Shown here: in pieces, positions 1-64,000 of the stretch | How positions within the stretch are numbered: the stretch's first letter is position 1 | Layout of the letters: the number at the start of each line of letters is the position of its first letter | NCBI GenBank assembly: GCA_000004985.1 | Contig: GG738917.1 | Reading direction: 5' to 3' (one strand) | Length of the DNA stretch: 64,000 bases | Origin: Naegleria gruberi | Lineage: Eukaryota | Notes under the pieces: model-generated | Databases searched by the model: none | What the model was told of the DNA's origin: nothing | What the model saw: the letters and a program-made list of their open reading frames with translations, nothing else | Position numbers and translations under genes: made by a program

Positions 1-273
1 GTCATACGGAGGTTATGCGTGGAAATGGTTGTTCATTTTGTGGTGATGATGATGTTTAATAATTATTATTGAAAACATTTGAATTATTTCATTCAGCCAA
101 GGAAATATAATTGTTAGGAATGCAAATGATCGAGCATTATTATTCAATGATTTGATAATTAATTGTTGAGGTTAAATAAATAGAAAGTCTCTATTAGTAC
201 ATTAATTAATTATCAGACATTTGGCTGATGATGGGAGATTGAGAAAGGAATTGACATTAACAATTCATAAAAA

Positions 274-2839
274 ATGTTTAGATTGGTGGCTTTTGTATTT
301 TTATTCATCATCACAATTTCGTTTATACATGCGGCCGATGAAAAGTATACTAAACCAACACTAAACGAAATTACATCCATTCCCAAGTTTACTCCCACTG
401 ATACTAATCCACTACCAAAATCCTATGCTGGAAATCTACCTATCCGAAGTGGAAAAGATCGATTATTCTATTGGTACTTTCCAAAAACTAATTCGAATAT
501 AAATGATGAAAGAAAGGATTTATTAGTCATGTTGAATCGTGGACCAGCTTGTTATTTTGCTGAAATGTTATTCTTGGTAAGTATTTTGATTAGAAAAGTT
601 TTTATTCGAAACTGGTCTTTTCCGAACTATAATTTGATTAATTTATTATTTTAATATTTTTGTAACGATAAATTATGAAAATAGGAAAATGGAGTTTTTC
701 AAATCGATGCAAATCAAGTTTTGACGCTCAATTCAAAATCATTTCATCAATTTGCTCATGTTTTGTACATTGATTCACCTTTGGGAACTGGATTAAGTCA
801 ATTTTCGACTGAAGTTTCGAATTTTGAATCATATGGTAAATTAATGTTTCCTGGAAATAGTTTGAGATTAAAAACAGTGTTTCCAGGTGCCACCAAATAT
901 GTAGTTAAGGATTTACAAGATGCACTCATTGGATTCTTTACTCTTTTCCCTCATTTATCACCAGATAAGAAGGGAAGTACTTTGAATTTCTATACTCCTG
1001 GATATTCTGCCAAGATGATTCCATATTTCATTAAGGAAAATTCAGTTGGTGGCAGTTTCACAACAAAATTCAAGATTTCGAGTATTATTTTGGGAGATCC
1101 ATTCTTACAACCATCACTTCAGTATGCATCTTATGCTAAATTTGGATATGTTTCTGGATTGACAATGTACAGACAGTTTGTTGAGATGAATAGAAAATAT
1201 GAACAATGTTTGACTGATGTTGAGAATGGAAATTACAATAATTATGATAAGGAATGTCACAGTTTGATTGCAGGACTTTTAGAAAATTCTGGAAACGTCT
1301 CACCATTTGATATTCGTGAACAATCTACTCAACAATATGAACAGAGACAAGCCGTTTTGAATACCTATGTCAATAACGATTTATTACCAGCTCTGAGAAG
1401 TTTTGGAAGTATTCCAACCGTAGTTACCATTCCTCATTGTTCCAAGAAGGTGAATGACTTATTCCATGAGGAGTATCATTTGGATGTACCACAAGATGTA
1501 TTTCCATCCATTCTCAATACCAATACACCTATCAATTCAGCTTACAATACTTCCAATGTTAGAATTTTGGTATTCAGTCAACAATTCAACTTGGTGAGTA
1601 ACGTTTTTGGAGTGAATGAAATTTTGAGACAAATGTTGGACTGGGAAGGTCAATTGACTTTTAATAGTTTGAATTCGAGCATCTTTACCATACAGGATAT
1701 GATTGGTGGAAGATTCAAAGCATATGGCGGATTGACTCAAGTAGTTCTCTATAATAACAATTACAAAGAAGGTGTGGAAATTAATCCAAATTTTAATGGA
1801 AACTATAAGATTGGTAATGTGGACATGGTTGCCTCTAGATATGAAATGGTCAATAGATACATTACTAGGGCTGACACTAGCATGCTCATTGATGATAGAG
1901 ATATTTTGTGTGGAGATGCTACCAAGAAGTGCCACTCTGATAGTCAATATCCATGCCCAAGTTTATGCTCCAAGAAGGGAACTTGTAATCTGGAAAAGAA
2001 GAAATGCGACTGTCAACCTGGCTATTATGACAATAATTGTTCAATTGGAAGAGCTAAATATTCATTGAACATTCTTTCAAATTCTGTTTCGTTCAATAAT
2101 TTGTATATTAGTGGAAGAGATACTGTTGTTTTGGAAGTTAACATTCAAGAAAGAACTTCTCTATTGGATCTTTACTTGGAAGTCAATCGTATTGGAAAGT
2201 ATGGAAATCCATTCGTTTTCATGAATGTTTCAACAACAGCTGATGCATTATCGAGTAGAGAATTGAAACTCTTGGCTGTGAAACAAATCGGTTACAGTCT
2301 ATTGAATGGATATAAGAGTACAAGATCAGAAGCTCAATCCAGCCACGAACACTACTTTTACACAGGTTACAAGACTTTCCAATTTTACAACACTTCACAT
2401 GATTCAAAGAAAATTATCGACGCCCAAGATGTTCAAATTATCAGAAATGAATTCCAAACCATTGCCATTGTCATTTACAATGCTGCTGATTTACCAGTCG
2501 AATTCAATGTAACATTAAGTAAGTTTATCAATATTTCACAATTTCTCATTATCAATTTCTTAAATAGAGGCCAACCTTGCAAGTGGAAAGGTTCAAACAG
2601 CTGGCATCTTTTTATCTCTGAGTGTGGTCATGCTAATGGTTATTGTCTTTGAGGTTGTCTTACTCATTCAACGATCCAACAACCGCAAACAATTCATTCT
2701 TCCAAAACTACAGGAAAGACAAGATATTCAAAGAAGAGGACTCTTGGAAAATAACAATTCACTTGTGGACGAGGATGAAAATTCAGAAGTGCTGACAAAT
2801 AACAATGAAGATATTGAATTACGACAACGAAATAATTAA
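274..2839 (+). CDS. Type I membrane protein with a serine carboxypeptidase (S10)-like ectodomain, apparently catalytically inactive, followed by an EGF-like module, a TM segment and a short tail. Three exons: 274-576, 685-2518, 2568-2839.
   Basis: S10 motifs are visible (SYAGNLP, LFYWYF, HVLYIDSPLGTGLSQ). The catalytic GESYAG is replaced by PGYSAK, the oxyanion motif NGGPGCSS is degenerate (NRGPACYF), and the His of GHMVP reads VDMVA. Introns have a GTAAGT donor at 577 with acceptor aatag at 684, and a GTAAGT donor at 2519 with acceptor aaatag at 2567. The exon frames connect. Exon 3 encodes a hydrophobic TM (AGIFLSLSVVMLMVIVFEVVLLI) and a charged tail. There is an N-terminal signal peptide and an EGF-like C-x-C-x-x-G-Y motif. 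Confidence 0.7.
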
Positions 2840-3131
2840 TTGAAATATTTAATGAAAATTGTTCAATTACCATATTTGTGTGTTCATATAATTACGAAAT
2901 TATTTCATATACGAATGTTTTGGAAGTGACAGACCAGTTTATTTATCAATGAGTATTGATGACGAATCAACTAAATGTTTTTTTGATTTACAGAACTTTG
3001 TATTTTTTCACAAACGAAAGTGGACGAATCAACACGATTATAATAATTCGTTCCAATAATCAATTGCCATTTCAAAATCTGCAATTTCTCTCATCAAATT
3101 CCCAAAATACTTTTCATCATCATTAAAAAAA

Positions 3132-4097
3132 ATGTCACAAGTCAAAACTGTTATTCTTTTGCTCTTGATCGCTTTGGTATCCGCCGTTGCTGTCAACGCT
3201 TCCTTGGATACCTTCGACATGTTGAGTGATTTCATCTCCATGTCCGATCTCTCTCCAAGAAGATCTTCTTCTTCCTCTTCTTCCAGCAGAAGACCAACTA
3301 GTTCCTCTTCTTATAGAAGACCAACCAGTTCTTATAACAGAAGACCAACCACCAGTAATAGCAGAAGACCAACTTCTTATAACAGAAGACCAACTACTAC
3401 TACTAACAATAGAAGAAGACCAACTTCAAACACTAGAAGACCAACTAGTAGTAATAATAGAAGACAACCAACTAATAGAAGACCAACTAGACCAACTAGA
3501 ACTAATGTTAGAAATGGTTCTAATAATAATAGAAGAAAGCCAAGTAATAGTGTTAGACCTGGAATGAGTAATCAAAGATTTTCTCAATATAGAAATACTC
3601 AATCCAAACCATATGGTGCTAATACTCAATCTAATCAACCAGCTCGTCAACCAACTCGTCAACCAACAACTGCTCAACAACCAGCTCAACAAAACATTCG
3701 TTCAACTGCTCCTAGCTCACAAGTTGTCCAATCTGCCATGAGCAATGTTAGATCTGCTTCTCACAGCCAATCTCAAGGTAAATGTGCCAAGTATACTGCC
3801 AATGCCATTGAAAAGGCCTTGACTGGTAAGACTTACACAATTAATCGTCCAGGTTCTGCTAAGGATTTCGGTTCTTGGTTACAAAAGATGGGTTATCAAA
3901 AGGTTAGTGGACCAATGCAACCTGGTGATGTCCAAATCTTCCAAGCTATTCCTGGACATCCTGATGGTCACATGCAAATGTTGACTTCTGGTGGTCAATT
4001 TGTTTCTGATTTTAGACAAAGAGATATGTATCCTGGACCAAGTTACAGAAATACTCACCAAGTTCCAGCCAACTACAGATATGTTGGTAATCAATAA
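3132..4097 (+). CDS. Secreted protein with an Arg/Pro/Thr/Ser-rich repetitive linker and a C-terminal CHAP-like (Cys/His papain-fold amidase/peptidase) domain.
   Basis: Signal peptide MSQVKTVILLLLIALVSAVAVNA. Repeats RRPTSS/NRRPTT. C-terminal motifs GKCAKYTANAIEKAL (CHAP Cys motif G-x-C-x-x-[YF]-x-A), MQPGDVQIF (PxPGD[IV]xxF) and GHMQMLTS (GH[VM]xx[VL]). Confidence 0.6.
   Translation: MSQVKTVILLLLIALVSAVAVNASLDTFDMLSDFISMSDLSPRRSSSSSSSSRRPTSSSSYRRPTSSYNRRPTTSNSRRPTSYNRRPTTTTNNRRRPTSNTRRPTSSNNRRQPTNRRPTRPTRTNVRNGSNNNRRKPSNSVRPGMSNQRFSQYRNTQSKPYGANTQSNQPARQPTRQPTTAQQPAQQNIRSTAPSSQVVQSAMSNVRSASHSQSQGKCAKYTANAIEKALTGKTYTINRPGSAKDFGSWLQKMGYQKVSGPMQPGDVQIFQAIPGHPDGHMQMLTSGGQFVSDFRQRDMYPGPSYRNTHQVPANYRYVGNQ
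3283..3530 (+). repeat. Coding tandem repeat of about 12-36 nt units (agaagaccaac[tc]... AGA AGA CCA ACT) encoding RRPTSS/NRRPTT low-complexity.
   Basis: The units agaagaccaac(t/c)agtt... visibly recur within the 3132-4097 CDS. The antisense ORF 3226-3567 is a shadow of this repeat. Confidence 0.7.
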
Positions 4098-4751
4098 ATC
4101 ATTTGTAGATTTTGGAACAATTATTGAGTGGCTTTTACTTTTCTGAATTACTAAGATTAATATTTCCAACCAAAAGTAATAACAACAAGACAATTTCATT
4201 TGTTTCCAATTTGTTAATTATTGAAATGAAGTATTCTATTCAGAAACATTTTCAGGCTTAACATTAGCAATACTATTAAGGAGGATATGGGATTCACATA
4301 ATGGTTTTAAGTAAAAATTCGTTGTCGCTTAACAATCAGGTACCTTAATAAAATCCTGAATTATTATTATTATGATACAAGACTTGAAGTAATACATTCA
4401 AAAATTAAATAAATTTTGTTTTGTGGTTGGTAGCATCAAATATGCAACATTTTTCCGCCAAACATTAATAAATTATTTAAATTATATTTAATATAAAAAA
4501 TAAGAGCCTTCGTGTGCTTTGTTAAATCCAGCGTTCATCATCATGTAAAGACGCAAACCTGTTTTCTTGCCTGTGTTGGAGGTTATTTATACTTCATCAC
4601 CAACAACAAAGGAGGATTGTAAAAATAGGGTTGAGAATTCACGTTCTTTTGCTTTGGCAAACGTGATTGCTTGCTTTTGTTTTAAAACAGAGCCAACGTT
4701 CTTATTAATAGAAACAAATCAAAGAAAAAAGTAGAAGAACAACATCAAATA

Positions 4752-5831
4752 ATGAAGACTCCACAACTCAAATCCAAGGAAAGATATATTGTAGTTGATA
4801 AATATCCAGCTGCCAGAAATGTTTTACTTCATTCACTTCCTCAGAATCCTTCGTTCACTTCTAGACTTGTTCAATATGATTATGATTTTGCTATCCATGT
4901 TGGTGCAGAGCTGGAGATCATCCAAGATTGCTCTTGGATTAGTAATGATTCAGCTCAAGTAGTGGACAATTCACAAGACAAATATATTGTAGGGTCTGGT
5001 CTCTTGTTGAGAAAGAATGGGAAATACTTCTTCATGCAAAATAAGGCCTCAATTGGAAAGGTTATGTTTATTTTCACAATTCTTGAGCTTGACGTATTTA
5101 AAAGAGAACTGGACGATGAAGTGAAGGAGTTACTTCAGAAATGTGTTAAACAATTTGAGGGAGAAGAATTAGAACATTTGAAAGATGCTATCAATGGTGG
5201 GGATTCATTTTCCCAATTTTTATTCAAAGGCAGAAAGAAGGAAAATGTAAAACATTTCTTTGAAAAGTATAGGAATATTCTATTAGAATTAGATCTATCA
5301 CAACATCCTACAGATATCCAGTTATGCTCTTTCAAGAATTTTTCTCCACCAAAGGGAAAACTCGAATCTGTTGCAAACTTACGGAAAAAACAATCATATT
5401 ATAAGAGAAATGGTCACAACAGATTTAGCATCTTTGAAAGATTTCCAAAAGGGATTAGGGATAACAAAGAATTCTGGTTATGGAATGCCTTATTCGAATG
5501 CGTAGAAGAAACCAATTCAGTCCCTGATACTATTTTCAGAGCATTAAGGGAAAAAACGTTTAATCCCCAATCATTCAAAACCATTTATTGCCCAGTGGTT
5601 TCTTTAGAGAGTAGAGATCCAACATTGAGTCAAGAATTGAAGGAATGTGCAGAACGTCTTCAAACAGCTTTCTTTGTTATTGAAGAGTCAGACTATTCGA
5701 AATTTAGATTGAACACTAAATTCGTGGATGAGGAAAAGAAAAATAAGAGAGAATACAATACTGAGGAATATTGGTTTTCACCTGATAACGAAAATATTCC
5801 TTTGTGTTTAAGAGAGCAGTTGAAAGAATAA
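4752..5831 (+). CDS. Hypothetical protein, 359 aa, no recognisable domain.
   Basis: Long uninterrupted ORF with a codon usage like its neighbours. AT-rich upstream region and TAA stop. Confidence 0.5.
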   Translation: MKTPQLKSKERYIVVDKYPAARNVLLHSLPQNPSFTSRLVQYDYDFAIHVGAELEIIQDCSWISNDSAQVVDNSQDKYIVGSGLLLRKNGKYFFMQNKASIGKVMFIFTILELDVFKRELDDEVKELLQKCVKQFEGEELEHLKDAINGGDSFSQFLFKGRKKENVKHFFEKYRNILLELDLSQHPTDIQLCSFKNFSPPKGKLESVANLRKKQSYYKRNGHNRFSIFERFPKGIRDNKEFWLWNALFECVEETNSVPDTIFRALREKTFNPQSFKTIYCPVVSLESRDPTLSQELKECAERLQTAFFVIEESDYSKFRLNTKFVDEEKKNKREYNTEEYWFSPDNENIPLCLREQLKE

Positions 5832-5909
5832 AGAATCCTTAATCGCACTAATTAAGGTCAAAATTCTCTTTTTGTTAAATCTAAAATAAATTAAAAACAA
5901 CTTTAAAAA

Positions 5910-6958
5910 ATGCACCAACCACACAAAAGCGCTCACTCAAATCATCATGATCAAAAATTCGAATCGGATCATACAATTGATGAATATATTCCTCATCAGA
6001 GTGTACCGGAGGAACCTCTCTGGTTGAGAGAATTACAAACATTAGAACCTGTTAAGATTGAAATTGAACATTTTGTTGATGTTCATCACTTGAGAATTGT
6101 GGTAATATCGGATACTCATGGATATCATCGTTATTTGAAATTTCCACCTTGTCCAGAGGGAAAGAAGATGATTCTGGTGCATTGTGGTGATATGACTGAT
6201 CATGGAACGTTGGAAGAAGTGAGGAATTTTAATGCATGGTTAGGACATTTAAGGACTAGTTTCTCTCAGATTTATTGTATTGCTGGGTAGGTTCTTTTTG
6301 CTTAATAGTTTTGATTTGAATAATTTTAGTAATCATGAAATTGAATTTGCAAAATTTACAAAAGAAGGTTTGTTTGAAATCAAGAATGAAAATTAATCAA
6401 TTTGAAGAAATTCAAAAAAAGCTATTGACTAATTGTATTTATTTACAAGATGAGGAATTTACAGTTTGTGGATTGAAATTTTATGCAACACCTTGGTGTC
6501 CAAACATGTACGATTGGTTGTGTTTGAAATTTGAAAAACTGATCAACCAGCCAGAGAAGGTGAAGGATTTACAAAATTTTGATGATAAATTCTTTTTCAA
6601 GAATGATAAGGAATTGGAAAAGATCTTTTCCAAAATTCCAGAAGATGTAGACATTCTCATAACTCACTCTCCACCAAAATTCATTCTAGATTTCAATGAA
6701 TTTGGTTACAATAGAGGATGCTCGCAAATATTGGCAAAACTATTGGATTTACACAAGCTAAAGATTCATCTATTTGGACATATCCACTCAACTTATGGTT
6801 ACGAATTTTTGAGAAGATCCGATGTGTTACAAGCTGCTTCAAGAGAAAAAGATCACAACACTGGTCAGTCAACCAAAACTGAACCAAGTAATGATGACAT
6901 CCTATTTGTGAATGCAGCAAATTCACACAAATTTCAACCATTTTATTTTGATGTTTAA
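5910..6958 (+). CDS. Calcineurin-like metallophosphoesterase (MPPED/239FB-like). Spliced; proposed exons 5910-6286, 6330-6367, 6408-6958.
   Basis: MPP motifs VISDTHG, HCGDMTDHG, IAG|NHE (the GNHE motif is split by an intron, donor GT at 6287, acceptor ttttag at 6329), ILITHSPP, GCSQIL, HLFGHIHSTYG. The second micro-intron (6368-6407, gtttgt...ttgaag) is inferred so as to join the frames. The exon 2 boundaries are less certain. Confidence 0.65.
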
Positions 6959-6978
6959 TCACACCCACTAACTGAAAC

Positions 6979-8007
6979 ATGGTTGAATTAATCAACAAAT
7001 TAAAAATGTCACAAGTTGGTTTTTCATCACTGCCCACGGAAATTTATCTTCAAATTTTGACATTTGCTGTAGACTGGGAGCTATCAGATGTTTTATTGAA
7101 AACATCAAATGCCAAAATAGTTGCTTCCTTCCAATCTATCAACAGGAATATTATCAACAATTCGGAGATGCAAAGTTCGTTTAACAAATTTTGGTGGAAA
7201 TTATTCGAAATTAATTTCGGCATCCCCAAGAAAAATTATCAAAAATTGGATCATTTACGAAAGGAAATTATTGAATCAAAAATCGATTTGAGGAGGATTA
7301 TTTTACAAGCTCATTATACGAAATTCAAATTGTGGAAACAACCTAAATATTATGAAATTCCTGTTGATATTCATGATATGAGAATTGTGTTATTAGGAAG
7401 AGGAGGTGTTGGAAAATCTGCCATCACTATTCAATTTTGTCAACATATTTTCTATCCTGAATACGACCCTAGTATAGAAGATTCGTATAGGAAAACAGCA
7501 ATAGTGGATAACACACAGTTAATATTTGATATACTGGATACAGCTTATTTGGAATATTATTCACCAATGAAGGAACAATACATGCACTATGCTCATGCAT
7601 TTATTGTTGTTTGTGATCTTACAGATAGGCCAACACTCGTGGAGGTCAACTCTGCAGTTAATGATCTAGTTTTAGCACAAGATAGAGAAGTGAATGATAT
7701 GCCTATTGTGTTTGCCTTGAACAAGATTGATTTATTGAACGATTCAGATAAAAAACTAGCCACAGAGGAATTTAGTTCTGAAATTAGGAAAATAGTGAAT
7801 GAATTTTCATTGACGAATTGGAAAATTATGGAATGTAGTGCAAAGCAAAGGCAAAATATTGATGAAATATTTATGGATCTAGCCAGAAGAAGGCAATACT
7901 ATGATATTGTCGATGATTTCACGCTTTTGCAGAATATTACTCTCGAAAATAGTCAAAAGAAATCAATCTCAGAACATTCAAGACACAAGAAATGTTCTCT
8001 AATGTAA
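6979..8007 (+). CDS. F-box-like N-terminus fused to a Ras/Rap-like small GTPase domain, with a C-terminal CAAX box (CSLM).
   Basis: F-box-like LPTEIYLQILTFAV. P-loop GRGGVGKS. YDPSIEDSYRK (switch I, Ras/Rap-like). DILDTAYLEYY in place of DTAGQE. NKID (NKxD). ECSAK (SAK). C-terminal KKCSLM. Confidence 0.7.
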   Translation: MVELINKLKMSQVGFSSLPTEIYLQILTFAVDWELSDVLLKTSNAKIVASFQSINRNIINNSEMQSSFNKFWWKLFEINFGIPKKNYQKLDHLRKEIIESKIDLRRIILQAHYTKFKLWKQPKYYEIPVDIHDMRIVLLGRGGVGKSAITIQFCQHIFYPEYDPSIEDSYRKTAIVDNTQLIFDILDTAYLEYYSPMKEQYMHYAHAFIVVCDLTDRPTLVEVNSAVNDLVLAQDREVNDMPIVFALNKIDLLNDSDKKLATEEFSSEIRKIVNEFSLTNWKIMECSAKQRQNIDEIFMDLARRRQYYDIVDDFTLLQNITLENSQKKSISEHSRHKKCSLM

Positions 8008-8347
8008 ATCTTTCCAGGCTTAACATAGAATTTGAAAGGACATTCCAAAATGCGTTTTGTAAAACTTGTCAATTTCTTGAATGGTCAATAATATTCGAAA
8101 CGTTGCATTGGCTATAGTCCAGAATCTTTGAAGAATGTATTATCATGAAGCTATCTATCCTAAGGATCGTATTCAAAAGTTGGATTTGTACTTTGAAAGT
8201 TTGAAAGATTTTGAGGGAAAACACAAGATTTGTTATTCCAATTCTCTCTGCACTGGTGTTCTACTTGGTTTGTAATTGGCTTTTTCAGAATGGAAATGAT
8301 ACTATTTTGTAAACTATTTAATTAAATTATTGTAACAATTAAAAAAA

Positions 8348-10009
8348 ATGTCAAAACGAACACTGGAAACTCTTTATGAGGATGATGAGATTTCCATTGT
8401 TGCTCAACCTCCTCCGATCAAGGAAATTAAATTATCATCAAATATTAAAACCAAATTCCAAGAACTTCCCGACGAATTAATTAAATTAATATTAAATTTC
8501 ATACCGGACCAATATATTATTGCCTCCACTTGTAGAATATCCAAAGAATGGTATGAAATCTGTTCGAATGGTTCTCTCCAATTCCGACTCGATTATTCAA
8601 TAAGAAGGATCAAGAGATTGGATTTGGTAAAATTATGTGATTGTCCAATGATGAGAAATTTAGTTTATTTAAATTTGAATAATAATCAATTGCCACAACG
8701 ATATGTTGCAATGATTGGAGGGAGCGAATATTTGACTAATTTGGAAGAATTGGAATTGAACAAGTCAAAACTAAAGTTTAAAGCTGTGAGCTCCTTGGTG
8801 AAGAGCAAATTTGCAAAAACTATCAAAAAGATTTCATTTGATAGTTTTATAACAATGAATCCAGATTTGCTAATTAAATGTGTTGAGGATACTGTGGAAT
8901 CAACTGGAAATTTGTTTTGGTATTACTTTCTTGCTGGATATTTTGAGAATGTTGATTGCGCAGAATTGTCAGAGGAATATTTGAGGAAATCAGCAAATCT
9001 TGGTTATGTACAATCACAGATTGAGTATGGTCTTTTAAAAGTAAAAGATAATCAAGAAGAAGCTCTGATATGGTTAAAAAAGGCAGCAGAATTTGGAGAT
9101 TCCAATGCTCAGATATATCTTTCTGAATTATATGGAAATAGAGGAGAAAATGAGTTATCTTTCAAGTGGCTATTGACAGCTGCAGAACAAGGTAATACTA
9201 AAGCGTTCTATAATTTGGGGTTTTATTATAGAGAGGGCACTGGTGTGAAGATGGATTATGAGAAGGCACTCCACTGGTTTTTGAAAGCTGAGGAACATGG
9301 CGATCTCAATGCCATTTGTGTTATCGGTCACATGTATGGTATAGGACAGGGAGTAGAAGTGAATGAAGAAAAATCAACAGAGCTTACCTTAAGAGCTGCC
9401 ATGCGGGGAGACTCTTCCTCGCAGTACAATTTGGGTGTTAAATATTATCATGGCACTGGGACAGAAAGAGATTTGGAAAAGTCATTCAATTGGTTTCTCA
9501 ATGCTGCTAATGCTGACGAACCACTCGCTCAAAAAAGGGTAGGTTGCATGTTTTCTTCAGGGGAAGGTGTTGAGCAAGATATAGATCGAGCCATGTTTTG
9601 GCTTAAAGAGGCGTGTGATCAAGGAGATCATTCATGTACCATTCTCTTTGGAATTATGCACTACTTTGGATTACATGATTGTGAACTAGATTTGGAAAAA
9701 AGTAGGCAATTTTTGGGAAAATTAGGCACTCAATTCGATGACAGATTTCTCAGTAAGGTAAATTCAAGCTGTTGTTGCAATGAATGTTTTGTGGAAGATT
9801 TTAATGGATTTAACTATGAATGTGCTAATTTATCATGTGATTTTGATTTATGCCAACGATGTTACGAGAATGGAGCTAAATGCAACAAATGTGGAAACTC
9901 AAAATTTGCCAAACACCACGCTTTACAACTTTTTGTTCCTTTGCTAAAGCAGTTAAATGAAAAACCAAAGCACACAAAATTGGAAACATTGATCAAACTC
10001 CTTGAATAA
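8348..10009 (+). CDS. F-box protein with an LRR-like segment, Sel1/TPR-like repeats and a C-terminal ZZ-type zinc finger.
   Basis: F-box LPDELIKLILNFIPD...W. Repeated A-x-x-[WY]-[LF]-x-x-A-A-E-x-G motifs (Sel1-like). C-terminal Cys/His cluster CANLSCDFDLCQRCYENGAKCNKCG..HH (ZZ-like). Confidence 0.7.
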   Translation: MSKRTLETLYEDDEISIVAQPPPIKEIKLSSNIKTKFQELPDELIKLILNFIPDQYIIASTCRISKEWYEICSNGSLQFRLDYSIRRIKRLDLVKLCDCPMMRNLVYLNLNNNQLPQRYVAMIGGSEYLTNLEELELNKSKLKFKAVSSLVKSKFAKTIKKISFDSFITMNPDLLIKCVEDTVESTGNLFWYYFLAGYFENVDCAELSEEYLRKSANLGYVQSQIEYGLLKVKDNQEEALIWLKKAAEFGDSNAQIYLSELYGNRGENELSFKWLLTAAEQGNTKAFYNLGFYYREGTGVKMDYEKALHWFLKAEEHGDLNAICVIGHMYGIGQGVEVNEEKSTELTLRAAMRGDSSSQYNLGVKYYHGTGTERDLEKSFNWFLNAANADEPLAQKRVGCMFSSGEGVEQDIDRAMFWLKEACDQGDHSCTILFGIMHYFGLHDCELDLEKSRQFLGKLGTQFDDRFLSKVNSSCCCNECFVEDFNGFNYECANLSCDFDLCQRCYENGAKCNKCGNSKFAKHHALQLFVPLLKQLNEKPKHTKLETLIKLLE

Positions 10010-10043
10010 GTTACATTATGGTTTATTGAAAGTAAGTTTTTTA

Positions 10044-10358
10044 TTAGAACCCAACTTTAATATTAGATGGTTTGTTAGCGTCTGTGGTGACAAGAATTCT
10101 ATATTTGGTATCTCTGGAATAACCATGAACACCAATAAAATAATAACCCAAGTTAGATGACTTCTTTTCAATTTCCAAAGCAACATTACCCATAGATCTT
10201 TTGGAATAATCATAATTAGTCAAAGTTGGAACGGAACGGAATTTGATGTAAAGACCTAGATCACCTCTTGAATTTAAAGGAAAAAGACCTATCAAAAGAC
10301 GTTGGAATTGAAGATTATTGTAAACATAATATTCCATTTGATCAGCTTTAATCAGCAT
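10044..10358 (-). CDS. Small hypothetical protein (104 aa) carrying a Y-x-IG-[VI]-H-G motif. It lies in a locus with two further degenerate copies of the motif in other frames (10440-10480 and 10700-10735, minus strand).
   Basis: ORF MLIKADQ...YYFIGVHGYSRDTKYRILVTTD. Related segments VYWIGVHAHLNDVHFTIVARQ and YIGIHGKSVTEFVF lie upstream on the same strand but out of frame. A signal-peptide-like exon MFSTLVFMERVLLNLFLTFGQAT is followed by a GTAAGT at about 10685. The gene structure is unresolved. Confidence 0.3.
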   Translation of the reverse strand: MLIKADQMEYYVYNNLQFQRLLIGLFPLNSRGDLGLYIKFRSVPTLTNYDYSKRSMGNVALEIEKKSSNLGYYFIGVHGYSRDTKYRILVTTDANKPSNIKVGF

Positions 10359-10770
10359 GTCCTTCAGGAAGACGAACTAAAGTTTGGGATTGTCTAGCAA
10401 CAATGGTAAAGTGAACATCATTTAGGTGAGCATGAACACCAATCCAATAAACAAGACTTGGATTCATTTGTGTTGTGTTTGTGAAGAAACAAAAAAATTA
10501 GAATCTCCATCAACTGGAGTGACTGAAATAGAAAGATTGTCAAGAGGTGAGGAAGTTCAAGTCTAAAGTATGTGTAGGTTCCTTTGAGAGCCTTGGCTTG
10601 TTGAGTTCAATCATTAAGGTGAATAAACTCTAATTACAATAATATTCATCCTCAAAATATTGCAAATTGTATCAACTTACTGTTGCTTGACCAAATGTTA
10701 AAAACAAATTCAGTAACACTCTTTCCATGAATACCAATGTAGAAAACATACCGATTCTTGGTCGCAATAC

Positions 10771-13700
10771 ATGATAAGTAAGTTTGGTATGACCTTCACA
10801 AATTCTAAAATTCCAGAAGAGCTTTTAATTTTGGTGCTGTCAGTCACTTTCGTTCTCTGCTTTGCAAGTGTCAGCGAAGGCAGAGGACCAAAAGCATGTG
10901 CAGATTTGAGTACATTACCAGCTGGTTGTACTCAAAAATCTAGCAAAGATTATTCAGGTACTCTAGCAACATCAACAGGTCCTTTGATGGGAATGGCGGC
11001 TGACTTGTCTGCAAATATTTATGTCATCCAAAACGCTTTCAACTCCTTTAAGACAAACAACTTGGCAACTGCTACATTGAACAAGGGTATTATTTCAAAG
11101 TACTCAGCTGATAAGGGTGTTCTTGCTTGGGAAAAGTTGACATGTGGTTCAGGAAATACTTTCTTTAGCAATATTGTTGCTACTACTTCTCAAGTTAACA
11201 TTGGCGGTACTATTGAAAATGTAACCAATCCATCTGATTTGTGTATCTTTAACGCTGTAAGTGGATCCAATACGAGAGAATTGGACGGAAGAAATCTTTC
11301 GTTCTTTGTTTCGTTAGATTCTTCCTCAGGTATTGTTCGTTTTGTCAAATCACTCGATGTTTACAATGGCTCCACCATTCTTTCAATGACTTCTGATGCT
11401 AGCGACAATGTTATCATTGCACAAAAAGTTAAGAAATATGGTAGTGGTGTTATTTCTATGGATGGTATCACAGTTACTCTTCCAAACAATGATGTTAGCA
11501 ATGTGGTAATTTCTGAATTCTCCAACGTTGATGGTAATTTAAGATGGTCATCCGTTTTGTGTGAAGATCCATCAAGTGAAGAGGCATGTCAAGTTATTTC
11601 CATTCATTCCTCTTATGGAGTTGATGATAATGTTCTGATTGTTTTATCTGTGAAGGGAAGTGTAGTTTTGAAAAATTTTGGTAAAATATCATCCCAAGTT
11701 AATATGGCTAATATCTTCCTTGTTGGTTTGTCAAAGAATGGGCAAAAGGTCAGATTTGCAAAGACGTTGAGTTATAGTTTAACTATTGATATTACAAATG
11801 TCAAAGCAACTATTAATCAAGCTGGAGAAATGGTTTTAGCACTAGCTTGTTCTGATAATTGTATTATCAATCAAGAAATGGTAAATCCTGGTATCTACCT
11901 CATTCAATTTAACATGTTTAAACTCTCAATTGACTATGTTAAATTATTTGTACCAATATCTAACCTTGATACTGTTCAAGTTGCATCAATTGCAATCGAT
12001 GCCGCTGGTAATCCATATACCATTATCAAATCTTTGTCCACTCCCCAAATTACCATCTATGACAGTGATTCTAGAAAGTCAACCTTTGTTTCTCCAAATG
12101 TTCTTCTAGTGAAACATACAGCAAGTTCTGGATCAGTTTACTGGGCACAACCTATTGTCACTTTCTCTACTGTTAGCAAGCTGTTCATTCCAAATATGTT
12201 CAGAAGTGATTCTTATGTTTATACTTTCCCAACTATTCCAGTTGTTTATCAAGATAACAATCAAGTCAACTTGAACACATTCCAACCATGTTTGGGCACG
12301 GTTTCAAAGCTATCAACATCATATTTCGTTGGTGGTTCTGGAGGTGATCATTCATTTTCAACAGATCAGAAAGTCAAATCTATTGCTTGTTATGGTGAAG
12401 GAACAGTGAAAGGAATTGTTTTTAATTATTTTGTTGGTGAAGGTTTTAAAGCAGGAACAACAGAGGGAACCACAAAAACCATTATCTTTGATCCAGATGA
12501 GTACATTACAGAACTAGAGATGAGTGTTGATAGAGGAACATTTATAACCAACGTTGGTTATATCAGAATCAAGACAGACAGACAACAATTTACATTTGGA
12601 CAAAAGAGGTCGTCAAGTAACTACAATTACATTCTGGATAATGATAAGACTGTTATTGCGTGGTCTATCAAGTCAGGAACTCATGTTGATTCAATTACAG
12701 CATTTTTAGGAGATAGAGCCAACGGTTATCCACTTTATTGTGATTGTAAGTCAGGTTTTGAAGGTTCTACGTGTGAAAGAACTCAATGCTATGGTCAAGA
12801 TGCCACTGCCACAGGAGTTGTTTGTTCAGGAAAGGGCTCATGTTCAGGTCCAAACAGTTGTGCCTGTAATCTTGGATACAGCGGTCATGCCTGTATTGAT
12901 GTTAATTATTGTAACAATAATAGCTCATTGGCAGATCCATTGTTGTGTGGCACTGGTACTTGTAAGAGTGATTTGTGTGACTGTAAACCTGGGTTTTATG
13001 GCGAAAGATGTCAATATTGGGATTGTTATGGAATTCAACAAACAAACACTTCATATGCTTGTAGTGCTAATGGACAATGCCAATCTCCAAACAATTGTCA
13101 ATGCTATGATTATACCAAATATGGAGGTTTACAATGCCAACTCCCTATTTGTAATTTCTTACTTTCAAATCATTCAGATGTATGTACTGGACATGGCATT
13201 TGTACAGCTCCGGAAAAATGTGCATGTGAACCAAATTATTTGGGTCAATATTGTGAAGAATTCTCTTGTTTTGGAATTGAAAGAAATTCCTCAAATGTCT
13301 GTAATACTCGTGGTAAATGTATTGGTATTAATCAATGTAAATGCACTCTACCATACTATGGAAATGAATGTCAACTCTATGATTGCCATGGAGTAGTATA
13401 TAATGATAATAATGTCTGTTCTTCACATGGTCAATGTGGTTCACCAAATAATTGTACATGTCAGGCAGGTTATTTTTCAAATGATTGCAGTTTATATCAA
13501 TGTAGTGGTAAATTAATGAACGATTCGAGTGTCTGTTCTGGAAGAGGTACTTGTCAATCACCTAATAATTGCTCCTGTGTTGAAGGACATTCTGGTCAAG
13601 TGTGTGAAAATTACTATTGTTTCAATGTTTTTAAAGGAAATTCTTCAGTTTGCTCAGGTAATGGTAATTGTATTTCATCCAATAATTGCCAATGCAAATA

Positions 13701-13986
13701 TAATTTCAATGGAACAAATTGTGAAACATGTGCCAATAACTATTTTGGCAAACGCTGTACTAATAGCATCCCCAATAGAAGAGCACTCATGACATCCACC
13801 ACTTCAGTAGAAATCGAGTTCTTCTCTCCAAAATATTTTGCAACCAACAGTCAAACTACAATTAGTTGTGATAATATACTGTCCCCTGCATCTATCACTA
13901 AATATGTAGAATTGGACTTTGTAGACCAAAATTACTTTCCACTTTTGCAGATTCTAATGGAAACTATCAATATAGATTCACTATAA
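10771..13986 (+). CDS. 5' portion of a very large secreted/transmembrane protein: signal peptide, jacalin-like lectin domain, and about 12 tenascin/laminin-type EGF modules.
   Basis: Signal peptide MTFTNSKIPEELLILVLSVTFVLCFASVSEG. Jacalin-like segment GGSGGDHSF...IVFNYFVGEGF...FDPDEYITELEMSVDRGTFITNVGYIRIKTD...FTFGQ. Repeated C-x-C-x(2)-G-[YF]-x-G-x-x-C EGF units from 12740-13750. The antisense ORF 12740-13396 is a shadow. Confidence 0.7.
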   Translation: MISKFGMTFTNSKIPEELLILVLSVTFVLCFASVSEGRGPKACADLSTLPAGCTQKSSKDYSGTLATSTGPLMGMAADLSANIYVIQNAFNSFKTNNLATATLNKGIISKYSADKGVLAWEKLTCGSGNTFFSNIVATTSQVNIGGTIENVTNPSDLCIFNAVSGSNTRELDGRNLSFFVSLDSSSGIVRFVKSLDVYNGSTILSMTSDASDNVIIAQKVKKYGSGVISMDGITVTLPNNDVSNVVISEFSNVDGNLRWSSVLCEDPSSEEACQVISIHSSYGVDDNVLIVLSVKGSVVLKNFGKISSQVNMANIFLVGLSKNGQKVRFAKTLSYSLTIDITNVKATINQAGEMVLALACSDNCIINQEMVNPGIYLIQFNMFKLSIDYVKLFVPISNLDTVQVASIAIDAAGNPYTIIKSLSTPQITIYDSDSRKSTFVSPNVLLVKHTASSGSVYWAQPIVTFSTVSKLFIPNMFRSDSYVYTFPTIPVVYQDNNQVNLNTFQPCLGTVSKLSTSYFVGGSGGDHSFSTDQKVKSIACYGEGTVKGIVFNYFVGEGFKAGTTEGTTKTIIFDPDEYITELEMSVDRGTFITNVGYIRIKTDRQQFTFGQKRSSSNYNYILDNDKTVIAWSIKSGTHVDSITAFLGDRANGYPLYCDCKSGFEGSTCERTQCYGQDATATGVVCSGKGSCSGPNSCACNLGYSGHACIDVNYCNNNSSLADPLLCGTGTCKSDLCDCKPGFYGERCQYWDCYGIQQTNTSYACSANGQCQSPNNCQCYDYTKYGGLQCQLPICNFLLSNHSDVCTGHGICTAPEKCACEPNYLGQYCEEFSCFGIERNSSNVCNTRGKCIGINQCKCTLPYYGNECQLYDCHGVVYNDNNVCSSHGQCGSPNNCTCQAGYFSNDCSLYQCSGKLMNDSSVCSGRGTCQSPNNCSCVEGHSGQVCENYYCFNVFKGNSSVCSGNGNCISSNNCQCKYNFNGTNCETCANNYFGKRCTNSIPNRRALMTSTTSVEIEFFSPKYFATNSQTTISCDNILSPASITKYVELDFVDQNYFPLLQILMETINIDSL

Positions 13987-16892
13987 TTTATAGCAGTAAT
14001 CCAACATTCATTCCAGGAGATGTATTTGAATTCAATGTTTTCTGTTTGGAAAGTGAGACACCTGTGTTTGTTCCAATGGTTTATGATGATTCCCAATTGG
14101 TTTATACTGATCCAGTCGTTGAACTTGCAATCGATACTGGTGGTAGTGGACAAGATGAAGCTGCAGTTCACAAATGCTTCTCGACTACTTTCAAAATTAC
14201 AAAATGGTCTCAATATGAGAAGAGAGAAACTTATAGATCTATTAATTGGACAATTGTTGGTTCAGATTCATACGGTGTGGAAACTACAAGTGCTAAGAAT
14301 CAACTGTACCTTACCATTCCAGCAATCTTTTCATCAGAATTTTCTTCCTTGACTCTTGAAGTTATGTTCGAAACTTATTTCGGAAAAAAGAAACTTTTCT
14401 CTTTTAATTTCCCTATCAGTTCTAAATCAATGTTGCCACATGGATCAGCATATTCAACAAGACTACGAATCAAGAATAATGTGCTCAACTATGTGAAACC
14501 ATCCTCATTCATTTCAAATCCATGTGCCAGTCAACTTGCATCGCCTTATATTTTGGTTATGATTCCATCTAGTGATGCCCTTCAAGTTTCTTATCAAGAT
14601 CAACAATTTGCTCTTAAAAATTCTCTGTTTAGTGCACCTAGAACAACTTCAGTAAGATTCTATCAAACCTCCACTAATTATTTCCAAATTGATTTCACAT
14701 TTACTTATGAAATCGCAGCTTTCACTATGAATCCTACAGTTTTTATTGACTCTAGATCAACCAGTACTGTGTTATCATGTACTGATGCTTCTGAATACGG
14801 AAGTGGAACACACAGATACGAGCTTCAATGTTATAATTGTCAACCGCCTCAAAACAGAAGCAAGGAAGTGTCATTCTCTACAGCATCTTCATCAAGTACA
14901 ACCTACGATTTATCTATTTTTGGATTGGGAAGTAAAACTCTAGATATTGGAGTGAGATGTTTCAGAACTAATGAAATATTGTCAAGTGATGTATCATTCA
15001 CTAATTACAAAGTTTCTTTGATTAATTCAAATTCTTTCAATGATGAATGCAAGATTTTATCTTTCCGAATTAAGAATTTGGTAGGCGTCAATTTACCATT
15101 CACTAGTTCACAAACTGAATATCAAATTGAAGTAATTATGAGCTCATCTAATTGTCCTGTCAAATTGACTGTCTCAAACCAATCAGATACAAAATATACA
15201 ATTTATGAAGGAACACTAATCAATCGTTTGAACACTATTCCGTTCGTCTATGTATCTGGGGCGATTGAGAAATCTGGTGGTAGGGTATTTTCTTTCTCCA
15301 GTGTTGGTAACACATTGAGATTGGACAGCTCAGTTGATTCTTCCACTTTACTTATTAATTCAGATCCAGCACCTGCCTATCCAAGTGGTTGCTCAACCAT
15401 TAGATCAGTTTATAACCTTCTAGAAACTGTCTCCATTTCATGTTCCACTGGTACTGGTGTTTCATATTATGCAATTTATCTTGATGATTTCTTTTTGACA
15501 CGCTCAACAAGTTTCCCGCTCACATTCACTGTACCAATGGAAGGAACTCTGTATTTGGCATCTGTCTCTTCTTCAGGTGGTATTGACAAGAGAAAGATAG
15601 CTACTGCCGAATACTCAGCATCAATCTTTACTCAAACCAGTAATATTAATACTTTTGTAAATGGGGTTGGAATAATTTCATCAGTTATGCCATTACAATA
15701 TTCTGCTTTCTTTTATTACTATCCTCTAAAGAAACCACAAATGGATGAAAAACAAATGGTTTCATTATACGAAACTGCATTGAATAAGGCTACCTCTTAT
15801 GGAAATAGTTATGGATTTGCCAATGCTGATTCTCTTAATTTATTATTACATAGTGTTGCCTGTTTGAGCAACCCATACCTTATGAAATTGAGTACTTTTA
15901 GTTCAACTGTCAAATTCTTATATTCCTTCATGGACAACGCTGTGTCCAATGTTAAAAAGAATCCATCTCTATGGACAAAGCGTTCCACCAAATCCCTGGG
16001 TATCATTCTTACAAATTTGAATATATTTACCGTACAAGTTGCTGATATACCATTCTCCTCTTACTCTGCTCCATCGAGTTACATTCTCTACACAACTGCT
16101 CAAATTACTGGTGAAATCACTCAGAAAGAATTATTCGGTAGCTCCACTCAAAGTTTATCACCAATTGTTTATGCCAAATCAATTAGACAAGAATCCATTT
16201 CTTATCTTTCAATTACTGATTCGAATAGTAATAGATGGATTACACTTAATTCTCAAAATGTTTATCCAACATTATCTCCAATGTCTAGCATTCAAGAAGT
16301 TATTGTAAACCATGCCATTATTAAGAAACCAGTTCCGTCTACTTTACAATCAACTGGGGATGTAACAAGTGATTATCTTTCCCAATTTTCAATGACTGGT
16401 GCCGAAACTCTTCCAGATAAGAATAGAGTTTTTATTTCAGTTCCACTCTCTTCTAAACCTTCCAATAGTTTTGGTGGAAAGAGTTTCGAATGTGTTATGG
16501 TTTATGATACAGATACATGGACAAGGGATTATTCTTGTTCTCTTGTCGACACTTTTGAAGCATTAGTTCCTGAAATTAGTTCTGAAAAAATTTTAATGGC
16601 AAACTGTTCATGCTTACTGACATCTGTCATGAAATTGAAAACCACCTCCAGAAATGTTCAACAAACATCCTCAACAACTTCCAACAATGCTATTGGAGTT
16701 TACATTTATGATAACGGTGTTGGTGTTGGGTTGGGCATTTTCTTTGGCTTAATTGTTCCATTATTTTATATCACGGCATTGGTTGTCTGTGTTGTTGGTG
16801 CTTTCTTATTTTGGAAATTCAAGATTAAGCCAAATAGTGGAAAGGCAAACAATCCAGCAGTTTCTAAGGAAAATCCTAATGTCGTTGTTTAA
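13902..16892 (+). CDS. 3' portion of the same large protein: serine/threonine-rich extracellular region, a C-terminal TM segment and a short cytoplasmic tail. Probably contiguous with 10771-13986 (frame open from 13902; first Met at 14046).
   Basis: The reading frame is open across 13902-16892 and overlaps the end of the upstream ORF by 85 nt in a different frame. It ends with GIFFGLIVPLFYITALVVCVVGAFLFW (TM) + KFKIKPNSG... The style (S/T-rich, N-glyc sites) matches the upstream part. Confidence 0.6.
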   Translation: MCRIGLCRPKLLSTFADSNGNYQYRFTIIYSSNPTFIPGDVFEFNVFCLESETPVFVPMVYDDSQLVYTDPVVELAIDTGGSGQDEAAVHKCFSTTFKITKWSQYEKRETYRSINWTIVGSDSYGVETTSAKNQLYLTIPAIFSSEFSSLTLEVMFETYFGKKKLFSFNFPISSKSMLPHGSAYSTRLRIKNNVLNYVKPSSFISNPCASQLASPYILVMIPSSDALQVSYQDQQFALKNSLFSAPRTTSVRFYQTSTNYFQIDFTFTYEIAAFTMNPTVFIDSRSTSTVLSCTDASEYGSGTHRYELQCYNCQPPQNRSKEVSFSTASSSSTTYDLSIFGLGSKTLDIGVRCFRTNEILSSDVSFTNYKVSLINSNSFNDECKILSFRIKNLVGVNLPFTSSQTEYQIEVIMSSSNCPVKLTVSNQSDTKYTIYEGTLINRLNTIPFVYVSGAIEKSGGRVFSFSSVGNTLRLDSSVDSSTLLINSDPAPAYPSGCSTIRSVYNLLETVSISCSTGTGVSYYAIYLDDFFLTRSTSFPLTFTVPMEGTLYLASVSSSGGIDKRKIATAEYSASIFTQTSNINTFVNGVGIISSVMPLQYSAFFYYYPLKKPQMDEKQMVSLYETALNKATSYGNSYGFANADSLNLLLHSVACLSNPYLMKLSTFSSTVKFLYSFMDNAVSNVKKNPSLWTKRSTKSLGIILTNLNIFTVQVADIPFSSYSAPSSYILYTTAQITGEITQKELFGSSTQSLSPIVYAKSIRQESISYLSITDSNSNRWITLNSQNVYPTLSPMSSIQEVIVNHAIIKKPVPSTLQSTGDVTSDYLSQFSMTGAETLPDKNRVFISVPLSSKPSNSFGGKSFECVMVYDTDTWTRDYSCSLVDTFEALVPEISSEKILMANCSCLLTSVMKLKTTSRNVQQTSSTTSNNAIGVYIYDNGVGVGLGIFFGLIVPLFYITALVVCVVGAFLFWKFKIKPNSGKANNPAVSKENPNVVV

Positions 16893-17098
16893 TAATTATT
16901 TTACAATCAACTGTCAATAAATAAGATTTTCAATTTAACATTAATTAAAAAAAAGATCCGATCTATTTGATTAGCAATTATTCGTTGGTGTGAATGAAAT
17001 ACGCGAATGCCGATAAAGCGCGGATTTACATGTCGGGCATAAAATCCGACAAGTCCTCTCTTCATCGTCTCCATTGAAATTTTCAACAACAAAAAAAC

Positions 17099-18850
17099 AT
17101 GCCAAAAACCTCATCTCGTCAATCAGGAAAATCCCACCCCAATGACTGCAACGCAGAGCTGAGTCCCATTGCTTGCAAGGCCTGCAAAAAAGCACATAAA
17201 AAAGTAAGTAATCCATTGCCATTATTATTATTGAAACATGCAACTTTTAAAGTGTGTAAGTATTCATCATCATCTCATCATCGGAATTAATATACTGAAT
17301 AATAGGATAGGAAAATGGGGAAATGCTCCCGATGTTCAAAGAAAAATCTTGAATGTCATTATGATACAGTGGATAGGAGAAGAAGATCTGAAAATCAACA
17401 AATTCAAACCGATGCAAATAGTAGTGGAAATGACAGTTCAAATCAATCACTTTCGGAATATTCCGATGATCATCAGCTTATCAAACACTCTGTGAATGGT
17501 AAAACCATTGAAGTTTACATTTACGTTACCAGTATGGGAATTCCTTGTTTTAAACCTGAAGAATATTACAAATTGTTACAATGCAATATGGAAGAATTAA
17601 ATAAGAATCGAAGAGATCAACTAGCTCTATTACTTTCTATCCAAACTATTTGTGAACAGATATTTGGATTCCCTGATTTGGCTGAACAAACTGCCAGAAA
17701 ATGTAAAAAGGTTGTCATGCATTTGTATGATGATTTTTCAAATCCATTTGTGGCTTGCACTTTTTTGAATATGGCCACATATTATTCAGCTGAAGGAGAT
17801 ATTGAGATGGCCAGAGGTTACATTGCTTTGGTGGAAAATTTTATTGATAGAATGAAACTGACCTCACAATTATTCGAATATGAACTAATTCCTAAATTTA
17901 ACATTGAATTTTGCATAACTTCAATGAAAATTGTTACTCCCATAACGTCTTTGGCATGCTGTGATTCCTATCCAATACCTGACGTTCCAATTCTCACGAA
18001 AATCTTTGGACTCCTCTCATCAATGCACGTTTTTCATCCAAGTTATGAAATTGAATTTTGGAATAATAATTTGAGTCCTACCATTGAGAATAGAATTAAT
18101 AATTTGGAGATTTTCTCAGTCCTTGCCGCCATATATGAGAACAAGTTGACAGATGTTTCAAAGAAATTAATGGAAGTCACCAAGGAAGTCTTCTTCAATG
18201 GATTGAATATTATACGACTGATATTGCATGCCAGTAAGATTGATAATTCTAAATTGTACGCAAATACTAGATTATTGGAATTCTATGCATTGAAAGTGAG
18301 CAAATTATCAGAGAATAATCTCTTCATTTACATGACTCCATATGTCATGTCATTTGTTCTGTCATCCATTAAGGTAAACTTTGAAGTTTGTAAAATGATT
18401 GATCGAGGAGAAAGAGTAAATTTACAGACCACACTCGTATTGAATAATGAAATGTTTGAAAATTCGACTGAAGTTGTGGATTACTATTCAGTGCTGAATA
18501 GAGATTTGGAAACACTCAAACAACTTTCAAAGAGATACAGATATATCACCACTATTTATAATGAAGTGAATACATTCTTGAATAATAGAGCTAACATGTG
18601 TCAATCGAACATTCAGTTGGATGGGTTGACTTCCTCTCCTGGAAGTTTGAGTTCACTATTTGATCCACCTTCTAACATTTACTCAGAGATGAGGAATTTC
18701 TTATCAACCTTTGGAAAATCCAGGAATTTACTCAAAACAACAGATCAAGAAAAACCAATTTGTGACAGAATTACTACTGAGGAAGAGTTTTGTAATTATT
18801 TTGGATTTGAACCAGCAATGGATGATCAATTTCCACCAAACAATAGATAA
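17099..18850 (+). CDS. Protein with an N-terminal Cys-rich Zn2Cys6-like (fungal-type binuclear cluster-like) motif and a large C-terminal domain of unknown function. Two exons: 17099-17203, 17306-18850.
   Basis: Exon 1 ends ...CKACKKAHKK with a GTAAGT donor at 17204. Acceptor aatag at 17305. Exon 2 continues in frame DRKMGKCSRCSKKNLECHY (C-x2-C...C-x2-C-x6-C-H). The exact Cys spacing is non-canonical. Confidence 0.55.
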
Positions 18851-18955
18851 ACATCATAATATTAATTGTGTTTTTCTATCAATTTAATTGAATTTCCAGA
18901 AGTACTAGAATTACATTTGAGTGAAGCAACAATAAAATAAAAAGTAATTTCTGAA

Positions 18956-19287
18956 TGCGTCGACCGGGAATTGAACTTCCTTTTTAGGAATATTATATTT
19001 AATATTTAAATAGTTTACAATATTGAATAATGAAACAACGTGTAAATGTGTTTAAGTAGGGTACCCGTGAGTCGATTCACCATATTTGGAAGGTACTATT
19101 CAACAACAACAACAACAATAAATGTATTTAATATTAATTATTTGATACCGGGAGTCGCTTTTCCTTTTTGGGAATGTTGTATGTGAGTTATCAACTGGTC
19201 TACGCATTTAAATTTTTTTAAAAAATAAAAAAAAATGAAATTGGGTAACGGGAGACGGTTTACTATATATGGAACATTCAAACATAC
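18956..19287 (-). repeat. Segment holding the tRNA-Gly 3' end (T-loop/acceptor 3'/discriminator, 18956-18976, minus) followed by an array of four degenerate ~30-35 bp units resembling tRNA 3' ends or B-boxes (about 18957, 19059, 19145, 19244).
   Basis: The minus strand of 18956-18976 reads GTTCAATTCCCGGTCGACGCA, i.e. tRNA positions 53-73. The units share CCGGGA..(10)..TTCC..TTTTTGGGAA on the plus strand. Their reverse complements resemble GGAA..TTCAATTCCCGGT. Confidence 0.55.
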
Positions 19288-19345
19288 AATTGAACCCGGG
19301 TCACGGCGATGGCAACGCCGTATTCTACCACTAAACCATCGACGC
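19288..19345 (-). tRNA. Truncated tRNA-Gly(GCC), positions 1-60 only (A-box, anticodon arm, T-stem 5' half and T-loop). The 3' T-stem and acceptor are missing at this site.
   Basis: Minus strand: GCGTCGA TG GTTTAGTGGTAGAATAC GGCGTTGCCATCGCC GTGAC CCGGG TTCAATT, then unrelated sequence. The anticodon loop TTGCCAT gives anticodon GCC. The matching 3' end lies 311 bp downstream (18956-18976) with an 8-nt overlap GTTCAATT. Confidence 0.6.
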
Positions 19346-19443
19346 TTCTTATTAAGGTTCTAAGGCTCTATCATTTCACACAACCAGAAACCTGATACTC
19401 CAAAAGTTTATTACAGCTGATCGTTCAATGACTCATTACCACC

Positions 19444-20632
19444 TTATTGCAAACTCTTTCCACCAACACATTGGAATCCTAACTTGACACATCTAGGACA
19501 AGGTTTTTCATCAGTACAGAAAACGTGAGCTTTTCTACATTGATCACAGGGTGACTTAACTTGATTTCTTCTCTTTTTCTTCGTTACTTCTCCCTTATCA
19601 TTGCTACCGTTCATTATAACCGTGACGTGTTTTCCTGTAATCAAGTTTGTAAACTTGATTGGCATTCCGTTTGGAATAAAGTTGAATAAATCACAATCTC
19701 TTTTAAGAAATTTCTTATCTTCCTTATTCTCAATCATTGCAGGATTCAAATTGTATATCATGGCTTCATAAAGCTTTGGGGAAATGATATCTCTCTTAGA
19801 AACCAAAAGTGGATGGGAATCAACTGTCGCCAAGACCTCTCCTTCAATAATTGGGAATCTGATTTCACTCAAGAAATAGTCCAAATATTGCAATCTATTT
19901 TCCTTATCGTGCTCAATCCATCTCATCAAGGACTTGAATAAATTTCCTTCACTACCTATTAATTTGAGTTCCTCTCCAGCAAGCATGACCTTCAAGTCTT
20001 CAATTGATAATTTAACAAAATGTTCACTTTCACAAACAGCATCAAAATTAGCAGAAATCTTAGTAAGAAGAGTTTTCTTTAAAGAGTTGATTTCCTTAAA
20101 TTCTTCCAGATATTGTGAGCAATTTTCCAAAAGAAGGAATGAATCACCAACAGCAGCACTTCTCATAATTTTAAGAGCCCTACCCTCAATTTCTTGCATT
20201 CCATAGGTATGAGCAAAAGTGTACAGATCCATAAATTTATCCACTGCATAATCCTTTGTGGAACCAAAATAGACAACCTTTAAGAAAATTTCCAATCCTA
20301 AATCGGTCACCTGATCCAATACAAGCTCCATGCCAATCTTGAATTCTGGAATAAAAAGAAGTTCCTTCAGTTTTGTACTCCATTTTCCGACCTATGATGA
20401 ATCATCATGATGTTCGGATCATCACACAATTTAAATATTTGATTTTACAATAACACACACATACCATGGCTCTAAGAGCTGGAAATTTCTTTCCATTCTG
20501 ACTGATCAATACACAATCAGAAACTTCTTCATCCAAATACAAGGATGAAATCATGGACATGGTTTTTTCTGTACATTCAATGTAGTTGTTGGAACGGGTT
20601 ATGGAATTACCTAATGTGGAAATTGAATTCAA
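19444..20632 (-). CDS. BTB/BACK-domain protein with a C-terminal Zn2Cys6-like cysteine cluster. Two exons: 20465-20632 and 19444-20391.
   Basis: Exon 1 encodes ...DCVLISQNGKKFPALRAM (BTB N-terminus) with a GTATGT donor. Acceptor catag at 20392. Exon 2 in frame: VGKWSTKLKELLF...MELVLDQ... The C-terminus reads CDQCRKAHVFCTDEKPCPRCVKLGFQC, which is C-x2-C-x6-C-x5-C-x2-C-x6-C. Confidence 0.6.
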
Positions 20633-20889
20633 TTTTGAAATTGAATATAAGTGGATTGTTTCAATAAATTTTCAAAATTGAAATTGAGATTATTTACAAT
20701 ATTTTATTGAATATTGATGAAATTAAATAAATAGAATATTTCACATAGTTTCTTGTTAGAAAAGATAGTCAATTGAACTTAAGATTTATTACATATCAAC
20801 CAGACACTCAATCACCATCAAAGAAAACAAAGAAGAATAACGTTATTGATAGTGATACTGAAGATTTCGATTGTAATATTAAAGATATT

Positions 20890-21200
20890 GATAATTGGGT
20901 ATAGGGAAACGGAATTTCCTAATGGGGAAAGTCACACAATAAATTAAATTATTTATTCATTAATGATGATGTTCACAAACTTTGAATTAACACATTATGT
21001 ACATGATGAAACAATTCAAACTTTAAACATTGAACTTTAACCATCGGGTAACGGATTTTAATACATGTACTAGTATGTTGACAATTTGATAATTTGTCGA
21101 CGCACATAAATTTAAATAAACAAAATTAACAAGATTTTAAACAAAATCCTACATAGAGTTGGAGAACGGGAAATGAAATTCCCAAATTGAAATTTAGAAA
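20890..21200 (-). repeat. Second array of degenerate tRNA-3'-end/B-box-like ~30-35 bp units (about 20896, 21043, 21154), adjacent to the second tRNA-Gly fragment.
   Basis: gggtatagggaaacggaatttcctaatggggaaag, cgggtaacggattttaatacatg and ggagaacgggaaatgaaattcccaaattg resemble the units at 18957-19277 (for example gggtaacgggagacggtttactatatatggaac). Confidence 0.45.
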
Positions 21201-21238
21201 CAACTATTCATTTCACAATAATTCATACTATCAAAATG

Positions 21239-21296
21239 AATTGAACCCGGGTCACGGCGATGGCAACGCCGTATTCTACCACTAAACCATCGACGC
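21239..21296 (-). tRNA. Second copy of the truncated tRNA-Gly(GCC) positions 1-60. It is identical to 19288-19345 and shares 13 bp of 5' flank (CCTTAATAAGAAG on the minus strand).
   Basis: Plus-strand aattgaacccgggtcacggcgatggcaacgccgtattctaccactaaaccatcgacgc is identical to the copy at 19288-19345. Both are truncated after TTCAATT. The flanks diverge beyond the shared cttcttattaagg. Confidence 0.6.
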
Positions 21297-22037
21297 TTCT
21301 TATTAAGGTAATAAGGCACCATATTTTAATAAAGAAGAACCCCAAAAGTGTTTTTATGCTTTAATAACAATTTGAATGATTCATGAATACCTGCGGTGGG
21401 AGGTAACATTGGCGTGGCTACCTCAACAACTAAAAAAAGCGCCATAATCACCTACAAGTTGGAGGTACCCTCAGATTGACATGGCTCTTAAATTTGTGAT
21501 AATGGTTTCGAGTAATTCTTACTCCAATAGTTCACATCATCCAAAAACTAATACTAGTAATTTTTAATACCATCATTTCCTTATTGAAACATCATCCTAT
21601 CATTCACCAACAAATTGAAGTGCATTCTTCATTCTTTTCTTACTCAATGGCCAACAAAACGATGGCTAATTGTTCAGTTTCCAACAACACACAATTGAAT
21701 GACCATAAAGAAACCTCAAGCTAATACTTTCCTTTTTCAATTCATATTCCCATCATCATACAAAATGATGAAATATCACATGAAATATTCAGTGAAAGAA
21801 GTAATCGTTAGACACAAATATTCAATTTAGAAAGGAGATGATTCACATCAAAAGAAATTACCATTCCTCATATGAATGCATTTGGAAATAATGTAAACCA
21901 CAACGGTTTTAAATCAAGCCACAACAGCAACTGATGGAAGACATGTCCACTCAATTCTTCTAGACATACAAAAAGTTCATCCACATAACAACAACACCTG
22001 ACATCCACCAACTGACACATTTCAATAATACACAAGG

Positions 22038-25000
22038 TTGTTCTTGTTGTATTTTAAAGACACACCAAGACGGGTTAACAACTTCAAAAAAAAACAAAAA
22101 TACAAGATGGTTACAAAGGCAAATATTTCAATTGTTGTCATCGTTGTGATGATGGCCATGTTGGTGTACATGGTTAATGGAGCACCATTAAATACATACT
22201 CTGTCAAGATTAGTACATTTGCAGGTGGTAATGGTGAATTCAAAGATCCACAAAAGCTTGCTAGATTATCAAATGGTGATATTTTGGTCAGTGATGCTTT
22301 AGGTCATGCCATTAAGAAGATTAACGTGACCAGTGGTGTGATTACTACAATTGCTGGTAATGGTACTGCTGGTTTTGGAGGGGATAATGGTCCAGCTGTC
22401 AATGCTCTAGTCAACAAACCATTTGGTATTGCAGTTTCTCAAACAGATGAGATTTACTTTGCTGATTCTGGAAATAATAGAATTAGAAAAATTGATTTGA
22501 CTGGTACAATTACAACAGTGGTTGGTACAGGAGATGCTACACCTTTCATTGATGGTGATTTGGCCACCAATTGTACCATTAACACTCCAATGGATGTTTC
22601 ATTGAGTACTTCAGGTGAATTATACATTGCTGATATGTACAATTACAGAATTAGAAAAGTTTTGACTAATGGTACCATTGTTACATTTGCTGGAAGTGGT
22701 CAATCAGGTCATACAGGTGATGGTGGTTTGGCAACCAATGCTGCCATGGCTCTTGCTTATGGTGTAAAAGTTTTTTCAAATGGAGAAGTTTACATTTCCG
22801 ATAGTTTCAATTTCAAAGTGAGAAAGGTTGATGTTAATGGAACTATTACAACTGTAGCTGGTTCTGGTGTTGCTCCTTATAGTGGTGATAACATTTTGGC
22901 TACTGCTGCCAATTTGAATTATCCAAGTGATGTTTTTCGTTTTGATACAGGTGAATTGGTCATTGCTGATACAAACAATAATAGAATTAGACTTGTAATG
23001 CCAAATGGTACAATTATTACAACTGCTGGTAATGGTACTGCTTCATTCTCTGATGGTGAATTTGCTGAAGAGAATGGATTATCTCTTCCAACTGGTTTGG
23101 TACTTATTCAAAATGGATTGTTGATTGCTGATGCTGGTAATAAGAGAATTAGATTGTTACAACGTACAATTTTCTCATGCTATGGAAAGTCAACACTCGA
23201 TTCCAATGTTTGCAGTGGTCAAGGAAGATGTGTTGGTAATAATATATGTCAATGTAATGCTGGTTTTGAAGGACCAACTTGTCTTCCATCCAAGTATTAT
23301 ATTACAACTGTTGCAACTGATTTTAAGGATCCACAAAAGATTGCCAAATTGTCAAATGGTGATATTATCGTTTCTGATACAGGTGATCACTCTATTAAGA
23401 AGATTAGTTACTCAACTGGTGTTATTTCAAGAATTGCTGGTACTGGTGTTGCAGGTTTTTCAGGTGATGGTGGTTTGGCTTCCCAAGCTCAACTCAATAA
23501 GCCATACGGTATTGCAATTACTGCTAATGATGAAATTTACATTGCTGACAATTTAAATCATAGAATTAGATTTGTTGATGTGAATGGCAATATTTCAACT
23601 GTTGCTGGTACTTCAATTGGTTTCTCTGGTGATAGTGGTTTGGCAACAGCTGCTAAATTAAATGCTCCAATGGATGTTTCATTGAGCGCTTCAGGTGATT
23701 TATATATTGCTGATAGAGATAATTATAGAATTAGAAGAGTTAGCAGTGGAGTTATTTCTACCTTTGCTGGTAATGGTCAATCTGGTTATTCTGGTGATGG
23801 TGGTCAAGCTACAAGTGCAGCCTTATCTCAAGCTTATGGTGTTAAGGTTATTAATGGCGAAGTTTACATTTCAGATAGTAACAATTACAAAGTTAGAAAG
23901 GTTGATGGAAGTGGAATTATTACAACTATTGCTGGTTCTGGAGCTGCTCCTTTCAATGGTGATGGATTGATGGCAACTTCTTCGAATATGAACCATCCAA
24001 CTGATGTTGCACTTCTACCAAGTGGTGAAATGATAATTGCGGACACTGATAACTATAGAATTAGAATGGTTCTTTTGAATGGTACAATGGTCACTATTGC
24101 AGGTAATGGTAATTATGTTTCAAGTGGTGATTATGGCCTTGCTACATCTGCTGGTTTGAAACTCCCAACCGGTATTTTAATTACTCAAGATGGTATCATG
24201 TTCACTGAAACAAGTAGTGTTGGAAGTAATGGAGGCGGTAAAGTTAGATTATTATCAACAGTTTATGTTCCTCCATTGTGTAATGGTATGTCTGCAAGTG
24301 ATCCTTATGTTTGTAACGGAAGAGGATCATGCATTGGTAAAGATTTGTGTCAATGTAATGCAGGATTCAATGGAACCTTCTGTGCAAATTCTCAATGTGT
24401 TAAACCATCTGCTGATATCACAATTCCATGTTTTGGAAATGGTAATTGTTCAAATGATGTTTGTACATGTGCTCCTGGTTTCTATGGACCTTACTGTTCA
24501 ATCTCAGTTATGATTAGCTCTAGAGGATATACTCATCCAATTATGGGTATTTTCATGATGGCTACAGTTAATTCATTGACCCTTGATGGTATTTCAAATG
24601 TTGATTACAGTTGGTCTCAAATTTCTGGTCCAACCATTTCAAACTTGGCAACCATGACCAATTTGAAAACTCCAACATTTATCATTCCAGGAAAATTCAA
24701 TTCTCTTTCATTCGATAACGGTCTTGTTTCTGGTAATACATATGGTTTTGCATTGACTGCCAAGATTACAACTGGTGCCTACACAACAACTGTCACAACC
24801 TCAACCACTGTTCTAGTTCAACAAAATCCAGCATTGACTTTCACATTAAAAGATGACAGTACCAATCAAGCTATTACTTCAGGTGTTGCTGGTACAACTG
24901 TTTTCAGAATTAACATTACAAGTAACTCAAATCCATACTCTGACTCTAGCTTCAAATACGGATTTGGTTTTGCAGATTCTAATAGTATTACAATTCTCAC

Positions 25001-26198
25001 TGATATGAAAGAAGGTCCAGCTACTTTTAAATTACCATTCATTTCAGGTCAATCAAGTGTTGATATCTATGTTGGATGTGAAGGAACTAACTCATACAGT
25101 GTTCAAAAATTGACAACTGTCTCATTGACAAATCCAGTTTCAAACTTGCCAACAAGTCAAGCCATTTCCTCAATTCAAAATCTCTTCACTTCAAATTCTT
25201 CTGTTGGTGATTTGTTGGGTGCTGCTTCACTTTTGAATACCATTACAACAACTGATGCAACTCAAATTGCAAATAAGCAAACTATCAGAAATTCAATCAT
25301 TACCACAATTTCTAAAGCAATTTCCACTGGAGATCTTGGTTCTGCAATTAAGGCCCTCTCTACCGTAACATCAGTCACATCAGAAATCACTCAAACTTCT
25401 GCTGATAACACACTTGAAACAATGATTAGTGGAACCAACAATCCACAATTCTCCAGAAATGAAGTTGCTTCACTCGTTAATATTGCTTCAAGTATTGGAT
25501 CAGTTTCAAGCGGTAGCAAGACAGTATCACTTGGTAATTCAATAGGATCTAAACTCATTACACAAATGTCCTTGGGAGATTTAATCAGTAGTAGTGGAGC
25601 CAATTTTGGTATTGCAATTTCGAGAGGTGTGAAATCATTCGCTCTTGCAAATGTTTCAATTGCTTTACCATCTAACACAAGATCTTTGAATGGCATTGAA
25701 TGTTTCTTCATTGATATTAAGGACCAACTTTCCTTCATGCAATGTTTGGCAAATTCCAATTGGGTAGCCAGAAATGGACCAAAATATGCACCAGGTACTC
25801 AAAGAGCTCTTAACGCTGCCACATATACTATTGGTTCATTGGTTTATGACCTGACACCAATGTACGACAATGGAACCATTGTTTCTGGTAATGTTACAAG
25901 TTCTACCGATATTCAAATTACAATTCCTTACACAGGATCATTGACACCAGTTTGTGGTATTTTAAATAGTGATCAAACTTACTCTGTCAATAGCAAAGCC
26001 ACACTAGTCAAAGGAAATGGTTCAGTAACTTGTAAAACTAAAGTATTGAGAGGAAATGTCTTGCTTTTAACTCAAGCTACAGCTGCTAGTTCACCTATCA
26101 CACCTAAGAAATCGACAATTGTTGGCGGAAGTGAAACAAACAAGTTGAGTGCATTGTTGATGTGTTTGTTGATGGCTATTTCCATGTTACTCTTCTAA
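22038..26198 (+). CDS. Large secreted, probably GPI-anchored, protein with two tandem NHL-repeat beta-propeller + EGF modules followed by a Thr/Ser-rich stalk. The likely true start is the Met at about 22107 (MVTKANISIVVIVVMMAMLVYMVNG).
   Basis: Repeated NHL-type blades (Y[IF]ADSxNNRIRK[IV], GxxGxxGDGG). EGF units (CSGQGRCVGNNICQCNAGFEGPTC and CNGRGSCIGKDLCQCNAGFNGTFC). Clear internal duplication between about 22200-23290 and 23300-24390. Hydrophobic C-terminus (LSALLMCLLMAISMLLF). The antisense ORFs inside are shadows. Confidence 0.75.
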   Translation: MFLLYFKDTPRRVNNFKKKQKYKMVTKANISIVVIVVMMAMLVYMVNGAPLNTYSVKISTFAGGNGEFKDPQKLARLSNGDILVSDALGHAIKKINVTSGVITTIAGNGTAGFGGDNGPAVNALVNKPFGIAVSQTDEIYFADSGNNRIRKIDLTGTITTVVGTGDATPFIDGDLATNCTINTPMDVSLSTSGELYIADMYNYRIRKVLTNGTIVTFAGSGQSGHTGDGGLATNAAMALAYGVKVFSNGEVYISDSFNFKVRKVDVNGTITTVAGSGVAPYSGDNILATAANLNYPSDVFRFDTGELVIADTNNNRIRLVMPNGTIITTAGNGTASFSDGEFAEENGLSLPTGLVLIQNGLLIADAGNKRIRLLQRTIFSCYGKSTLDSNVCSGQGRCVGNNICQCNAGFEGPTCLPSKYYITTVATDFKDPQKIAKLSNGDIIVSDTGDHSIKKISYSTGVISRIAGTGVAGFSGDGGLASQAQLNKPYGIAITANDEIYIADNLNHRIRFVDVNGNISTVAGTSIGFSGDSGLATAAKLNAPMDVSLSASGDLYIADRDNYRIRRVSSGVISTFAGNGQSGYSGDGGQATSAALSQAYGVKVINGEVYISDSNNYKVRKVDGSGIITTIAGSGAAPFNGDGLMATSSNMNHPTDVALLPSGEMIIADTDNYRIRMVLLNGTMVTIAGNGNYVSSGDYGLATSAGLKLPTGILITQDGIMFTETSSVGSNGGGKVRLLSTVYVPPLCNGMSASDPYVCNGRGSCIGKDLCQCNAGFNGTFCANSQCVKPSADITIPCFGNGNCSNDVCTCAPGFYGPYCSISVMISSRGYTHPIMGIFMMATVNSLTLDGISNVDYSWSQISGPTISNLATMTNLKTPTFIIPGKFNSLSFDNGLVSGNTYGFALTAKITTGAYTTTVTTSTTVLVQQNPALTFTLKDDSTNQAITSGVAGTTVFRINITSNSNPYSDSSFKYGFGFADSNSITILTDMKEGPATFKLPFISGQSSVDIYVGCEGTNSYSVQKLTTVSLTNPVSNLPTSQAISSIQNLFTSNSSVGDLLGAASLLNTITTTDATQIANKQTIRNSIITTISKAISTGDLGSAIKALSTVTSVTSEITQTSADNTLETMISGTNNPQFSRNEVASLVNIASSIGSVSSGSKTVSLGNSIGSKLITQMSLGDLISSSGANFGIAISRGVKSFALANVSIALPSNTRSLNGIECFFIDIKDQLSFMQCLANSNWVARNGPKYAPGTQRALNAATYTIGSLVYDLTPMYDNGTIVSGNVTSSTDIQITIPYTGSLTPVCGILNSDQTYSVNSKATLVKGNGSVTCKTKVLRGNVLLLTQATAASSPITPKKSTIVGGSETNKLSALLMCLLMAISMLLF

Positions 26199-26568
26199 AA
26201 TAAACAATATTTTCATTATTAATTATTTATTACATACACTGTACTTCCAGCAACAAAATACTTCGGGTTCTTAAACATGAACCTTTCCCAACATCTTTAA
26301 GTAAATGGAAGACATGAAGATGCTATGGTGGAATGTAGCCATGGCTGATGTGGAAGGAAGCAAGGGAGAACTCTCTTATGGTAATATCAAGGTAGCATGA
26401 TGAAGGTGGTATTATTCAGCAGGTGGTGATGAAATCATGATGAGTACTTGTTTTTTTTTTGAAGAATATTTAACGGTCAGAACAGACAACTTTCAGCGGT
26501 TTTTGGATGGCGCGAAAATACCACTATATCTACTTGCAACAATTTAATGAAAAAGATTTTAGAATAGT

Positions 26569-29500
26569 TTAATTGGTTGTCCTGCTGTTACAAGTGGACA
26601 GGATCTTCAATAATTCAGATCTAATAATGGAGAAGGAAGGTCTTAAATCTGTTTGTTGATTCCAACATTGCTTTGCGAGTATAAAGTATTCCAAAATAGC
26701 CACAGGATTCATATTCGAAACTGGATACATATTTAACCATTCTTGTAATTCCTCAATAGTTTCGAAAGGAACAAGAGGTCTATAACCATTCAGAACCATT
26801 CCCAAAACATTAACAGGTGCCAAACTAGCATTTGCTCCAACTTTAGACGAAACTGTATAAGGAGTCAACTCAAAGAAAAGTTCCCACATGATTATTCCAA
26901 AAGAATAAACATCCATCTTGGTCGCCCTACTAATTTTCGACTCGTGTGAAATCTCCAAACTGTCATTTGTCAATTCTTGTTCATTTCTCATTAATTCTGG
27001 ACTCGCATAAAATAAAGTTCCAATTCCACGTGTCATGGTATTTTGTGTTAAATTTCCAACACTTCTACTCAATCCAAAATCACAAATTTTACATCTCAAA
27101 TCTTCGTCTAAAAGGACATTTCCTGGTTTGAGATCTCTGTGAATAATGGCAGGTTGTAGAGAATGCAAATAATCCATTCCAGCAGCAATGTCCTGGAGGA
27201 GGAGAATCTTTTGTTGGAATGTGAGATTAGTCTTGCCATTTCTGCAATTGAAAATTAATCTTTCCAATGAACCATTTTCCAAAAATTCAGTGACCATGTA
27301 TCTTGTTTCATCGGTGATACACACTCCGTAGAATTTCAAAATATTGGCATGTTGTAAACTTGCTAAAATTGAAGCTTCCTTCTCAAATTCCAATTGTAGC
27401 TCTTCATCATCTGCCAAATTTTTCAATGACTTGACAGCAACACTTGTTTCCTTAAATAAAATTGCCTTATAGACAACTCCTTGTCCACCTTCTGATATCT
27501 TTTTTACAATTTCCAAATCCTCAATGTTAATAATTATTGCTTCCAATCGAGATTTCATTTTCAATTCCATTTCATTTTGGCTTAATAGGGGTGAAGTGAG
27601 CGAGGTGGTATAGTAGGTCGAAAGAGGATCCTCTGCATTGCCAAATATCACTCTCTTATCAAGAATCTTTCTCGCAATGCTCTTCTCTGCTCTTTCCTTT
27701 CTCGATAACTTGTTGAGTCTTGCACGAATTTTCATTACAATGTAAATGACAAGAGTGGAAGAGATGATTCCCAAAATGAAGAATAGGATACTCGAAGGAA
27801 TGGCTATTCCTAAAATTAATCCCAACGATACTTTCTCTTTTGGAATGCACGAGTATCCAATCGCTGGAATACTTGTAAGAACAAGCTCTGTATCTGTTGG
27901 ACAATTAACAACTTGAATGGTTAGTGAGTTTGATTCCTTGAGTGGATATTTAGCCCATCCAATTGTTATATTAAACATGGTGGATAATCCCTTCTTGATG
28001 GATGCTTCAACAGAAAGCATTGTAATATTGACACCATCAAATGTTGGATTCACAATAAAAGTATAATCTGGATTAGTGACATTTACGTACATATTATCAA
28101 CATTGACTGGTATTACCATCTCTGAAGAAGTGGCCATTGCACTAATAAAAACTTGTTGTCCTGGATATAAATAGTAAAACTGTCCATAATTTGAGCTATT
28201 AAGACTCAATGAATTTTCCAATAAAAAATAATCATCTCCAAATATGTCAGCTCTATTTCCAATAAAACGATTATTTGTTAATGAAGTTTCAGCTTTTTGA
28301 AATTGATAAATGGCTCCTCCAGCTCTCTGAGCTCTATTATTCCTAAATGTACAATCTCTAATCGATGCCAATGCCTCTTTCCAATAAAAGAGAGCTCCTC
28401 CATTATAAGCATAATTGGATTCAAAGGTTGCATTCTTAATAGATAATGAATCAACACTTAAAGAGGATAATATAAAGATTGCTCCTCCATTTCCCATATA
28501 AATCTTGTCAGTTGGCAGAGAATTACTATAGGTAACTCTATTTCCATAAAATAGAGAACCTGTCAATGATAAATCAGTTGCACCTAAGATGAAGATTGCT
28601 CCACCAGATTTCTTTGCTGTGTTATTCCTAAATATGGTATTGGAAATTTCTAGACTCTGTGTAGTTGAAATGAAAATAGCTCCTCCCAAATTTGGAGAAT
28701 AATTATCTTGAAATAGAGAATTTTCAATTAAGGTAACGACCAATTTGGTTTCTTTTGCCATTGAATCAATATAAATAGGAGAACCTAATCCTCTGGTGAA
28801 ATTCGATTCCTTAATATAAAATTTCAAGATATCCGAAAGGTAAAACGTCGAAGCTCTTTCTCCCTTATTAGAATCAAATTTGCTATTCATCACCCTTAAT
28901 GTATCCACTACAAATAATGAGACAGGTGCTTGATAAGTTATTAGAAACTCAGTATCATAACTCAAAGTACTAAAAGAAGAACTAGACGAAATTTCACAAC
29001 TTTCAAACTCTACATTGGTGCTAATTCTAATAGAAAACCAAATACCTCCATTCAGCATTCTACTTTTCCAAACTCTGACCAATCCAGTATTTGCAATCAC
29101 AAAAACTGGATCACTCTTCATTGCCACTGAAAATGTGCAATTTTCAATTAAAATATTATCAGCAAAAGAAATTGAAAAAAAAGCCAAAGTTTCCTCAAAT
29201 ATTGAATTATATAATGATAATAAAGATGATTGTTCTGTGTTGATGATAAAAGATTGAGTTGATTGAATATTCGAAATGTAGAGCTTATCTTGTTTCGTTC
29301 CAATTAGAATATTCATTGTAAAGTAGAGAATTTTGGAATTATCAATTCTTGATAATTGAATAGAATTTGTTGTGAATTTAAATATATAAACATTTGAATA
29401 TTCCAAGATAAATAAATTTAGAGAAGTGAAATCTGAAATTAAATTTACAATTTTCACATTCGAAAGTAAAAAACCTTTCGCATAGGAATCATAAATTCTC

Positions 29501-30075
29501 ACATTTTCAATTCCAATATTTGCAAAATATAAAACATCAACATCTTTTCTATCCACATTCAATAAATTCAAATTATCTACTTGACATTTAACTGTCACTT
29601 GTTTAGTTTGGTTCGGTTGACCAGAAATTTTAATCCAATAAAACAAGCCAGTGAGTGGTGAACGTAGGATTGTGGGTGGTGACGAACAATCGGCTAATAA
29701 ATCATTCATCAAAATTATTTCGACTGCAACTATTCGATTCACAAAATAGAGAAGGAAATTTATATTATTCGAAAGGTCGATATCTAGTCGGGTGAATACT
29801 TGATGAAGATTTACGCAAGGAGTGTCTAGAGTACAGTTTAGACTTGAAGATTCGAATGCAGTGGCCGAATTCACATAGTATGTGAAATTTAAATAGGGAG
29901 CTTTCGAATAGGATTGAAAAAACTGTTCTGCTTGTTGTGCCTTGTTTTCTAATGGAAAGAAAAGAAAGAAAGTTATTAGAATAATGATGATGAAAAAGGT
30001 GTGATGGGTTTCTAATAGTTTCATTTTTTTGACGAAAGCTCTTTGAACTTCACTAATAATTTTTTTAATAGCCAT
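26569..30075 (-). CDS. Receptor-like TKL protein kinase: signal/anchor, large ectodomain with polymorphic-membrane-protein-type (GGA[IL] / FxxN) parallel beta-helix repeats, a single TM, and a cytoplasmic kinase domain.
   Basis: Ectodomain repeats NLGGAIFIS...FRNNTAKKSGGAIFIL...GNGGAIFIL...FESNYAYNGGALFYW...FRNNRAQRAGGAIYQF. TM LGLILGIAIPSSILFFILGIISSTLVIYIVM. Kinase motifs ISEGGQGVVYKA, VAVK, HRDLKPGNVLLD, DFGLSR, GTLFYASPE. Confidence 0.8.
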   Translation of the reverse strand: MAIKKIISEVQRAFVKKMKLLETHHTFFIIIILITFFLFFPLENKAQQAEQFFQSYSKAPYLNFTYYVNSATAFESSSLNCTLDTPCVNLHQVFTRLDIDLSNNINFLLYFVNRIVAVEIILMNDLLADCSSPPTILRSPLTGLFYWIKISGQPNQTKQVTVKCQVDNLNLLNVDRKDVDVLYFANIGIENVRIYDSYAKGFLLSNVKIVNLISDFTSLNLFILEYSNVYIFKFTTNSIQLSRIDNSKILYFTMNILIGTKQDKLYISNIQSTQSFIINTEQSSLLSLYNSIFEETLAFFSISFADNILIENCTFSVAMKSDPVFVIANTGLVRVWKSRMLNGGIWFSIRISTNVEFESCEISSSSSFSTLSYDTEFLITYQAPVSLFVVDTLRVMNSKFDSNKGERASTFYLSDILKFYIKESNFTRGLGSPIYIDSMAKETKLVVTLIENSLFQDNYSPNLGGAIFISTTQSLEISNTIFRNNTAKKSGGAIFILGATDLSLTGSLFYGNRVTYSNSLPTDKIYMGNGGAIFILSSLSVDSLSIKNATFESNYAYNGGALFYWKEALASIRDCTFRNNRAQRAGGAIYQFQKAETSLTNNRFIGNRADIFGDDYFLLENSLSLNSSNYGQFYYLYPGQQVFISAMATSSEMVIPVNVDNMYVNVTNPDYTFIVNPTFDGVNITMLSVEASIKKGLSTMFNITIGWAKYPLKESNSLTIQVVNCPTDTELVLTSIPAIGYSCIPKEKVSLGLILGIAIPSSILFFILGIISSTLVIYIVMKIRARLNKLSRKERAEKSIARKILDKRVIFGNAEDPLSTYYTTSLTSPLLSQNEMELKMKSRLEAIIINIEDLEIVKKISEGGQGVVYKAILFKETSVAVKSLKNLADDEELQLEFEKEASILASLQHANILKFYGVCITDETRYMVTEFLENGSLERLIFNCRNGKTNLTFQQKILLLQDIAAGMDYLHSLQPAIIHRDLKPGNVLLDEDLRCKICDFGLSRSVGNLTQNTMTRGIGTLFYASPELMRNEQELTNDSLEISHESKISRATKMDVYSFGIIMWELFFELTPYTVSSKVGANASLAPVNVLGMVLNGYRPLVPFETIEELQEWLNMYPVSNMNPVAILEYFILAKQCWNQQTDLRPSFSIIRSELLKILSTCNSRTTN

Positions 30076-30192
30076 TTTATCCTAAATAGAACTTTCACTA
30101 GTATTGGATTTAAATATCTGCAAACCAAAAAATAAACAAATTAGAAATATGGAGTTGATGAAATTTCAATTGAATATTTGGACGAATGTTAT

Positions 30193-31575
30193 TTATTCTA
30201 GGTCTTGTTGAAAACCAAGCAAATGAGAATTGTCAATTGTTGATCTTTTGCGTTGAGAGCCTAACAGATGGATTGATGAAGCAATTTCTTCAATAATGGA
30301 ATGTTGAGAAGCTTTCGAATAAGTGCAGCTGGTTTCGTCTAGAGTCGTTCTATGTTCCAACGCTACTAAAGAATTCACCTCTTCCATGCATAGAACCAAA
30401 ACCTCCACCTTTACCCTTCGATTCAAACTTTGGTTGTAAAATATCCACTCATTCGAAAGCGCTTGCGAATCTTGCAGTTTCTCCACCTTTCTATCTCTGA
30501 AATTTTCCACAAAATTTGGAATTTGTTGAACCCCAACAGAATTCATCGTTTCTGCACTCTCAAAATTCAGGAATGCTCCAATTTGATCCTGATGAATCAT
30601 TTTATGAATCAAATTTCTATTCGAAAGCTCCAAAGACTGCTCACAATCAGCAAATAATTGTAACTTGATTTGATCCAGTTCAGTATCTATGAAATTTCCC
30701 CTTCTATCCTTCAATTGAATATTCTTGAATAGAAATGTTGAGATTGTTTCACAAAATTGATTCGATTGTACAAATTCCTGAACGCATTTCTCATAATTTT
30801 CTGAAATGTTGAAGATTATTCCACTTTCTTCATCCACAATTTCAACCATTGAATAAGGATTGGTTGTTGCTGCTGTATTGGAAATTATGGACAATGAAGA
30901 GTTGACTAAGGATTGAAAATGAGAGTTGGAACTATTCATGGTTTTGCATCTTGTGTCCATCGTGTTCATTCTGGATTTGTATGGAGAAACCATTGGAAAT
31001 GAGCCACTCACACATCGTCTCAAAAGTGTCAAGGCAGAATAAAGTGTTCCAGCCAGTTTATCCTTTCTTCTCAATGTGGTGGATAGTACTGTTTCCATAT
31101 TTGGTGTAATAGTATTTGGAACTTGAATCTGTCCACAACCTAAGAGGGAATCCTTGGAGAAGAATTTGGATTCCATAATTGAAACTCTTATTGAAAGGTT
31201 TTGACAATTATGAACATGATTCAAATTGAAAGTTAAAGTTGAATCTATAGTTAAGGAAAGAATCTTCATTTCATCATAATTGCCAGCAAATGAGGAAGGT
31301 GAAGAGGCACAATCATCATTATTAGTGGACACAAGTGTTGGACATATGGAAATTTTAATAGGTTTACTCAATGGTACTTCGTGTTGTTCACAAGGATTGT
31401 CTTGTTGTTGTTGTTGTTGTTGTTGATGGGGCAACGAAGCGAACAACTCTACTAGACAATATAATCGCTTGGAACCAACACTTTGATTCTTCTTCTTCTT
31501 TCCAATAGATTCTTCTGCTGTTTGGAAGAAACAATGATGCAAATGCAACGAGATGAGGTCACCATTCAAAAACAT
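30193..31575 (-). CDS. Hypothetical protein with a poly-Q tract.
   Basis: 460-aa ORF. (CAA)n on the coding strand at 31389-31424. No confident domain assignment. Confidence 0.45.
   Translation of the reverse strand: MFLNGDLISLHLHHCFFQTAEESIGKKKKNQSVGSKRLYCLVELFASLPHQQQQQQQQDNPCEQHEVPLSKPIKISICPTLVSTNNDDCASSPSSFAGNYDEMKILSLTIDSTLTFNLNHVHNCQNLSIRVSIMESKFFSKDSLLGCGQIQVPNTITPNMETVLSTTLRRKDKLAGTLYSALTLLRRCVSGSFPMVSPYKSRMNTMDTRCKTMNSSNSHFQSLVNSSLSIISNTAATTNPYSMVEIVDEESGIIFNISENYEKCVQEFVQSNQFCETISTFLFKNIQLKDRRGNFIDTELDQIKLQLFADCEQSLELSNRNLIHKMIHQDQIGAFLNFESAETMNSVGVQQIPNFVENFRDRKVEKLQDSQALSNEWIFYNQSLNRRVKVEVLVLCMEEVNSLVALEHRTTLDETSCTYSKASQHSIIEEIASSIHLLGSQRKRSTIDNSHLLGFQQDLE
31389..31424 (-). repeat. 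(CAA)12 microsatellite encoding poly-Gln.
   Basis: ttgttgttg... on the plus strand within the 30193-31575 CDS. Confidence 0.8.
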
Positions 31576-31727
31576 TTTTTATGAGTTGGAATTTATGAAT
31601 CATCAGTTCTTCTTTATCACCTACTTATAATGTTGTTTGGGTCACTTATTTTGTTGTGATTGTCAAATATCATACCTTACTTCAACTTCCAAATTTGTAA
31701 AGTGATAATACCAAACCTACTACTTCC

Positions 31728-34558
31728 CTACTCTGAAATCAAGCAAGTTGCGTCGCTCCATCTTCCACTTGATGGTCTCAAAGTCCATTCAGAGAATCTT
31801 TTGAATGAATCTGCACAAATTAATTGGGTAATCTGCATTTGTAATTTATCAAATAAGTCTAATTGTGCATATCCATTCTTGATTTTTTCATATTCACTTT
31901 CGTAGACTGCATGGGATATATTAAGGAAGGTGTTTGAAGATTTTTCGAGATACTTGCTGATTATTTCCTGTTGTTTCTTTCCTCTGTCTATGGTTGTACT
32001 GGTTGACTTGTATGCTCGAACTTCTTCCAAGAATGCTAAATTCTCTGCACTTTTTTCCTTCTCCAAGAAGATTCTAAATAATGAAAGGAGAGTTGGATTA
32101 TTGAACATGTTTTCAAACTCTTCAATGTTTCTCGCCTCATCAACAGTTCTTCTTCTGGTTAGGGCAGTTCTAATATCCTTTTTTTGCTCCGTTATTTTCA
32201 TGACTAGAACGTAGGTATCGACTGGTTTACCACAAGAATTTGAAACTTTTGACTTGGTAATGTTGATAGAGACTGGCACAGGTGTACTCAGTGAAGAGAG
32301 CAAATTAGTCTCCCATCTTGTCTCAGAAATTAATAATTCATCAAATTTTTGTAGTAAATCCTTAAAGGGTAGCTTTTCTTGTAAGTATTGGACTATATTA
32401 TAGATTTGAGAGGAATTCTTTGCTTTTCTGGCTATTTTAGACTCGAAGGAGGTATTGGCAGATATGATTGAACCGTCACAAGCGTCTATGAAAGCTACAA
32501 GCTCTGGTACAGAATTCATTACGCTTCTATTCTTATGTTCCTCAATAGAAGCCCTTTCCAACAGCTTTTTGATTGATTTGTTGTCCTTTTCCAATTTCTT
32601 TTGATTTAGATCCAATACATCGAGCATTCCATTAATGAAAAAGGTTAGCTCTCCAACTTCATCCTTATATTTCGATATTAGTCGTTTTGTAAAGTCAGAA
32701 GTCTGAATAATTGATTTAACAAATTTTGATACTACCAAAATACGTCTAATTACAAACAGCTCTATAAAAAAGATCATTACTACTAATGATACAAATATAA
32801 ATAACCACGATACAAAAATACCCAAAAAACAAGATTCCCAAATGATTACAACGTACTCTCTTACAACATCTGATCTTAGGACAACAGTATATTCCCCATA
32901 AAAATCAGGAATCATATGATATGAAACAAGCCTCTTTCTTTTTGAAATTATGCTTGGAAGGTCTTTGTCTTGAGTGCAAACACGAAAATCAGTCTTGAGA
33001 TCATCGAGCAGAACTGTATTTGAATCCAAAGCGAAAACCTTGCTTTGACCATACTGATATCTAACCTCTATTTCATTCGATATTTGAAGAAATACATTTG
33101 AGGCATTTCCTTCAAATGATGTACCAAGTGATTTTCCTAAAAGAGACAACTCTGATTGATTTCTCAAATTGAATACAGTGATACACGAGGATGTAAAGGA
33201 AGAGATTGGTTCTAGTCTATCCAAAGTAATGTACCTTCCAAACATTAGTACATATGGCACACCAAATGTTTTCATAATGGAAATCATGAGAATGTGAGTG
33301 CTGTTAGTGTGAGGTTCAGCAGTCCCAAGAAATATTATTGGATTCTCAACATTAATGTATCCAGATTTGATAATTTCATCCTGTAGATTGTTCTTATTAA
33401 TATCCAAAGGTAAAGTCAAAACCTCTTTAGGAGGTTTTATAGGCTTTCCATTATGACATGCAGAAAGGTATGTTAATTCACTCGAATAATTGTAAATTCC
33501 AACAATATCAACTCCAACAATATCCAATCTTGGACAATTGAATAACTCTCCAAATATTGATATTGTTCCTCTTCAGTAGTGGTACTCTCTTTGAAATCTA
33601 TAGCTCTATTATGTCCATACTCGTATAACTTTGATTCTAATTTGTGCATCTTATTGAGAAATGTAACAGTTCCTGAAATACCCATCGATTGACCTTTTGT
33701 TGCCTCAACATTATCTGAGGCATATGCAGAGAAAATTGCAAGTAGTCCAAACAAGAAAATTGTCAGTAGTACCACAAAAACAAATAGACCACTCCAAACA
33801 CAAACTCTCAAATTCATAAACATATCCTTCCAAATGTTTTGTTGCTGTTTAATCCTCTCTTGATATTTGGCAATGAAAGCAGTGATAGAATACTGCTTAC
33901 TCACCTCATCAGAGCTTGGATTACTTCTCGGTGTCAATGTCGAAGGAGCAAACAAAGAAGGAGATGCTACCTTCTCAATCAAGAGAGGTCCCACAGAGAC
34001 TGGGGATTGTGGCGAACCCACTCTAAACATTATTTCTTGTTGTCCATTCATACTTTGATTATTATTACTATTATTATTGAATTTGTTAGTGTTGGGTGTT
34101 GTTGGTTCATCTCGACTGCTTTGAATAGTTAGAGGTGATGAAACATTTCTCCTCCTCGTGTAAACATCGACCATTCCTGATTGGATGGGTGTTGAAGAAG
34201 AAAGAGGTTCCACTGAAAAACCAAACATCAAGTCGCTTCCTGTGGGTGATGATGAAGTTAGAGGATTCTGTTGTTCCTCTTCTTGTTGTACTTCTATGAG
34301 AATGTTTGTTCTTCCATATGATGATGATGATAAGGATGAAACCAAATCTTGTTGTTGTTGTTGTTGAATAGCATGCAATATATTACAACTTGTGGGTGTT
34401 GATGTTGAACCCGAAGCACACTCCAATATTATATTATTAATATTAATTGTTGTAGCCTGAACATTGTCCATAATATTATCATCTCCACCAATGCTGCTAC
34501 CACAACCATCATCATCAACTCGACAACAACAATCTGTCTGCTTTCCTTGTTCAGACAT
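31728..34558 (-). CDS. Two-TM sensor-type membrane protein. It has a long low-complexity cytoplasmic N-terminus, TM1, an extracellular domain of about 230 aa, TM2, a HAMP domain, a possible PAS-like segment and a C-terminal RGS domain. The two ORFs (33473-34558 and 31728-33527) are joined by a frame change near 33480-33530.
   Basis: TM1 VWSGLFVFVVLLTIFLFGLLAIF. TM2 VVIIWESCFLGIFVSWLFIFVSLVVMIFFIELFV. HAMP-like FVKSIIQTSDFTKRLISKYKDEVGELTFFINGMLDVL. RGS-like FRIFLEKEKSAENLAFLEEVRAYK...IISKYLEK...LQMQITQLICADSFKRF. Removing a 38-nt GT...AG segment (gtgaattaacatacctttctgcatgtcataatggaaag) connects ...EFTIIR to PIKPPKEVLTLPLD in frame. Confidence 0.65.
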
Positions 34559-34953
34559 TTTGAATTGGTTGATATATTATAATTCATACGTTGTCGTCAG
34601 TAGCGGCAAATAACAAATACGTTGTATGATGCTGATGTCTCAATTATTACGAAGATAGAAGCATCGATTTCATCTCTCATCAGTATAGGGAAATGTGTGA
34701 TGATAGAAAATCTCTCGCTTGGATTTTAATATCTTAAGCTATAAAATAGTAGAGAAGGAGATGGAATAACATGACGATTTTATTTTTTTAATAATATTTT
34801 TTTAAACACTTTACAAAATCTTAAACCTTTAATATTAATGTTACTATTACATCTATTTTTATATAATATTACAAAAAAAAATTTCTCTTCGATATTACTT
34901 TCATCACGTTTTACTTGAACAAATAACAACAATATAATAATTAAAACAAAAAC

Positions 34954-36162
34954 ATGAATGTCAAACACAAGTATCCATGTACACATTGCAAATCGGAAGT
35001 TTATTTTCAACCATCGTCGACTATGGCATCCAATTCAGCAGCCCTCGATGATGGTTTTGTCTTTATTACATCAAATGATGGTGGTGGCGGACAAACACCA
35101 ACCAACAATACAACAAGCCTAAATATTGAATGTAATCATAGCGGAAAGATTGAACGGATTGAAGATATTGAATATCTAACGGAGGATATATTGAGTTCCA
35201 TCACTATAGGAGAGGATTTGAAAAAGAATACAAAATTATCAACGCTCATCAATGATCTGTATTTATGTAATACTTGTATGACTGATTTGTTTGGTGGACT
35301 TTCGGAGGAAATTGAACAATTAGAATTGGAATGTAAATTATATGATGAAAAATTGAAAAAATCGAAAAAGTTTGATACGAATGGAATGTACAAGAAATAC
35401 ATGAAGGAAATGGATGAATTGAGGAATGAAGAGTTGGTTCTCAGAGAGCAGGTTAATGTTATACAGAATGATAGGCATCGAATTGGAAGAAATATTACAA
35501 GTTTACAAACTGAATATAATACTCAACAGGAAAGCGAGAAGAATTATTGGAAAATTTATTTTCAATTCATTCATAATAATCAGTTCCTTGCAGAGGAAAA
35601 TCGTAGAAAGAGTCAATTGATAGATAAGGAGGATAAAATTAGAAGGAAATCACCTCTTGCTGGCATGTTTCATTTGTGGTATGAAGGATCGTATGGTACG
35701 ATCAATGGATTGAGAATGGGTCGTCTAAGACATGATCCTGTAAGTTGGGAGGAAATCAATGCTGCCTGGGGACTTGCAGTCTTGTTGTTAGATCTTACTG
35801 CCCAACAATTGAATAATTTCAAATTTACCAAATACAAACTGGTGCCAAAGGCCAGCTGTTCATCCATTAAGGAACTGGAGAGTGGAGACAAGTATGATTT
35901 ATTCTTCTCTTCCACTAGAAACATTCAATCATTCAATGAGGGAATGAAATGCTTCCTATTCTGCCTTGAAGAATTATGTCAACATATTGGTATTGTAGTG
36001 CCAGGTTCCTCAATTGGAACTAGATTGATAGTCAAGGCCGATGAGGGTAAGATTCAAGACTTGAGCATGCTGTACAGTGTCGAAAGAGAATACGAGTGGA
36101 CAAAGGCATTGAAGTATCTCATCATTAACCTCAAATTTGTACAAAAGAATGTAATCAAATAA
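34954..36162 (+). CDS. atg6: Beclin-1 / Atg6 (Vps30) homologue: coiled-coil plus C-terminal BARA domain.
   Basis: FHLWYEGSYGTINGLRMGRLRHDPVSWEEINAAWGLAVLLLDLTAQQL matches the Beclin-1 signature ...GQFGTINNFRLGRLP..VEWNEINAAWGQTVLLL. A coiled-coil region is upstream. Confidence 0.85.
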   Translation: MNVKHKYPCTHCKSEVYFQPSSTMASNSAALDDGFVFITSNDGGGGQTPTNNTTSLNIECNHSGKIERIEDIEYLTEDILSSITIGEDLKKNTKLSTLINDLYLCNTCMTDLFGGLSEEIEQLELECKLYDEKLKKSKKFDTNGMYKKYMKEMDELRNEELVLREQVNVIQNDRHRIGRNITSLQTEYNTQQESEKNYWKIYFQFIHNNQFLAEENRRKSQLIDKEDKIRRKSPLAGMFHLWYEGSYGTINGLRMGRLRHDPVSWEEINAAWGLAVLLLDLTAQQLNNFKFTKYKLVPKASCSSIKELESGDKYDLFFSSTRNIQSFNEGMKCFLFCLEELCQHIGIVVPGSSIGTRLIVKADEGKIQDLSMLYSVEREYEWTKALKYLIINLKFVQKNVIK

Positions 36163-36296
36163 TTGTTGATTTCATTATTTATTAATACTTCTATGACATG
36201 TGTTTAGTATATTCACATACCTTCTACAAATAGATGTTTCATGTAATATTTTCGAATTTGGATTAAAAGAGAAATTGGAAATAGAATGAATTAATT

Positions 36297-37067
36297 TTGG
36301 ACTTGTTATTTGCATATTTAGAAGTTTCTACTTTGGTATTTATGTCATCATTCACCTGTTTTGCCTTGTTGAATAGATCTTTGAAAAAAAACTTCAACAT
36401 GCAACAACAACAGCAAACAACCAGCAGAAAATCAACAGTATCCTTCCAGGAAGAGAGCATCGAGTGCCAAGATACACCAGTGCTGGATAGACGAATGTCA
36501 TTATTGGCCAAGGCGAAACGAAGGGTTTCTCTCGTTTTGAAAAAGAAAAGTCCACAAAATGCAACACCCGATAATGATAATCACCAACAACAAGAAAAGA
36601 TAACACCACGAAGTGATTCGAATAGTACTGGGAATTTTGACGCAGATTCATTCTATTCGAATGCTGGTTCGACAACTTCATCTTCTACACTTTCGAATAG
36701 TTTTTCATCACCAAGAAATGAACGACCAAGGTTCAGTTTTGCTTCCCTCTTTCCTACATTTACGTGTCCATCAGGAAACACCAAAAAACTGGAAGTTTCA
36801 GCAGATTTCGACAAGATGAAACACGAACGAATGCTACGAGTGAAATACTATGAAGATCAATTGGAATTTAAGAAAGTCAAAAGTATAACCAACACGAGCA
36901 GAGACAATTTCAAAAACAAATTGAAATCTAGAAAGAGTTTCCACACTTCAACAATTTTGAATCAACCCAAGCAAGAAACCATATCAACAAACGAAACTAA
37001 TATTACAACACTAATTCATAGAAATTCGAAAAAGTGGAATTGGACCTTTTACGAAATAATTCAATAA
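36297..37067 (+). CDS. Hypothetical Ser-rich basic protein. It may start at the internal Met at about 36398.
   Basis: 256-aa ORF with a poly-Q/S-rich composition typical of the neighbourhood. No domain recognised. Confidence 0.4.
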   Translation: MDLLFAYLEVSTLVFMSSFTCFALLNRSLKKNFNMQQQQQTTSRKSTVSFQEESIECQDTPVLDRRMSLLAKAKRRVSLVLKKKSPQNATPDNDNHQQQEKITPRSDSNSTGNFDADSFYSNAGSTTSSSTLSNSFSSPRNERPRFSFASLFPTFTCPSGNTKKLEVSADFDKMKHERMLRVKYYEDQLEFKKVKSITNTSRDNFKNKLKSRKSFHTSTILNQPKQETISTNETNITTLIHRNSKKWNWTFYEIIQ

Positions 37068-37290
37068 AAATTGCAAACCAATTCCAACCTTGATATCATC
37101 GTGGGAGATTTTCTCTAAAACAAAGCAAATTGAGATGAAGTAGTTGATGGTTCCAATAATGAAATTTCAATTTGATTAATGCTTGTTTCATCAGCCTTTT
37201 CATTATTTAAAAATATTTGTAAACCAAATTGTAAAAATTGAAGCGATCAGATCGTGAACTTGCATTAGAATTGTAATGAAGCAACAACAA

Positions 37291-37387
37291 CCCAGTGTGG
37301 TCTAATGTTAAGATAGATGACTTTGTGATGAGGTATAATCTACCTTGTTAAATTCATCAGATCCAGGTGCAAGTCCTGGCATTGGGT
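37291..37387 (+). tRNA. tRNA-like element with a 26-nt insert in the anticodon loop: either an intron-containing tRNA (anticodon UUG, Gln, if the canonical 37/38 intron position applies) or a tRNA-derived pseudogene.
   Basis: Cloverleaf: acceptor CCCAGTG/CATTGGG (one G-T pair). D-stem GTCT/AGAT. Anticodon stem GATGA/TCATC separated by 33 nt. Variable loop AGAT. T-stem CCAGG/CCTGG with loop TGCAAGT. Non-canonical points: no GG in the D-loop, G at position 55, and T at position 37. Confidence 0.35.
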
Positions 37388-37590
37388 ATTTTTGTTTAAT
37401 TATTAAAGCGTGACTAAAACAGGACTAAATACTCTAGATCTTTTATTTGTTGCACAAAAGTTGTAAATCAAGCAGCGGAATTTGTTTGAAAATTTGCTGA
37501 ACCAAGTTTTTTGTTTTGCTTTTCTATTTCAAGGTAATCATCCACCATTCGTTTAAAAATAGAAAAACAAAAAGAAAATAACAAAACAAC

Positions 37591-38391
37591 ATGTTGAGCT
37601 TAATTTCCCACAAAAGAAAAGTTTCTCTCTGCCCAGATGAAGTCAATCAAGTTTTGGAATTTGCCAATCTCACCGATTTAAAAACTAATTTGAAACTGTC
37701 TCAAGTCAACCGTGAATTTCAAGCTCTCACTTCCTCTGATGAATATTGGAAGGTAATCTATTCTAAAGATAAATCACTCAAATATGAACGAAACATTCCT
37801 CAACACAATTACAAGGAAAATTATCTTTCCTTAAAGAGTGAACAATATCTCAGAAAGAAAAAATACGAATACGAAAAGAAATCAGAAAGGAGAACACGAA
37901 ATGCGTGTTGCACCTATTGTTTTCTAACAATTTTATTGTTATTCACAATTGGTATTTTTGGAATTGTATATGGTGGTCTTGGATTTACAAATGAGGTAAA
38001 ATGTGGAAGAATATTGCTAAAAACGGAAAGAATAGAAATAGTTCATCCTTGTTTTCCAAGCACTCCTAATTGTACCCAATCCATTACCTTCTTATTGAGA
38101 TACACCTTACTAGATTATGTTATCTCACACTCAAATGAGCTACTTTACAACTCAACTCAAGTCTACGAATGTCAAGAATCAAAATGCCATCCGGAAGAGC
38201 ACATAATCCCTGCACACCCCTGTCTTTTTGATCCAGTCACCAAAACTCAGACATATTTCTCTTCGTTAAGTGCTTTAGTTTGGATTCTTTTTGGTATTTT
38301 CCTTGTAGGTGGCAGTTGTCTTTGTTGTAAATCTTTTGGAGAACTATTCTTGGGTATAGATTTTTCAAACGAACCTTGCATGAAGGTGTAA
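37591..38391 (+). CDS. F-box-like N-terminus followed by a Cys-containing membrane region (two predicted TM segments).
   Basis: QVLEFANLTDLKTNLKLSQVNREFQALTSSDEYWK (F-box-like). Hydrophobic CTYCFLTILLLFTIGIFGIVYGG and ALVWILFGIFLVGGSCLCC. Confidence 0.5.
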   Translation: MLSLISHKRKVSLCPDEVNQVLEFANLTDLKTNLKLSQVNREFQALTSSDEYWKVIYSKDKSLKYERNIPQHNYKENYLSLKSEQYLRKKKYEYEKKSERRTRNACCTYCFLTILLLFTIGIFGIVYGGLGFTNEVKCGRILLKTERIEIVHPCFPSTPNCTQSITFLLRYTLLDYVISHSNELLYNSTQVYECQESKCHPEEHIIPAHPCLFDPVTKTQTYFSSLSALVWILFGIFLVGGSCLCCKSFGELFLGIDFSNEPCMKV

Positions 38392-38464
38392 TATAAGTAT
38401 ATTTGATATAGACCTTTCTTTTTAATGTTTTCTATGTGTGAGGAATTATCATAATTATGGAGAG

Positions 38465-39724
38465 CTATCTCATACCATCATTTTCAGCTTCACAATGGAA
38501 CATAAATTTGTCCAATAGATTTCCTTCTTTTTCATCAATTGACTTTCCCTCATAGTATGGATCTTCACTATATGAGTGTTCATAAGAAATGCTATTCAGT
38601 TTTTTCAAATATGGTGAATTGACAATATATTGGACACAATCATTTCCAGAGTTTGTTCGAGTAATGTCTAATCGTGTTAAATTTTTCATATTTGGGCTCT
38701 GAGCCAGATACTTTACGCCTTCGTCGCCAATGTCTGTATATTCAAATTCCAATTCTTCAATACTGGCTGCATTCTCACTTGAACACATAATTCTAACTCC
38801 TTCAGCATCAAAACTACATCTATCCAAAATAAGTCTCTTGAGCTTTTTTAAATATGGACTTGATGCAAAATATTTCATTCCTTCATTTCCAATACTTGTC
38901 ATTCCAATATCTAGATCTGTAAGATTTGAAAAATTGGGACTTTCACACATTAATTTGAATCCTTCATCACCACCCAAATCTGTCATTTCAAGTTTGACCA
39001 GTTTTGAAAATTTGGGATGACTTGATAATATTTTGATACCTTCAATTGTGAAACCATTCCAATAGGATATCAAAGTATTCAACTTATTGAAATTATTGCT
39101 TTCTGCTATAATTTTCAAACCTTCATCATCTGTCCTAAATCTATACAAATCCAACCATTGTATATTCTTTGAAATGTCCGAATTTGCAACCAATTGCAAC
39201 ATTTCACAACTTGTTTTAACATTGCTTTCATAACTTGTAATTGCAAGTGTTTTTAGCTTTTTAAAAGATCCACAATTGACCAATATTTCAACATGATTTC
39301 TTGATGGCTTGAACAATGTCAACCCCGTTGTAAACTGACTCACCAAACTATTACAATATTCTTCAAAATTATTTTCATAATCAAGATTATAAAAACTCTG
39401 CGACTGGTCAATAAAATTATCAAATTCCAAAGCAATCCGAAACCATCTCTTGCAAGTGGGCATAATTTCCGAAATTAATTGCGACAAGGAACAAAATTGG
39501 AAAATATTTGTGAGCATGTCATCATGATCAAGAGTGTGAAAAAGTGCTGCTGTTTCTTCTTGCGACATTTTTTTTTTAAAAGTTTTATTTACAATAAATT
39601 GGCTTTGGATCCATAGCCACGTGTCTACACGATGTTTATGGTGCACATTATGTTTCTTGGTTACTTTTATGGATGATAACCTACCATGATTACCAGATCC
39701 ATAAATATCTTCAAAATTTGTCAA
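38465..39724 (-). CDS. F-box / RNI-type leucine-rich-repeat protein. The likely start is the internal Met MSQEETAALF at about 39570.
   Basis: F-box-like MLTNIFQFCSLSQLISEIMPTCKRWFRIA. About 9 LRR units of the type NLTDLDIGMTSIGNEGMKYFASSPYLKKLKRLILDRCSFDAEGVRIM. Confidence 0.7.
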   Translation of the reverse strand: MTNFEDIYGSGNHGRLSSIKVTKKHNVHHKHRVDTWLWIQSQFIVNKTFKKKMSQEETAALFHTLDHDDMLTNIFQFCSLSQLISEIMPTCKRWFRIALEFDNFIDQSQSFYNLDYENNFEEYCNSLVSQFTTGLTLFKPSRNHVEILVNCGSFKKLKTLAITSYESNVKTSCEMLQLVANSDISKNIQWLDLYRFRTDDEGLKIIAESNNFNKLNTLISYWNGFTIEGIKILSSHPKFSKLVKLEMTDLGGDEGFKLMCESPNFSNLTDLDIGMTSIGNEGMKYFASSPYLKKLKRLILDRCSFDAEGVRIMCSSENAASIEELEFEYTDIGDEGVKYLAQSPNMKNLTRLDITRTNSGNDCVQYIVNSPYLKKLNSISYEHSYSEDPYYEGKSIDEKEGNLLDKFMFHCEAENDGMR

Positions 39725-40120
39725 TTAAATTGTTGTTGCTCATATAAAACAAATTCGAAACAATAATCAAGGCAAATATTCCTAAAGCAAGTTTAGAATT
39801 CTCCTTACTGACTGGTCCATGAAAATCATGTTCGATTTTGAAATTTCATTTACGAATTATCAACTAGATAATTTGAGGTCAACTGGTTGGAAATCAGAAC
39901 AGTATATTGAAAACAACTAACGAAAATACTCATGCTAAATGACATTTTATTGTTGTATTCAAAAGATATATGAGTTTCTTCTATCGCATACTATCACGGA
40001 ATAGTTATACTTTTAGAGTTGGTTTCTTCTTGAGTCCAATAATTAGGATAGTTATCCATTACCTTTTACAAAACCTTAATAAAATGAACGTTCACAATTG
40101 TAAAGCGGATTAATTGTCAC

Positions 40121-43100
40121 TTGCGGAGTATGAAAAATGTTTGCGCAAAAGTGAATCATTCAAAAAGTCACAAATCAACTCAACCAGACGTTTTTACTTT
40201 TCACATTCAAAAACAAAAAATGCGACGAGAGGACTGGTTGGTCCAAGCAACATGCGTTTTGTTCCAATTGTTGGCTACAGTACTATTGTGTAGTACTACT
40301 AACGGCCAAACAATCCAAGACGATCTCTATATTGTCCCAATTGCAAAAATCAATGTTCCAGAATATGGATCAGTATCATTCTATCCACAAGTCTACTACT
40401 TTAATTCAAGCTATTCTTCAAGTTCATTGCAAGTCTCTTACTCGATGGCAGATGGCTCAGCATTGAAAAGTGGCATGACAGTTTTGAATGGTGTATTGAA
40501 CTTTTATTCAAATCCTGCACATGTTGGTCAACTCAGTGTGTTGAGAAATGTATCTTATTATAATAGTGAAAACAAGTTTATTACAATTTCACATGTGACC
40601 ATATTTCAAGTCATTCCAACACCAACACCAAATCAATTATCCTTACTATTTTCAGATGATTTTTTAGGTGGTGATTTATCTAAATGGTATTTATTAGATG
40701 GCACTATGAAACTACAATCAGCTCAACTAAATATTTATCAAAACAATACGAAACTTGTGACTGTTAACAGTTTTGATTTAACTAATCAATTGGGTGTAAC
40801 CTTTACATTCAATTTATTGACCACATGGACAGCTTCTAGAGGAATTCTTATTTATGTGGACAAGTTGAATTATTATGAAATTAACTTGTCAGGTTCTTCT
40901 TTTACTATTACTCGTTGTGTGAATGGAAACCCAACAGTGATATTGCAAAGCACCAAGCTATTACAAGTTCATGCTGCAAATTATTATTCAAGTTATAAGG
41001 TTTATTTACAATATACCAAAGAAGGAATGATAATTACTATTGCTAAAATTGGAATATTGGCAAGTGATTATGTTCTAAATGTAGTTGATAGTTTTACTAA
41101 TATTGATGTATTCAAAAGTGTTAAATTGGGTTTTTATGAAAAAACTGTCGACTCTCCATCTCAATCAAATTTCAAAGTGTTACAATGTAAAGTTTACAAT
41201 GGAAAATTAATGCATTCCAGACAAGGTGTAACTTATCACGTTGATGGTAAAAATGGTAATGATTTGAATGATGGTCTTTCTAGTTCAAGTGCCTTCAAAA
41301 CATTGAATACAGCTCAATACCAATTATTACCTGATGACACTCTATTAATTCATGATTCAATCTATAGAGAAAGCTTTCAAATTAATAGACAAGCATCCGT
41401 TGACCATCCAATTACTATCAAAGCATTTAATCAACCAACCACAACATCCACTTTTACAACAACACCTTACACTCACACAGCTATTCTTGACGGATCGCTT
41501 GTTTTGGATAATTCTAAATTTAAAAAAATTACCAATTCAAACATTTATCAAATTGCACTGAAATTTACACCAGATGTTGTCTATCAAGATAATGTTAAAA
41601 TGAGCTTGGCAATGAAACCACTTCCAAGTAATTTACAAGATGAATATTTTGTTGACAATTACATTCATCCTAAAAACAATTCAATTCAATCATCATCTGA
41701 TAATTCAATGATTTATTTACAATTGGATGACATGTTCAAATATGATCAATTTGGTAGCCAGGCTCCAGATGATTTCTGGGTTGGTGCCATCTTTTATCAA
41801 TTTTACAAGGCAGGTGTCTATGTTATAACACGTAAAATAGTATCATATAATGCTACTACTAATACCATTGGATTGCTTTATAATGACTTGCCTGTTGTAA
41901 CAAGTGATTCGTATGCTATTGCTAATCATATCGGTTGCTTTTCACAAGCTGGCCAATACGTTGTGAATACGAACTTTATTTCAGTTTCATTAAGTACTGA
42001 CCCTACCGTATCTCAAACAATCCTGGAGGTTTCTGCACTGGACAATGGTGCTAAAATTGTTAATGGAATGGAGGGAATTAACCTTCAAGGTTTAATGGTT
42101 AGAAAATATCTAAGTGATGGAATTGTGTGTTCTGGTGGTTGCACAAATTTGGTAATCAGTAATTGCTCTGCCAAATATAATGGTGGATCTGGTATTAGTT
42201 TAAGTTATTCCTCAAATCTACTAGTTGATGGTGGTGAAATGTCACAAAATTTCAACAATGGAGTTAATTTTGGAGGTGCTGTAAAAGATTCCACAGTACA
42301 AAATACCTATACTCACAGAAATATTAATAATGGTATTTGGGTTGGTAATGCAGGAACACCTCTATTCTATTGTGTGAATATTCTATTGAAATCTAATAAG
42401 GTTGGTCCTCAAAATAGTGAAAGACTTCATCCAGATAACATTCAATTGGCCAGTGCTGATAATATTACACTCGAATCGAATATATTAACACAAGATGGTG
42501 ATCAAAATATGTGGATGGATAAGAATGGTCTTGTAATATTTAAGAGAAATATTATCATTGGTGGACCACTTGGTGTTAATAATGCACAGAGTGTTGTAAT
42601 GTTCAACAATGTGTTCTATAATTCTTATTTGAGATTTGCTGTTGCACCAGTTGGTCCATTTGTTGGACTTGATAATATTGCTGATTGGTCTGACATGTTC
42701 AATAGTATTACAGATACCAATTCACAATCTATTGCAAATATTCTTGTATGGTCAAGTATGAATTCACAATTATCGTCTACTATCAAATCCTATTCATCTT
42801 ACAAATCATTAACAACTGCAGATAAGACTGCTATTATTGATCAAATTAACAGTGTTATCAATAATACTTCTTTTATGGCACAATTTAAGGATGTAGTAAT
42901 CCCTTTTTTAGGAAAAGAGCATGTTGTGGCCTATCCATACTGGAATGCTATGACTAAACGAGGATTGATGGATAAATCAACTGGTAAACTCACAAACAGC
43001 AATAATGAAACAATTTACGAAGCTAAAGGTTTAACACGTGCTATTTTGGATGAAGTTTTTGATGGAATTATTTACAAAGGTCCAATTACCTTCTATCCAA

Positions 43101-43612
43101 GAATTGTTTCCATTAAGAATAATGCTTTCATTGAATCATTTTTACAATTACCTTCCACAACATACAGCTTACTACCATATTGGGAATCCAATTTCAATTA
43201 TATTGAACAACCTGCCTCGTATCATGCCAATATTTGGAAAGCATTAGCTGGCCCTAATACTGTATTCGAAACATCAGCTAAAAACACTACTCTCTACTTT
43301 AAGAATATGACAGCATATGATTTCCACTTGAATTGTAATTCAAATATTACACTTATTGACAAAGGAACCAATGTTGGTTTACCATATTATGGTCAAGCAC
43401 CTGATATTGGACCTTATGAATCCAACTGCAATAATGAAATCAATCCAGTCAATCCAGTCACTCCAAAACCTTCCATTTCAACTAATCCTCAAATCTCAGC
43501 AATTGCTTCACCAAAACCAAATCAGTCACGGGTTGTTTCTTCAACTACAATGCCTGAATGGAAAGTGTTCTATTTATTGATTGGTTTGATTATCTCAATG
43601 CTTGTGCCTTAA
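40121..43612 (+). CDS. Large membrane-anchored protein with right-handed parallel beta-helix (pectin-lyase-fold) repeats, and a C-terminal TM.
   Basis: Signal anchor LVQATCVLFQLLATVLLCSTTNG. Beta-helix repeats (NGMEGINLQG..., GGCTNLVISNCSAKYNGGSGISLSYSSNLLVDGGEMSQNFNNGVNFGGA..., NGIWVGNAG). C-terminal TM WKVFYLLIGLIISMLVP. Confidence 0.65.
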   Translation: MRSMKNVCAKVNHSKSHKSTQPDVFTFHIQKQKMRREDWLVQATCVLFQLLATVLLCSTTNGQTIQDDLYIVPIAKINVPEYGSVSFYPQVYYFNSSYSSSSLQVSYSMADGSALKSGMTVLNGVLNFYSNPAHVGQLSVLRNVSYYNSENKFITISHVTIFQVIPTPTPNQLSLLFSDDFLGGDLSKWYLLDGTMKLQSAQLNIYQNNTKLVTVNSFDLTNQLGVTFTFNLLTTWTASRGILIYVDKLNYYEINLSGSSFTITRCVNGNPTVILQSTKLLQVHAANYYSSYKVYLQYTKEGMIITIAKIGILASDYVLNVVDSFTNIDVFKSVKLGFYEKTVDSPSQSNFKVLQCKVYNGKLMHSRQGVTYHVDGKNGNDLNDGLSSSSAFKTLNTAQYQLLPDDTLLIHDSIYRESFQINRQASVDHPITIKAFNQPTTTSTFTTTPYTHTAILDGSLVLDNSKFKKITNSNIYQIALKFTPDVVYQDNVKMSLAMKPLPSNLQDEYFVDNYIHPKNNSIQSSSDNSMIYLQLDDMFKYDQFGSQAPDDFWVGAIFYQFYKAGVYVITRKIVSYNATTNTIGLLYNDLPVVTSDSYAIANHIGCFSQAGQYVVNTNFISVSLSTDPTVSQTILEVSALDNGAKIVNGMEGINLQGLMVRKYLSDGIVCSGGCTNLVISNCSAKYNGGSGISLSYSSNLLVDGGEMSQNFNNGVNFGGAVKDSTVQNTYTHRNINNGIWVGNAGTPLFYCVNILLKSNKVGPQNSERLHPDNIQLASADNITLESNILTQDGDQNMWMDKNGLVIFKRNIIIGGPLGVNNAQSVVMFNNVFYNSYLRFAVAPVGPFVGLDNIADWSDMFNSITDTNSQSIANILVWSSMNSQLSSTIKSYSSYKSLTTADKTAIIDQINSVINNTSFMAQFKDVVIPFLGKEHVVAYPYWNAMTKRGLMDKSTGKLTNSNNETIYEAKGLTRAILDEVFDGIIYKGPITFYPRIVSIKNNAFIESFLQLPSTTYSLLPYWESNFNYIEQPASYHANIWKALAGPNTVFETSAKNTTLYFKNMTAYDFHLNCNSNITLIDKGTNVGLPYYGQAPDIGPYESNCNNEINPVNPVTPKPSISTNPQISAIASPKPNQSRVVSSTTMPEWKVFYLLIGLIISMLVP

Positions 43613-43831
43613 TAAATCAATTCGAATTTCATTTATTATTTCAAAAATTGCAATCTAATCCGTCAAATAAACCAGTTCCCTGCTCAGCACTTCAAGGTTG
43701 AATACCATTTACATTTTCCAGAGCTGGATATTCTCTTACTCGTTTAGATTGCCTAATCGACAAAAAGCTGTAACATTAATCAGAAAGAAAAAAACACGTG
43801 TTCGCTCTTCCTCAAATCAACTTTAAAAAAA

Positions 43832-45525
43832 ATGGATGGACCACAGTGCAATACCAAGTTGATGGTTTTTGTGGGTTTTTGGATTGTGTTGATGGTGATT
43901 ACTGTTTGTTGCTATGCAGAAAACGAAAGCGATGGAACCTATGCTGAAATTGGACTTTCGATTGGAAATACGAATTGGAGAGCTGCTGTTATGGTAAATG
44001 GCAGTTTGGAATGGATTGTGGATAGGAATGGAAATGTAGATCATCCCTCTTTTGAAAATATAAACAAGATTATTGTGAGCAATTATAAAATAATTAAAAG
44101 CAGAGATGGTTATTTATTGGAATCGAATAACAACATTTTTGAAAGAAATGGAACAGTTTATTGTAAAGTTAAATTAGATGATGGAATTGAAAAGGAAATG
44201 ACACCAGAGGAAATTTATTCGGATATTCTACATGATGTGAAAGAACTTGCTTTCCAATATTTGAAACGAAACATTACACATATTTTCCTTTCAGTACCAG
44301 CATATTTTAAACAAACTCAAGAAGATTATATCATACGAAACGCAGCTTCAAAACACAATTTAACAATTGTAAGATCTGTTCGAGATCCAATCATGGCTGT
44401 ACTAGCTCAAGACCATTTCCAAAAGATCAATAACAATTATACGAACGATTCAAACGATGAAAGAACTTTTTTAGTTGTGGATTTGGGAATTAGATCATTG
44501 GCTTTAAATATTGTAAATGATGATTTTGGATTTTATGAAATACTTGCTTCAGAATCCTATGGTCAATTGGGAACTGAAAGATTTCATATGAAACTGAGAG
44601 AATTATTCGTAAAAGAGTTCAAGAAACAACATTTATTGAATGAACAATCAAATATTTTGGAAAATCAACAATTAATGAATTATTATTAAGGCAAGCTGAA
44701 AAATCAATGATTTCCCTTTCAAAAGAAAATTCTGTGCGAGTGAATATTCCATCTTTATTCGATGGAAAGGATTTCACATTCGAATTGACCAGAGAAATAT
44801 TTGAAAATCAATGCCAAGACCTACTTGAACAAATAGCAGCCTCTGTTTTTCGGCTATTCAATCGATCAGATGTATTCGCAGAAGAAATTTCACAAGTGAT
44901 TCTTTCTGGAGGTGGAACACTCAATCCTTCAATAAGGAGTGCAATTATTGATCGATATTTCAAAGATGGAAATGTTTCGAATATTTTACAAGCATCAACC
45001 ATAGGTGCAGCTCTTCAAGCAGCTGTAGTATATGAACCATTCCAAACTGTTTCTTTAATACTGGCACCATTTTCTCTTGGGATTGAGAATTCTGACAGCC
45101 AGTTAGTGAAAATCATTGAAAGAGGAACAGTTCTGCCAACTGTCAAGAAGATGGTCTTTTCTAGTGAAAGAGGATTTCTTGATTCTGTTGATTTTTGTAT
45201 ATTTGCTGGTGATAACATTTATGAAATGGAAAAGAATATTCAATTAGGTCAATTGACCCTGGAAGGAATTGAGTTGACTAAAAAGGGGAAAGCTCAAATT
45301 GAAGTTTCTTTTGAATTAAGTGATAGTTTCATTCTCAATGTTACTGCCACTGATTTAACAACCAAAGTAAAGAGTGAAAAGATAATTTCTTTGGAAAAGT
45401 TAGAAAGTAATAGGGAACTCACTAACAAACTTGAACAGGATGCTACGAAAGATGGAGAAGAGAAGGAAATAAGAAAATTACTCCATACTTATAATTCACC
45501 AAGTGTTCTCCATGAAGAATTGTAA
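43832..45525 (+). CDS. Divergent ER-type Hsp70 family protein: signal peptide, degenerate nucleotide-binding domain, SBD-beta, and a C-terminal HEEL. The two ORFs (43832-44689 and 44707-45525) are joined by a 1-nt frame shift at about 44645-44690.
   Basis: Hsp70 motif positions: IGLSIGNTNWRAAV (cf. IDLGTTYS), TPEEIYSDILHDVKELAFQYL, FLSVPAYFKQTQEDYIIRNAASKHNLTIVRSVRDPIMAVLA, FLVVDLGIRSLALNIV (cf. DLGGGTFD), ILSGGGTLNPSIRSAI, ASTIGAALQAAVV, PFSLGIEN...LTLEGIEL...AQIEVSFELSDSFILNVTATD (SBD-beta). Ends SVLHEEL. The frame of ORF2 is open back to 44644 and aligns with Hsp70 ...LRTACERAK. Confidence 0.7.
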
Positions 45526-45859
45526 ATAGCCAATTCAATTACAATAATAGATTAGTTTATTTCACTTTAGTATGGACAATATACGGTATGGTCAACTAGA
45601 CTCCATTTGATTGAAAGGAGTATTTTCCTTTGAAAGGAAGATAATGTGGATCACCTAAAGCTTCACATTTCTAACAGACAGACGAATCAAAAAACAAAGT
45701 GTTTGTATTTCATTTTTCGATATAATTTCGTTTCGATTGGTTTCGAATATTTGTACTCCATTGATAGGTTCATACAACCGAACAATTATTTCAATAATCC
45801 ATACTTTACAATATCAAATTCCATCAAAATGGCGAAAAAGAAGAAAACTATAAAAAAAA

Positions 45860-46057
45860 ATGTCTCTTTCATCATTACCCACCGAACTCTTCCTAATCAT
45901 TGCTGATTTCTGCTCTTCCGATGATTTGACGCTCCAAAATTTCTCACTTTTATCACAATGCACCTATCGGGAGATTTATTTAAAGCATCGGAAGATGTTT
46001 CCCATTAGAATGAAGAGATCTATTATGAATTACAAAGGAATAAGATGCTTTCTGTAG
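45860..46057 (+). CDS. Small F-box-like ORF, possibly the first exon of a multi-exon gene extending to about 46546.
   Basis: MSLSSLPTELFLIIADFCSSDDLTLQNF (F-box-like). Downstream ORFs 46216-46341 and 46346-46546 lie in other frames. The structure is unresolved. Confidence 0.25.
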   Translation: MSLSSLPTELFLIIADFCSSDDLTLQNFSLLSQCTYREIYLKHRKMFPIRMKRSIMNYKGIRCFL

Positions 46058-46551
46058 CTAAATTTAAGAGAGGTAAATAAGAAGTGTTAGCTATTTAATA
46101 ATATGTAATAATATATTAAATAGCTAGATCCGATGATGAAGATAAGGAAGATGAAAATTATAATTCTGATGATGGTGATGAAGATGATGAGAAAAACAAG
46201 AATCGGAAGAGAAAATGCAATTTCAAGACATTTCTGATTATATCATGAAAAAGAAAGCTTTTATGGAAGCTCAAGAAACTGCAAAAAGTAAATTATTTGA
46301 TAAGTGGAATGAATATTTGGATATCGTCGAGAGTGGTTAATCAAATTGGACAATGAACTTTTGGCGTTTGATACCTATGCATGTTGTATTCATCGTAGTG
46401 TTGCAAATAACTTTATGGAACAGCACAACCTTAAACTCACAAAACCTCTTAAATTGGTAGAAATATTATTGAAATTACAACCATGGTTTTTCGATGACCA
46501 AGATGTGTGGGATTTTTTTAAACTGAACGTTATTATTAAGGAATAATTTAT

Positions 46552-48674
46552 TTACAAATCAATTTCATCATTCTCTTCCATAATATCAAGAGTTTCCTCT
46601 GCATCTTCTCGTTTAGGTTTGAAAGCCATTTGCTTCTCAGCCAACTTTCTGTAAACACCATTCTCTATTTCAAGTAAGTCATCATGTTTACCCTTTTCTA
46701 CTAATTTACCCTTCACAAGAACACAAATCACATCTGAATTCTTGATAGTTGACAATCTGTGAGCAATGCAAATAGTAGTTCTTCCCTTCATTAAATTATC
46801 CAATGCTTCCTGAACGAGTGCCTCAGATTCTGTGTCAAGTGCTGAAGTGGCTTCATCTAAAAGTAAGACAATTGGATTTTGAATTAAGGCTCTAGCAATG
46901 GCAATTCTCTGTTTCTGACCTCCTGACATGGAGACACCCTTCTCTCCCAATAGAGTATCATATTCATCTGGAAGATCCATGATGAAATTGTGACAGTTGG
47001 CAAGTTTTGCAGCATTGACAATTTGTTCATGTGTAACGTTCTCCAAACCAACAGCATAGGCAATATTTTCCTTAATAGAAGCAGCAAACAAGACAGGTTC
47101 TTGAGTGACAATACCAATTTTGTGGTGGATGAACATTGGATCAATTTCCAAAATGTCAACTCCATCAATGAGAATCTGACCAGCATTTGGATTATAGAAC
47201 TTTTCAACGAGCCCAACAATGGTTGATTTACCAGATCCTGATGGACCAACCAATGCAACGGATTGACCTTGCTTGATATCAAGAGAAAAGTCCTTGAGAA
47301 CTGTAGTATTTGGTCTTGCTGGGTATATGAAATCCACATTTCTAAACGAAATGTTTCCTTTCAAATTCTCAATTGACTTTCCTCCCTTGAATGGAATTTC
47401 TGGCTTTCTCTTAATCACCTTCAACAAGACGGCTTCACTCAAAATTGATTTGGTAAATTCTGGAAAGATAGCAAAGGTCTGAATAAGACTCATCACTGTC
47501 ATGATCATCAAACCACAAACTTTGAAATAATCTCCGAGTGTTGTAAGGCCATCAACAACGTTGTAACCACCGTACCATAATCCAAGAGAGACAGTTCCCC
47601 AAACAATGAAAGTAACTGAGAGGAAAGCAACGCCAAAGCTAAGAGCTTTGAAGAATCCATATCTATTGACAATTGCCATTTGTTTCTTATATTTCAATTG
47701 TTCCTTAATTTCTCCTGTCATACTGCGAACCGTTTTGATAGAGGAAATGATTTCAGTAGCCATGGCCATACCTTTAGTACTTGCTTCGTTGGTTTTAGTT
47801 GTGAAATATCTAATGAATACACCCAAAACCATGATAACTAGGAATAATAGAGGTACAGTTGAAGCAATGACAAGTGACATTCTGTAAGCAGAAACTACAG
47901 CCATTACAAATCCACCAATAACTGTTGCACCGTTTTGAATAAGTGTTGAAACCTTATTTGTGTATGCATCTTGAATCTTGGCAACATCGTCAGACAATAC
48001 AGCTGTCAATGCACCAACCTTCTTAATATCAAAGAATGCCATTTCTTGTGCTGTCAATGCATTGAAATATAATTCTCTAAGCTTTTGTCCAATTCTTTCA
48101 TTAGCCCAATTGAAAAAGAAATGCAACATGAAATTGGCTATAAATGCACTTGCTGCCACAACTGTCAATTTCCATCCAATAGTATTGACACCAGCTCTTA
48201 TTTGATCTTTAGTAGTTGAAGTGGAAGATAAAATGTTGAGTAAATCTCCAACAACAAATTGGATAAAGATTGAAATTACACCAGCACTACAGCACGTGTA
48301 AGAAACATTCCAATAATTTCATTCGAAACTTACCCAATAGCTCCAACAGCTCCTAAAAATAATAACAACAAATTGAATGATCCAAACTTGGACAACAAGT
48401 ACAAGTGATCCTTTACACCAATCTTTGGATCCCTCACATCAGCAACTTCTTCAGTTTGCTCCTGTTCCTTTTGGATTCGTCTTCTTTCTTTCATTTTCTT
48501 AAATGGATTTCTAGAGAGACGAGTTGGTTGAGCAGGAAGTGGAGCTACTTGATTTTCTTCTTGCTCTGCAGCAAGATATTGTTCTGGAACTAAACCAGTT
48601 GTATCTGCAATCATTTCTTTTTTTTGAGTTTCAATAAGAAGAAGATTTGCAGCCACTTTTATAATTCGAAACAA
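46552..48674 (-). CDS. ABC transporter, ABCB-type half-transporter (TMD-NBD). Two exons: 48334-48674 and 46552-48287 (intron 48288-48333).
   Basis: Exon 1 ends ...LGAVGAIG with GTAAGT. Acceptor ctgtag. Exon 2 AGVISIFIQFVVGDLL... contains six TM helices. NBD motifs: Walker A GPSGSGKST, ABC signature LSGGQKQRIAIARAL, Walker B VLLLDEATSALD, H-loop ICIAHRLSTI. Confidence 0.8.
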
Positions 48675-48928
48675 TTCGAAAGTTTAAAGTTGGAACCGGA
48701 ATGTGGAATTGAAATGATGGTCCATTGTTAAGGGTTTATTAATCGGGTTAACGTTATAGTCGCGCTTACTGCAACTGATAACCAACTCAAGAGCGGAAGA
48801 AACGGTGGCGGAGGTATTGAATATGAAGATCTGTAGTTAACAACAATCAATGGTTATATGACCAAACAGTAGATAATATTGTGATAACTTGACCTCAATC
48901 CTTTGTCTGCATTTCCACCATTTTCAAA

Positions 48929-51900
48929 TTGAAATTTCAATATATTTTATGTTTAAAAAAAATGCATCAAGAAAAGAACTTCACGGATGTGCTCATCTCT
49001 TTACATGATATTGATTCCGAAAGTGATAGTGTGAATTTATCTTGCTCTGAATTATTGATCAGCAAATTTCGGCAAACAATATCGGAAAGACTTAAACTAA
49101 ACGAAAGTATTTATGAGCACATGAAACAACTGATAGAGTTGCATGGTGTGAACAAATGTATTCCTTTCGTTCGTGAAAATCCCTTTCCTGATAATGATTG
49201 CACCCTAGCCTTTTTCAAAATCCTTTCTTACTGTGGTTTATTATTGGAATTTGCATCCGAAAGAATACGAAACGATGAAACACTTGCATTGATTGCTGTA
49301 CAGAATGATGTAGATGCCTTGATGGATGTGAGCATTAATTTGAGAGAAAATAGAGATTTTGCTTTAAAAGTTGTGCAATTAGATATTTCAAATAGTTACA
49401 AAAAGAGTACGATGAAATATTTGAACAAATTCAAAGACGATTATGAAATTGTGTTGAAGGCAGTTCGCCAATGTGGTATATCACTTGCAAATACAGCTAT
49501 AAGATTGAGATATGACAAGCAAATAATTGAAGAAGCTGTCAAAAGTTGTGGAACAGCTCTATCCTATGTTCCAAAAGACTTTATCGATAGAAATTTGGTA
49601 ATGAGTGCAATATCATCAGATGCAAAGGCTCTTCAATACGCCCTAAATTTTAAAAACGATAAGGAAGTAGTATTTGCTGCATTTCAAGTGGGTAAAGATT
49701 CTTTTCATTTTGCTTCGGATGAATTGAAATCAGATCGAGAATTTTGTATGAAATTGGTAAAGTTAAATGGCCATACGATTAGATTTTGTTCAGACGAGTT
49801 GAAAAATGATAAGGAGATGGCTATTATTGCTGTGAAATCAGACCCATATTCATATTATTGCCTGCCTCCAAATATGAAGAATGATAGAGAAATATTGTTA
49901 AAATGTGCCTCTATTGCTCTTTTTGACCTACCCTATGATATAAGTAGCGACAGAGAGTTTATGAATAGTTTACTAATTTCAGGAAAGCAATTATTGAACT
50001 TTTTAGAATATTCGGCATTGACAAGAGATTTTGAATTAGAACTCATTGGAAGCAATTGCAATTATCAATATGGTTTATTTGGAAGAATTAAAGAGGAAGA
50101 AGAACTATTCACAAGAATTGTTAACATAGATCCTTCTGCATTCATGTTTGCAACAAGTGATAATATTAGGAACAATAAGCAAATTGTTATGAATGCACTT
50201 TTTTATGAGGCAGAAATTCTCGGTAATATATCAGAGGAATTGAAAAATGACAGAGAATTGTTTGAGCTAGCCATTCGATTACATGATAATGTGCTTTATT
50301 ATGCATCAATGAATTTGAGAAATGATAAAGATTTAGTAATGATGTCAATCGAATATGATGCCTTTTCCTTTCAATACGCCTCTGAAGAATTGAAAAACGA
50401 CAGACAAGTTGCAGAGCTAGCAATAACGATCAATGGCCTTAATTTCCAATTCGCTTCTGAAGATTTGAGAAATGACAAGGAATTTTGCAAACTGGCGACT
50501 CGTAATTCTTACCATTGTTTAAATGAATATTTAGGTGCTGACATGAAAAGAGAAAGGAATCTTATTTTGGAAAATGTAAAGAAGCATACTTCTTTCATTC
50601 CAGATGAATTCAAAGATGATAAGGAAATAGTTTTTGAATCAGTTTCAGTATATGGTGGAAATATTGAACAAGCATCTTTTGATTTAAGAAATGATGATAG
50701 AGAGTTGATACGAACGGCAGTAAGAAATGGCTGTCCATTAAGCTCCTTAGATAACAGAATTATAGATAGAGACCTAGTCTTCGAGTCAATCCTTTATGGT
50801 AGCGCCTTGTGCATCGTGTCCGTTGTTGAGGAATGGCCAGAAATAGTAGATGAGGAAAAAATCATTCATTTTCAAATTTTGAGAGGATGTTGGGATTGGT
50901 TCAAATATTTCAATCCTCTATTAAGAAATGATAAAGATTTTGTAAGGAAATATGTAAAGATTTGTGGCGACATATTGGAATATGTTTCAGAAGATTTTAA
51001 AAATGATAGAGAAATTGTTAAAGAAGCAGTTAGCAACAGTGCAAATGCATTTAAATACGCGTCAGATACACTGAAGAATGACAGAGAAATTGTGGAAGCA
51101 TTGAAGAATGCAGAAGAATCAGTATATTTCATATCAGGTCTTAAAGACAGAGAGTTAGTATTGCAAGCTGCTGAAAAAGGAGTTATTCTAAACACACTCG
51201 AAGAATTTACGTATGATAGAGAAATTGCCTTAAAAACAGTTTCCAAGGCTGGTTCAAAGTTACTTTACCTATCCTACGATCTAAGAAGTGATAGGGAAAT
51301 TGTATTAGAAGCTGTAAAGAATGACCACTCATCTCTTGAATATTCCATGTATGATTCAAGATATGATAAGGATGTCATCTTGAAAGCAGATCTCCCTCTC
51401 AGCCATGTGGTACCAGCTCTAAGAAATGATAGAGAGCTCGTACTAAAGTTGCTCGAAAAACCCCTAAAAAAGTACAAATATCATTTCGATATTATAGATG
51501 ATACGATTGAGCTAGAGTATTATTCTGGATCACAATTCGTGTATCTCTCAGATGAATTGAAAGAAGAATTCAAATCGAATAAGGAAATTATGTTGAAAGC
51601 CATTAAATTTGGGCCAACAGCAATCAATTATGCCTCCAAGGAGCTTCAAAATGATGAAGAGTTTGTATTGGAAGCTGCTCAAATCAATGGTATGGTACTA
51701 AACCATGTACTACCGAAATTTAAACATAATCGAAATGTTGTAATGAAGGCAGTTCAACAAAATGGTATGTCCCTCTCTCATGCATGCAATGAATTACAAA
51801 ACGACATTGAAATAGTTCAAAACGCTCTCAAATCCCATGTTTGTGCTTTTGAATATGCCGGTTATAAATTGAGAGGCGACAAGGAATTTGTATTGGAAAT

Positions 51901-52213
51901 GACTAGACAAAATTATCATGCTTTTAAGTTTGCCAGTAGTGATTTACAAGGTGATGAAGACATTATTTCACAAGTTATGGAAATTAATATTGAGACACTG
52001 AATTGTGCCTCCTATTCATTGCGGAATAATGTTGACTTCTTGAAGAGGATGAACAAGGATAATAGACTTGTGGAGAGGGCTTCCTTCAATCTACAAAGAT
52101 CCATTAACATGCAAGGATTGTTGGATATTGAAGAAACAGACCCAAAGAAATATGAAAAGCTACTAGATTTTTACATTGACAGGTTAGTTGTGGCCACAGA
52201 GAACTCAAATTGA
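48929..52213 (+). CDS. Repeat protein (1094 aa) built from about 25 tandem 35-38-aa units of consensus LKNDRE[IVF]VL.AV.QNG.AL.YAS.E, resembling DUF4116-type repeats.
   Basis: Visible periodic repeats, for example LKNDKEMAIIAVKSDPYSYYCLPPNM, LKNDRELFELAIRLHDNVLYYASMNL, LRNDKDLVMMSIEYDAFSFQYASEEL, LKNDRQVAELAITINGLNFQFASEDL. The antisense ORFs are shadows. Confidence 0.7.
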   Translation: MKFQYILCLKKMHQEKNFTDVLISLHDIDSESDSVNLSCSELLISKFRQTISERLKLNESIYEHMKQLIELHGVNKCIPFVRENPFPDNDCTLAFFKILSYCGLLLEFASERIRNDETLALIAVQNDVDALMDVSINLRENRDFALKVVQLDISNSYKKSTMKYLNKFKDDYEIVLKAVRQCGISLANTAIRLRYDKQIIEEAVKSCGTALSYVPKDFIDRNLVMSAISSDAKALQYALNFKNDKEVVFAAFQVGKDSFHFASDELKSDREFCMKLVKLNGHTIRFCSDELKNDKEMAIIAVKSDPYSYYCLPPNMKNDREILLKCASIALFDLPYDISSDREFMNSLLISGKQLLNFLEYSALTRDFELELIGSNCNYQYGLFGRIKEEEELFTRIVNIDPSAFMFATSDNIRNNKQIVMNALFYEAEILGNISEELKNDRELFELAIRLHDNVLYYASMNLRNDKDLVMMSIEYDAFSFQYASEELKNDRQVAELAITINGLNFQFASEDLRNDKEFCKLATRNSYHCLNEYLGADMKRERNLILENVKKHTSFIPDEFKDDKEIVFESVSVYGGNIEQASFDLRNDDRELIRTAVRNGCPLSSLDNRIIDRDLVFESILYGSALCIVSVVEEWPEIVDEEKIIHFQILRGCWDWFKYFNPLLRNDKDFVRKYVKICGDILEYVSEDFKNDREIVKEAVSNSANAFKYASDTLKNDREIVEALKNAEESVYFISGLKDRELVLQAAEKGVILNTLEEFTYDREIALKTVSKAGSKLLYLSYDLRSDREIVLEAVKNDHSSLEYSMYDSRYDKDVILKADLPLSHVVPALRNDRELVLKLLEKPLKKYKYHFDIIDDTIELEYYSGSQFVYLSDELKEEFKSNKEIMLKAIKFGPTAINYASKELQNDEEFVLEAAQINGMVLNHVLPKFKHNRNVVMKAVQQNGMSLSHACNELQNDIEIVQNALKSHVCAFEYAGYKLRGDKEFVLEMTRQNYHAFKFASSDLQGDEDIISQVMEINIETLNCASYSLRNNVDFLKRMNKDNRLVERASFNLQRSINMQGLLDIEETDPKKYEKLLDFYIDRLVVATENSN

Positions 52214-52243
52214 AAAATTCCATTCCAATAATGTCAATCAATT

Positions 52244-52876
52244 TTAACTCCAACCTGTCTTTATTGAGATGTTTGGATGCACTTGCTTCTTTTGAGTTAC
52301 AATGTTGAAATAGACAATGTAGTGTTCTCTTGGAGGTTTGAATGAGATGGTTGGATTCACACCACTAAAAACATATTCATAATTCCACCTGCCTGGAGTT
52401 GGAGTCTGTGTAGAGACATAGATTGTGAGTGGTGTCTTTTGTGAGTTTTCTGTAATGATTAAAGATTGGTTTCCATAGTTATTTCCAAGGTATCTTTGGG
52501 ATCTGAACATGAAGTTATCTTGTCCAGGTTCAATAAATAAAGAGGTTGTGTAATGTTCCAATTCTGTTGCTTGTGGGTCAAAACCTTCCAATAAACAATT
52601 TACTCTATCTTCTGAAACTCGAGTCTTACAAGGAGAACAGGTTTTTGCCTTTCCCTGACTATAGGTCATTGAAGGACATGGAAAAGCTTCCTTTCCATCA
52701 GCACAATAGAAACCAACTGGACATTTTTCACAGGTAGGATTGGCCCTAGAAATTGGATGATAACCCTGACCGCATATCACCACCGGTTTGCTTATCAAGG
52801 TGAGAGCTTCTATCGACAAGATTTTGAGCAAAATGAAGAATAAAACGAGTGAGCTCAGTGAGAAGGAGAGATTCAT
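52244..52876 (-). CDS. Small secreted protein with an ephrin-receptor-like / TNFR-like cysteine-rich module.
   Basis: Signal peptide MNLSFSLSSLVLFFILLKILSIEA. CEKCPVGFYCADGKEAFPCPSMTYSQGKAKTCSPC (C-x2-C-P-x-G-[FY]-Y pattern). Confidence 0.55.
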   Translation of the reverse strand: MNLSFSLSSLVLFFILLKILSIEALTLISKPVVICGQGYHPISRANPTCEKCPVGFYCADGKEAFPCPSMTYSQGKAKTCSPCKTRVSEDRVNCLLEGFDPQATELEHYTTSLFIEPGQDNFMFRSQRYLGNNYGNQSLIITENSQKTPLTIYVSTQTPTPGRWNYEYVFSGVNPTISFKPPREHYIVYFNIVTQKKQVHPNISIKTGWS

Positions 52877-53480
52877 TTTTCTTAGTTTGTTCTTAGTTTA
52901 TATTTGTTAAGGGTTTGATGTTTGTTTTTTTTCTTGAATAATAGCACCACAAACACGCAAAGCATTCTTCAATATGCAAGAATGTTTATTGCTTGGAAGA
53001 ATTTCCAAAAACGAACCTCAAAATCGCCTAACAGGGATGCTGACTGTTACACAACCGTTTTTTAATGTGTCTAAAGAAGGATTGTTGGACCTTTTAGAGA
53101 TGATTCAGTTGTGAAATTGAGAAAAGGGCATTCAGTTGATATCGGTTGTTGTGAAGACGGATATATTAAGGGATTATGCTCTGAATTTCCAATACTGGAA
53201 GAACCGATACCGTGGCCATGGCTAACCATAAGTTTTCTTCGGATTTCCCAATATATATGTCGTCATTAATTAAGGTCGCTATTCATGCTAAAGATTCAGC
53301 CCACAGTAAGCTTTGGCTTGATTAACTGAAAGAACTTTTTCAATGAAAGAAAACATTCATATTACAGAAAAGTAATTACTGCGACCTTTATTAAGATTAA
53401 TCTTTCAAAGCATTCACATTTTAAATACTATTGTTTAATTAAATTTAATTTATTAAATAATAAATATTGAAAATTATTAA

Positions 53481-56942
<3,462 letters not shown>

Positions 56943-57040
56943 TTTATTTCCACATCAATATAGATATAATTGTTTATTGAACTGATTCTCTTTGTTTCGG
57001 ATACATTTCAAAGTAGTTTTTGTTATTTGAAAAGATGTGA

Positions 57041-59496
<2,456 letters not shown>

Positions 59497-59713
59497 GCTC
59501 AGTTTATGAAACTCCAAAAGCAGAAAGATAACAACTCCTTATTAATAAATGAAAATTGTTTTGGTGATTTATTGTTCTCTACTATCACACAATTGTGTAT
59601 ACAGTTTGTTTTATGTCCTAACAAAATTATATGTCGTCACAAGCAAAACACGACAATAGGTGTAAATTTGTATTACTATTAGTAGTACAAATTATATGAT
59701 TACATTATATAGA

Positions 59714-62204
59714 TTAACAAAAGATTGGTCTGCAATCTTCTTCCTCGCACATCAAGCTGGAATTTTGGAAGTGATTAATAAGTGCTATCTTCCCTTGAAT
59801 TCTGGCATAAGTGATATCACAAACCTTTTCACTGTTAAACTTTTCCCACTTCTTTCTATTGAATCTTTCAACAAATGGAATGATTAATTTTGGATCAGCA
59901 AAGTTGATGAATGCATATCCAACATTGCACTTGTTCTTAAAGTCAATAGGAAGATAGAAAAAGTCATATGCTGTTTTGAACTCTACATCTACAGTTTCCA
60001 AAAGCATCTTTTGAGTGTACTTGTTTGGAATATTCTTAACCATGAGAGTAGTTCTCTTATCAATACCACATCTAACCTTTTCAAGATCCAATTTGAATTG
60101 TTCCTTCTCCTCAGCGCTGATAGCTCTTGGACGTCTTGACTTGTTGTTTCCAGGATGAAGAAGAGCATCATTCTTTGGTGGAGAGAGAGTTTCAATATTG
60201 GTGGTTGTTGGAAGAGAGCTGCTGATTTCAATAGTTTCTGGAGTACCTTGAAGAGTTGGACTGCCAGAGTCAGAATCAGAGAATGAAGGGAATCTATTTC
60301 TCAAACCACCAGGTCTAGAGTATTCAATCTTAATCTTTTTACCCTTCAACTCGGTCTTGTTGAGTTGCTTCAATGCTCTTTCAGCATCTCTTGTATCATA
60401 GAACTCGATGAATTTGTGGAATTTCTTGTTAGGAGTTTCTCTAATTTCCTTAACATCTCCTCCAAATTGAGTAAAAATAGTTTTTAACTCTTCATTAGTG
60501 ATAGAAGGATCTAGATTGAAAACAACCAATGTCTCTTGGTTGAGTTGTTCCTTTTCTGGTGGATTTTCCTTTGGAATGGAATAGTGAATATCAATCTTTC
60601 TCTTCTTGATTAACTTGGATTGTAAATTCTTCTTTGCTTGCTTGGCGTGTCTAATATCGTAGTAAGTAATCATGACAAAGCCACGATGCTTGCAAGAAGT
60701 GTACATTTGTCTTATTGGTCCAAAGCTTTCAAAGAGTATTCTCAATTCTTGATCATCAACTACACTAGAAATATTTCTAACAAAAAGTGTTCTTGAAGGA
60801 TATTCACCAGGATGTTTTTGACTCTTTCCTTCATCATCACTGTCTGTTGAAGATCCATTGGAACCATCTTGATTGATTTGGTCGTTTGGATTATAACCAC
60901 CAGCCATTTGAACATTAGCAGTATTTGGGAATAAATTAATACCGTATGGAATTTGTTTGAATCCATTTTGATTGTTATTGGCTTTGTATCCTCCCATTGG
61001 TGAAGAAGAATAATCATTTTCCATATATCCAGTAGCATAGGAAGTCATAAGAGGACTACTTTGAGATGGTGACATTTCAAGATGGCCAACAACATATTGC
61101 TCCTCATTATATCCACCATTAACATACATAGATGGATTATTGGAGTACCAAATATTATTTGAAAAAGAATCTAATTCATCTTCTTCCAAAATTTTCATAT
61201 TCACGGATTTAGAAATGTGGTTATTCATTCTATCAATATCTATATCATTCTTATAAAGTCCTGTTGATGTAAATGCCGGAATAGGAGGCATACTGTTACT
61301 TCTTCCACCTTGAAGTAAAGCTCTAGTTTGTTGAGTGATCTTATTTCCTGGATGATATTCAACTCTAGGAGAGTTACTTGGTGACATTGAAGGAGAAGGA
61401 TGTGATGGAATCAAACCAAAGGTTAAAGGATCAACGTCAGCAGATCCAAATAATGATGAACCTTGATTTGATGGGAATCCTGTATATCCCATATTGTTGT
61501 TGAAAGAAGTGTTCAATTTAACATTTTGTCTTGATGGATTAGTTGGAGTACCAGGAGCAAGAAGTGGACTACCAACGTATCCATGATTATCATAGTTTTG
61601 TGGTGGGAGAGCTGGTGATTGAGGATGATATCCTTGATTATATACAGTGGTGGATGGATTTACATCAATTCTTGGAGAAAGTTCTAAGAAGATAAGAAAT
61701 TAATAAATTGAAGAAGCACTAATACTTACTTGTCAAATGTCCTCCAATAGGAGGGAATCCACTAGAATTACCTCTTTGTCTGGCAGCAAAAGGAACGTCA
61801 AATCTTGGAGAGAGATCCCTTTGATGACTACCATTAGAATCCAATGAAAGAGATTGTTGATGAGTTGGTTGAATATTGTTATTAAATGGTAACTTGTTTG
61901 GAGAGGTACTGGTAGAGATGTCATGGTGCAAATTGTTGTTATCTTGATTTAATGACAATTCCATGAGTGACATCGATAGTTGTGGTATATGATCTAAACT
62001 GTCACCACCTTTAAACGAACCATTGTTTGGATTGTTATTATGCATAGAATTATTACTATTTAGATAGGAGTAAGTCAAGAGAGGTGATGATGGCACGTTT
62101 TGGTTCATCATCGTATTATTCGGTCTACCAAAGAACGTCTTGTTAGAATTATTATCACCATAAACCATGGTAGAGGTAGTATTTGCTTGATGATCAAGAG
62201 TCAT
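59714..62204 (-). CDS. Mei2-like RNA-binding protein (three RRMs including the characteristic C-terminal Mei2 RRM3). Two exons: 61730-62204 and 59714-61683 (intron 61684-61729).
   Basis: C-terminal RTTLMVKNIPNKYTQKMLLETVD...YDFFYLPIDFKNKCNVGYAFINF...KKWEKFNSEKVCDITYARIQGKIALINHFQNSSLM is a Mei2 RRM3 signature. Upstream RRMs: RTLFVRNISSVVDDQELRILFESFGPI and TLVVFNLDPSITNEELKTIF. Exon 1 ends ...GHLTSK with GTAAGT. Acceptor cttcttag. The frames join. Confidence 0.8.
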
Positions 62205-63865
62205 TTCTAATTTACAGAAAATTTAGTAGTATTAATGATGATGATACTAGTTGTTGTTGTAAGTATTAAATTTGTTATCTTTCAAATAATAATAATAATA
62301 AATATTAGGATGATCACCAAATACTTTGATCAACTATTAAATATAGGAAGTAGAATGATGATAGTGGTTGTAGTAGTGGTTGTGGCAAAGTTTTGTCAAG
62401 TAATAATAATAAATTTGTGAAGTATGACGAATGTTGAACAAACTCTTGTGATCAGAAAGTGGATATAAGAGTTTAAACCGAAATGATAATATCAATTCTT
62501 CACAACACCAACAGCAAATGATCAACAAGATATATTGCCGTTAGATTCCTAAACTGCAAAAATACTACTTGGTCAATAGCAGCTGTTCCGAACTGAATTC
62601 AACAGACAACAGTTGTCAAATACACTGTTTCCTTCGGTTCTTTAAATTGTGATGAGGAAATCAACAATAAAAATCACACACAACTCTTCAGTGGACAAAA
62701 AGTTAAGCAGCAACAGAGAAAAAATGCTTTGCGCAGGTTTTTTTTTGGAATTTTTTCACCAGCAACAAACAAATAGAACGAAGAATGCCTTTCTCAGCGC
62801 GCAAAGTTATCGAAGGGATATTCTCTGAGATGAGATAATATCGAAGGATATGATTGGAAAGCTTTTGTGAAGAAGCTTTGATGTTTTTGAATCTAGAAAT
62901 TTCTAGAGGTAGTTAAAATCTGTAATCTATATGGATAGGACTGTAAACCTGTGTGTGGCTTTTCTTAGCGGGATGAAACTGTGGTGCTGATGATAATATT
63001 TGTTGTATAATTACTCAACAGCAAATATTCCGAAAGATGAAGATGATTGGAAAAATCACACACAACAAGCTTCTTTAAAGACTTGTAAGGGTAGAGATGA
63101 TGCCCTGAAGGTATGTCAACGTTCCCTTCTAGAAATATTACTCTGGTTGATGGGTGCCTTTTTTGATGGGATTACCAACCAATAATTAATGACGATAATC
63201 AACTACGAAAAAGAGCCAAATTATCGAAAGGTTGACTTGAGCAAATTTGGAAGGTTTCAAAAAGCCAGTATTTTGGAAAATTGTAATAATCTACAAGATG
63301 TGTATGTGGTTAGTTGTAGACTCAAAATTTTTGAAAGAAAAACACAAAGATGATAGAAATGCTTTTCAATTAATTCGTGATTATCAGAATCCTTTATTGG
63401 TTTCAAGTAAGTTACCTGATATGGGCAATTCTATTTTGAAGTAATGTAAAAGGATTGGAAATTTTGAGGTCGTACTTGTTATGGATTGTTTACAATTGTG
63501 TTTAGAAAAGATTGTTTTGAATGTGGTGGATTTATATATAACATTAATATTGAGGAAAAACACCATTCTTTATTCGAATATTATAATCTTAAATGTGGAA
63601 TTTCTAATATTGAGGATGATTTGTTTCCATTGCTGGAAAATGGAAAGATTTTACAACGACAAATCAGTTAAGAAGATAGAATATTCTTATTCCAAACTGT
63701 ATAGTATTTAGAATTAGGAGAAAGTAAGGTTTGAAAGAAGAAAATACGAAACTCTGATTTCAATTATAGATTCAGATAGTGATAAGCATCTAGGCAACTA
63801 TATTGGCTTTCTAACACCAACACAGCAAGTAATATTTAAATTGGTCATTTACTAAATTAAAAAAA

Positions 63866-64000
63866 TGGGGTTAAAAGACATGTACAAAGAAATCAAGAAG
63901 AATGTCAGATCGTTGGACGAAACTATGGATCGAACTGACCAAGAAATTGAACATTTCGGCCATGTACTCGATATAACAGAAGATGGCATTGCCAAGTTTA
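63866..64000 (+). CDS. 5' end of a gene truncated by the window edge (MGLKDMYKEIKKNVRSLDETMDRTDQEIEHFGHVLDITEDGIAKF...).
   Basis: An ATG at 63866 sits in a good context (aaaaaATGg). The frame is open to the end of the window. Confidence 0.35.

What the first reader, a model, noticed from the sequence alone, without database searches (positions are those of the whole stretch)
26569..30075. Receptor-like TKL kinase with a chlamydial Pmp-type (GGAI/FxxN) beta-helix ectodomain
The ectodomain carries multiple GGA[IL]F / FxxN repeats (FRNNTA..GGAIFIL, FESNYA..GGALFYW, FRNNRA..GGAIYQF) typical of polymorphic-membrane-protein / pectin-lyase-fold beta-helices. A single TM and an apparently active TKL kinase domain follow, with all key catalytic motifs intact. 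Transmembrane receptor kinases are rare in dictyostelid-type genomes, and a beta-helix adhesin-like sensor domain suggests carbohydrate or surface recognition, for example of prey bacteria. The neighbouring 40121-43612 gene encodes a second beta-helix membrane protein without the kinase.
Basis: partly seen in the sequence, partly recalled or inferred. Interest (0 to 1): 0.6.

Follow-up and report, generated by a model that had tools for sequence, protein, structure and literature searches.

The report
Naegleria beta-helix receptor-like kinase
This is an intact gene of the amoeboflagellate Naegleria gruberi (not a slime mould) for a single-pass membrane protein with an outward-facing beta-helix, built partly from "Pmp-type" repeats, joined to an apparently active inward-facing kinase; it belongs to a small, unstudied family in Naegleria and its relatives.

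Summary
Window 26569..30075 (-) is one uninterrupted 1168-codon ORF. It has five FxxN...GGA[IL][FY] units about 27 residues apart (0.003 expected by chance) and a Pfam Chlam_PMP match (47 bits). It also has one strong transmembrane segment and a kinase domain with the key catalytic motifs. The only motif departure is Ser for the first P-loop glycine.

The interpretation needs four corrections:
- The organism is Naegleria gruberi (gene NAEGRDRAFT_74710, 'predicted protein'), a heterolobosean, not a dictyostelid.
- The public gene model lacks the N-terminus. The likely start is Met18 (ATG at 30024), which gives a signal peptide.
- 'Chlamydial' is only the Pfam name. No Pmp middle domain or autotransporter barrel was detected.
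- The neighbouring gene 40121..43612 is not a detectable relative.

New context: collinear homologues exist in N. fowleri and N. lovaniensis and on one environmental contig. The closest kinases are heterolobosean transmembrane kinases with other ectodomains (EGF repeats or unknown). A Protostelium protein made the same kind of fusion, probably independently.

Ligand, location and activity are untested. I rate it a new variant of a known kind (receptor-like kinase), of moderate interest.

The parts
26569..30075 (-). Complete uninterrupted ORF (1168 codons plus stop). It corresponds to N. gruberi NAEGRDRAFT_74710 / XP_002670288.1 / UniProt D2W030, whose public model (1046 aa) starts only at ORF residue 123.
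30022..30024 (-). Probable true initiation codon (Met18). The upstream ATG at 30073-30075 is not conserved in a 98%-identical contig from run ERR1078381, whereas this ATG and everything downstream are conserved.
29938..30024 (-). Predicted signal peptide (ORF residues 18-46: MKLLETHH-TFFIIIILITFFLFF-PLENKA). Prediction rests on hydropathy only.
   Evidence: the N. fowleri homologue has an equivalent hydrophobic N-terminus
28228..29937 (-). Right-handed parallel beta-helix ectodomain (ORF residues 47-616). It includes the N-terminal cap with the invariant Cys81-x5-Cys87 pair and a capping helix. AF2 confidence is high for residues 266-616, moderate for the cap and low for 191-262.
28240..28713 (-). 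Five canonical Pmp-type FxxN...GGA[IL][FY] coils plus one degenerate coil (ORF residues 455-612). There is no repeat similarity at the DNA level.
27841..28176 (-). Membrane-proximal all-beta stalk domain (ORF residues 634-745). It carries the Cys725...Cys743 pair, conserved in every homologue whose stalk aligns. pLDDT is about 66-83 in the second model.
27733..27825 (-). Single transmembrane helix (ORF residues about 751-781; hydropathy peak 2.65).
27640..27732 (-). Conserved charged juxtamembrane helix (ORF residues 782-812: KIRARLNKLSRKERAEKSIARKILDKRVIFGN). AF2 models it as a continuation of the TM helix. The motif is shared by family members and by P0242, P0243 and P0251.
26611..27516 (-). 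TKL-type protein kinase domain (ORF residues 854-1155). It has VAVK, HRDLKPGN, DFG, SPE and DVYSFG motifs. Two family-specific insertions are present, one after SPE and one around RPxxPF...EW(L)xxY.

Best explanation
The locus encodes a type I, single-pass receptor-like protein kinase of Naegleria gruberi.

Shown by sequence and models:
- Translation most likely starts at Met18 and gives a cleavable signal peptide.
- The ectodomain is about 570 residues of right-handed parallel beta-helix. Its last six coils are Pmp-type FxxN/GGA repeats.
- The ectodomain has 12 N-glycosylation sequons.
- A small all-beta stalk with a conserved cysteine pair follows, then one TM helix that continues into a conserved charged juxtamembrane helix.
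- A flexible linker leads to a TKL-group 'RD' kinase with Ser/Thr-type catalytic-loop signatures (HRDLKPGN, GTxxYxSPE).

Inferred:
- The beta-helix faces the outside, or the lumen of endocytic or phagocytic vesicles.
- It binds an extended surface ligand, such as a polysaccharide or cell-surface polymer, another protein, or another copy of itself.
- Ligand-driven clustering brings the kinase domains together, so they phosphorylate each other's activation loops (conserved T-M-T motif) and pass on a signal.

Family context:
- The gene belongs to a small family in Naegleria. This family sits inside a wider clade of transmembrane kinases, mainly from heteroloboseans. Those kinases share the kinase module, and some also share the juxtamembrane helix, but they carry different ectodomains.
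- The ectodomain evolves about twice as fast as the cytoplasmic part.
For: - Architecture and motifs.
- Organism and gene identity.
- Start codon.
- Stalk, TM-juxtamembrane helix and kinase fold. Foldseek finds TK/TKL kinases with TM-score (target-normalised) about 0.8.
- TKL affinity.
- Topology: the basic stretch directly after the TM segment fits a cytoplasmic kinase.
- Family: N. fowleri XP_044568771.1 and N. lovaniensis XP_044543568.1 and XP_044554921.1 all have Chlam_PMP plus a kinase domain and align collinearly; a TM segment aligns in all three, and the kinase catalytic motifs are invariant.
- Second N. fowleri locus and one environmental contig.
- Kinase clade with EGF or unknown ectodomains (Acrasis kona and environmental contigs).
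- Evolutionary rates: ectodomain 23-35% identity against cytoplasmic part 50-63%.
- Functional analogies from the literature: chlamydial and trichomonad Pmp repeats mediate adhesion (PMC6701047). The Dictyostelium TKL receptor-like kinase VSK3 sits in endolysosomal membranes with its N-terminus in the lumen and is needed for phagocytosis (PMC2064856).
Against: - There are no expression, localisation, activity or ligand data for any family member, and no paper mentions these accessions.
- Signal peptide and TM segment are predicted only from hydropathy and an AF2 helix; no dedicated predictor was available.
- The AF2 ectodomain alignment has only 4 sequences, and ORF residues 191-262 and the stalk are poorly modelled in that run.
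- The first P-loop glycine is Ser in this protein (alignment). This is probably harmless, but its effect on activity is untested.
- TKL placement rests on best hits, not on a kinome phylogeny.
Confidence: 0.6

Rival explanations
1. The protein is primarily an adhesin. The Pmp-type beta-helix mediates attachment to substrate, prey or other amoebae, possibly through Pmp-Pmp self-association. The kinase only tunes adhesion or endocytic recycling and does not relay a ligand signal.
Against: Trichomonad Pmps carry short tails with endocytic motifs, not enzymes. Here the cytoplasmic kinase is the most conserved part of the protein (50-63% identity against 23-35%) and its catalytic motifs are invariant. 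That points to selection on catalysis and signalling.
Confidence: 0.2
2. The protein is a sensor of endosomal or phagosomal contents. It resides in vesicle membranes with the beta-helix in the lumen, where it contacts ingested bacteria. Like Dictyostelium VSK3, it would regulate phagosome maturation.
For: VSK3 has the same topology, with a signal peptide, lumenal N-domain, TM segment and TKL kinase. It localises to late endosomes and lysosomes and is required for phagocytosis (PMC2064856). Naegleria is a bacterivore.
Against: There are no localisation data. The VSK3 ectodomain is a TIG domain unrelated to this beta-helix. No similarity beyond the general TKL level has been shown, because Dictyostelium sequences could not be fetched.
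Confidence: 0.15
3. The ectodomain is a membrane-tethered carbohydrate-active enzyme, such as a polysaccharide lyase, hydrolase or epimerase acting on bacterial capsules or the amoeba's own glycocalyx or cyst wall. The kinase would be regulatory.
Against: Sequence identity to those enzymes is only 7-16%. No catalytic Pfam family is detected even at E up to 1, and there is no PDB sequence relative. What is conserved across the family is the structural FxxN/GGA core, not an identifiable active-site constellation. Any long beta-helix scores high against these folds.
Confidence: 0.08
4. The locus is an artefact or decaying gene. Either two genes are fused by chance in one reading frame, or it is a pseudogene or pseudokinase, or it is a recent bacterial (chlamydial) insertion.
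For: The public model omits the N-terminus. A second N. fowleri locus and one environmental contig show a frame change between ectodomain and kinase and are annotated as two genes.
Against: The 3.5-kb ORF has no stop. It is collinear with full-length homologues in two other species. The region upstream of the annotated start is conserved, including the Cys-x5-Cys motif. The catalytic motifs are invariant. GC content is 0.31-0.36, as in the rest of the window. No DNA-level repeats are found. No chlamydia-specific domains were detected.
Confidence: 0.03

Closest known systems
Chlamydial polymorphic membrane proteins (Pmp; type V autotransporter adhesins)
   Same: Both have tandem FxxN + GGA(I/L/V) units and match Pfam Chlam_PMP, and this ectodomain is modelled as a beta-helix. 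Chlamydial Pmp repeats have a documented role in adhesion (PMC6701047).
   Different: This protein shows no detectable Pmp middle domain or C-terminal autotransporter beta-barrel. It is anchored by a TM helix and carries a kinase. Only about 6 of the helix coils are canonical Pmp units. The repeat region matches a broad range of prokaryotic and eukaryotic repeat proteins, not specifically chlamydial ones.
Trichomonad Pmp-like surface proteins (e.g. TVAG_140850, TVAG_249300)
   Same: Both are eukaryotic type I membrane proteins. In both, a Pmp-repeat ectodomain has a single C-terminal TM segment in place of the bacterial autotransporter (PMC6701047).
   Different: The trichomonad proteins have short cytoplasmic tails with endocytic motifs and no kinase. 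Any direct relationship beyond the repeat motif was not tested.
Dictyostelium TKL receptor kinases (GDT family; DRK family rk1-3 / VSK3)
   Same: Both are protist single-pass receptor-like kinases of the TKL group, with a signal peptide, lineage-specific ectodomain, TM segment and C-terminal kinase (PMC1420674; PMC2064856). One Acrasis kona relative of this kinase (P0256) is named 'DrkD' in its source record.
   Different: They come from a different supergroup (Amoebozoa versus Discoba). Their ectodomains are gdt, drk or TIG domains, not a beta-helix. Orthology of the kinase domains was not tested.
Plant RLK/Pelle receptor kinases and Raf-like kinases (CERK1, BRI1, SOBIR1, CTR1) and animal IRAK/RIPK
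   Same: These are the closest solved kinase domains by sequence (E 4e-32 to 1e-25), and CTR1, B-Raf, RIPK2 and RIPK4 also rank high by structure. Like the plant RLKs, this is an RD-type Ser/Thr kinase on a single-pass receptor.
   Different: Identity is only about 24-30%. This kinase has family-specific insertions and a conserved juxtamembrane helix. The plant ectodomains are LRR, LysM, lectin and similar; I found no report of a beta-helix ectodomain on a receptor kinase.
Protostelium nocturnum EP01117_P012030 (P0002)
   Same: It has the same architecture type: a long Pmp-repeat ectodomain, a TM segment and a kinase.
   Different: Its kinase is TK-like (HRDLSARN) and only 29% identical to this one. 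Its ectodomain is almost entirely canonical Pmp repeats and is twice as long. The fusion is most likely independent.

Membership tests
Chlamydial Pmp autotransporter family | Multiple FxxN and GGA(I/L/V) tetrapeptide repeats (Pfam PF02415) | tested here: met
   Five full units are present. PF02415 scores 47.2 bits against a cutoff of 20.6.
Chlamydial Pmp autotransporter family | Pmp middle domain (PMP_M) | tested here: not met
   The Pfam scan at E up to 1 lists only 7 families, and none is a Pmp middle domain.
Chlamydial Pmp autotransporter family | C-terminal autotransporter beta-barrel | tested here: not met
   The C-terminal half is a TM helix plus a kinase, with no autotransporter hit.
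Right-handed parallel beta-helix (pectin-lyase-like) fold | Stack of three-stranded coils forming a right-handed beta-helix | tested here: met
Eukaryotic protein kinase, catalytically competent | P-loop, VAIK Lys, alphaC Glu, HRD Asp, catalytic-loop Asn, DFG Asp, APE, subdomain IX Asp and XI Arg | tested here: met
   All are present, and all but the first P-loop position are invariant in the 4 family members. The first P-loop Gly is Ser here and Gly or Ala in relatives. Enzymatic activity itself cannot be tested with these tools.
TKL (tyrosine kinase-like) group | Kinase domain closer to TKL families than to other ePK groups | tested here: inconclusive
   Top PDB sequence hits are nearly all TKL: CTR1, CERK1, IRAK4, TNNI3K, SOBIR1, RIPK4, BRI1 and MLT. 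The Pfam PK_Tyr_Ser-Thr score slightly exceeds Pkinase. Foldseek neighbours are a TK/TKL mix. No group-specific HMMs or kinome phylogeny were available.
Type I single-pass receptor kinase | N-terminal signal peptide | tested here: inconclusive
   There is a hydrophobic segment at residues 20-46 with A at -1 and N at -3 before Gln47. The start at Met18 is supported by strain comparison. No SignalP-type predictor was available.
Type I single-pass receptor kinase | Exactly one TM helix between ectodomain and cytoplasmic kinase, with positive-inside topology | tested here: met
   A single hydropathy peak of 2.65 lies at 748-785 between ectodomain and kinase. A weaker hydrophobic segment at 105-123 lies in the ectodomain's N-terminal cap region. 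A basic cluster follows the TM segment. AF2 models a continuous helix at 751-808.
Type I single-pass receptor kinase | Ligand-dependent activation at a membrane | not testable with these tools
   This needs localisation, binding and phosphorylation experiments.
Naegleria Pmp-beta-helix kinase family (defined here) | Collinear cap with Cys-x5-Cys, beta-helix with Pmp units, stalk with Cys pair, TM segment, KEKAEK...KILDK juxtamembrane helix and kinase with an RPxIPF...EWL insert | tested here: met
   Full-length alignment with N. fowleri P0237 and N. lovaniensis P0159 and P0217 gives 33-36% overall identity, and the listed features are invariant.

The most novel reading that the evidence does not exclude
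Heteroloboseans may have evolved their own receptor-kinase system: a conserved TM, juxtamembrane and TKL-kinase module onto which different ectodomains have been placed (Pmp beta-helix, EGF repeats, others). On this reading the beta-helix members act as pattern-recognition or adhesion receptors for bacterial or host surface polymers. I found no earlier report of a receptor kinase with a parallel beta-helix sensor domain. Members in the pathogen N. fowleri would then be candidate host-contact sensors.
Probability: 0.3. Interest if true: 0.6.

Novelty: new variant of a known kind. Interest (0 to 1): 0.42.

Why it matters
Receptor kinases arose several times in eukaryotes, with RTKs in animals and their relatives, RLK/Pelle kinases in plants, TMKs in Entamoeba, and the GDT and DRK families in Dictyostelium. 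How free-living protists outside these groups sense surfaces and prey is largely unknown.

This locus documents a receptor-like kinase family in Discoba whose sensor is a Pmp-type beta-helix. In bacteria and trichomonads that module is linked to adhesion. I found no paper describing such a domain combination.

The locus also corrects a truncated public gene model. It points to homologues in the brain-eating amoeba N. fowleri that could be tested as adhesion or contact-sensing receptors, and it gives an example of ectodomains being swapped on a shared kinase module.

The protein is so far only a database 'predicted protein' and no function is shown. The value is therefore a well-defined hypothesis and family, not a discovery of mechanism.

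Tried and rejected
- Profile search with the N-terminal, non-Pmp part of four ectodomains (A2) returned only the strain variant P0090. It missed even the sequences the profile was built from, so it says nothing about family size.
- The first full-length word-indexed search was swamped by repeat proteins and missed the Naegleria homologues. The exhaustive search found them.
- The look-up of encoding contigs had no record for P0001 or P0244. I therefore could not check whether the second N. gruberi kinase (P0244, 320 aa) also has an upstream beta-helix.
- The afdb50 fold library was unavailable.
- The N. gruberi genome paper is not held, and the TMKome paper has no held supplements and does not mention Naegleria or Pmp.
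- A sequence search of the ectodomain against PDB found nothing.
- Rejected: the neighbouring gene 40121..43612 as a detectable paralogue.
- Rejected: recent HGT or compositional anomaly.
- Rejected: recent DNA-level repeat expansion.
- Rejected: common origin with the Protostelium Pmp-kinase, whose kinase is 29% identical and of a different catalytic-loop type.
Full report
**1. What is in the sequence**

Window 26569..30075 on the minus strand is one open reading frame of 1168 codons. GC content (0.31-0.36) matches the rest of the window.

Pfam finds three things in it:
- PK_Tyr_Ser-Thr at residues 854-1155 (E 1.7e-48)
- Pkinase (E 1e-43)
- Chlam_PMP repeats (47.2 bits, curated cutoff 20.6)

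A motif scan finds five GGA[IL][FY] motifs at residues 464, 491, 530, 559 and 586. Each is preceded by FxxN at 455, 482, 509, 551 and 577, and a sixth degenerate unit (FIGN) lies at 604. The FxxN motifs are 26-27 residues apart, or 42 where there is an insertion. In 20000 shuffles of the ectodomain the mean count is 0.003 and the maximum is 1. The repeats leave no trace at the DNA level, so they are old.

Hydropathy gives a signal-like segment at 20-46 and one strong TM segment at 748-785. A basic cluster (KIRARLNKLSRKERAEK) follows the TM segment, and there are 12 N-x-S/T sequons upstream of it.

The kinase has VAVK, HRDLKPGN, DFG, SPE, DVYSFG and RPSF. The P-loop is S-E-G-G-Q-G, so the first glycine is Ser.

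**2. Whose gene it is, and the gene model**

The protein is 100% identical over 1046 residues to Naegleria gruberi XP_002670288.1 / EFC37544.1 / NAEGRDRAFT_74710 / UniProt D2W030, annotated 'predicted protein'. The window is therefore heterolobosean (Discoba), not dictyostelid.

The public model starts at ORF residue 123 (MNDLLADC...) and so lacks the hydrophobic N-terminus. The omitted 122 residues are nevertheless coding. They align with the N. fowleri and N. lovaniensis homologues and contain an invariant Cys-x5-Cys motif (Cys81 and Cys87).

A 98%-identical contig from sequencing run ERR1078381 helps to place the start:
- Its called protein begins MKLFETHH.
- It conserves the ATG at window 30024 (Met18) and everything downstream.
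- The region holding the upstream ATG at 30075 is rearranged and has no ATG.

The likely product is therefore 1151 aa, starting MKLLETHH-TFFIIIILITFFLFF-PLENKA|QQ. No family alignment shows a window-specific insertion that would suggest a retained intron.

**3. Fold of the ectodomain**

I ran AlphaFold2 on the ectodomain (ORF residues 47-747) with a 4-sequence family alignment. Mean pLDDT is 66.5, but confidence is high (mostly 85-98) over ORF residues 306-616. The strand pattern there is short and periodic, as in a beta-helix. The N-terminal cap (a helix plus the first coils) has moderate confidence, and residues 191-262 and the stalk have low confidence.

- Klebsiella phage capsule depolymerases
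- GH110 and GH87 glycosidases
- the AlgE4 and AlgG epimerases
- NosD
- PL6 lyases
- phage tailspikes
- the autotransporter Vag8
- the pneumococcal adhesin PfbA

Sequence identity to these is 7-16%, and there is no sequence-level PDB relative. The 'no beta-helix' refutation criterion is therefore not met. However, the fold alone does not distinguish a binding role from an enzymatic one.

**4. Stalk, membrane anchor and kinase**

A second model covers ORF residues 600-1168 and used 13 aligned sequences. Mean pLDDT is 74. It shows:
- an all-beta stalk domain at residues 634-745, carrying the Cys725/Cys743 pair, which is conserved in every homologue whose stalk aligns
- a continuous helix at 751-808 spanning the TM segment and the conserved charged juxtamembrane motif
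- a disordered linker
- a well-modelled bilobal kinase, with low confidence only in the activation loop and one family-specific insertion

Foldseek places the kinase next to MerTK, RIPK2, B-Raf, RIPK4 and CTR1, with TM-score normalised to the target of about 0.8. By sequence the best solved relatives are CTR1 (3.9e-32), CERK1, IRAK4, TNNI3K, SOBIR1, RIPK4 and BRI1, which are TKL-group kinases. HRDLKPGN and GTLFYASPE are Ser/Thr-type signatures; this reading rests on established kinase knowledge. TKL assignment is well supported by best hits but was not tested with a kinome phylogeny.

**5. Relatives**

An exhaustive HMMER scan with the ectodomain found 18070 hits. Nearly all are very large multi-repeat proteins (1000-8000 aa) that match only query residues about 400-580, the Pmp coils, in many stretches. 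Only a few proteins match along the whole ectodomain in one stretch:
- N. fowleri XP_044568771.1 (FDP41_007973, 1277 aa)
- N. lovaniensis XP_044543568.1 (1166 aa)
- N. lovaniensis XP_044554921.1 (1190 aa)

All three are unnamed 'protein kinase domain-containing' proteins. All have Chlam_PMP plus a kinase domain above Pfam cutoffs, and a TM segment aligns in each.

They align collinearly with the window protein at 33-36% identity. The cap cysteines, the FxxN/GGA cores, the stalk cysteines, the juxtamembrane motif and the kinase catalytic motifs are invariant. The ectodomains are 23-35% identical, while the cytoplasmic parts are 50-63% identical.

A profile of the cytoplasmic part finds its closest kinases mainly in heteroloboseans and on unassigned environmental contigs:
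- An environmental contig encodes Pmp coils, stalk, TM segment, the same juxtamembrane helix and a kinase (P0242). An upstream beta-helix/Pmp ORF lies in another frame.
- N. fowleri FDP41_009158 (P0243) has stalk, TM segment and kinase. The adjacent upstream gene on the same strand encodes a signal peptide, Cys-x5-Cys, a beta-helix and Pmp repeats. The two are separated only by a frame change at a GTGA overlap. This is a second family locus annotated as two genes.
- Acrasis kona AKO1_008222 and an environmental protein have EGF-repeat ectodomains, a TM segment and a kinase.
- Two environmental proteins have unrecognised ectodomains.
- There are also kinase-only models from N. gruberi and N. 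lovaniensis.

Plant Raf-like kinases (CTR1, EDR1) and RLKs follow at clearly lower scores. The picture is a TM-kinase clade, found mainly in heteroloboseans, with interchangeable ectodomains. The Pmp-beta-helix type is one sub-family of it.

Outside this group, a Protostelium nocturnum transcript encodes a Pmp-repeat ectodomain, a TM segment and a kinase. Its kinase is TK-like (HRDLSARN) and only 29% identical, so the fusion was most likely independent.

**6. What it is not**

It is not a member of the chlamydial Pmp autotransporter family. No Pmp middle domain or autotransporter barrel is detected, and the repeat matches are taxonomically broad. The named hits include Methanobrevibacter, Planctomycetota, Chloroflexi, Caulerpa and Cymbomonas.

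The neighbouring gene 40121..43612 has no significant similarity to this ectodomain (E 0.2). It has only a Beta_helix hit exactly at the Pfam cutoff (25.9 bits) and a weak match to an FN3-domain protein in the PDB. It may contain a short beta-helix, but it is not a kinase-less paralogue.

**7. How it most likely works**

Shown:
- the architecture of a type I receptor-like kinase with intact catalytic residues
- a beta-helix ectodomain
- conservation of this arrangement across the genus
- faster evolution of the ectodomain than of the kinase

Inferred:
- The beta-helix is exposed at the cell surface or in the lumen of endocytic or phagocytic compartments.
- It binds an extended ligand such as a glycan polymer, a protein, or another copy of itself.
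- Clustering activates the RD kinase by trans-phosphorylation of the activation loop (conserved T-M-T).

Two lines of published work support this by analogy. Pmp repeats mediate adhesion in Chlamydia, and trichomonad Pmp-like type I proteins increase adhesion (PMC6701047). Dictyostelium VSK3, a TKL receptor-like kinase with a lumenal N-domain, is required for phagocytosis (PMC2064856). The rivals (mainly an adhesin, a phagosomal sensor, a tethered polysaccharide-active enzyme, or an artefact) are weighed in the Rival explanations section. None can be excluded except the artefact or fusion reading, which is largely refuted.

**8. Novelty and verdict**

The gene is already in public databases, but only as an unnamed prediction with a truncated model. 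No paper in the searched library mentions it or its homologues, links PF02415 repeats to a kinase, or describes a receptor kinase with a parallel beta-helix ectodomain. A 2023 cross-kingdom survey of transmembrane kinases mentions neither Naegleria nor Pmp or beta-helix domains.

It is best classed as a new variant of a known kind: a receptor-like kinase with an unusual sensor module. It defines a small Naegleria family with one environmental relative, which includes genes of the pathogen N. fowleri. Interest is moderate (0.42). The architecture is solid, but ligand, location and activity are all untested.

Noticed in passing
window 22038..26198 (+): A 1386-aa ORF with two blocks of NHL repeats (Pfam NHL 163 bits; TEN_NHL 164 bits), each followed by teneurin-type EGF domains. 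It has an N-terminal signal-like segment and a C-terminal hydrophobic tail, so it is a large teneurin-like surface protein lying next to the kinase gene, convergently oriented (3' ends adjacent).
   Followed up: partly
window 10771..13986 (+): A 1071-aa ORF combining a Jacalin-like lectin domain with teneurin-type EGF repeats. Together with 22038..26198, 26569..30075 and 40121..43612, this makes several large predicted secreted or surface proteins within about 35 kb.
   Followed up: no
window 40121..43612 (+): A 1163-aa ORF with a signal-like N-terminus and a C-terminal hydrophobic tail. It has a Pfam Beta_helix hit exactly at the cutoff (25.9 bits, residues 666-747) and a weak PDB match to an FN3-domain protein (7v6m). 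It shows no significant similarity to the kinase ectodomain.
   Followed up: partly
window 48929..52213 (+): A 1094-aa ORF made of about 20 DUF4116 repeats (573 bits).
   Followed up: no
window 53493..56942 (+): A 1149-aa ORF with a CNH domain and a Vps39 C-terminal zinc finger, so it looks like a Vam6/Vps39-type tethering factor.
   Followed up: no
window 43832..45525 (+): Two adjacent same-strand ORFs (285 and 272 aa) that, by eye, look like the two halves of one Hsp70-like ATPase gene split by a short intron or frame change. No domain search was run on them.
   Followed up: no
L003 (N. fowleri VFQX01000067.1) 3998..7800: A second family locus. An ORF with signal peptide, Cys-x5-Cys, beta-helix and Pmp repeats ends at a GTGA overlap, and the stalk, TM segment and kinase (FDP41_009158, whose kinase has two introns) continue in another frame. 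The record annotates two genes. The cause could be a sequencing error, a tiny intron or real decay.
   Followed up: partly
L002 (JGI metagenome 3300002220 contig) 17..3050: An environmental homologue with the same beta-helix/Pmp, stalk, TM, juxtamembrane and kinase order, again with a frame change between two overlapping ORFs.
   Followed up: partly
proteins P0072 and P0021 (one search hit list): Other unusual fusions of Pmp/Beta_helix repeats appear among the metagenome hits. One carries a family-C GPCR 7TM domain (PF00003) and one a P-type ATPase domain (PF00122). This suggests Pmp beta-helices are used repeatedly as extracellular modules on membrane proteins.
   Followed up: no

What the first reader, a model, noticed from the sequence alone, without database searches (positions are those of the whole stretch)
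31728..34558. Bacterial-style two-TM sensor + HAMP module fused to a eukaryotic RGS domain
The predicted protein has the topology of a bacterial chemoreceptor or sensor kinase input: a cytoplasmic N-terminus, TM1, a periplasm-like domain of about 230 aa, TM2, then a well-formed HAMP linker with the DE[IV]GEL...F..M motif. Its output, however, is an RGS (GTPase-activating for G-alpha) domain rather than a kinase, cyclase or MCP domain. Such a protein would be a ligand-gated, transmembrane regulator of heterotrimeric G-protein signalling. I cannot recall this architecture among described RGS proteins. The extracellular domain could be a CHASE/Cache-type ligand-binding module. The long Q/S/N-rich N-terminal extension is also unusual.
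Basis: partly seen in the sequence, partly recalled or inferred. Interest (0 to 1): 0.8.

Follow-up and report, generated by a model that had tools for sequence, protein, structure and literature searches.

The report
Bacterial-type membrane sensor fused to RGS
This Naegleria gruberi gene encodes a two-pass membrane receptor whose whole sensing half is built like a bacterial sensor but ends in a domain that switches off G proteins, and the public gene model had spliced the sensor out.

Summary
Minus-strand ORFs 34558..33473 and 33527..31728 are one gene of Naegleria gruberi (a heterolobosean, not an amoebozoan), broken by a 1-nt frameshift. The break is best placed at 33541/33542, not at 33480-33530. 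One added T gives a 943-aa protein: a low-complexity cytosolic N-terminus, TM1, a ~300-aa extracellular divergent CHASE4-like domain, TM2, HAMP, a coiled-coil linker, PAS and a C-terminal RGS box.

Only RGS passes Pfam on this protein (69 bits), and its G-alpha contact residues are conserved. HAMP, PAS and CHASE4 are sub-threshold here. They are supported by colinear paralogs, profile comparisons and AlphaFold models.

The gene belongs to a family found so far in Naegleria, Willaertia, Acrasis and eukaryote-like metagenome contigs. The family's TM1-to-PAS input module matches prokaryote-type CHASE4-HAMP-PAS kinases and cyclases en bloc (hhalign E 2e-65). Sister proteins carry NIT, MHYT or CHASE sensors.

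The public model (927 aa) removes the sensor as a false 1202-nt intron and fuses the neighbouring gene.

The likely function is a ligand-regulated GAP for G-alpha, inferred and untested. I found no paper describing it. I rate it a new variant of the receptor-RGS kind.

The parts
31728..34558 (-). The whole gene: one coding region of 943 codons plus stop after a 1-nt repair. ATG at 34558..34556, stop TAG at 31730..31728.
   Evidence: The ORFs are listed. The repaired translation has no internal stop. It is colinear with 14 paralogs.
33800..34558 (-). Cytosolic N-terminal region, residues 1-253. It is low-complexity (Q/S/N/T-rich) and carries a Cys cluster, QTDCCCRVDDDGCG, near the N-terminus.
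   Evidence: Translation. No Pfam hit. K/R-rich just before TM1, which fits the positive-inside rule.
33731..33799 (-). TM1, residues 254-276 (VWSGLFVFVVLLTIFLFGLLAIF).
   Evidence: Kyte-Doolittle maximum of 3.11 over 19 residues. It aligns with TM1 of the paralogs and of prokaryote-type CHASE4 proteins.
32826..33730 (-). Extracellular sensor, residues 277-578: a divergent CHASE4-like, tandem PAS-like (Cache-type) domain. It has four family-conserved cysteines and four N-x-S/T sequons.
   Evidence: Paralogs hit Pfam CHASE4 at the aligned region. hhalign against prokaryote-type CHASE4 proteins is significant. The AlphaFold model has pLDDT 78.5, and Foldseek matches bacterial sensor ectodomains 8w7p, TlpA, DctB and HK1S-Z16 at E 6e-6 to 1e-3. 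Pfam CHASE4 is not detected on this protein itself.
33541..33542 (-). Frameshift site: a TT run where one extra T (tat ttc aat tgt = Y F N C) restores the reading frame and the family's conserved Y-F-x-C motif.
   Evidence: A scan of all 1-nt insertions against a paralog HMM peaks here. The conserved Cys column is restored. The local RNA fold is unremarkable (z = -1.7).
32745..32825 (-). TM2, residues 579-605 (FLGIFVSWLFIFVSLVVMIFFIELFVI).
   Evidence: Kyte-Doolittle maximum of 3.04. It is part of a continuous predicted helix, ORF2 residues 223-276.
32598..32744 (-). HAMP domain, residues 606-654: helix 1, a 13-residue connector, then helix 2 beginning at DEVGEL.
   Evidence: Pfam HAMP scores only 13.1 bits on this protein. 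34 of 62 family members hit HAMP, best E 5e-11. The family profile matches the Af1503 HAMP structures over their full length, E 2.5e-4 to 3e-3. AlphaFold predicts helix-loop-helix directly after TM2. The key Glu, Gly and Asn are conserved.
32517..32597 (-). Coiled-coil signalling helix linking HAMP to PAS (about residues 655-681).
   Evidence: A continuous predicted helix spans ORF2 residues 290-339. Family members differ here by exactly 7-residue indels, which keeps the heptad register.
32190..32516 (-). Cytoplasmic PAS domain (about residues 682-790).
   Evidence: Pfam PAS_8 E 0.008 and PAS_4 E 0.059, both sub-threshold. 33 of 62 family members hit PAS. The predicted alpha/beta PAS fold matches NifL and other PAS structures, TM-score normalised to the target (TMt) 0.6-0.75.
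31791..32117 (-). RGS box (residues 815-923), followed by a 20-residue tail and the stop codon.
   Evidence: Pfam PF00615 E 4.5e-19. phmmer matches RGS5/4/8 at about 1e-5. Foldseek matches RGS8/16/4, TM-score normalised to the target (TMt) 0.84-0.87, rmsd 1.6-3.0 Å. The equivalents of RGS4 S85, E87, N88, N128, L159, D163, S164 and R167 are all present.
32703..33904 (-). The false 'intron' of the public gene model (GTGAGT...CAG, 1202 nt). It is in fact coding sequence for TM1, the sensor, TM2 and HAMP helix 1.
   Evidence: P0001 equals window pieces joined at these points. The removed stretch is colinear with paralogs.

Best explanation
The locus is a single Naegleria gruberi gene for a 943-aa type of receptor-GAP.

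Anatomy (shown):
- The N-terminus is cytosolic.
- Two membrane helices bracket a ~300-aa extracellular, disulfide-bearing, divergent CHASE4-like (Cache-type tandem PAS-like) ligand-binding domain.
- TM2 runs straight into a HAMP domain.
- A heptad-phased coiled coil leads to a cytoplasmic PAS domain.
- The chain ends in a canonical R4-like RGS box.

Proposed mechanism (inferred):
- The protein works as a homodimer, like bacterial sensors.
- Binding of an unknown extracellular ligand shifts TM2.
- HAMP and the coiled coil convert that shift into a change in PAS/RGS packing.
- This exposes or occludes the G-alpha-binding face of the RGS box, or otherwise changes its availability.
- The ligand thereby sets the rate at which G-alpha-GTP is switched off.

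Context:
- In Naegleria fowleri, G-alpha subunits have been shown to load GTP without a receptor, so regulated GAP activity is the natural control point.
- The input module (TM1 to PAS) was evidently inherited en bloc from a prokaryote-type sensor, with RGS in place of a kinase or cyclase output.
- The reference assembly carries a 1-nt frameshift at 33541/2. It is probably an assembly error or a very recent lesion.
For: - Gene unity: 14 paralogs are colinear across the frameshift with no gap. The repair at 33541/2 maximises the paralog-HMM score and restores Y-F-x-C.
- Topology: two hydrophobic segments, positive charges on the cytosolic sides, and sequons and conserved cysteines in the loop.
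- RGS.
- HAMP, PAS and CHASE4.
- Family: phmmer found 465 cluster representatives at E <= 1e-3, 29 of them at E <= 1e-30. Of the query plus 61 top hits aligned together, 57 of 62 carry RGS, 37 CHASE4 and 34 HAMP.
- Sources of named members: N. gruberi, N. fowleri, N. lovaniensis, Willaertia magna and Acrasis kona.
- Sensor swapping on the same PAS-RGS cassette: NIT, MHYT and CHASE versions exist.
- The nearest non-RGS relatives are CHASE4-HAMP-PAS proteins with kinase, GGDEF or HD-GYP outputs.
- Physiological rationale: N. fowleri G-alpha subunits self-activate and are deactivated by membrane RGS proteins (PMC9283941).
- CHASE4 domains do bind extracellular ligands: ATP (PMC12625894) and iron (PMC10904736).
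Against: - No experiment or transcript was available.
- The frameshift is in the reference sequence, and I could not find an independent copy of the locus.
- On this protein alone, HAMP (13 bits), PAS (16.5 bits) and CHASE4 (no hit) fail Pfam thresholds.
- The sensor has lost the family's W-D-D motif (YEYGHNRAIDF in place of YEYAAWDDVY). This member may therefore be degenerating or may have changed ligand.
- RGS boxes act as monomers, so how a dimeric HAMP/PAS relay would gate one is unknown.
- The inter-domain geometry of the model is uncertain (pTM 0.52).
- The ectodomain family profile does not hit any solved structure by sequence, including the PA2072 CHASE4 domain.
Confidence: 0.68

Rival explanations
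1. Recently dead pseudogene. The 1-nt deletion at 33541/2 is real, and the locus no longer makes the receptor. At most it makes a 361-aa TM1 fragment.
For: The frameshift is present in the reference assembly, and the public model had to bridge it with an intron. The sensor is the most divergent in the family: it lacks the WDD motif and has no Pfam CHASE4 hit. Its HAMP score is weak. The closest relative is only 34% identical, so no close ortholog was found.
Against: There are 339 and 603 stop-free codons on either side of the break in a 34% GC genome, where random frames close quickly. All four family cysteines, the R-x-D-x-x-R motif before TM2, the HAMP Glu/Gly/Asn and eight RGS contact residues are intact. 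A missing base in a short T run is equally what an assembly error would look like.
Confidence: 0.2
2. The RGS box is a scaffold rather than a GAP, as in GRK2, axin or sorting nexins. Alternatively, the sensor controls localisation or endocytosis of the protein rather than its catalytic availability, as proposed for plant AtRGS1.
For: Some RGS domains have lost GAP activity (stated in PMC3971589). An RGS box is a monomeric module with no known allosteric switch. The model gives no confident PAS-RGS interface (pTM 0.52).
Against: The residues that contact G-alpha switch regions in RGS4 are all present. They are conserved in 42-52 of the 62 aligned family sequences for E87, N88, N128, D163 and R167. 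The closest solved relatives are catalytically active R4-type RGS proteins.
Confidence: 0.12
3. The public annotation is right. On that reading, the gene is a 927-aa soluble protein made from exons 34558..33905, 32702..31899 and about 31517..30193, with half a HAMP, a PAS, a truncated RGS and the downstream ORF. Alternatively, the two ORFs are separate genes.
For: The model exists in GenBank/UniProt. The first false intron has GTGAGT...CAG ends.
Against: The 1202-nt 'intron' is open in two frames and encodes TM1, the sensor, TM2 and HAMP helix 1 colinear with more than 14 paralogs. The second splice deletes the last RGS helices, whereas in the eight close homologs scanned individually the protein ends 6-44 residues after the RGS box. 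The downstream ORF has its own ATG and no similarity to the family. ORF2 has no TM1 of its own.
Confidence: 0.03

Closest known systems
Heterolobosean CHASE4-HAMP-PAS-RGS paralogs, for example N. gruberi EFC36241, EFC36662 and EFC38310, N. fowleri KAF0978929, N. lovaniensis KAG2383338 and Willaertia magna KAL9651711
   Same: Colinear from TM1 to the C-terminal RGS box, 28-34% identical, E down to 2e-76. They share the four extracellular cysteines and the HAMP-PAS linker.
   Different: This member has a more divergent sensor (WDD motif lost, no Pfam CHASE4 hit) and a weaker HAMP score. It carries a frameshift in the assembly, and its public model hides the sensor.
Seven-transmembrane RGS proteins: Arabidopsis AtRGS1 and the 28 N. 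fowleri 7TM-RGS proteins (Bosch, Jeck and Siderovski 2022, PMC9283941)
   Same: A membrane receptor-like protein with a C-terminal cytosolic RGS box, in an organism whose G-alpha subunits self-activate. The logic is a receptor that controls GTP hydrolysis rather than nucleotide exchange.
   Different: It has two TM helices, not seven. Its large extracellular bacterial-type sensor and a HAMP-PAS relay replace the 7TM bundle. No homology outside the RGS box was seen in any search.
Prokaryote-type CHASE4-HAMP-PAS sensor kinases and c-di-GMP enzymes. The CHASE4 domain itself has been characterised in P. aeruginosa PA2072 (senses eATP, PMC12625894) and in IsmP and PA0847 (bind iron, PMC10904736).
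   Same: The TM1, CHASE4, TM2, HAMP and PAS module is homologous as one block (hhalign E 2.2e-65 over 496 columns). The query alone matches such proteins at E about 1e-10 over the end of the sensor, TM2 and HAMP.
   Different: The output is RGS instead of HisKA/HATPase, GGDEF, EAL or HD-GYP. The ectodomain has a eukaryote-specific insertion and four conserved cysteines that are absent from the prokaryote-type set. No sequence-level hit to any solved structure, including PA2072 CHASE4.
R4-subfamily RGS proteins (RGS4, RGS5, RGS8, RGS16)
   Same: The best sequence and fold matches for the output domain. The G-alpha contact residues are identical or conservative.
   Different: Those are small soluble or palmitoylated proteins with no transmembrane sensor.
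Other bacterial sensor modules fused to eukaryotic outputs, such as the single Naegleria Cache-adenylate cyclase noted in PMC4822843
   Same: A precedent that Naegleria couples horizontally acquired bacterial extracellular sensors to cytosolic signalling enzymes.
   Different: The output there is a cyclase. Here the target is the heterotrimeric G-protein cycle.

Membership tests
RGS domain (Pfam PF00615) | Profile HMM score above the curated threshold | tested here: met
   69.4 bits against a cut-off of 23.9, E 4.5e-19, ORF2 residues 471-579.
RGS domain (Pfam PF00615) | All-helical RGS-box fold superposable on solved RGS domains | tested here: met
   AlphaFold pLDDT is above 90 over the box. 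Foldseek matches RGS8, RGS16 and RGS4 with TM-score normalised to the target (TMt) 0.84-0.87 and rmsd 1.6-3.0 Å.
RGS domain (Pfam PF00615) | Residues that contact G-alpha switch regions (RGS4 S85, E87, N88, N128, L159, D163, S164, R167) | tested here: met
   All are present in the alignment to RGS4 (SAEN, FLNIS, LICADSFKRF). E87, N88, N128, D163 and R167 are conserved in 42-52 of the 62 aligned family sequences. The residue numbering comes from my knowledge of the RGS4-Gi-alpha1 structure.
RGS domain (Pfam PF00615) | GTPase-accelerating activity on a G-alpha subunit | not testable with these tools
   Needs a biochemical assay.
HAMP domain (Pfam PF00672) | Profile HMM score above the curated threshold on this protein | tested here: not met
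   13.1 bits against a cut-off of 25, E 0.13, and only helix 2 is matched.
HAMP domain (Pfam PF00672) | Homology to bona fide HAMP domains through relatives or profiles | tested here: met
   34 of 62 colinear family members hit PF00672, best E 5e-11. The family profile matches Af1503 HAMP structures end to end, E 2.5e-4 to 3e-3. The hhalign alignment to prokaryote-type CHASE4-HAMP proteins covers this segment.
HAMP domain (Pfam PF00672) | Position directly after the last TM helix, with about 50 residues arranged as amphipathic helix, connector of about 14 residues, amphipathic helix, and a conserved Glu at the start of helix 2 | tested here: met
   The predicted helix at ORF2 223-276 runs from TM2 into helix 1, the loop is 277-289, and helix 2 starts at 290. 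The DEVGEL Glu is invariant in the HAMP-region alignment A2 and present in 51 of 62 sequences of the full family alignment.
HAMP domain (Pfam PF00672) | Parallel four-helix bundle in a homodimer | not testable with these tools
   Only monomer models could be made.
CHASE4 extracellular sensor (Pfam PF05228) | Profile HMM hit on this protein | tested here: not met
   No hit at E <= 1, even on a frame-joined reconstruction of TM1 through the RGS box made before the repair site was refined. The family's W-D-D motif is replaced.
CHASE4 extracellular sensor (Pfam PF05228) | Homology through relatives, and location between two TM helices | tested here: met
   37 of 62 family members hit CHASE4, best E 1.3e-32, at the aligned region. 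hhalign against prokaryote-type CHASE4 proteins is significant. The domain is flanked by TM1 and TM2.
CHASE4 extracellular sensor (Pfam PF05228) | Two-lobed PAS-like (Cache-type) fold, as in the solved PA2072 CHASE4 domain | tested here: inconclusive
   The ectodomain model (pLDDT 78.5) matches bacterial tandem-PAS sensor domains at E 6e-6 to 1e-3, but with TM-scores of only about 0.3. It lacks the first 64 residues. PA2072 itself was not among the listed hits, and the sequence profile does not reach it.
PAS domain | Profile hit above threshold, or the PAS alpha/beta fold | tested here: inconclusive
   Pfam PAS_8 scores 16.5 bits against 21.8, and PAS_4 scores 14 against 23.1. The predicted five-stranded fold matches NifL and other PAS structures with TM-score normalised to the target (TMt) 0.6-0.75. 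33 of 62 relatives pass.
7TM-RGS receptors (AtRGS1 type) | Seven transmembrane helices N-terminal to the RGS box | tested here: not met
   There are only two hydrophobic segments. It works like this family but is not a member.
Heterolobosean CHASE4-HAMP-PAS-RGS family (not named in the literature I could search) | Full-length colinear similarity from TM1 to the C-terminal RGS box, with four conserved extracellular cysteines | tested here: met
   phmmer E values range from 2e-76 to 1e-30 for 28 representatives other than the gene's own model; many, including all of the top ten, cover ORF2 residues about 60-580. Alignments are, and the cysteines.

The most novel reading that the evidence does not exclude
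Heteroloboseans may run much of their extracellular sensing through a previously undescribed class of 'bacterial-style receptor-GAPs'. These are two-pass receptors whose interchangeable prokaryotic sensor heads (CHASE4, CHASE, NIT, MHYT) drive a HAMP/PAS relay that directly gates an RGS box. Ligands would then act on self-activating G-alpha subunits by tuning GTP hydrolysis, with no GPCR involved. This would be the first case of HAMP-type transmembrane signalling wired into the heterotrimeric G-protein cycle. It would have arisen by horizontal acquisition of a complete prokaryotic input module.
Probability: 0.45. Interest if true: 0.8.

Novelty: new variant of a known kind. Interest (0 to 1): 0.66.

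Why it matters
Regulated GAP activity, rather than receptor-driven nucleotide exchange, is thought to control G-protein signalling in plants. It has been shown to be plausible in Naegleria fowleri (PMC9283941). So far the only receptor-GAPs described are 7TM-RGS proteins.

A family that joins a complete bacterial transmembrane sensing apparatus to an RGS box would matter for four reasons:
- It would be a second, mechanistically different solution to the same problem.
- It would be a rare case of a HAMP relay driving a typically eukaryotic output.
- It would be experimentally tractable, because HAMP chimeras and locking mutations are well established.
- It would matter for the lethal pathogen N. 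fowleri, which has members of the family. These are surface receptors with no human counterpart.

For genome annotation, the finding shows that a single-base frameshift led the public model to delete the entire sensor and fuse two genes.

Tried and rejected
- **Intron at the junction: rejected.** The paralog alignment needs no gap, and both frames are open for only 97 nt.
- **Programmed frameshift: not supported.** I see no canonical slippery heptamer by eye, and the local RNA fold is ordinary (z = -1.7).
- **Pfam on a frame-joined reconstruction of TM1 through the RGS box (made before the repair site was refined):** still no CHASE4 or HAMP hit.
- **Submitting the repaired protein to the large search and the structure tools:** I used ORF2 and exact window fragments instead.
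- **Word-index search with ORF2:** found only the gene's own public model.
- **Word-index search with the HAMP-linker alignment A2:** found nothing.
- **Ectodomain family profile against PDB sequences:** no meaningful hit.
- **Search for prokaryotic genomes that encode the nearest non-RGS relative:** the alignment was too diverse to make patterns, and the single-protein scan confirmed no relative. The two contigs read for such relatives were too short to name an organism. 'Prokaryote-type' therefore rests on domain architecture, not on named taxa.
- **Literature:** combinations of Naegleria, Heterolobosea, Acrasis, RGS, HAMP, CHASE and CHASE4 returned no paper describing the architecture. The N. 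fowleri G-protein paper and its supplements do not mention HAMP or CHASE.
- **One gap in the literature check.** The most likely place for a prior mention is Anantharaman et al. 2011 (Gene 475:63). It could not be opened, so prior description there cannot be excluded.
Full report
**What the window is.** The 64-kb window has 31-36% GC and carries ordinary eukaryotic genes: Atg6/Beclin, a Vps39-like protein, an ABC transporter, and EGF/NHL/Jacalin surface proteins. A protein search with the larger ORF returned one database entry, a 927-aa 'predicted protein [Naegleria gruberi]'. That entry is an exact concatenation of three pieces of this window. The window is therefore the N. gruberi reference assembly.

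**Checking the observation.**
- Two minus-strand ORFs overlap as described: 34558..33473 (361 aa) and 33527..31728 (599 aa).
- Hydropathy analysis of the joined protein shows two strong membrane segments, at residues 254-276 and about 579-605. Basic residues sit on the N-terminal side of the first and the C-terminal side of the second.
- The loop between them is about 300 residues and holds four N-x-S/T sequons.
- Pfam finds a clear RGS domain at the C-terminus (E 4.5e-19, 69.4 bits against a cut-off of 23.9).
- The DEVGEL...F.INGML motif lies 26 residues after TM2.

**The frame change.**
- Both frames are open only between 33473 and 33569.
- Fourteen homologs align across this stretch without any gap. 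That rules out an intron of plausible size.
- I built an HMM from those homologs and scored the protein obtained by inserting one base at every position from 33600 to 33466. The score peaks at 33541/33542 (478 bits against 453-472 elsewhere).
- This is a TT run. Making it TTT gives tat-ttc-aat-tgt, that is Y-F-N-C. This reproduces the family's conserved Y-F-x-C motif and restores a cysteine found in most paralogs.
- The repaired protein is 943 aa.
- The local RNA fold is unremarkable (z = -1.7), and I see no canonical slippery site.
- The break is thus a single missing base. It is either an assembly error or a very recent mutation, and I could not find an independent copy of the locus to decide.
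- The long stop-free frames on both sides, in an AT-rich genome, and the intact functional residues argue against an old pseudogene.

**The public gene model is wrong.** To bridge the frameshift, the annotated model removes 33904..32703 as a 1202-nt intron (GTGAGT...CAG). That stretch encodes TM1, the whole extracellular domain, TM2 and the first HAMP helix. The model then splices out the last RGS helices and the stop codon and joins the unrelated downstream ORF 31575..30193. In the eight close homologs scanned individually the protein ends 6-44 residues after the RGS box. This explains why the database entry shows only an RGS domain.

**Domain identities.**
- *RGS.* It is significant by Pfam and by phmmer against solved structures (RGS5, RGS4, RGS8 at about 1e-5). 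In the AlphaFold model (mean pLDDT 82) it superposes on RGS8, RGS16 and RGS4 with target-normalised TM-scores of 0.84-0.87. The equivalents of RGS4 S85, E87, N88, N128, L159, D163, S164 and R167, the residues that grip the G-alpha switch regions, are all present. Five of these positions (E87, N88, N128, D163, R167) are conserved in 42-52 of the 62 aligned family sequences, while S85, L159 and S164 vary.
- *HAMP.* On this protein alone it fails the Pfam threshold (13.1 against 25 bits). I therefore tested it through relatives.
  - 34 of 62 colinear family members hit HAMP, best E 5e-11.
  - A profile of the family's post-TM2 segment matches the archetypal Af1503 HAMP structures along their whole length (E 2.5e-4 to 3e-3). 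The two better-scoring hits are repetitive designed coiled coils.
  - The model shows TM2 continuing into a helix, a 13-residue connector, and a second long helix.
- *Linker.* Several family members lack the same seven residues in the helix that joins HAMP to PAS. This is what a register-sensitive coiled-coil relay would predict.
- *PAS.* It is sub-threshold by Pfam. It has a confident PAS fold and passes in 33 of 62 relatives.
- *Extracellular domain.* It gives no Pfam hit, even in a frame-joined reconstruction, and it has lost the family's W-D-D motif.
  - 37 of 62 relatives hit CHASE4 at the aligned position, best E 1.3e-32.
  - A model of residues 341-578 (pLDDT 78.5) matches bacterial tandem-PAS (dCache-type) sensor ectodomains such as 8w7p, TlpA, DctB and HK1S-Z16 at E 6e-6 to 1e-3, although TM-scores are low.

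**The family and its origin.**
- An exhaustive phmmer search of 1.84 billion cluster representatives found 465 hits at E <= 1e-3 and 29 at E <= 1e-30. Many, including all of the top ten, cover the sensor through the RGS box.
- Every named source is a heterolobosean: several N. gruberi paralogs, N. fowleri, N. lovaniensis, Willaertia magna and Acrasis kona.
- One metagenomic member lies on a contig with eukaryotic genes.
- Weaker hits keep the PAS-RGS cassette but carry NIT, MHYT or CHASE sensors instead.
- Hits without RGS are CHASE4-HAMP-PAS proteins that end in histidine-kinase, GGDEF or HD-GYP domains.
- A profile-profile comparison of the RGS family with that set aligns 496 columns, from TM1 through PAS, at probability 100 and E 2.2e-65.
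- The whole input module is therefore of prokaryotic type, and only the output has been exchanged.
- The eukaryotic versions add an insertion and four conserved cysteines in the ectodomain that the prokaryote-type set lacks. This fits adaptation to an oxidising extracellular space.
- I could not name the donor lineage.

**How it most likely works.**
- *Shown:* the anatomy, the homologies and the conserved RGS contact residues.
- *Inferred:* the protein dimerises like its bacterial relatives. Ligand binding to the ectodomain moves TM2, and HAMP and the coiled coil pass the change to the PAS domain. The availability of the RGS box for G-alpha-GTP changes as a result.
- *Why this makes sense:* N. 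fowleri G-alpha subunits exchange nucleotide on their own and are switched off by membrane-bound RGS proteins. That organism also encodes 79 RGS proteins beyond its 28 7TM-RGS proteins, and their architectures were not described (PMC9283941).
- *Possible ligands:* CHASE4 domains bind extracellular ATP (PMC12625894) and iron (PMC10904736). The ligand here is unknown, and this member's sensor is divergent.
- *Least supported step:* how a dimeric relay gates a monomeric RGS box. Control of localisation, or a scaffold role, remains possible.

**Comparison with what is known.** The protein works like 7TM-RGS receptor-GAPs but is not one, because it has two TM helices and no homology outside the RGS box. 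Its input half is a member of the CHASE4-HAMP-PAS sensor class at family level, but this copy fails the single-sequence thresholds. Its output is an R4-like RGS box.

**Novelty.** Other family members are already in public databases as uncharacterised proteins, some auto-named 'HAMP domain-containing' or 'RGS domain-containing', so the architecture is not invisible. I found no paper that describes it. The most likely prior source, Anantharaman et al. 2011, could not be read. I therefore rate it a new variant of a known kind (receptor-RGS). Interest is moderately high for the family. It is tempered for this gene by the unresolved frameshift and by the lack of any functional data.

Noticed in passing
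window 30193..34558 (-): The public N. gruberi model (927 aa) is a chimera. It deletes 32703..33904 as a false intron, truncates the RGS box at 31899, and fuses the unrelated downstream ORF 30193..31575. That ORF has its own ATG and no Pfam domain.
   Followed up: yes
window ~33495..33524 (-): A tandem 15-nt direct repeat, GATATTGTTGGAGTT / GATATTGTTGGAATT, encodes DIVGV-DIVGI just downstream of the frameshift. The paralogs show no gap here, so it may be chance.
   Followed up: partly
window ~34490..34537 (-): There is a cysteine cluster, QTDCCCRVDDDGCG, near the N-terminus of the cytosolic extension. It may be a palmitoylation site, as in some mammalian RGS proteins. This is speculation only.
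   Followed up: no
alignment A2 (family HAMP-PAS linker; window 32517..32597): Eight of 35 aligned family members lack the same seven residues in the helix between HAMP and PAS, so the heptad register is preserved.
   Followed up: partly
window 32826..33730 (-) and alignments A3/A4: Four extracellular cysteines (YFNC, LSAC, SSC, RVC) are conserved in 10-14 of 14 heterolobosean paralogs. The prokaryote-type CHASE4 set has no conserved cysteine. The eukaryotic ectodomains also carry an insertion around the R-x-C motif.
   Followed up: partly
representative-search hits P0047, P0052, P0057, P0060, P0063, P0065, P0068: Sister architectures exist: NIT-PAS-RGS (Willaertia magna), MHYT-PAS-RGS (metagenomes) and CHASE-PAS-RGS (Acrasis kona, metagenomes). 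Different bacterial sensor heads sit on the same PAS-RGS cassette.
   Followed up: partly
window 26569..30075 (-): An 1168-aa receptor-like protein kinase with Chlamydia-PMP-type repeats in its N-terminal part lies just beyond the adjacent ORF downstream of the RGS gene.
   Followed up: no
window 10771..13986 (+) and 22038..26198 (+): Two large surface-protein genes with teneurin-like EGF repeats. One also has a Jacalin lectin domain and the other has NHL repeats.
   Followed up: no
window 48929..52213 (+): A 1094-aa ORF made of about 20 DUF4116 repeats (E 9e-177).
   Followed up: no
window 34954..36162 (+): An Atg6/Beclin homolog (BARA domain E 6e-41) is transcribed divergently from the RGS gene. 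They share a 395-nt intergenic region.
   Followed up: no

Follow-up and report, generated by a model that had tools for sequence, protein, structure and literature searches.

A BiP-like Hsp70 of Naegleria gruberi with degenerate ATP-binding motifs, predicted ER signals and a one-nucleotide frame break

Positions 43832-45525 (+) of the window, the whole stretch of 64,000 nucleotides of Naegleria gruberi NEG-M DNA that was analysed, are represented in the public GenBank annotation by two unrelated 'predicted proteins', NAEGRDRAFT_74718 and NAEGRDRAFT_74719. The same interval reads as a single Hsp70-family gene lying in two reading frames, which raises the question of what kind of Hsp70 is encoded and whether the gene is still intact. 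The reading that we consider probable is an ER-lumenal, nucleotide-independent derivative of BiP, one of two paralogues specific to N. gruberi, in which the lesion between the frames is either recent or an artefact.

The first reading frame, ORF A (43832-44689, 285 aa), is exactly the product EFC37505.1 of NAEGRDRAFT_74718. Its part of the gene comprises subdomains IA, IB and IIA and the beginning of IIB; as assembled, the frame continues for six codons past 44671 (LMNYY) and ends with TAA at 44687-44689. ORF B is open from 44644, with an ATG at 44707 and the stop at 45525, and contributes the remainder of subdomain IIB/IIA, the linker, the substrate-binding beta-sandwich (SBD-beta), a short C-terminal helix and the terminal HEEL. 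Only the last 124 residues of this frame, from 45151, are covered by EFC37506.1 (NAEGRDRAFT_74719), and residues 281-440 of the restored protein are absent from every gene model. Chance origin of the two frames is excluded, because in 500 shuffles of this 32% GC stretch the longest ORF averaged 63 codons and never exceeded 128, and the probability of about 280 stop-free codons arising by chance is about 1e-11. A literature search found no paper naming these locus tags or accessions. The features of the locus are listed in Table 1.

Table 1. Features of the Hsp70-family gene, in positions of the window
Feature	Position	Strand	Remarks
First coding part, frame A	43832..44671	+	Residues 1-280: putative signal, then the larger part of the nucleotide-binding domain (NBD)
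Putative signal peptide or signal anchor, M1-A29	43832..43918	+	Core L10-Y28
Degenerate phosphate-1 loop IGLSIGNTNW	43949..43978	+	Hsc70 D10 to S43, T13 to N46
N78-K79 at Hsc70 catalytic Lys71-Arg72	44063..44068	+	Directly after the ~25-residue deletion in subdomain IB
Degenerate phosphate-2 loop LVVDLGIRSLALN	44471..44509	+	D199 kept as D217; G201-G202 to I220-R221
Cryptic in-frame GT..AG, 74 nt	44617..44690	+	Donor GTTCAA, acceptor TTATTAAG; judged unlikely
Frame break	44666..44673	+	caacaatt; paralogue alignment needs caacaaatt (Gln-Gln-Ile)
Second coding part, frame B	44671..45525	+	Residues 281-564 and stop
Degenerate adenosine motif ILSGGGTLNPSI	44899..44934	+	GGSTRIP to GGGTLNP; adenine-stacking R342 to L
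SBD-beta	45067..45390	+	Residues 413-520; best-conserved part
Short C-terminal helix, ~40 residues	45391..45510	+	Stands where the ~100-residue alpha-helical lid is expected
HEEL and TAA stop	45511..45525	+	Predicted KDEL-type ER retrieval signal; stop at 45523-45525

The one-nucleotide frame shift described in the initial annotation is real in the assembly, where the coding frame passes from phase 2 to phase 1 inside 44645-44690. It can be placed with the help of an intact paralogue, NAEGRDRAFT_30761 (EFC48571.1), which is encoded on another scaffold and is 48% identical to the restored 564-aa protein, with the junction aligned without a gap. According to this alignment the break falls between CAA (Gln280, 44669-44671) and ATT, where one A is missing; with it restored, the window reading ...ILENQQ followed by INELLLRQAEKSMISLS matches ...LLENQQVNDLLMSHAEIAMIALS of the paralogue gap-free. 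The two base-level states at this site are thus CAACAAATT, with the A restored, and CAACAATT, with the A missing.

Splicing was considered as a way of joining the frames. The initial annotation had stated that no GT..AG intron is available, which holds in so far as 44619-44733 contains no GT, but two in-frame pairs with upstream donors do span the break, 44617-44690 (74 nt) and 44562-44695 (134 nt). The former is the only short intron-like bridge of the frames and would remove 25 residues (FKKQH...INELLLR). Either pair restores the frame, giving a product that lacks 25 or about 45 residues of subdomain IIB, but an unusual intron of this kind is very improbable: GTTCAA and GTCAAT as donors and AAG as acceptor are unlike the splice sites of the best-supported candidate introns of the window, and splicing would remove a segment that the paralogue encodes as protein, with FKKQH, LENQQ and N-LL conserved, and that makes up the IIB helix throughout the Hsp70s. 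Those two best candidates, 59033-59076 and 61684-61729, are 44 and 46 nt long, have donors GTATGT/GTAAGT and acceptors CAG/TAG, and bridge two other frame-changing ORF junctions. At a third such junction a less certain candidate intron lies at 6277-6329, and the ORF pairs 10717-13986 / 13902-16892 and 33473-34576 / 31728-33572 are readable as separate adjacent genes. The 74-nt-spliced version of the protein is absent from a collection of 15 billion proteins. Programmed -1 ribosomal frameshifting or transcriptional slippage would likewise restore the frame, and apart from the need for a -1 shift nothing speaks for it; AAT CAA CAA TTA contains no X XXY YYZ slippery heptamer, the site has no long homopolymer but only AA, and the paralogue does without any such device, so that this explanation has next to no likelihood.

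What is left is the pair of alternatives named at the outset, a recent pseudogene or an assembly indel, and this pair was well chosen. No decay is seen besides the single missing A. The restored reading has no other stop in its 564 codons (1.7 kb). With BiP as the outgroup, 38 lineage-specific changes fall on the window copy and 47 on the intact paralogue (p = 0.33), with 21 and 27 in the part downstream of the break. Because the window copy neither decays nor evolves faster than its paralogue, the frameshift is either very recent or an artefact. The missing A may thus reflect a mistake in base calling or assembly, or else a null mutation of very recent date that is perhaps confined to one haplotype, with roughly even odds between the two and little room for anything else.

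If the deletion is real and fixed in NEG-M, the locus is a plain pseudogene without a full-length product and NAEGRDRAFT_30761 is the only functional member. This has slightly less than an even chance. The frameshift stands in the deposited assembly and is respected by both public gene models; the ~30 genes of the window contain no other unexplained frame break, which indicates that the assembly is not generally error-prone; and the intact paralogue could render the window copy redundant. A near-identical second copy, NAEGRDRAFT_77063 (EFC35283.1), lies on a contig of 1,403 bp and shows 5 differences in 124 residues, which is compatible with relaxed constraint at the window locus. However, 1.7 kb of 32% GC sequence carries no second disabling mutation, the substitution rate is not accelerated relative to the paralogue even beyond the break, and HEEL is kept, so that the deletion, if real, must be very young. 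The separately assembled variant contig also means that read depth per haplotype may have been low. The same weight, just short of an even chance, is given to an assembly or base-calling error, in which case the organism has an intact gene and the models are to be merged into one 564-aa protein. A single inserted A restores perfect collinearity with the paralogue, the lesion lies within a short A run, and the remaining signs all indicate constraint. Against an error, a two-base A run is an atypical site for Sanger errors, and the restored 564-aa sequence is absent from the 15-billion-protein collection, which perhaps holds no independent N. gruberi data.

Assignment to the Hsp70 family, already made in the initial annotation, is borne out by matches of Pfam HSP70 (PF00012; curated cut-off 20.6 bits) to both halves and to the restored protein. 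ORF A matches profile positions 94-256 (E 1.6e-21, 76.6 bits) and ORF B positions 255-526 (E 1.9e-37, 129.3 bits), while the restored protein scores 210.1 bits (E 6e-62); BiP itself reaches 907. A search of NCBIfam gave only sub-threshold matches to DnaK and HscA and is uninformative for eukaryotic subfamilies. The AlphaFold2 model of the restored protein (mean pLDDT 81.7) comprises an NBD and SBD-beta and predicts the two-domain fold of Hsp70s, an actin-like NBD followed by a beta-sandwich. The top Foldseek matches of this model are all Hsp70s (E 1e-46 to 1e-36), the best being a lid-truncated BiP (E 4.7e-46). In the model SBD-beta consists of eight strands with pLDDT of about 80-92; its identity is 50% with the paralogue and 37% with BiP, and within it LAPFSLGIENSDSQLVKIIERGTVLPTVKKMVFS lines up with a 33-residue BiP segment. 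The hydrophobic interdomain linker is also kept. The lid typical of the family (SBD-alpha) is missing: about 45 residues follow SBD-beta, the Pfam match of the restored protein stops at profile position 526 of 599, and the model places helices at 522-526 and 528-555 with declining confidence.

The initial annotation regarded the ATP-binding loops as degenerate, and the sequence indeed has IGLSIGNTNW and VDLGIRSLA for IDLGTTYS and DLGGGTFD. Alignment of the ATP-contacting residues, the check proposed with that claim, found them not intact, and the degeneracy exceeds what had been claimed: the catalytic-Lys column, the adenine-stacking Arg/Lys and D366 are replaced as well, and the subdomain IB residues and the lid are gone. 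In place of the Hsp70 signatures DLGTT, DLGGGT and GGSTRIP with their catalytic residues, the protein has SIGNT, DLGIRS and GGGTLNP. The changes D10S, T13N, K71N, E175D, K271/R272 to M/I and R342L are common to both paralogues, the GG of the phosphate-2 loop is IR in one and RK in the other, and the deletion of about 25 residues in subdomain IB is likewise present in both. The paralogue phosphate-1 loop, IGLSIGNTHW, carries identical substitutions, and its phosphate-2 equivalent is LVVDMGRKSLDAT; besides the GG, T204 is changed to S and D206 to A in the window protein. Among D10, K71, E175, D199 and T204, only D199 is kept as a catalytic residue. N49 of the paralogue falls on the catalytic Lys of BiP with both phmmer and hmmalign, an alignment that may be one residue off. 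In the model, residues 77-82 and 85-91 around N78-K79 are helical, and the strand and helix normally found before them are missing.

The N-terminal NBD region with the altered loops is 61% identical between the paralogues, against 48% overall, which speaks for selection acting on the degenerate form. Since the intact paralogue has the same motifs, the degenerate pocket is an old, conserved state and not the result of decay of the window copy. ATP is most likely neither bound nor hydrolysed, because nearly all residues contacting ATP and Mg are replaced in both proteins; some non-canonical nucleotide binding might persist, since D199, the adenosine-motif GG and an Arg equivalent to R167 are kept and a Lys follows the Asn at the catalytic-Lys column. 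These residues, together with the fold and the hydrophobic linker, are also what an ordinary, fast-evolving BiP duplicate still working as an ATP-driven Hsp70 would retain. Such a duplicate is nevertheless improbable given the replacement of D10, T13, the K71 column, E175, T204, K271/R272, R342 and D366, the bulky or charged residues now at G201/G202, the ~25 missing residues of subdomain IB, the occurrence of all these changes in both paralogues and a Pfam score of 210 against 907 bits for BiP.

Signals for the ER are predicted at both ends of the protein. The N-terminal signal peptide proposed in the initial annotation corresponds to a hydrophobic segment which hydropathy marks as a putative signal: the 19 residues L10-Y28 average 2.56 on the Kyte-Doolittle scale, the highest value in the protein, and are followed by C-Y-A|E, so that cleavage after C-Y-A is possible. 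A hydrophobic core of 19 residues could alternatively serve as a membrane anchor. The model shows a low-confidence helix at 7-29, outside the folded domains. The gene model of NAEGRDRAFT_30761 begins with MGKESNN and lacks a signal segment. The C-terminal HEEL, likewise recognised from the start, is read directly from the sequence at 45511-45522 and conforms to the PROSITE pattern [KRHQSA]-[DENQ]-E-L; a human protein with a HEEL end is located in the ER (PMC2140024). The paralogue ends in HDEF, a demonstrated ligand of the KDEL receptor (PMC7617889), and Naegleria has a canonical KDEL receptor and canonical retrieval motifs (PMC10903960). Both paralogues thus share an H-[DE]-E-[LF] end, although the tail preceding it is only 25% identical, and this likewise speaks for selection.

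The distribution of the family is narrow. In word-indexed searches and in an exhaustive profile search covering 1.84 billion representatives, nothing but N. gruberi entries rose above the background of Hsp70s in general. The comparison with sister species suggested in the initial annotation was carried out on the proteomes of N. fowleri and N. lovaniensis and found no orthologue, and as a control the Beclin encoded in the same window retrieved its orthologues from both. Peptides specific to the family, such as MVFVGFWI, FENINKI and LSIGNT[HN]W, had no match in metagenome scans. No description of the family was found in the general literature on Naegleria Hsp70/BiP and on atypical ER Hsp70s. 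Given this absence from the N. fowleri and N. lovaniensis proteomes, any function is dispensable at the genus level. With one species and one broken copy, its biological reach is limited; the practical yield is a correction of the annotation, NAEGRDRAFT_74718 and NAEGRDRAFT_74719 being pieces of one gene and NAEGRDRAFT_30761 its intact paralogue.

A function for proteins of this type can be proposed from their architecture. The protein would enter the ER by means of its N-terminal signal segment and would be held there through retrieval of HEEL, or of HDEF in the paralogue, by the KDEL receptor. The NBD appears to retain the actin-like fold, with nearly every residue contacting ATP or Mg replaced alike in both paralogues. 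With the lid missing and the beta-sandwich and linker kept, binding of unfolded segments would be independent of nucleotide and fast in exchange. The protein may then act as a holdase, or as an accessory component or decoy in the BiP system, following the logic of the non-cycling cytosolic Ssz1; nucleotide-independent peptide binding in one of these capacities is the most likely activity.

Among known Hsp70s the closest is BiP, as the initial annotation had supposed: BiP (GRP78/Kar2, HSPA5) outscores all other PDB sequences for both paralogues. The window protein scores 178.6 bits against BiP, 167.9 against HSP70-1A, 154 against Hsc70, 134-151 against DnaK and 136 against mortalin, and the paralogue 180.2 against BiP and 154.5 against Hsc70; Pfam and PDB scores of the two are on a par. 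Judged by these pairwise scores among solved structures, the protein appears closer to BiP than to cytosolic, mitochondrial or bacterial Hsp70s. It shares with BiP the KDEL-type C-terminus and the NBD-linker-SBD-beta organisation, its hydrophobic N-terminus may correspond to the BiP signal sequence, and its SLFDGKDFTFELTREIFE is close to SFFEGEDFSETLTRAKFE of BiP. However, only about 27% of the residues are identical, the three nucleotide-binding motifs (phosphate-1, phosphate-2 and adenosine) and the catalytic positions carry other residues, subdomain IB is shorter by about 25 residues, there is no alpha-helical lid, and BiP is universal while the Naegleria pair is restricted to N. gruberi. 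The ATP-driven cycle and one-to-one eukaryotic orthology that define BiP do not appear to apply, and the protein is classified as a BiP-derived paralogue rather than as BiP because its pocket is degenerate and searches of N. fowleri and N. lovaniensis gave no orthologue.

In the ER the Hsp70 superfamily is generally described as having two members, BiP and Grp170/Lhs1. Proteins of the Grp170/Lhs1 (Hsp110) class are large, with a long acidic insertion in SBD-beta and a C-terminal helical domain that is extended. Membership in this class was rejected, as the window protein has 564 aa, a compact SBD-beta and no extended C-terminus; no Hsp110-class chain occurs among the 60 PDB sequence matches listed. 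HSPA13/STCH, which is associated with the ER or microsomes, resembles the window protein as an Hsp70 relative with an N-terminal signal sequence and a shortened C-terminus, but represents the reverse case, having an active ATPase domain and no peptide-binding domain, whereas the Naegleria protein has a degenerate pocket and keeps SBD-beta. Ssz1/HSPA14, a cytosolic partner of Zuotin in the ribosome-associated complex that retains ATP binding, has the Hsp70 fold and is the best precedent for function without ATPase cycling. It is found among the Foldseek matches (6sr6, 7x3k, 5mb9) and has a truncated substrate-binding domain; however, identity is 20-21%, its rank of 42 or lower is below all canonical Hsp70s, and the Naegleria proteins have predicted ER signals and a complete SBD-beta.

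Uncharacterised BiP-like paralogues with similar features are present in the fungi Lecanicillium saksenae (KAJ3495257.1), Podila humilis (KAG0336342.1), Entomortierella beljakovae (KAF9432190.1) and Ascodesmis nigricans (TGZ80582.1). Each of the four carries a signal segment and ends in HDEL or HEEL; the phosphate-2 loop is degenerate in the first three (DHGA-ALH, DLSTHSLD and HLGGNSLQ, respectively), and the Lecanicillium and Ascodesmis proteins (588 and 617 aa) lack the lid. Unlike the Naegleria pair, they have lost neither the subdomain IB stretch nor the catalytic Lys, and their similarity to BiP is much greater. Since on the Naegleria profile they score below ordinary BiP (171-184 against 231 bits), they seem to have arisen independently by convergence and not to belong to the same family. 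It may be speculated, as a rather unlikely generalisation, that ER Hsp70s with a dead pocket and no lid form a recurrent, unrecognised class of BiP derivatives, arisen independently in Naegleria and several fungal lineages, which serve as holdases, regulators or decoys. If so, they would be ATP-independent holdases, or decoys occupying J-proteins, nucleotide-exchange factors or BiP. Such a third type of ER Hsp70, retaining the peptide-binding domain and the retention signal and dropping pocket and lid, would be a natural experiment on the Hsp70 scaffold without its ATP cycle, and an ER counterpart of cytosolic Ssz1.

The Hsp70-like gene of the window is divided between two open reading frames, which are consecutive pieces of one Hsp70, since ORF A matches positions 94-256 of the Pfam HSP70 profile and ORF B positions 255-526. 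The 564-aa protein restored by the addition of one A at the break matches the profile with an E-value of 6e-62, in agreement with the family assignment of the initial annotation. Exact-sequence look-up identified ORF A (285 aa) as GenBank EFC37505.1 (NAEGRDRAFT_74718) and the final 124 residues of ORF B as EFC37506.1 (NAEGRDRAFT_74719), both labelled 'predicted proteins' on a 223-kb scaffold. Thus, the public annotation already splits the gene at the frame break, with the region 44671-45150 (residues 281-440: IIB/IIA, the linker and the first half of SBD-beta) outside both models, which should be merged into one gene or flagged as a pseudogene. The best homologue of the restored protein (48% identity) is NAEGRDRAFT_30761, an unbroken 526-aa protein encoded on a 708-kb scaffold of the same genome, and it is a paralogue rather than an orthologue. 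Both sequences are in public databases without a name, and the public models misrepresent the window copy; a literature search found no mention of them.

Frames A and B are in phases 2 and 1, respectively, and the open frames overlap at 44644-44689. Across the junction the paralogue reads ...LLENQQVNDLLMSHAEIAMIALS, and the window copy reads ...ILENQQ in frame A followed by INELLLRQAEKSMISLS in frame B. One added A (caacaaatt) makes the alignment with the paralogue gap-free, which places the one-nucleotide shift reported initially exactly 3' of the CAA at 44669-44671. The accompanying claim that no GT..AG intron is available stands for the immediate surroundings, where no GT dinucleotide occurs within 44619-44733, but two in-frame pairs, and no others, span the break from upstream, 44617-44690 (74 nt, GTTCAA donor) and 44562-44695 (134 nt, GTCAAT donor). 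Both are poor candidates for an intron bridging the break: they would excise conserved residues, present also in the paralogue, that form the subdomain IIB helix of every Hsp70, and they differ in appearance from the best-supported of the short candidate introns elsewhere in the window, which were used as a local reference. Programmed frameshifting and transcriptional slippage are without sequence support, because the site, AAT CAA CAA TTA, contains neither a slippery heptamer nor a long homopolymer.

The 64-kb window (~33% GC) is densely packed with eukaryotic genes, including those for Atg6/Beclin, a half-ABC transporter, a 22-repeat DUF4116 protein, and RGS, Ras and RRM proteins, and no further unexplained frame break was seen in its approximately 30 genes. 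Immediately 5' of the Hsp70-like gene lies a gene for a 1163-aa protein that is probably secreted or at the cell surface, since it has hydrophobic segments close to both termini and a weak right-handed beta-helix match whose score equals the Pfam cut-off (25.9 bits, E 8.8e-06).

Coordinates of the Hsp70-like gene, other window genes and candidate introns
Feature	Position	Strand	Remarks
Candidate intron, less certain	6277-6329	+	53 nt
tRNA-Gly (GCC)	21226-21297	-	sole tRNA of the window
Atg6/Beclin gene	34954-36162	+	exact match to N. gruberi predicted protein
Gene for 1163-aa protein	40121-43612	+	
Hsp70-like gene	43832-45525	+	
ORF A	43832-44689	+	
Short ORF	45860-46057	+	start MSLSSLPTELFLIIADFCSSDDL; F-box-like; possible first exon of a larger gene 3' of the Hsp70-like gene
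DUF4116 protein gene	48929-52213	+	1094 aa, nearly all 22 DUF4116 repeats (Pfam E 9e-177)
Candidate intron	59033-59076	+	44 nt, GTATGT..CAG; connects adjacent ORFs in frame
Candidate intron	61684-61729	-	46 nt, GTAAGT..TAG; connects adjacent ORFs in frame

Apart from the missing base, the window copy comprises 564 stop-free codons in 32% GC DNA; the longest ORFs in shuffled sequence have about 63 codons. A relative-rate test with BiP as outgroup counted 38 lineage-specific changes in the window copy versus 47 in the paralogue (p = 0.33), and 21 versus 27 downstream of the break; six other outgroups gave a similar result. The two proteins score equally against Pfam (210 and 205 bits) and against their best PDB matches (178.6 and 180.2 bits). 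The lack of extra stops, the even rates and the equal scores indicate that the window copy has not been drifting. The initial choice between a recent pseudogene and an assembly indel is thereby upheld: the lesion is either a very recent mutation or a draft-assembly error, with the two about equally probable. The assembly also contains a 1,403-bp contig with a 124-aa model, NAEGRDRAFT_77063 (EFC35283.1), which also ends in HEEL and differs from the C-terminus of the window protein at five residues (K484E, A488S, V513E, I518L and T539S). It is probably the other haplotype, since Naegleria has been described as a heterozygous diploid (PMC9928731), and its contig might cover the frameshift site.

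For both paralogues BiP gave the top sequence score among all solved structures, ahead of cytosolic Hsp70/Hsc70, DnaK, mortalin and Ssb. The AlphaFold2 model of the restored protein (mean pLDDT 81.7) comprises a nucleotide-binding domain and a beta-sandwich substrate-binding domain, with a single short helix at the end, and its top structural match is lid-truncated BiP (7a4v, E 4.7e-46). Unlike BiP, the window protein lacks some 25 residues where subdomain IB begins and has only ~45 residues beyond SBD-beta in place of a lid of ~100; the Pfam match ends at profile position 526 of 599. The peptide cleft of SBD-beta still has its hydrophobic core (I401, F426 and V436 equivalents), with an altered arch (S at the M404 and E at the A429 equivalent), and the interdomain linker retains hydrophobic SLIL.

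The nucleotide pocket was mapped by alignment with BiP, a cytosolic Hsp70 and DnaKs, and by hmmalign to a profile of 70 canonical Hsp70s, with residues given in Hsc70 numbering. The two degenerate phosphate loops described initially are present, and ATP-contacting residues are widely replaced: D10 by S43, T13 by N46, E175 by D185, G201-G202 by I220-R221 (R-K in the paralogue), T204 by S, D206 by A, K271-R272 by M-I, R342 by L and D366 by L. K71 corresponds to N78, with K79 adjoining and the alignment uncertain by one residue; D199 is kept as D217. These replacements and the proximity to BiP support the pseudo-chaperone, BiP-paralogue reading. The substitutions are common to both paralogues and lie in the region best conserved between them (61% identity versus 48% overall), which argues that the degenerate pocket predates the duplication and has been maintained since, rather than reflecting decay. 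The intact paralogue with the same pocket, the losses at the K71 column, adenine contacts, IB segment and lid, the exact lesion site and the evidence for a recent or artefactual lesion all extend the initial annotation.

The putative signal segment and the HEEL end described initially are both present. At the N-terminus, a Lys precedes an uncharged hydrophobic core of 19 residues, after which comes C-Y-A|E, and the terminal HEEL conforms to the PROSITE ER-retrieval pattern; a human protein ending in HEEL was found in the ER (PMC2140024). The HDEF end of the paralogue binds the KDEL receptor at 23 uM, compared with 18 uM for HDEL, and retains reporters less well than HDEL/KDEL but better than the -1 Ala variants (PMC7617889). 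Naegleria reportedly has a canonical KDEL receptor together with canonical K/HDEL motifs (PMC10903960). The extreme C-terminus, H-[DE]-E-[LF], is kept in both paralogues while the preceding 44 residues are only 25% identical, which argues for selection on the retrieval signal. These features suggest ER localisation. No signal segment is included in the gene model of the paralogue, possibly through a modelling error. The window protein has ten N-X-S/T sequons, the paralogue four and mammalian BiP none; ten are compatible with a lumenal glycoprotein, yet are also expected from the Asn-rich composition.

For a protein with an Hsp70 fold closest to BiP, a replaced pocket, no lid, a preserved SBD-beta and KDEL-type ends, whose gene has a one-base break, we propose a route in which it enters the ER and the KDEL receptor retrieves it. 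It would neither bind nor hydrolyse ATP and would therefore not undergo nucleotide-driven open/closed switching. As a holdase, it would bind hydrophobic segments without a lid and in fast exchange; alternatively, the dead NBD could be a docking surface for partners of the BiP system, resembling cytosolic Ssz1, which functions without an ATPase cycle. We moderately favour this overall reading, a BiP-derived ER pseudo-ATPase, and its identity is much firmer than its function.

The literature search found no described ER Hsp70 with this combination of features, and the taxonomic reach of the family is narrow. An exhaustive profile search returned no entries between the N. gruberi proteins (1034 and 594 bits) and generic or tandem-fused Hsp70s (at most 299 bits), and metagenome scans with family-specific peptides gave no match. 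The search for sister-species orthologues yielded the intact N. gruberi paralogue and no family member in the N. lovaniensis and N. fowleri proteomes. These proteomes are known to be searchable because Beclin orthologues were retrieved from the same database; their identities to the window Beclin, only 41% and 38%, respectively, indicate deep divergence inside Naegleria. The family looks limited to the N. gruberi lineage. Generic profile matches included BiP-like proteins of the fungi Lecanicillium (P0068), Podila (P0082), Entomortierella (P0013) and Ascodesmis (P0148), each of which carries a signal segment and terminates in HDEL or HEEL. The phosphate-2 loop is degenerate in the first three, and the lid is missing in Lecanicillium and Ascodesmis. 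However, unlike the Naegleria pair, they retain the IB segment and catalytic Lys, and they score lower than ordinary BiP against the Naegleria profile. From their sequences, they look like independent BiP derivatives, separate cases of the same trend.
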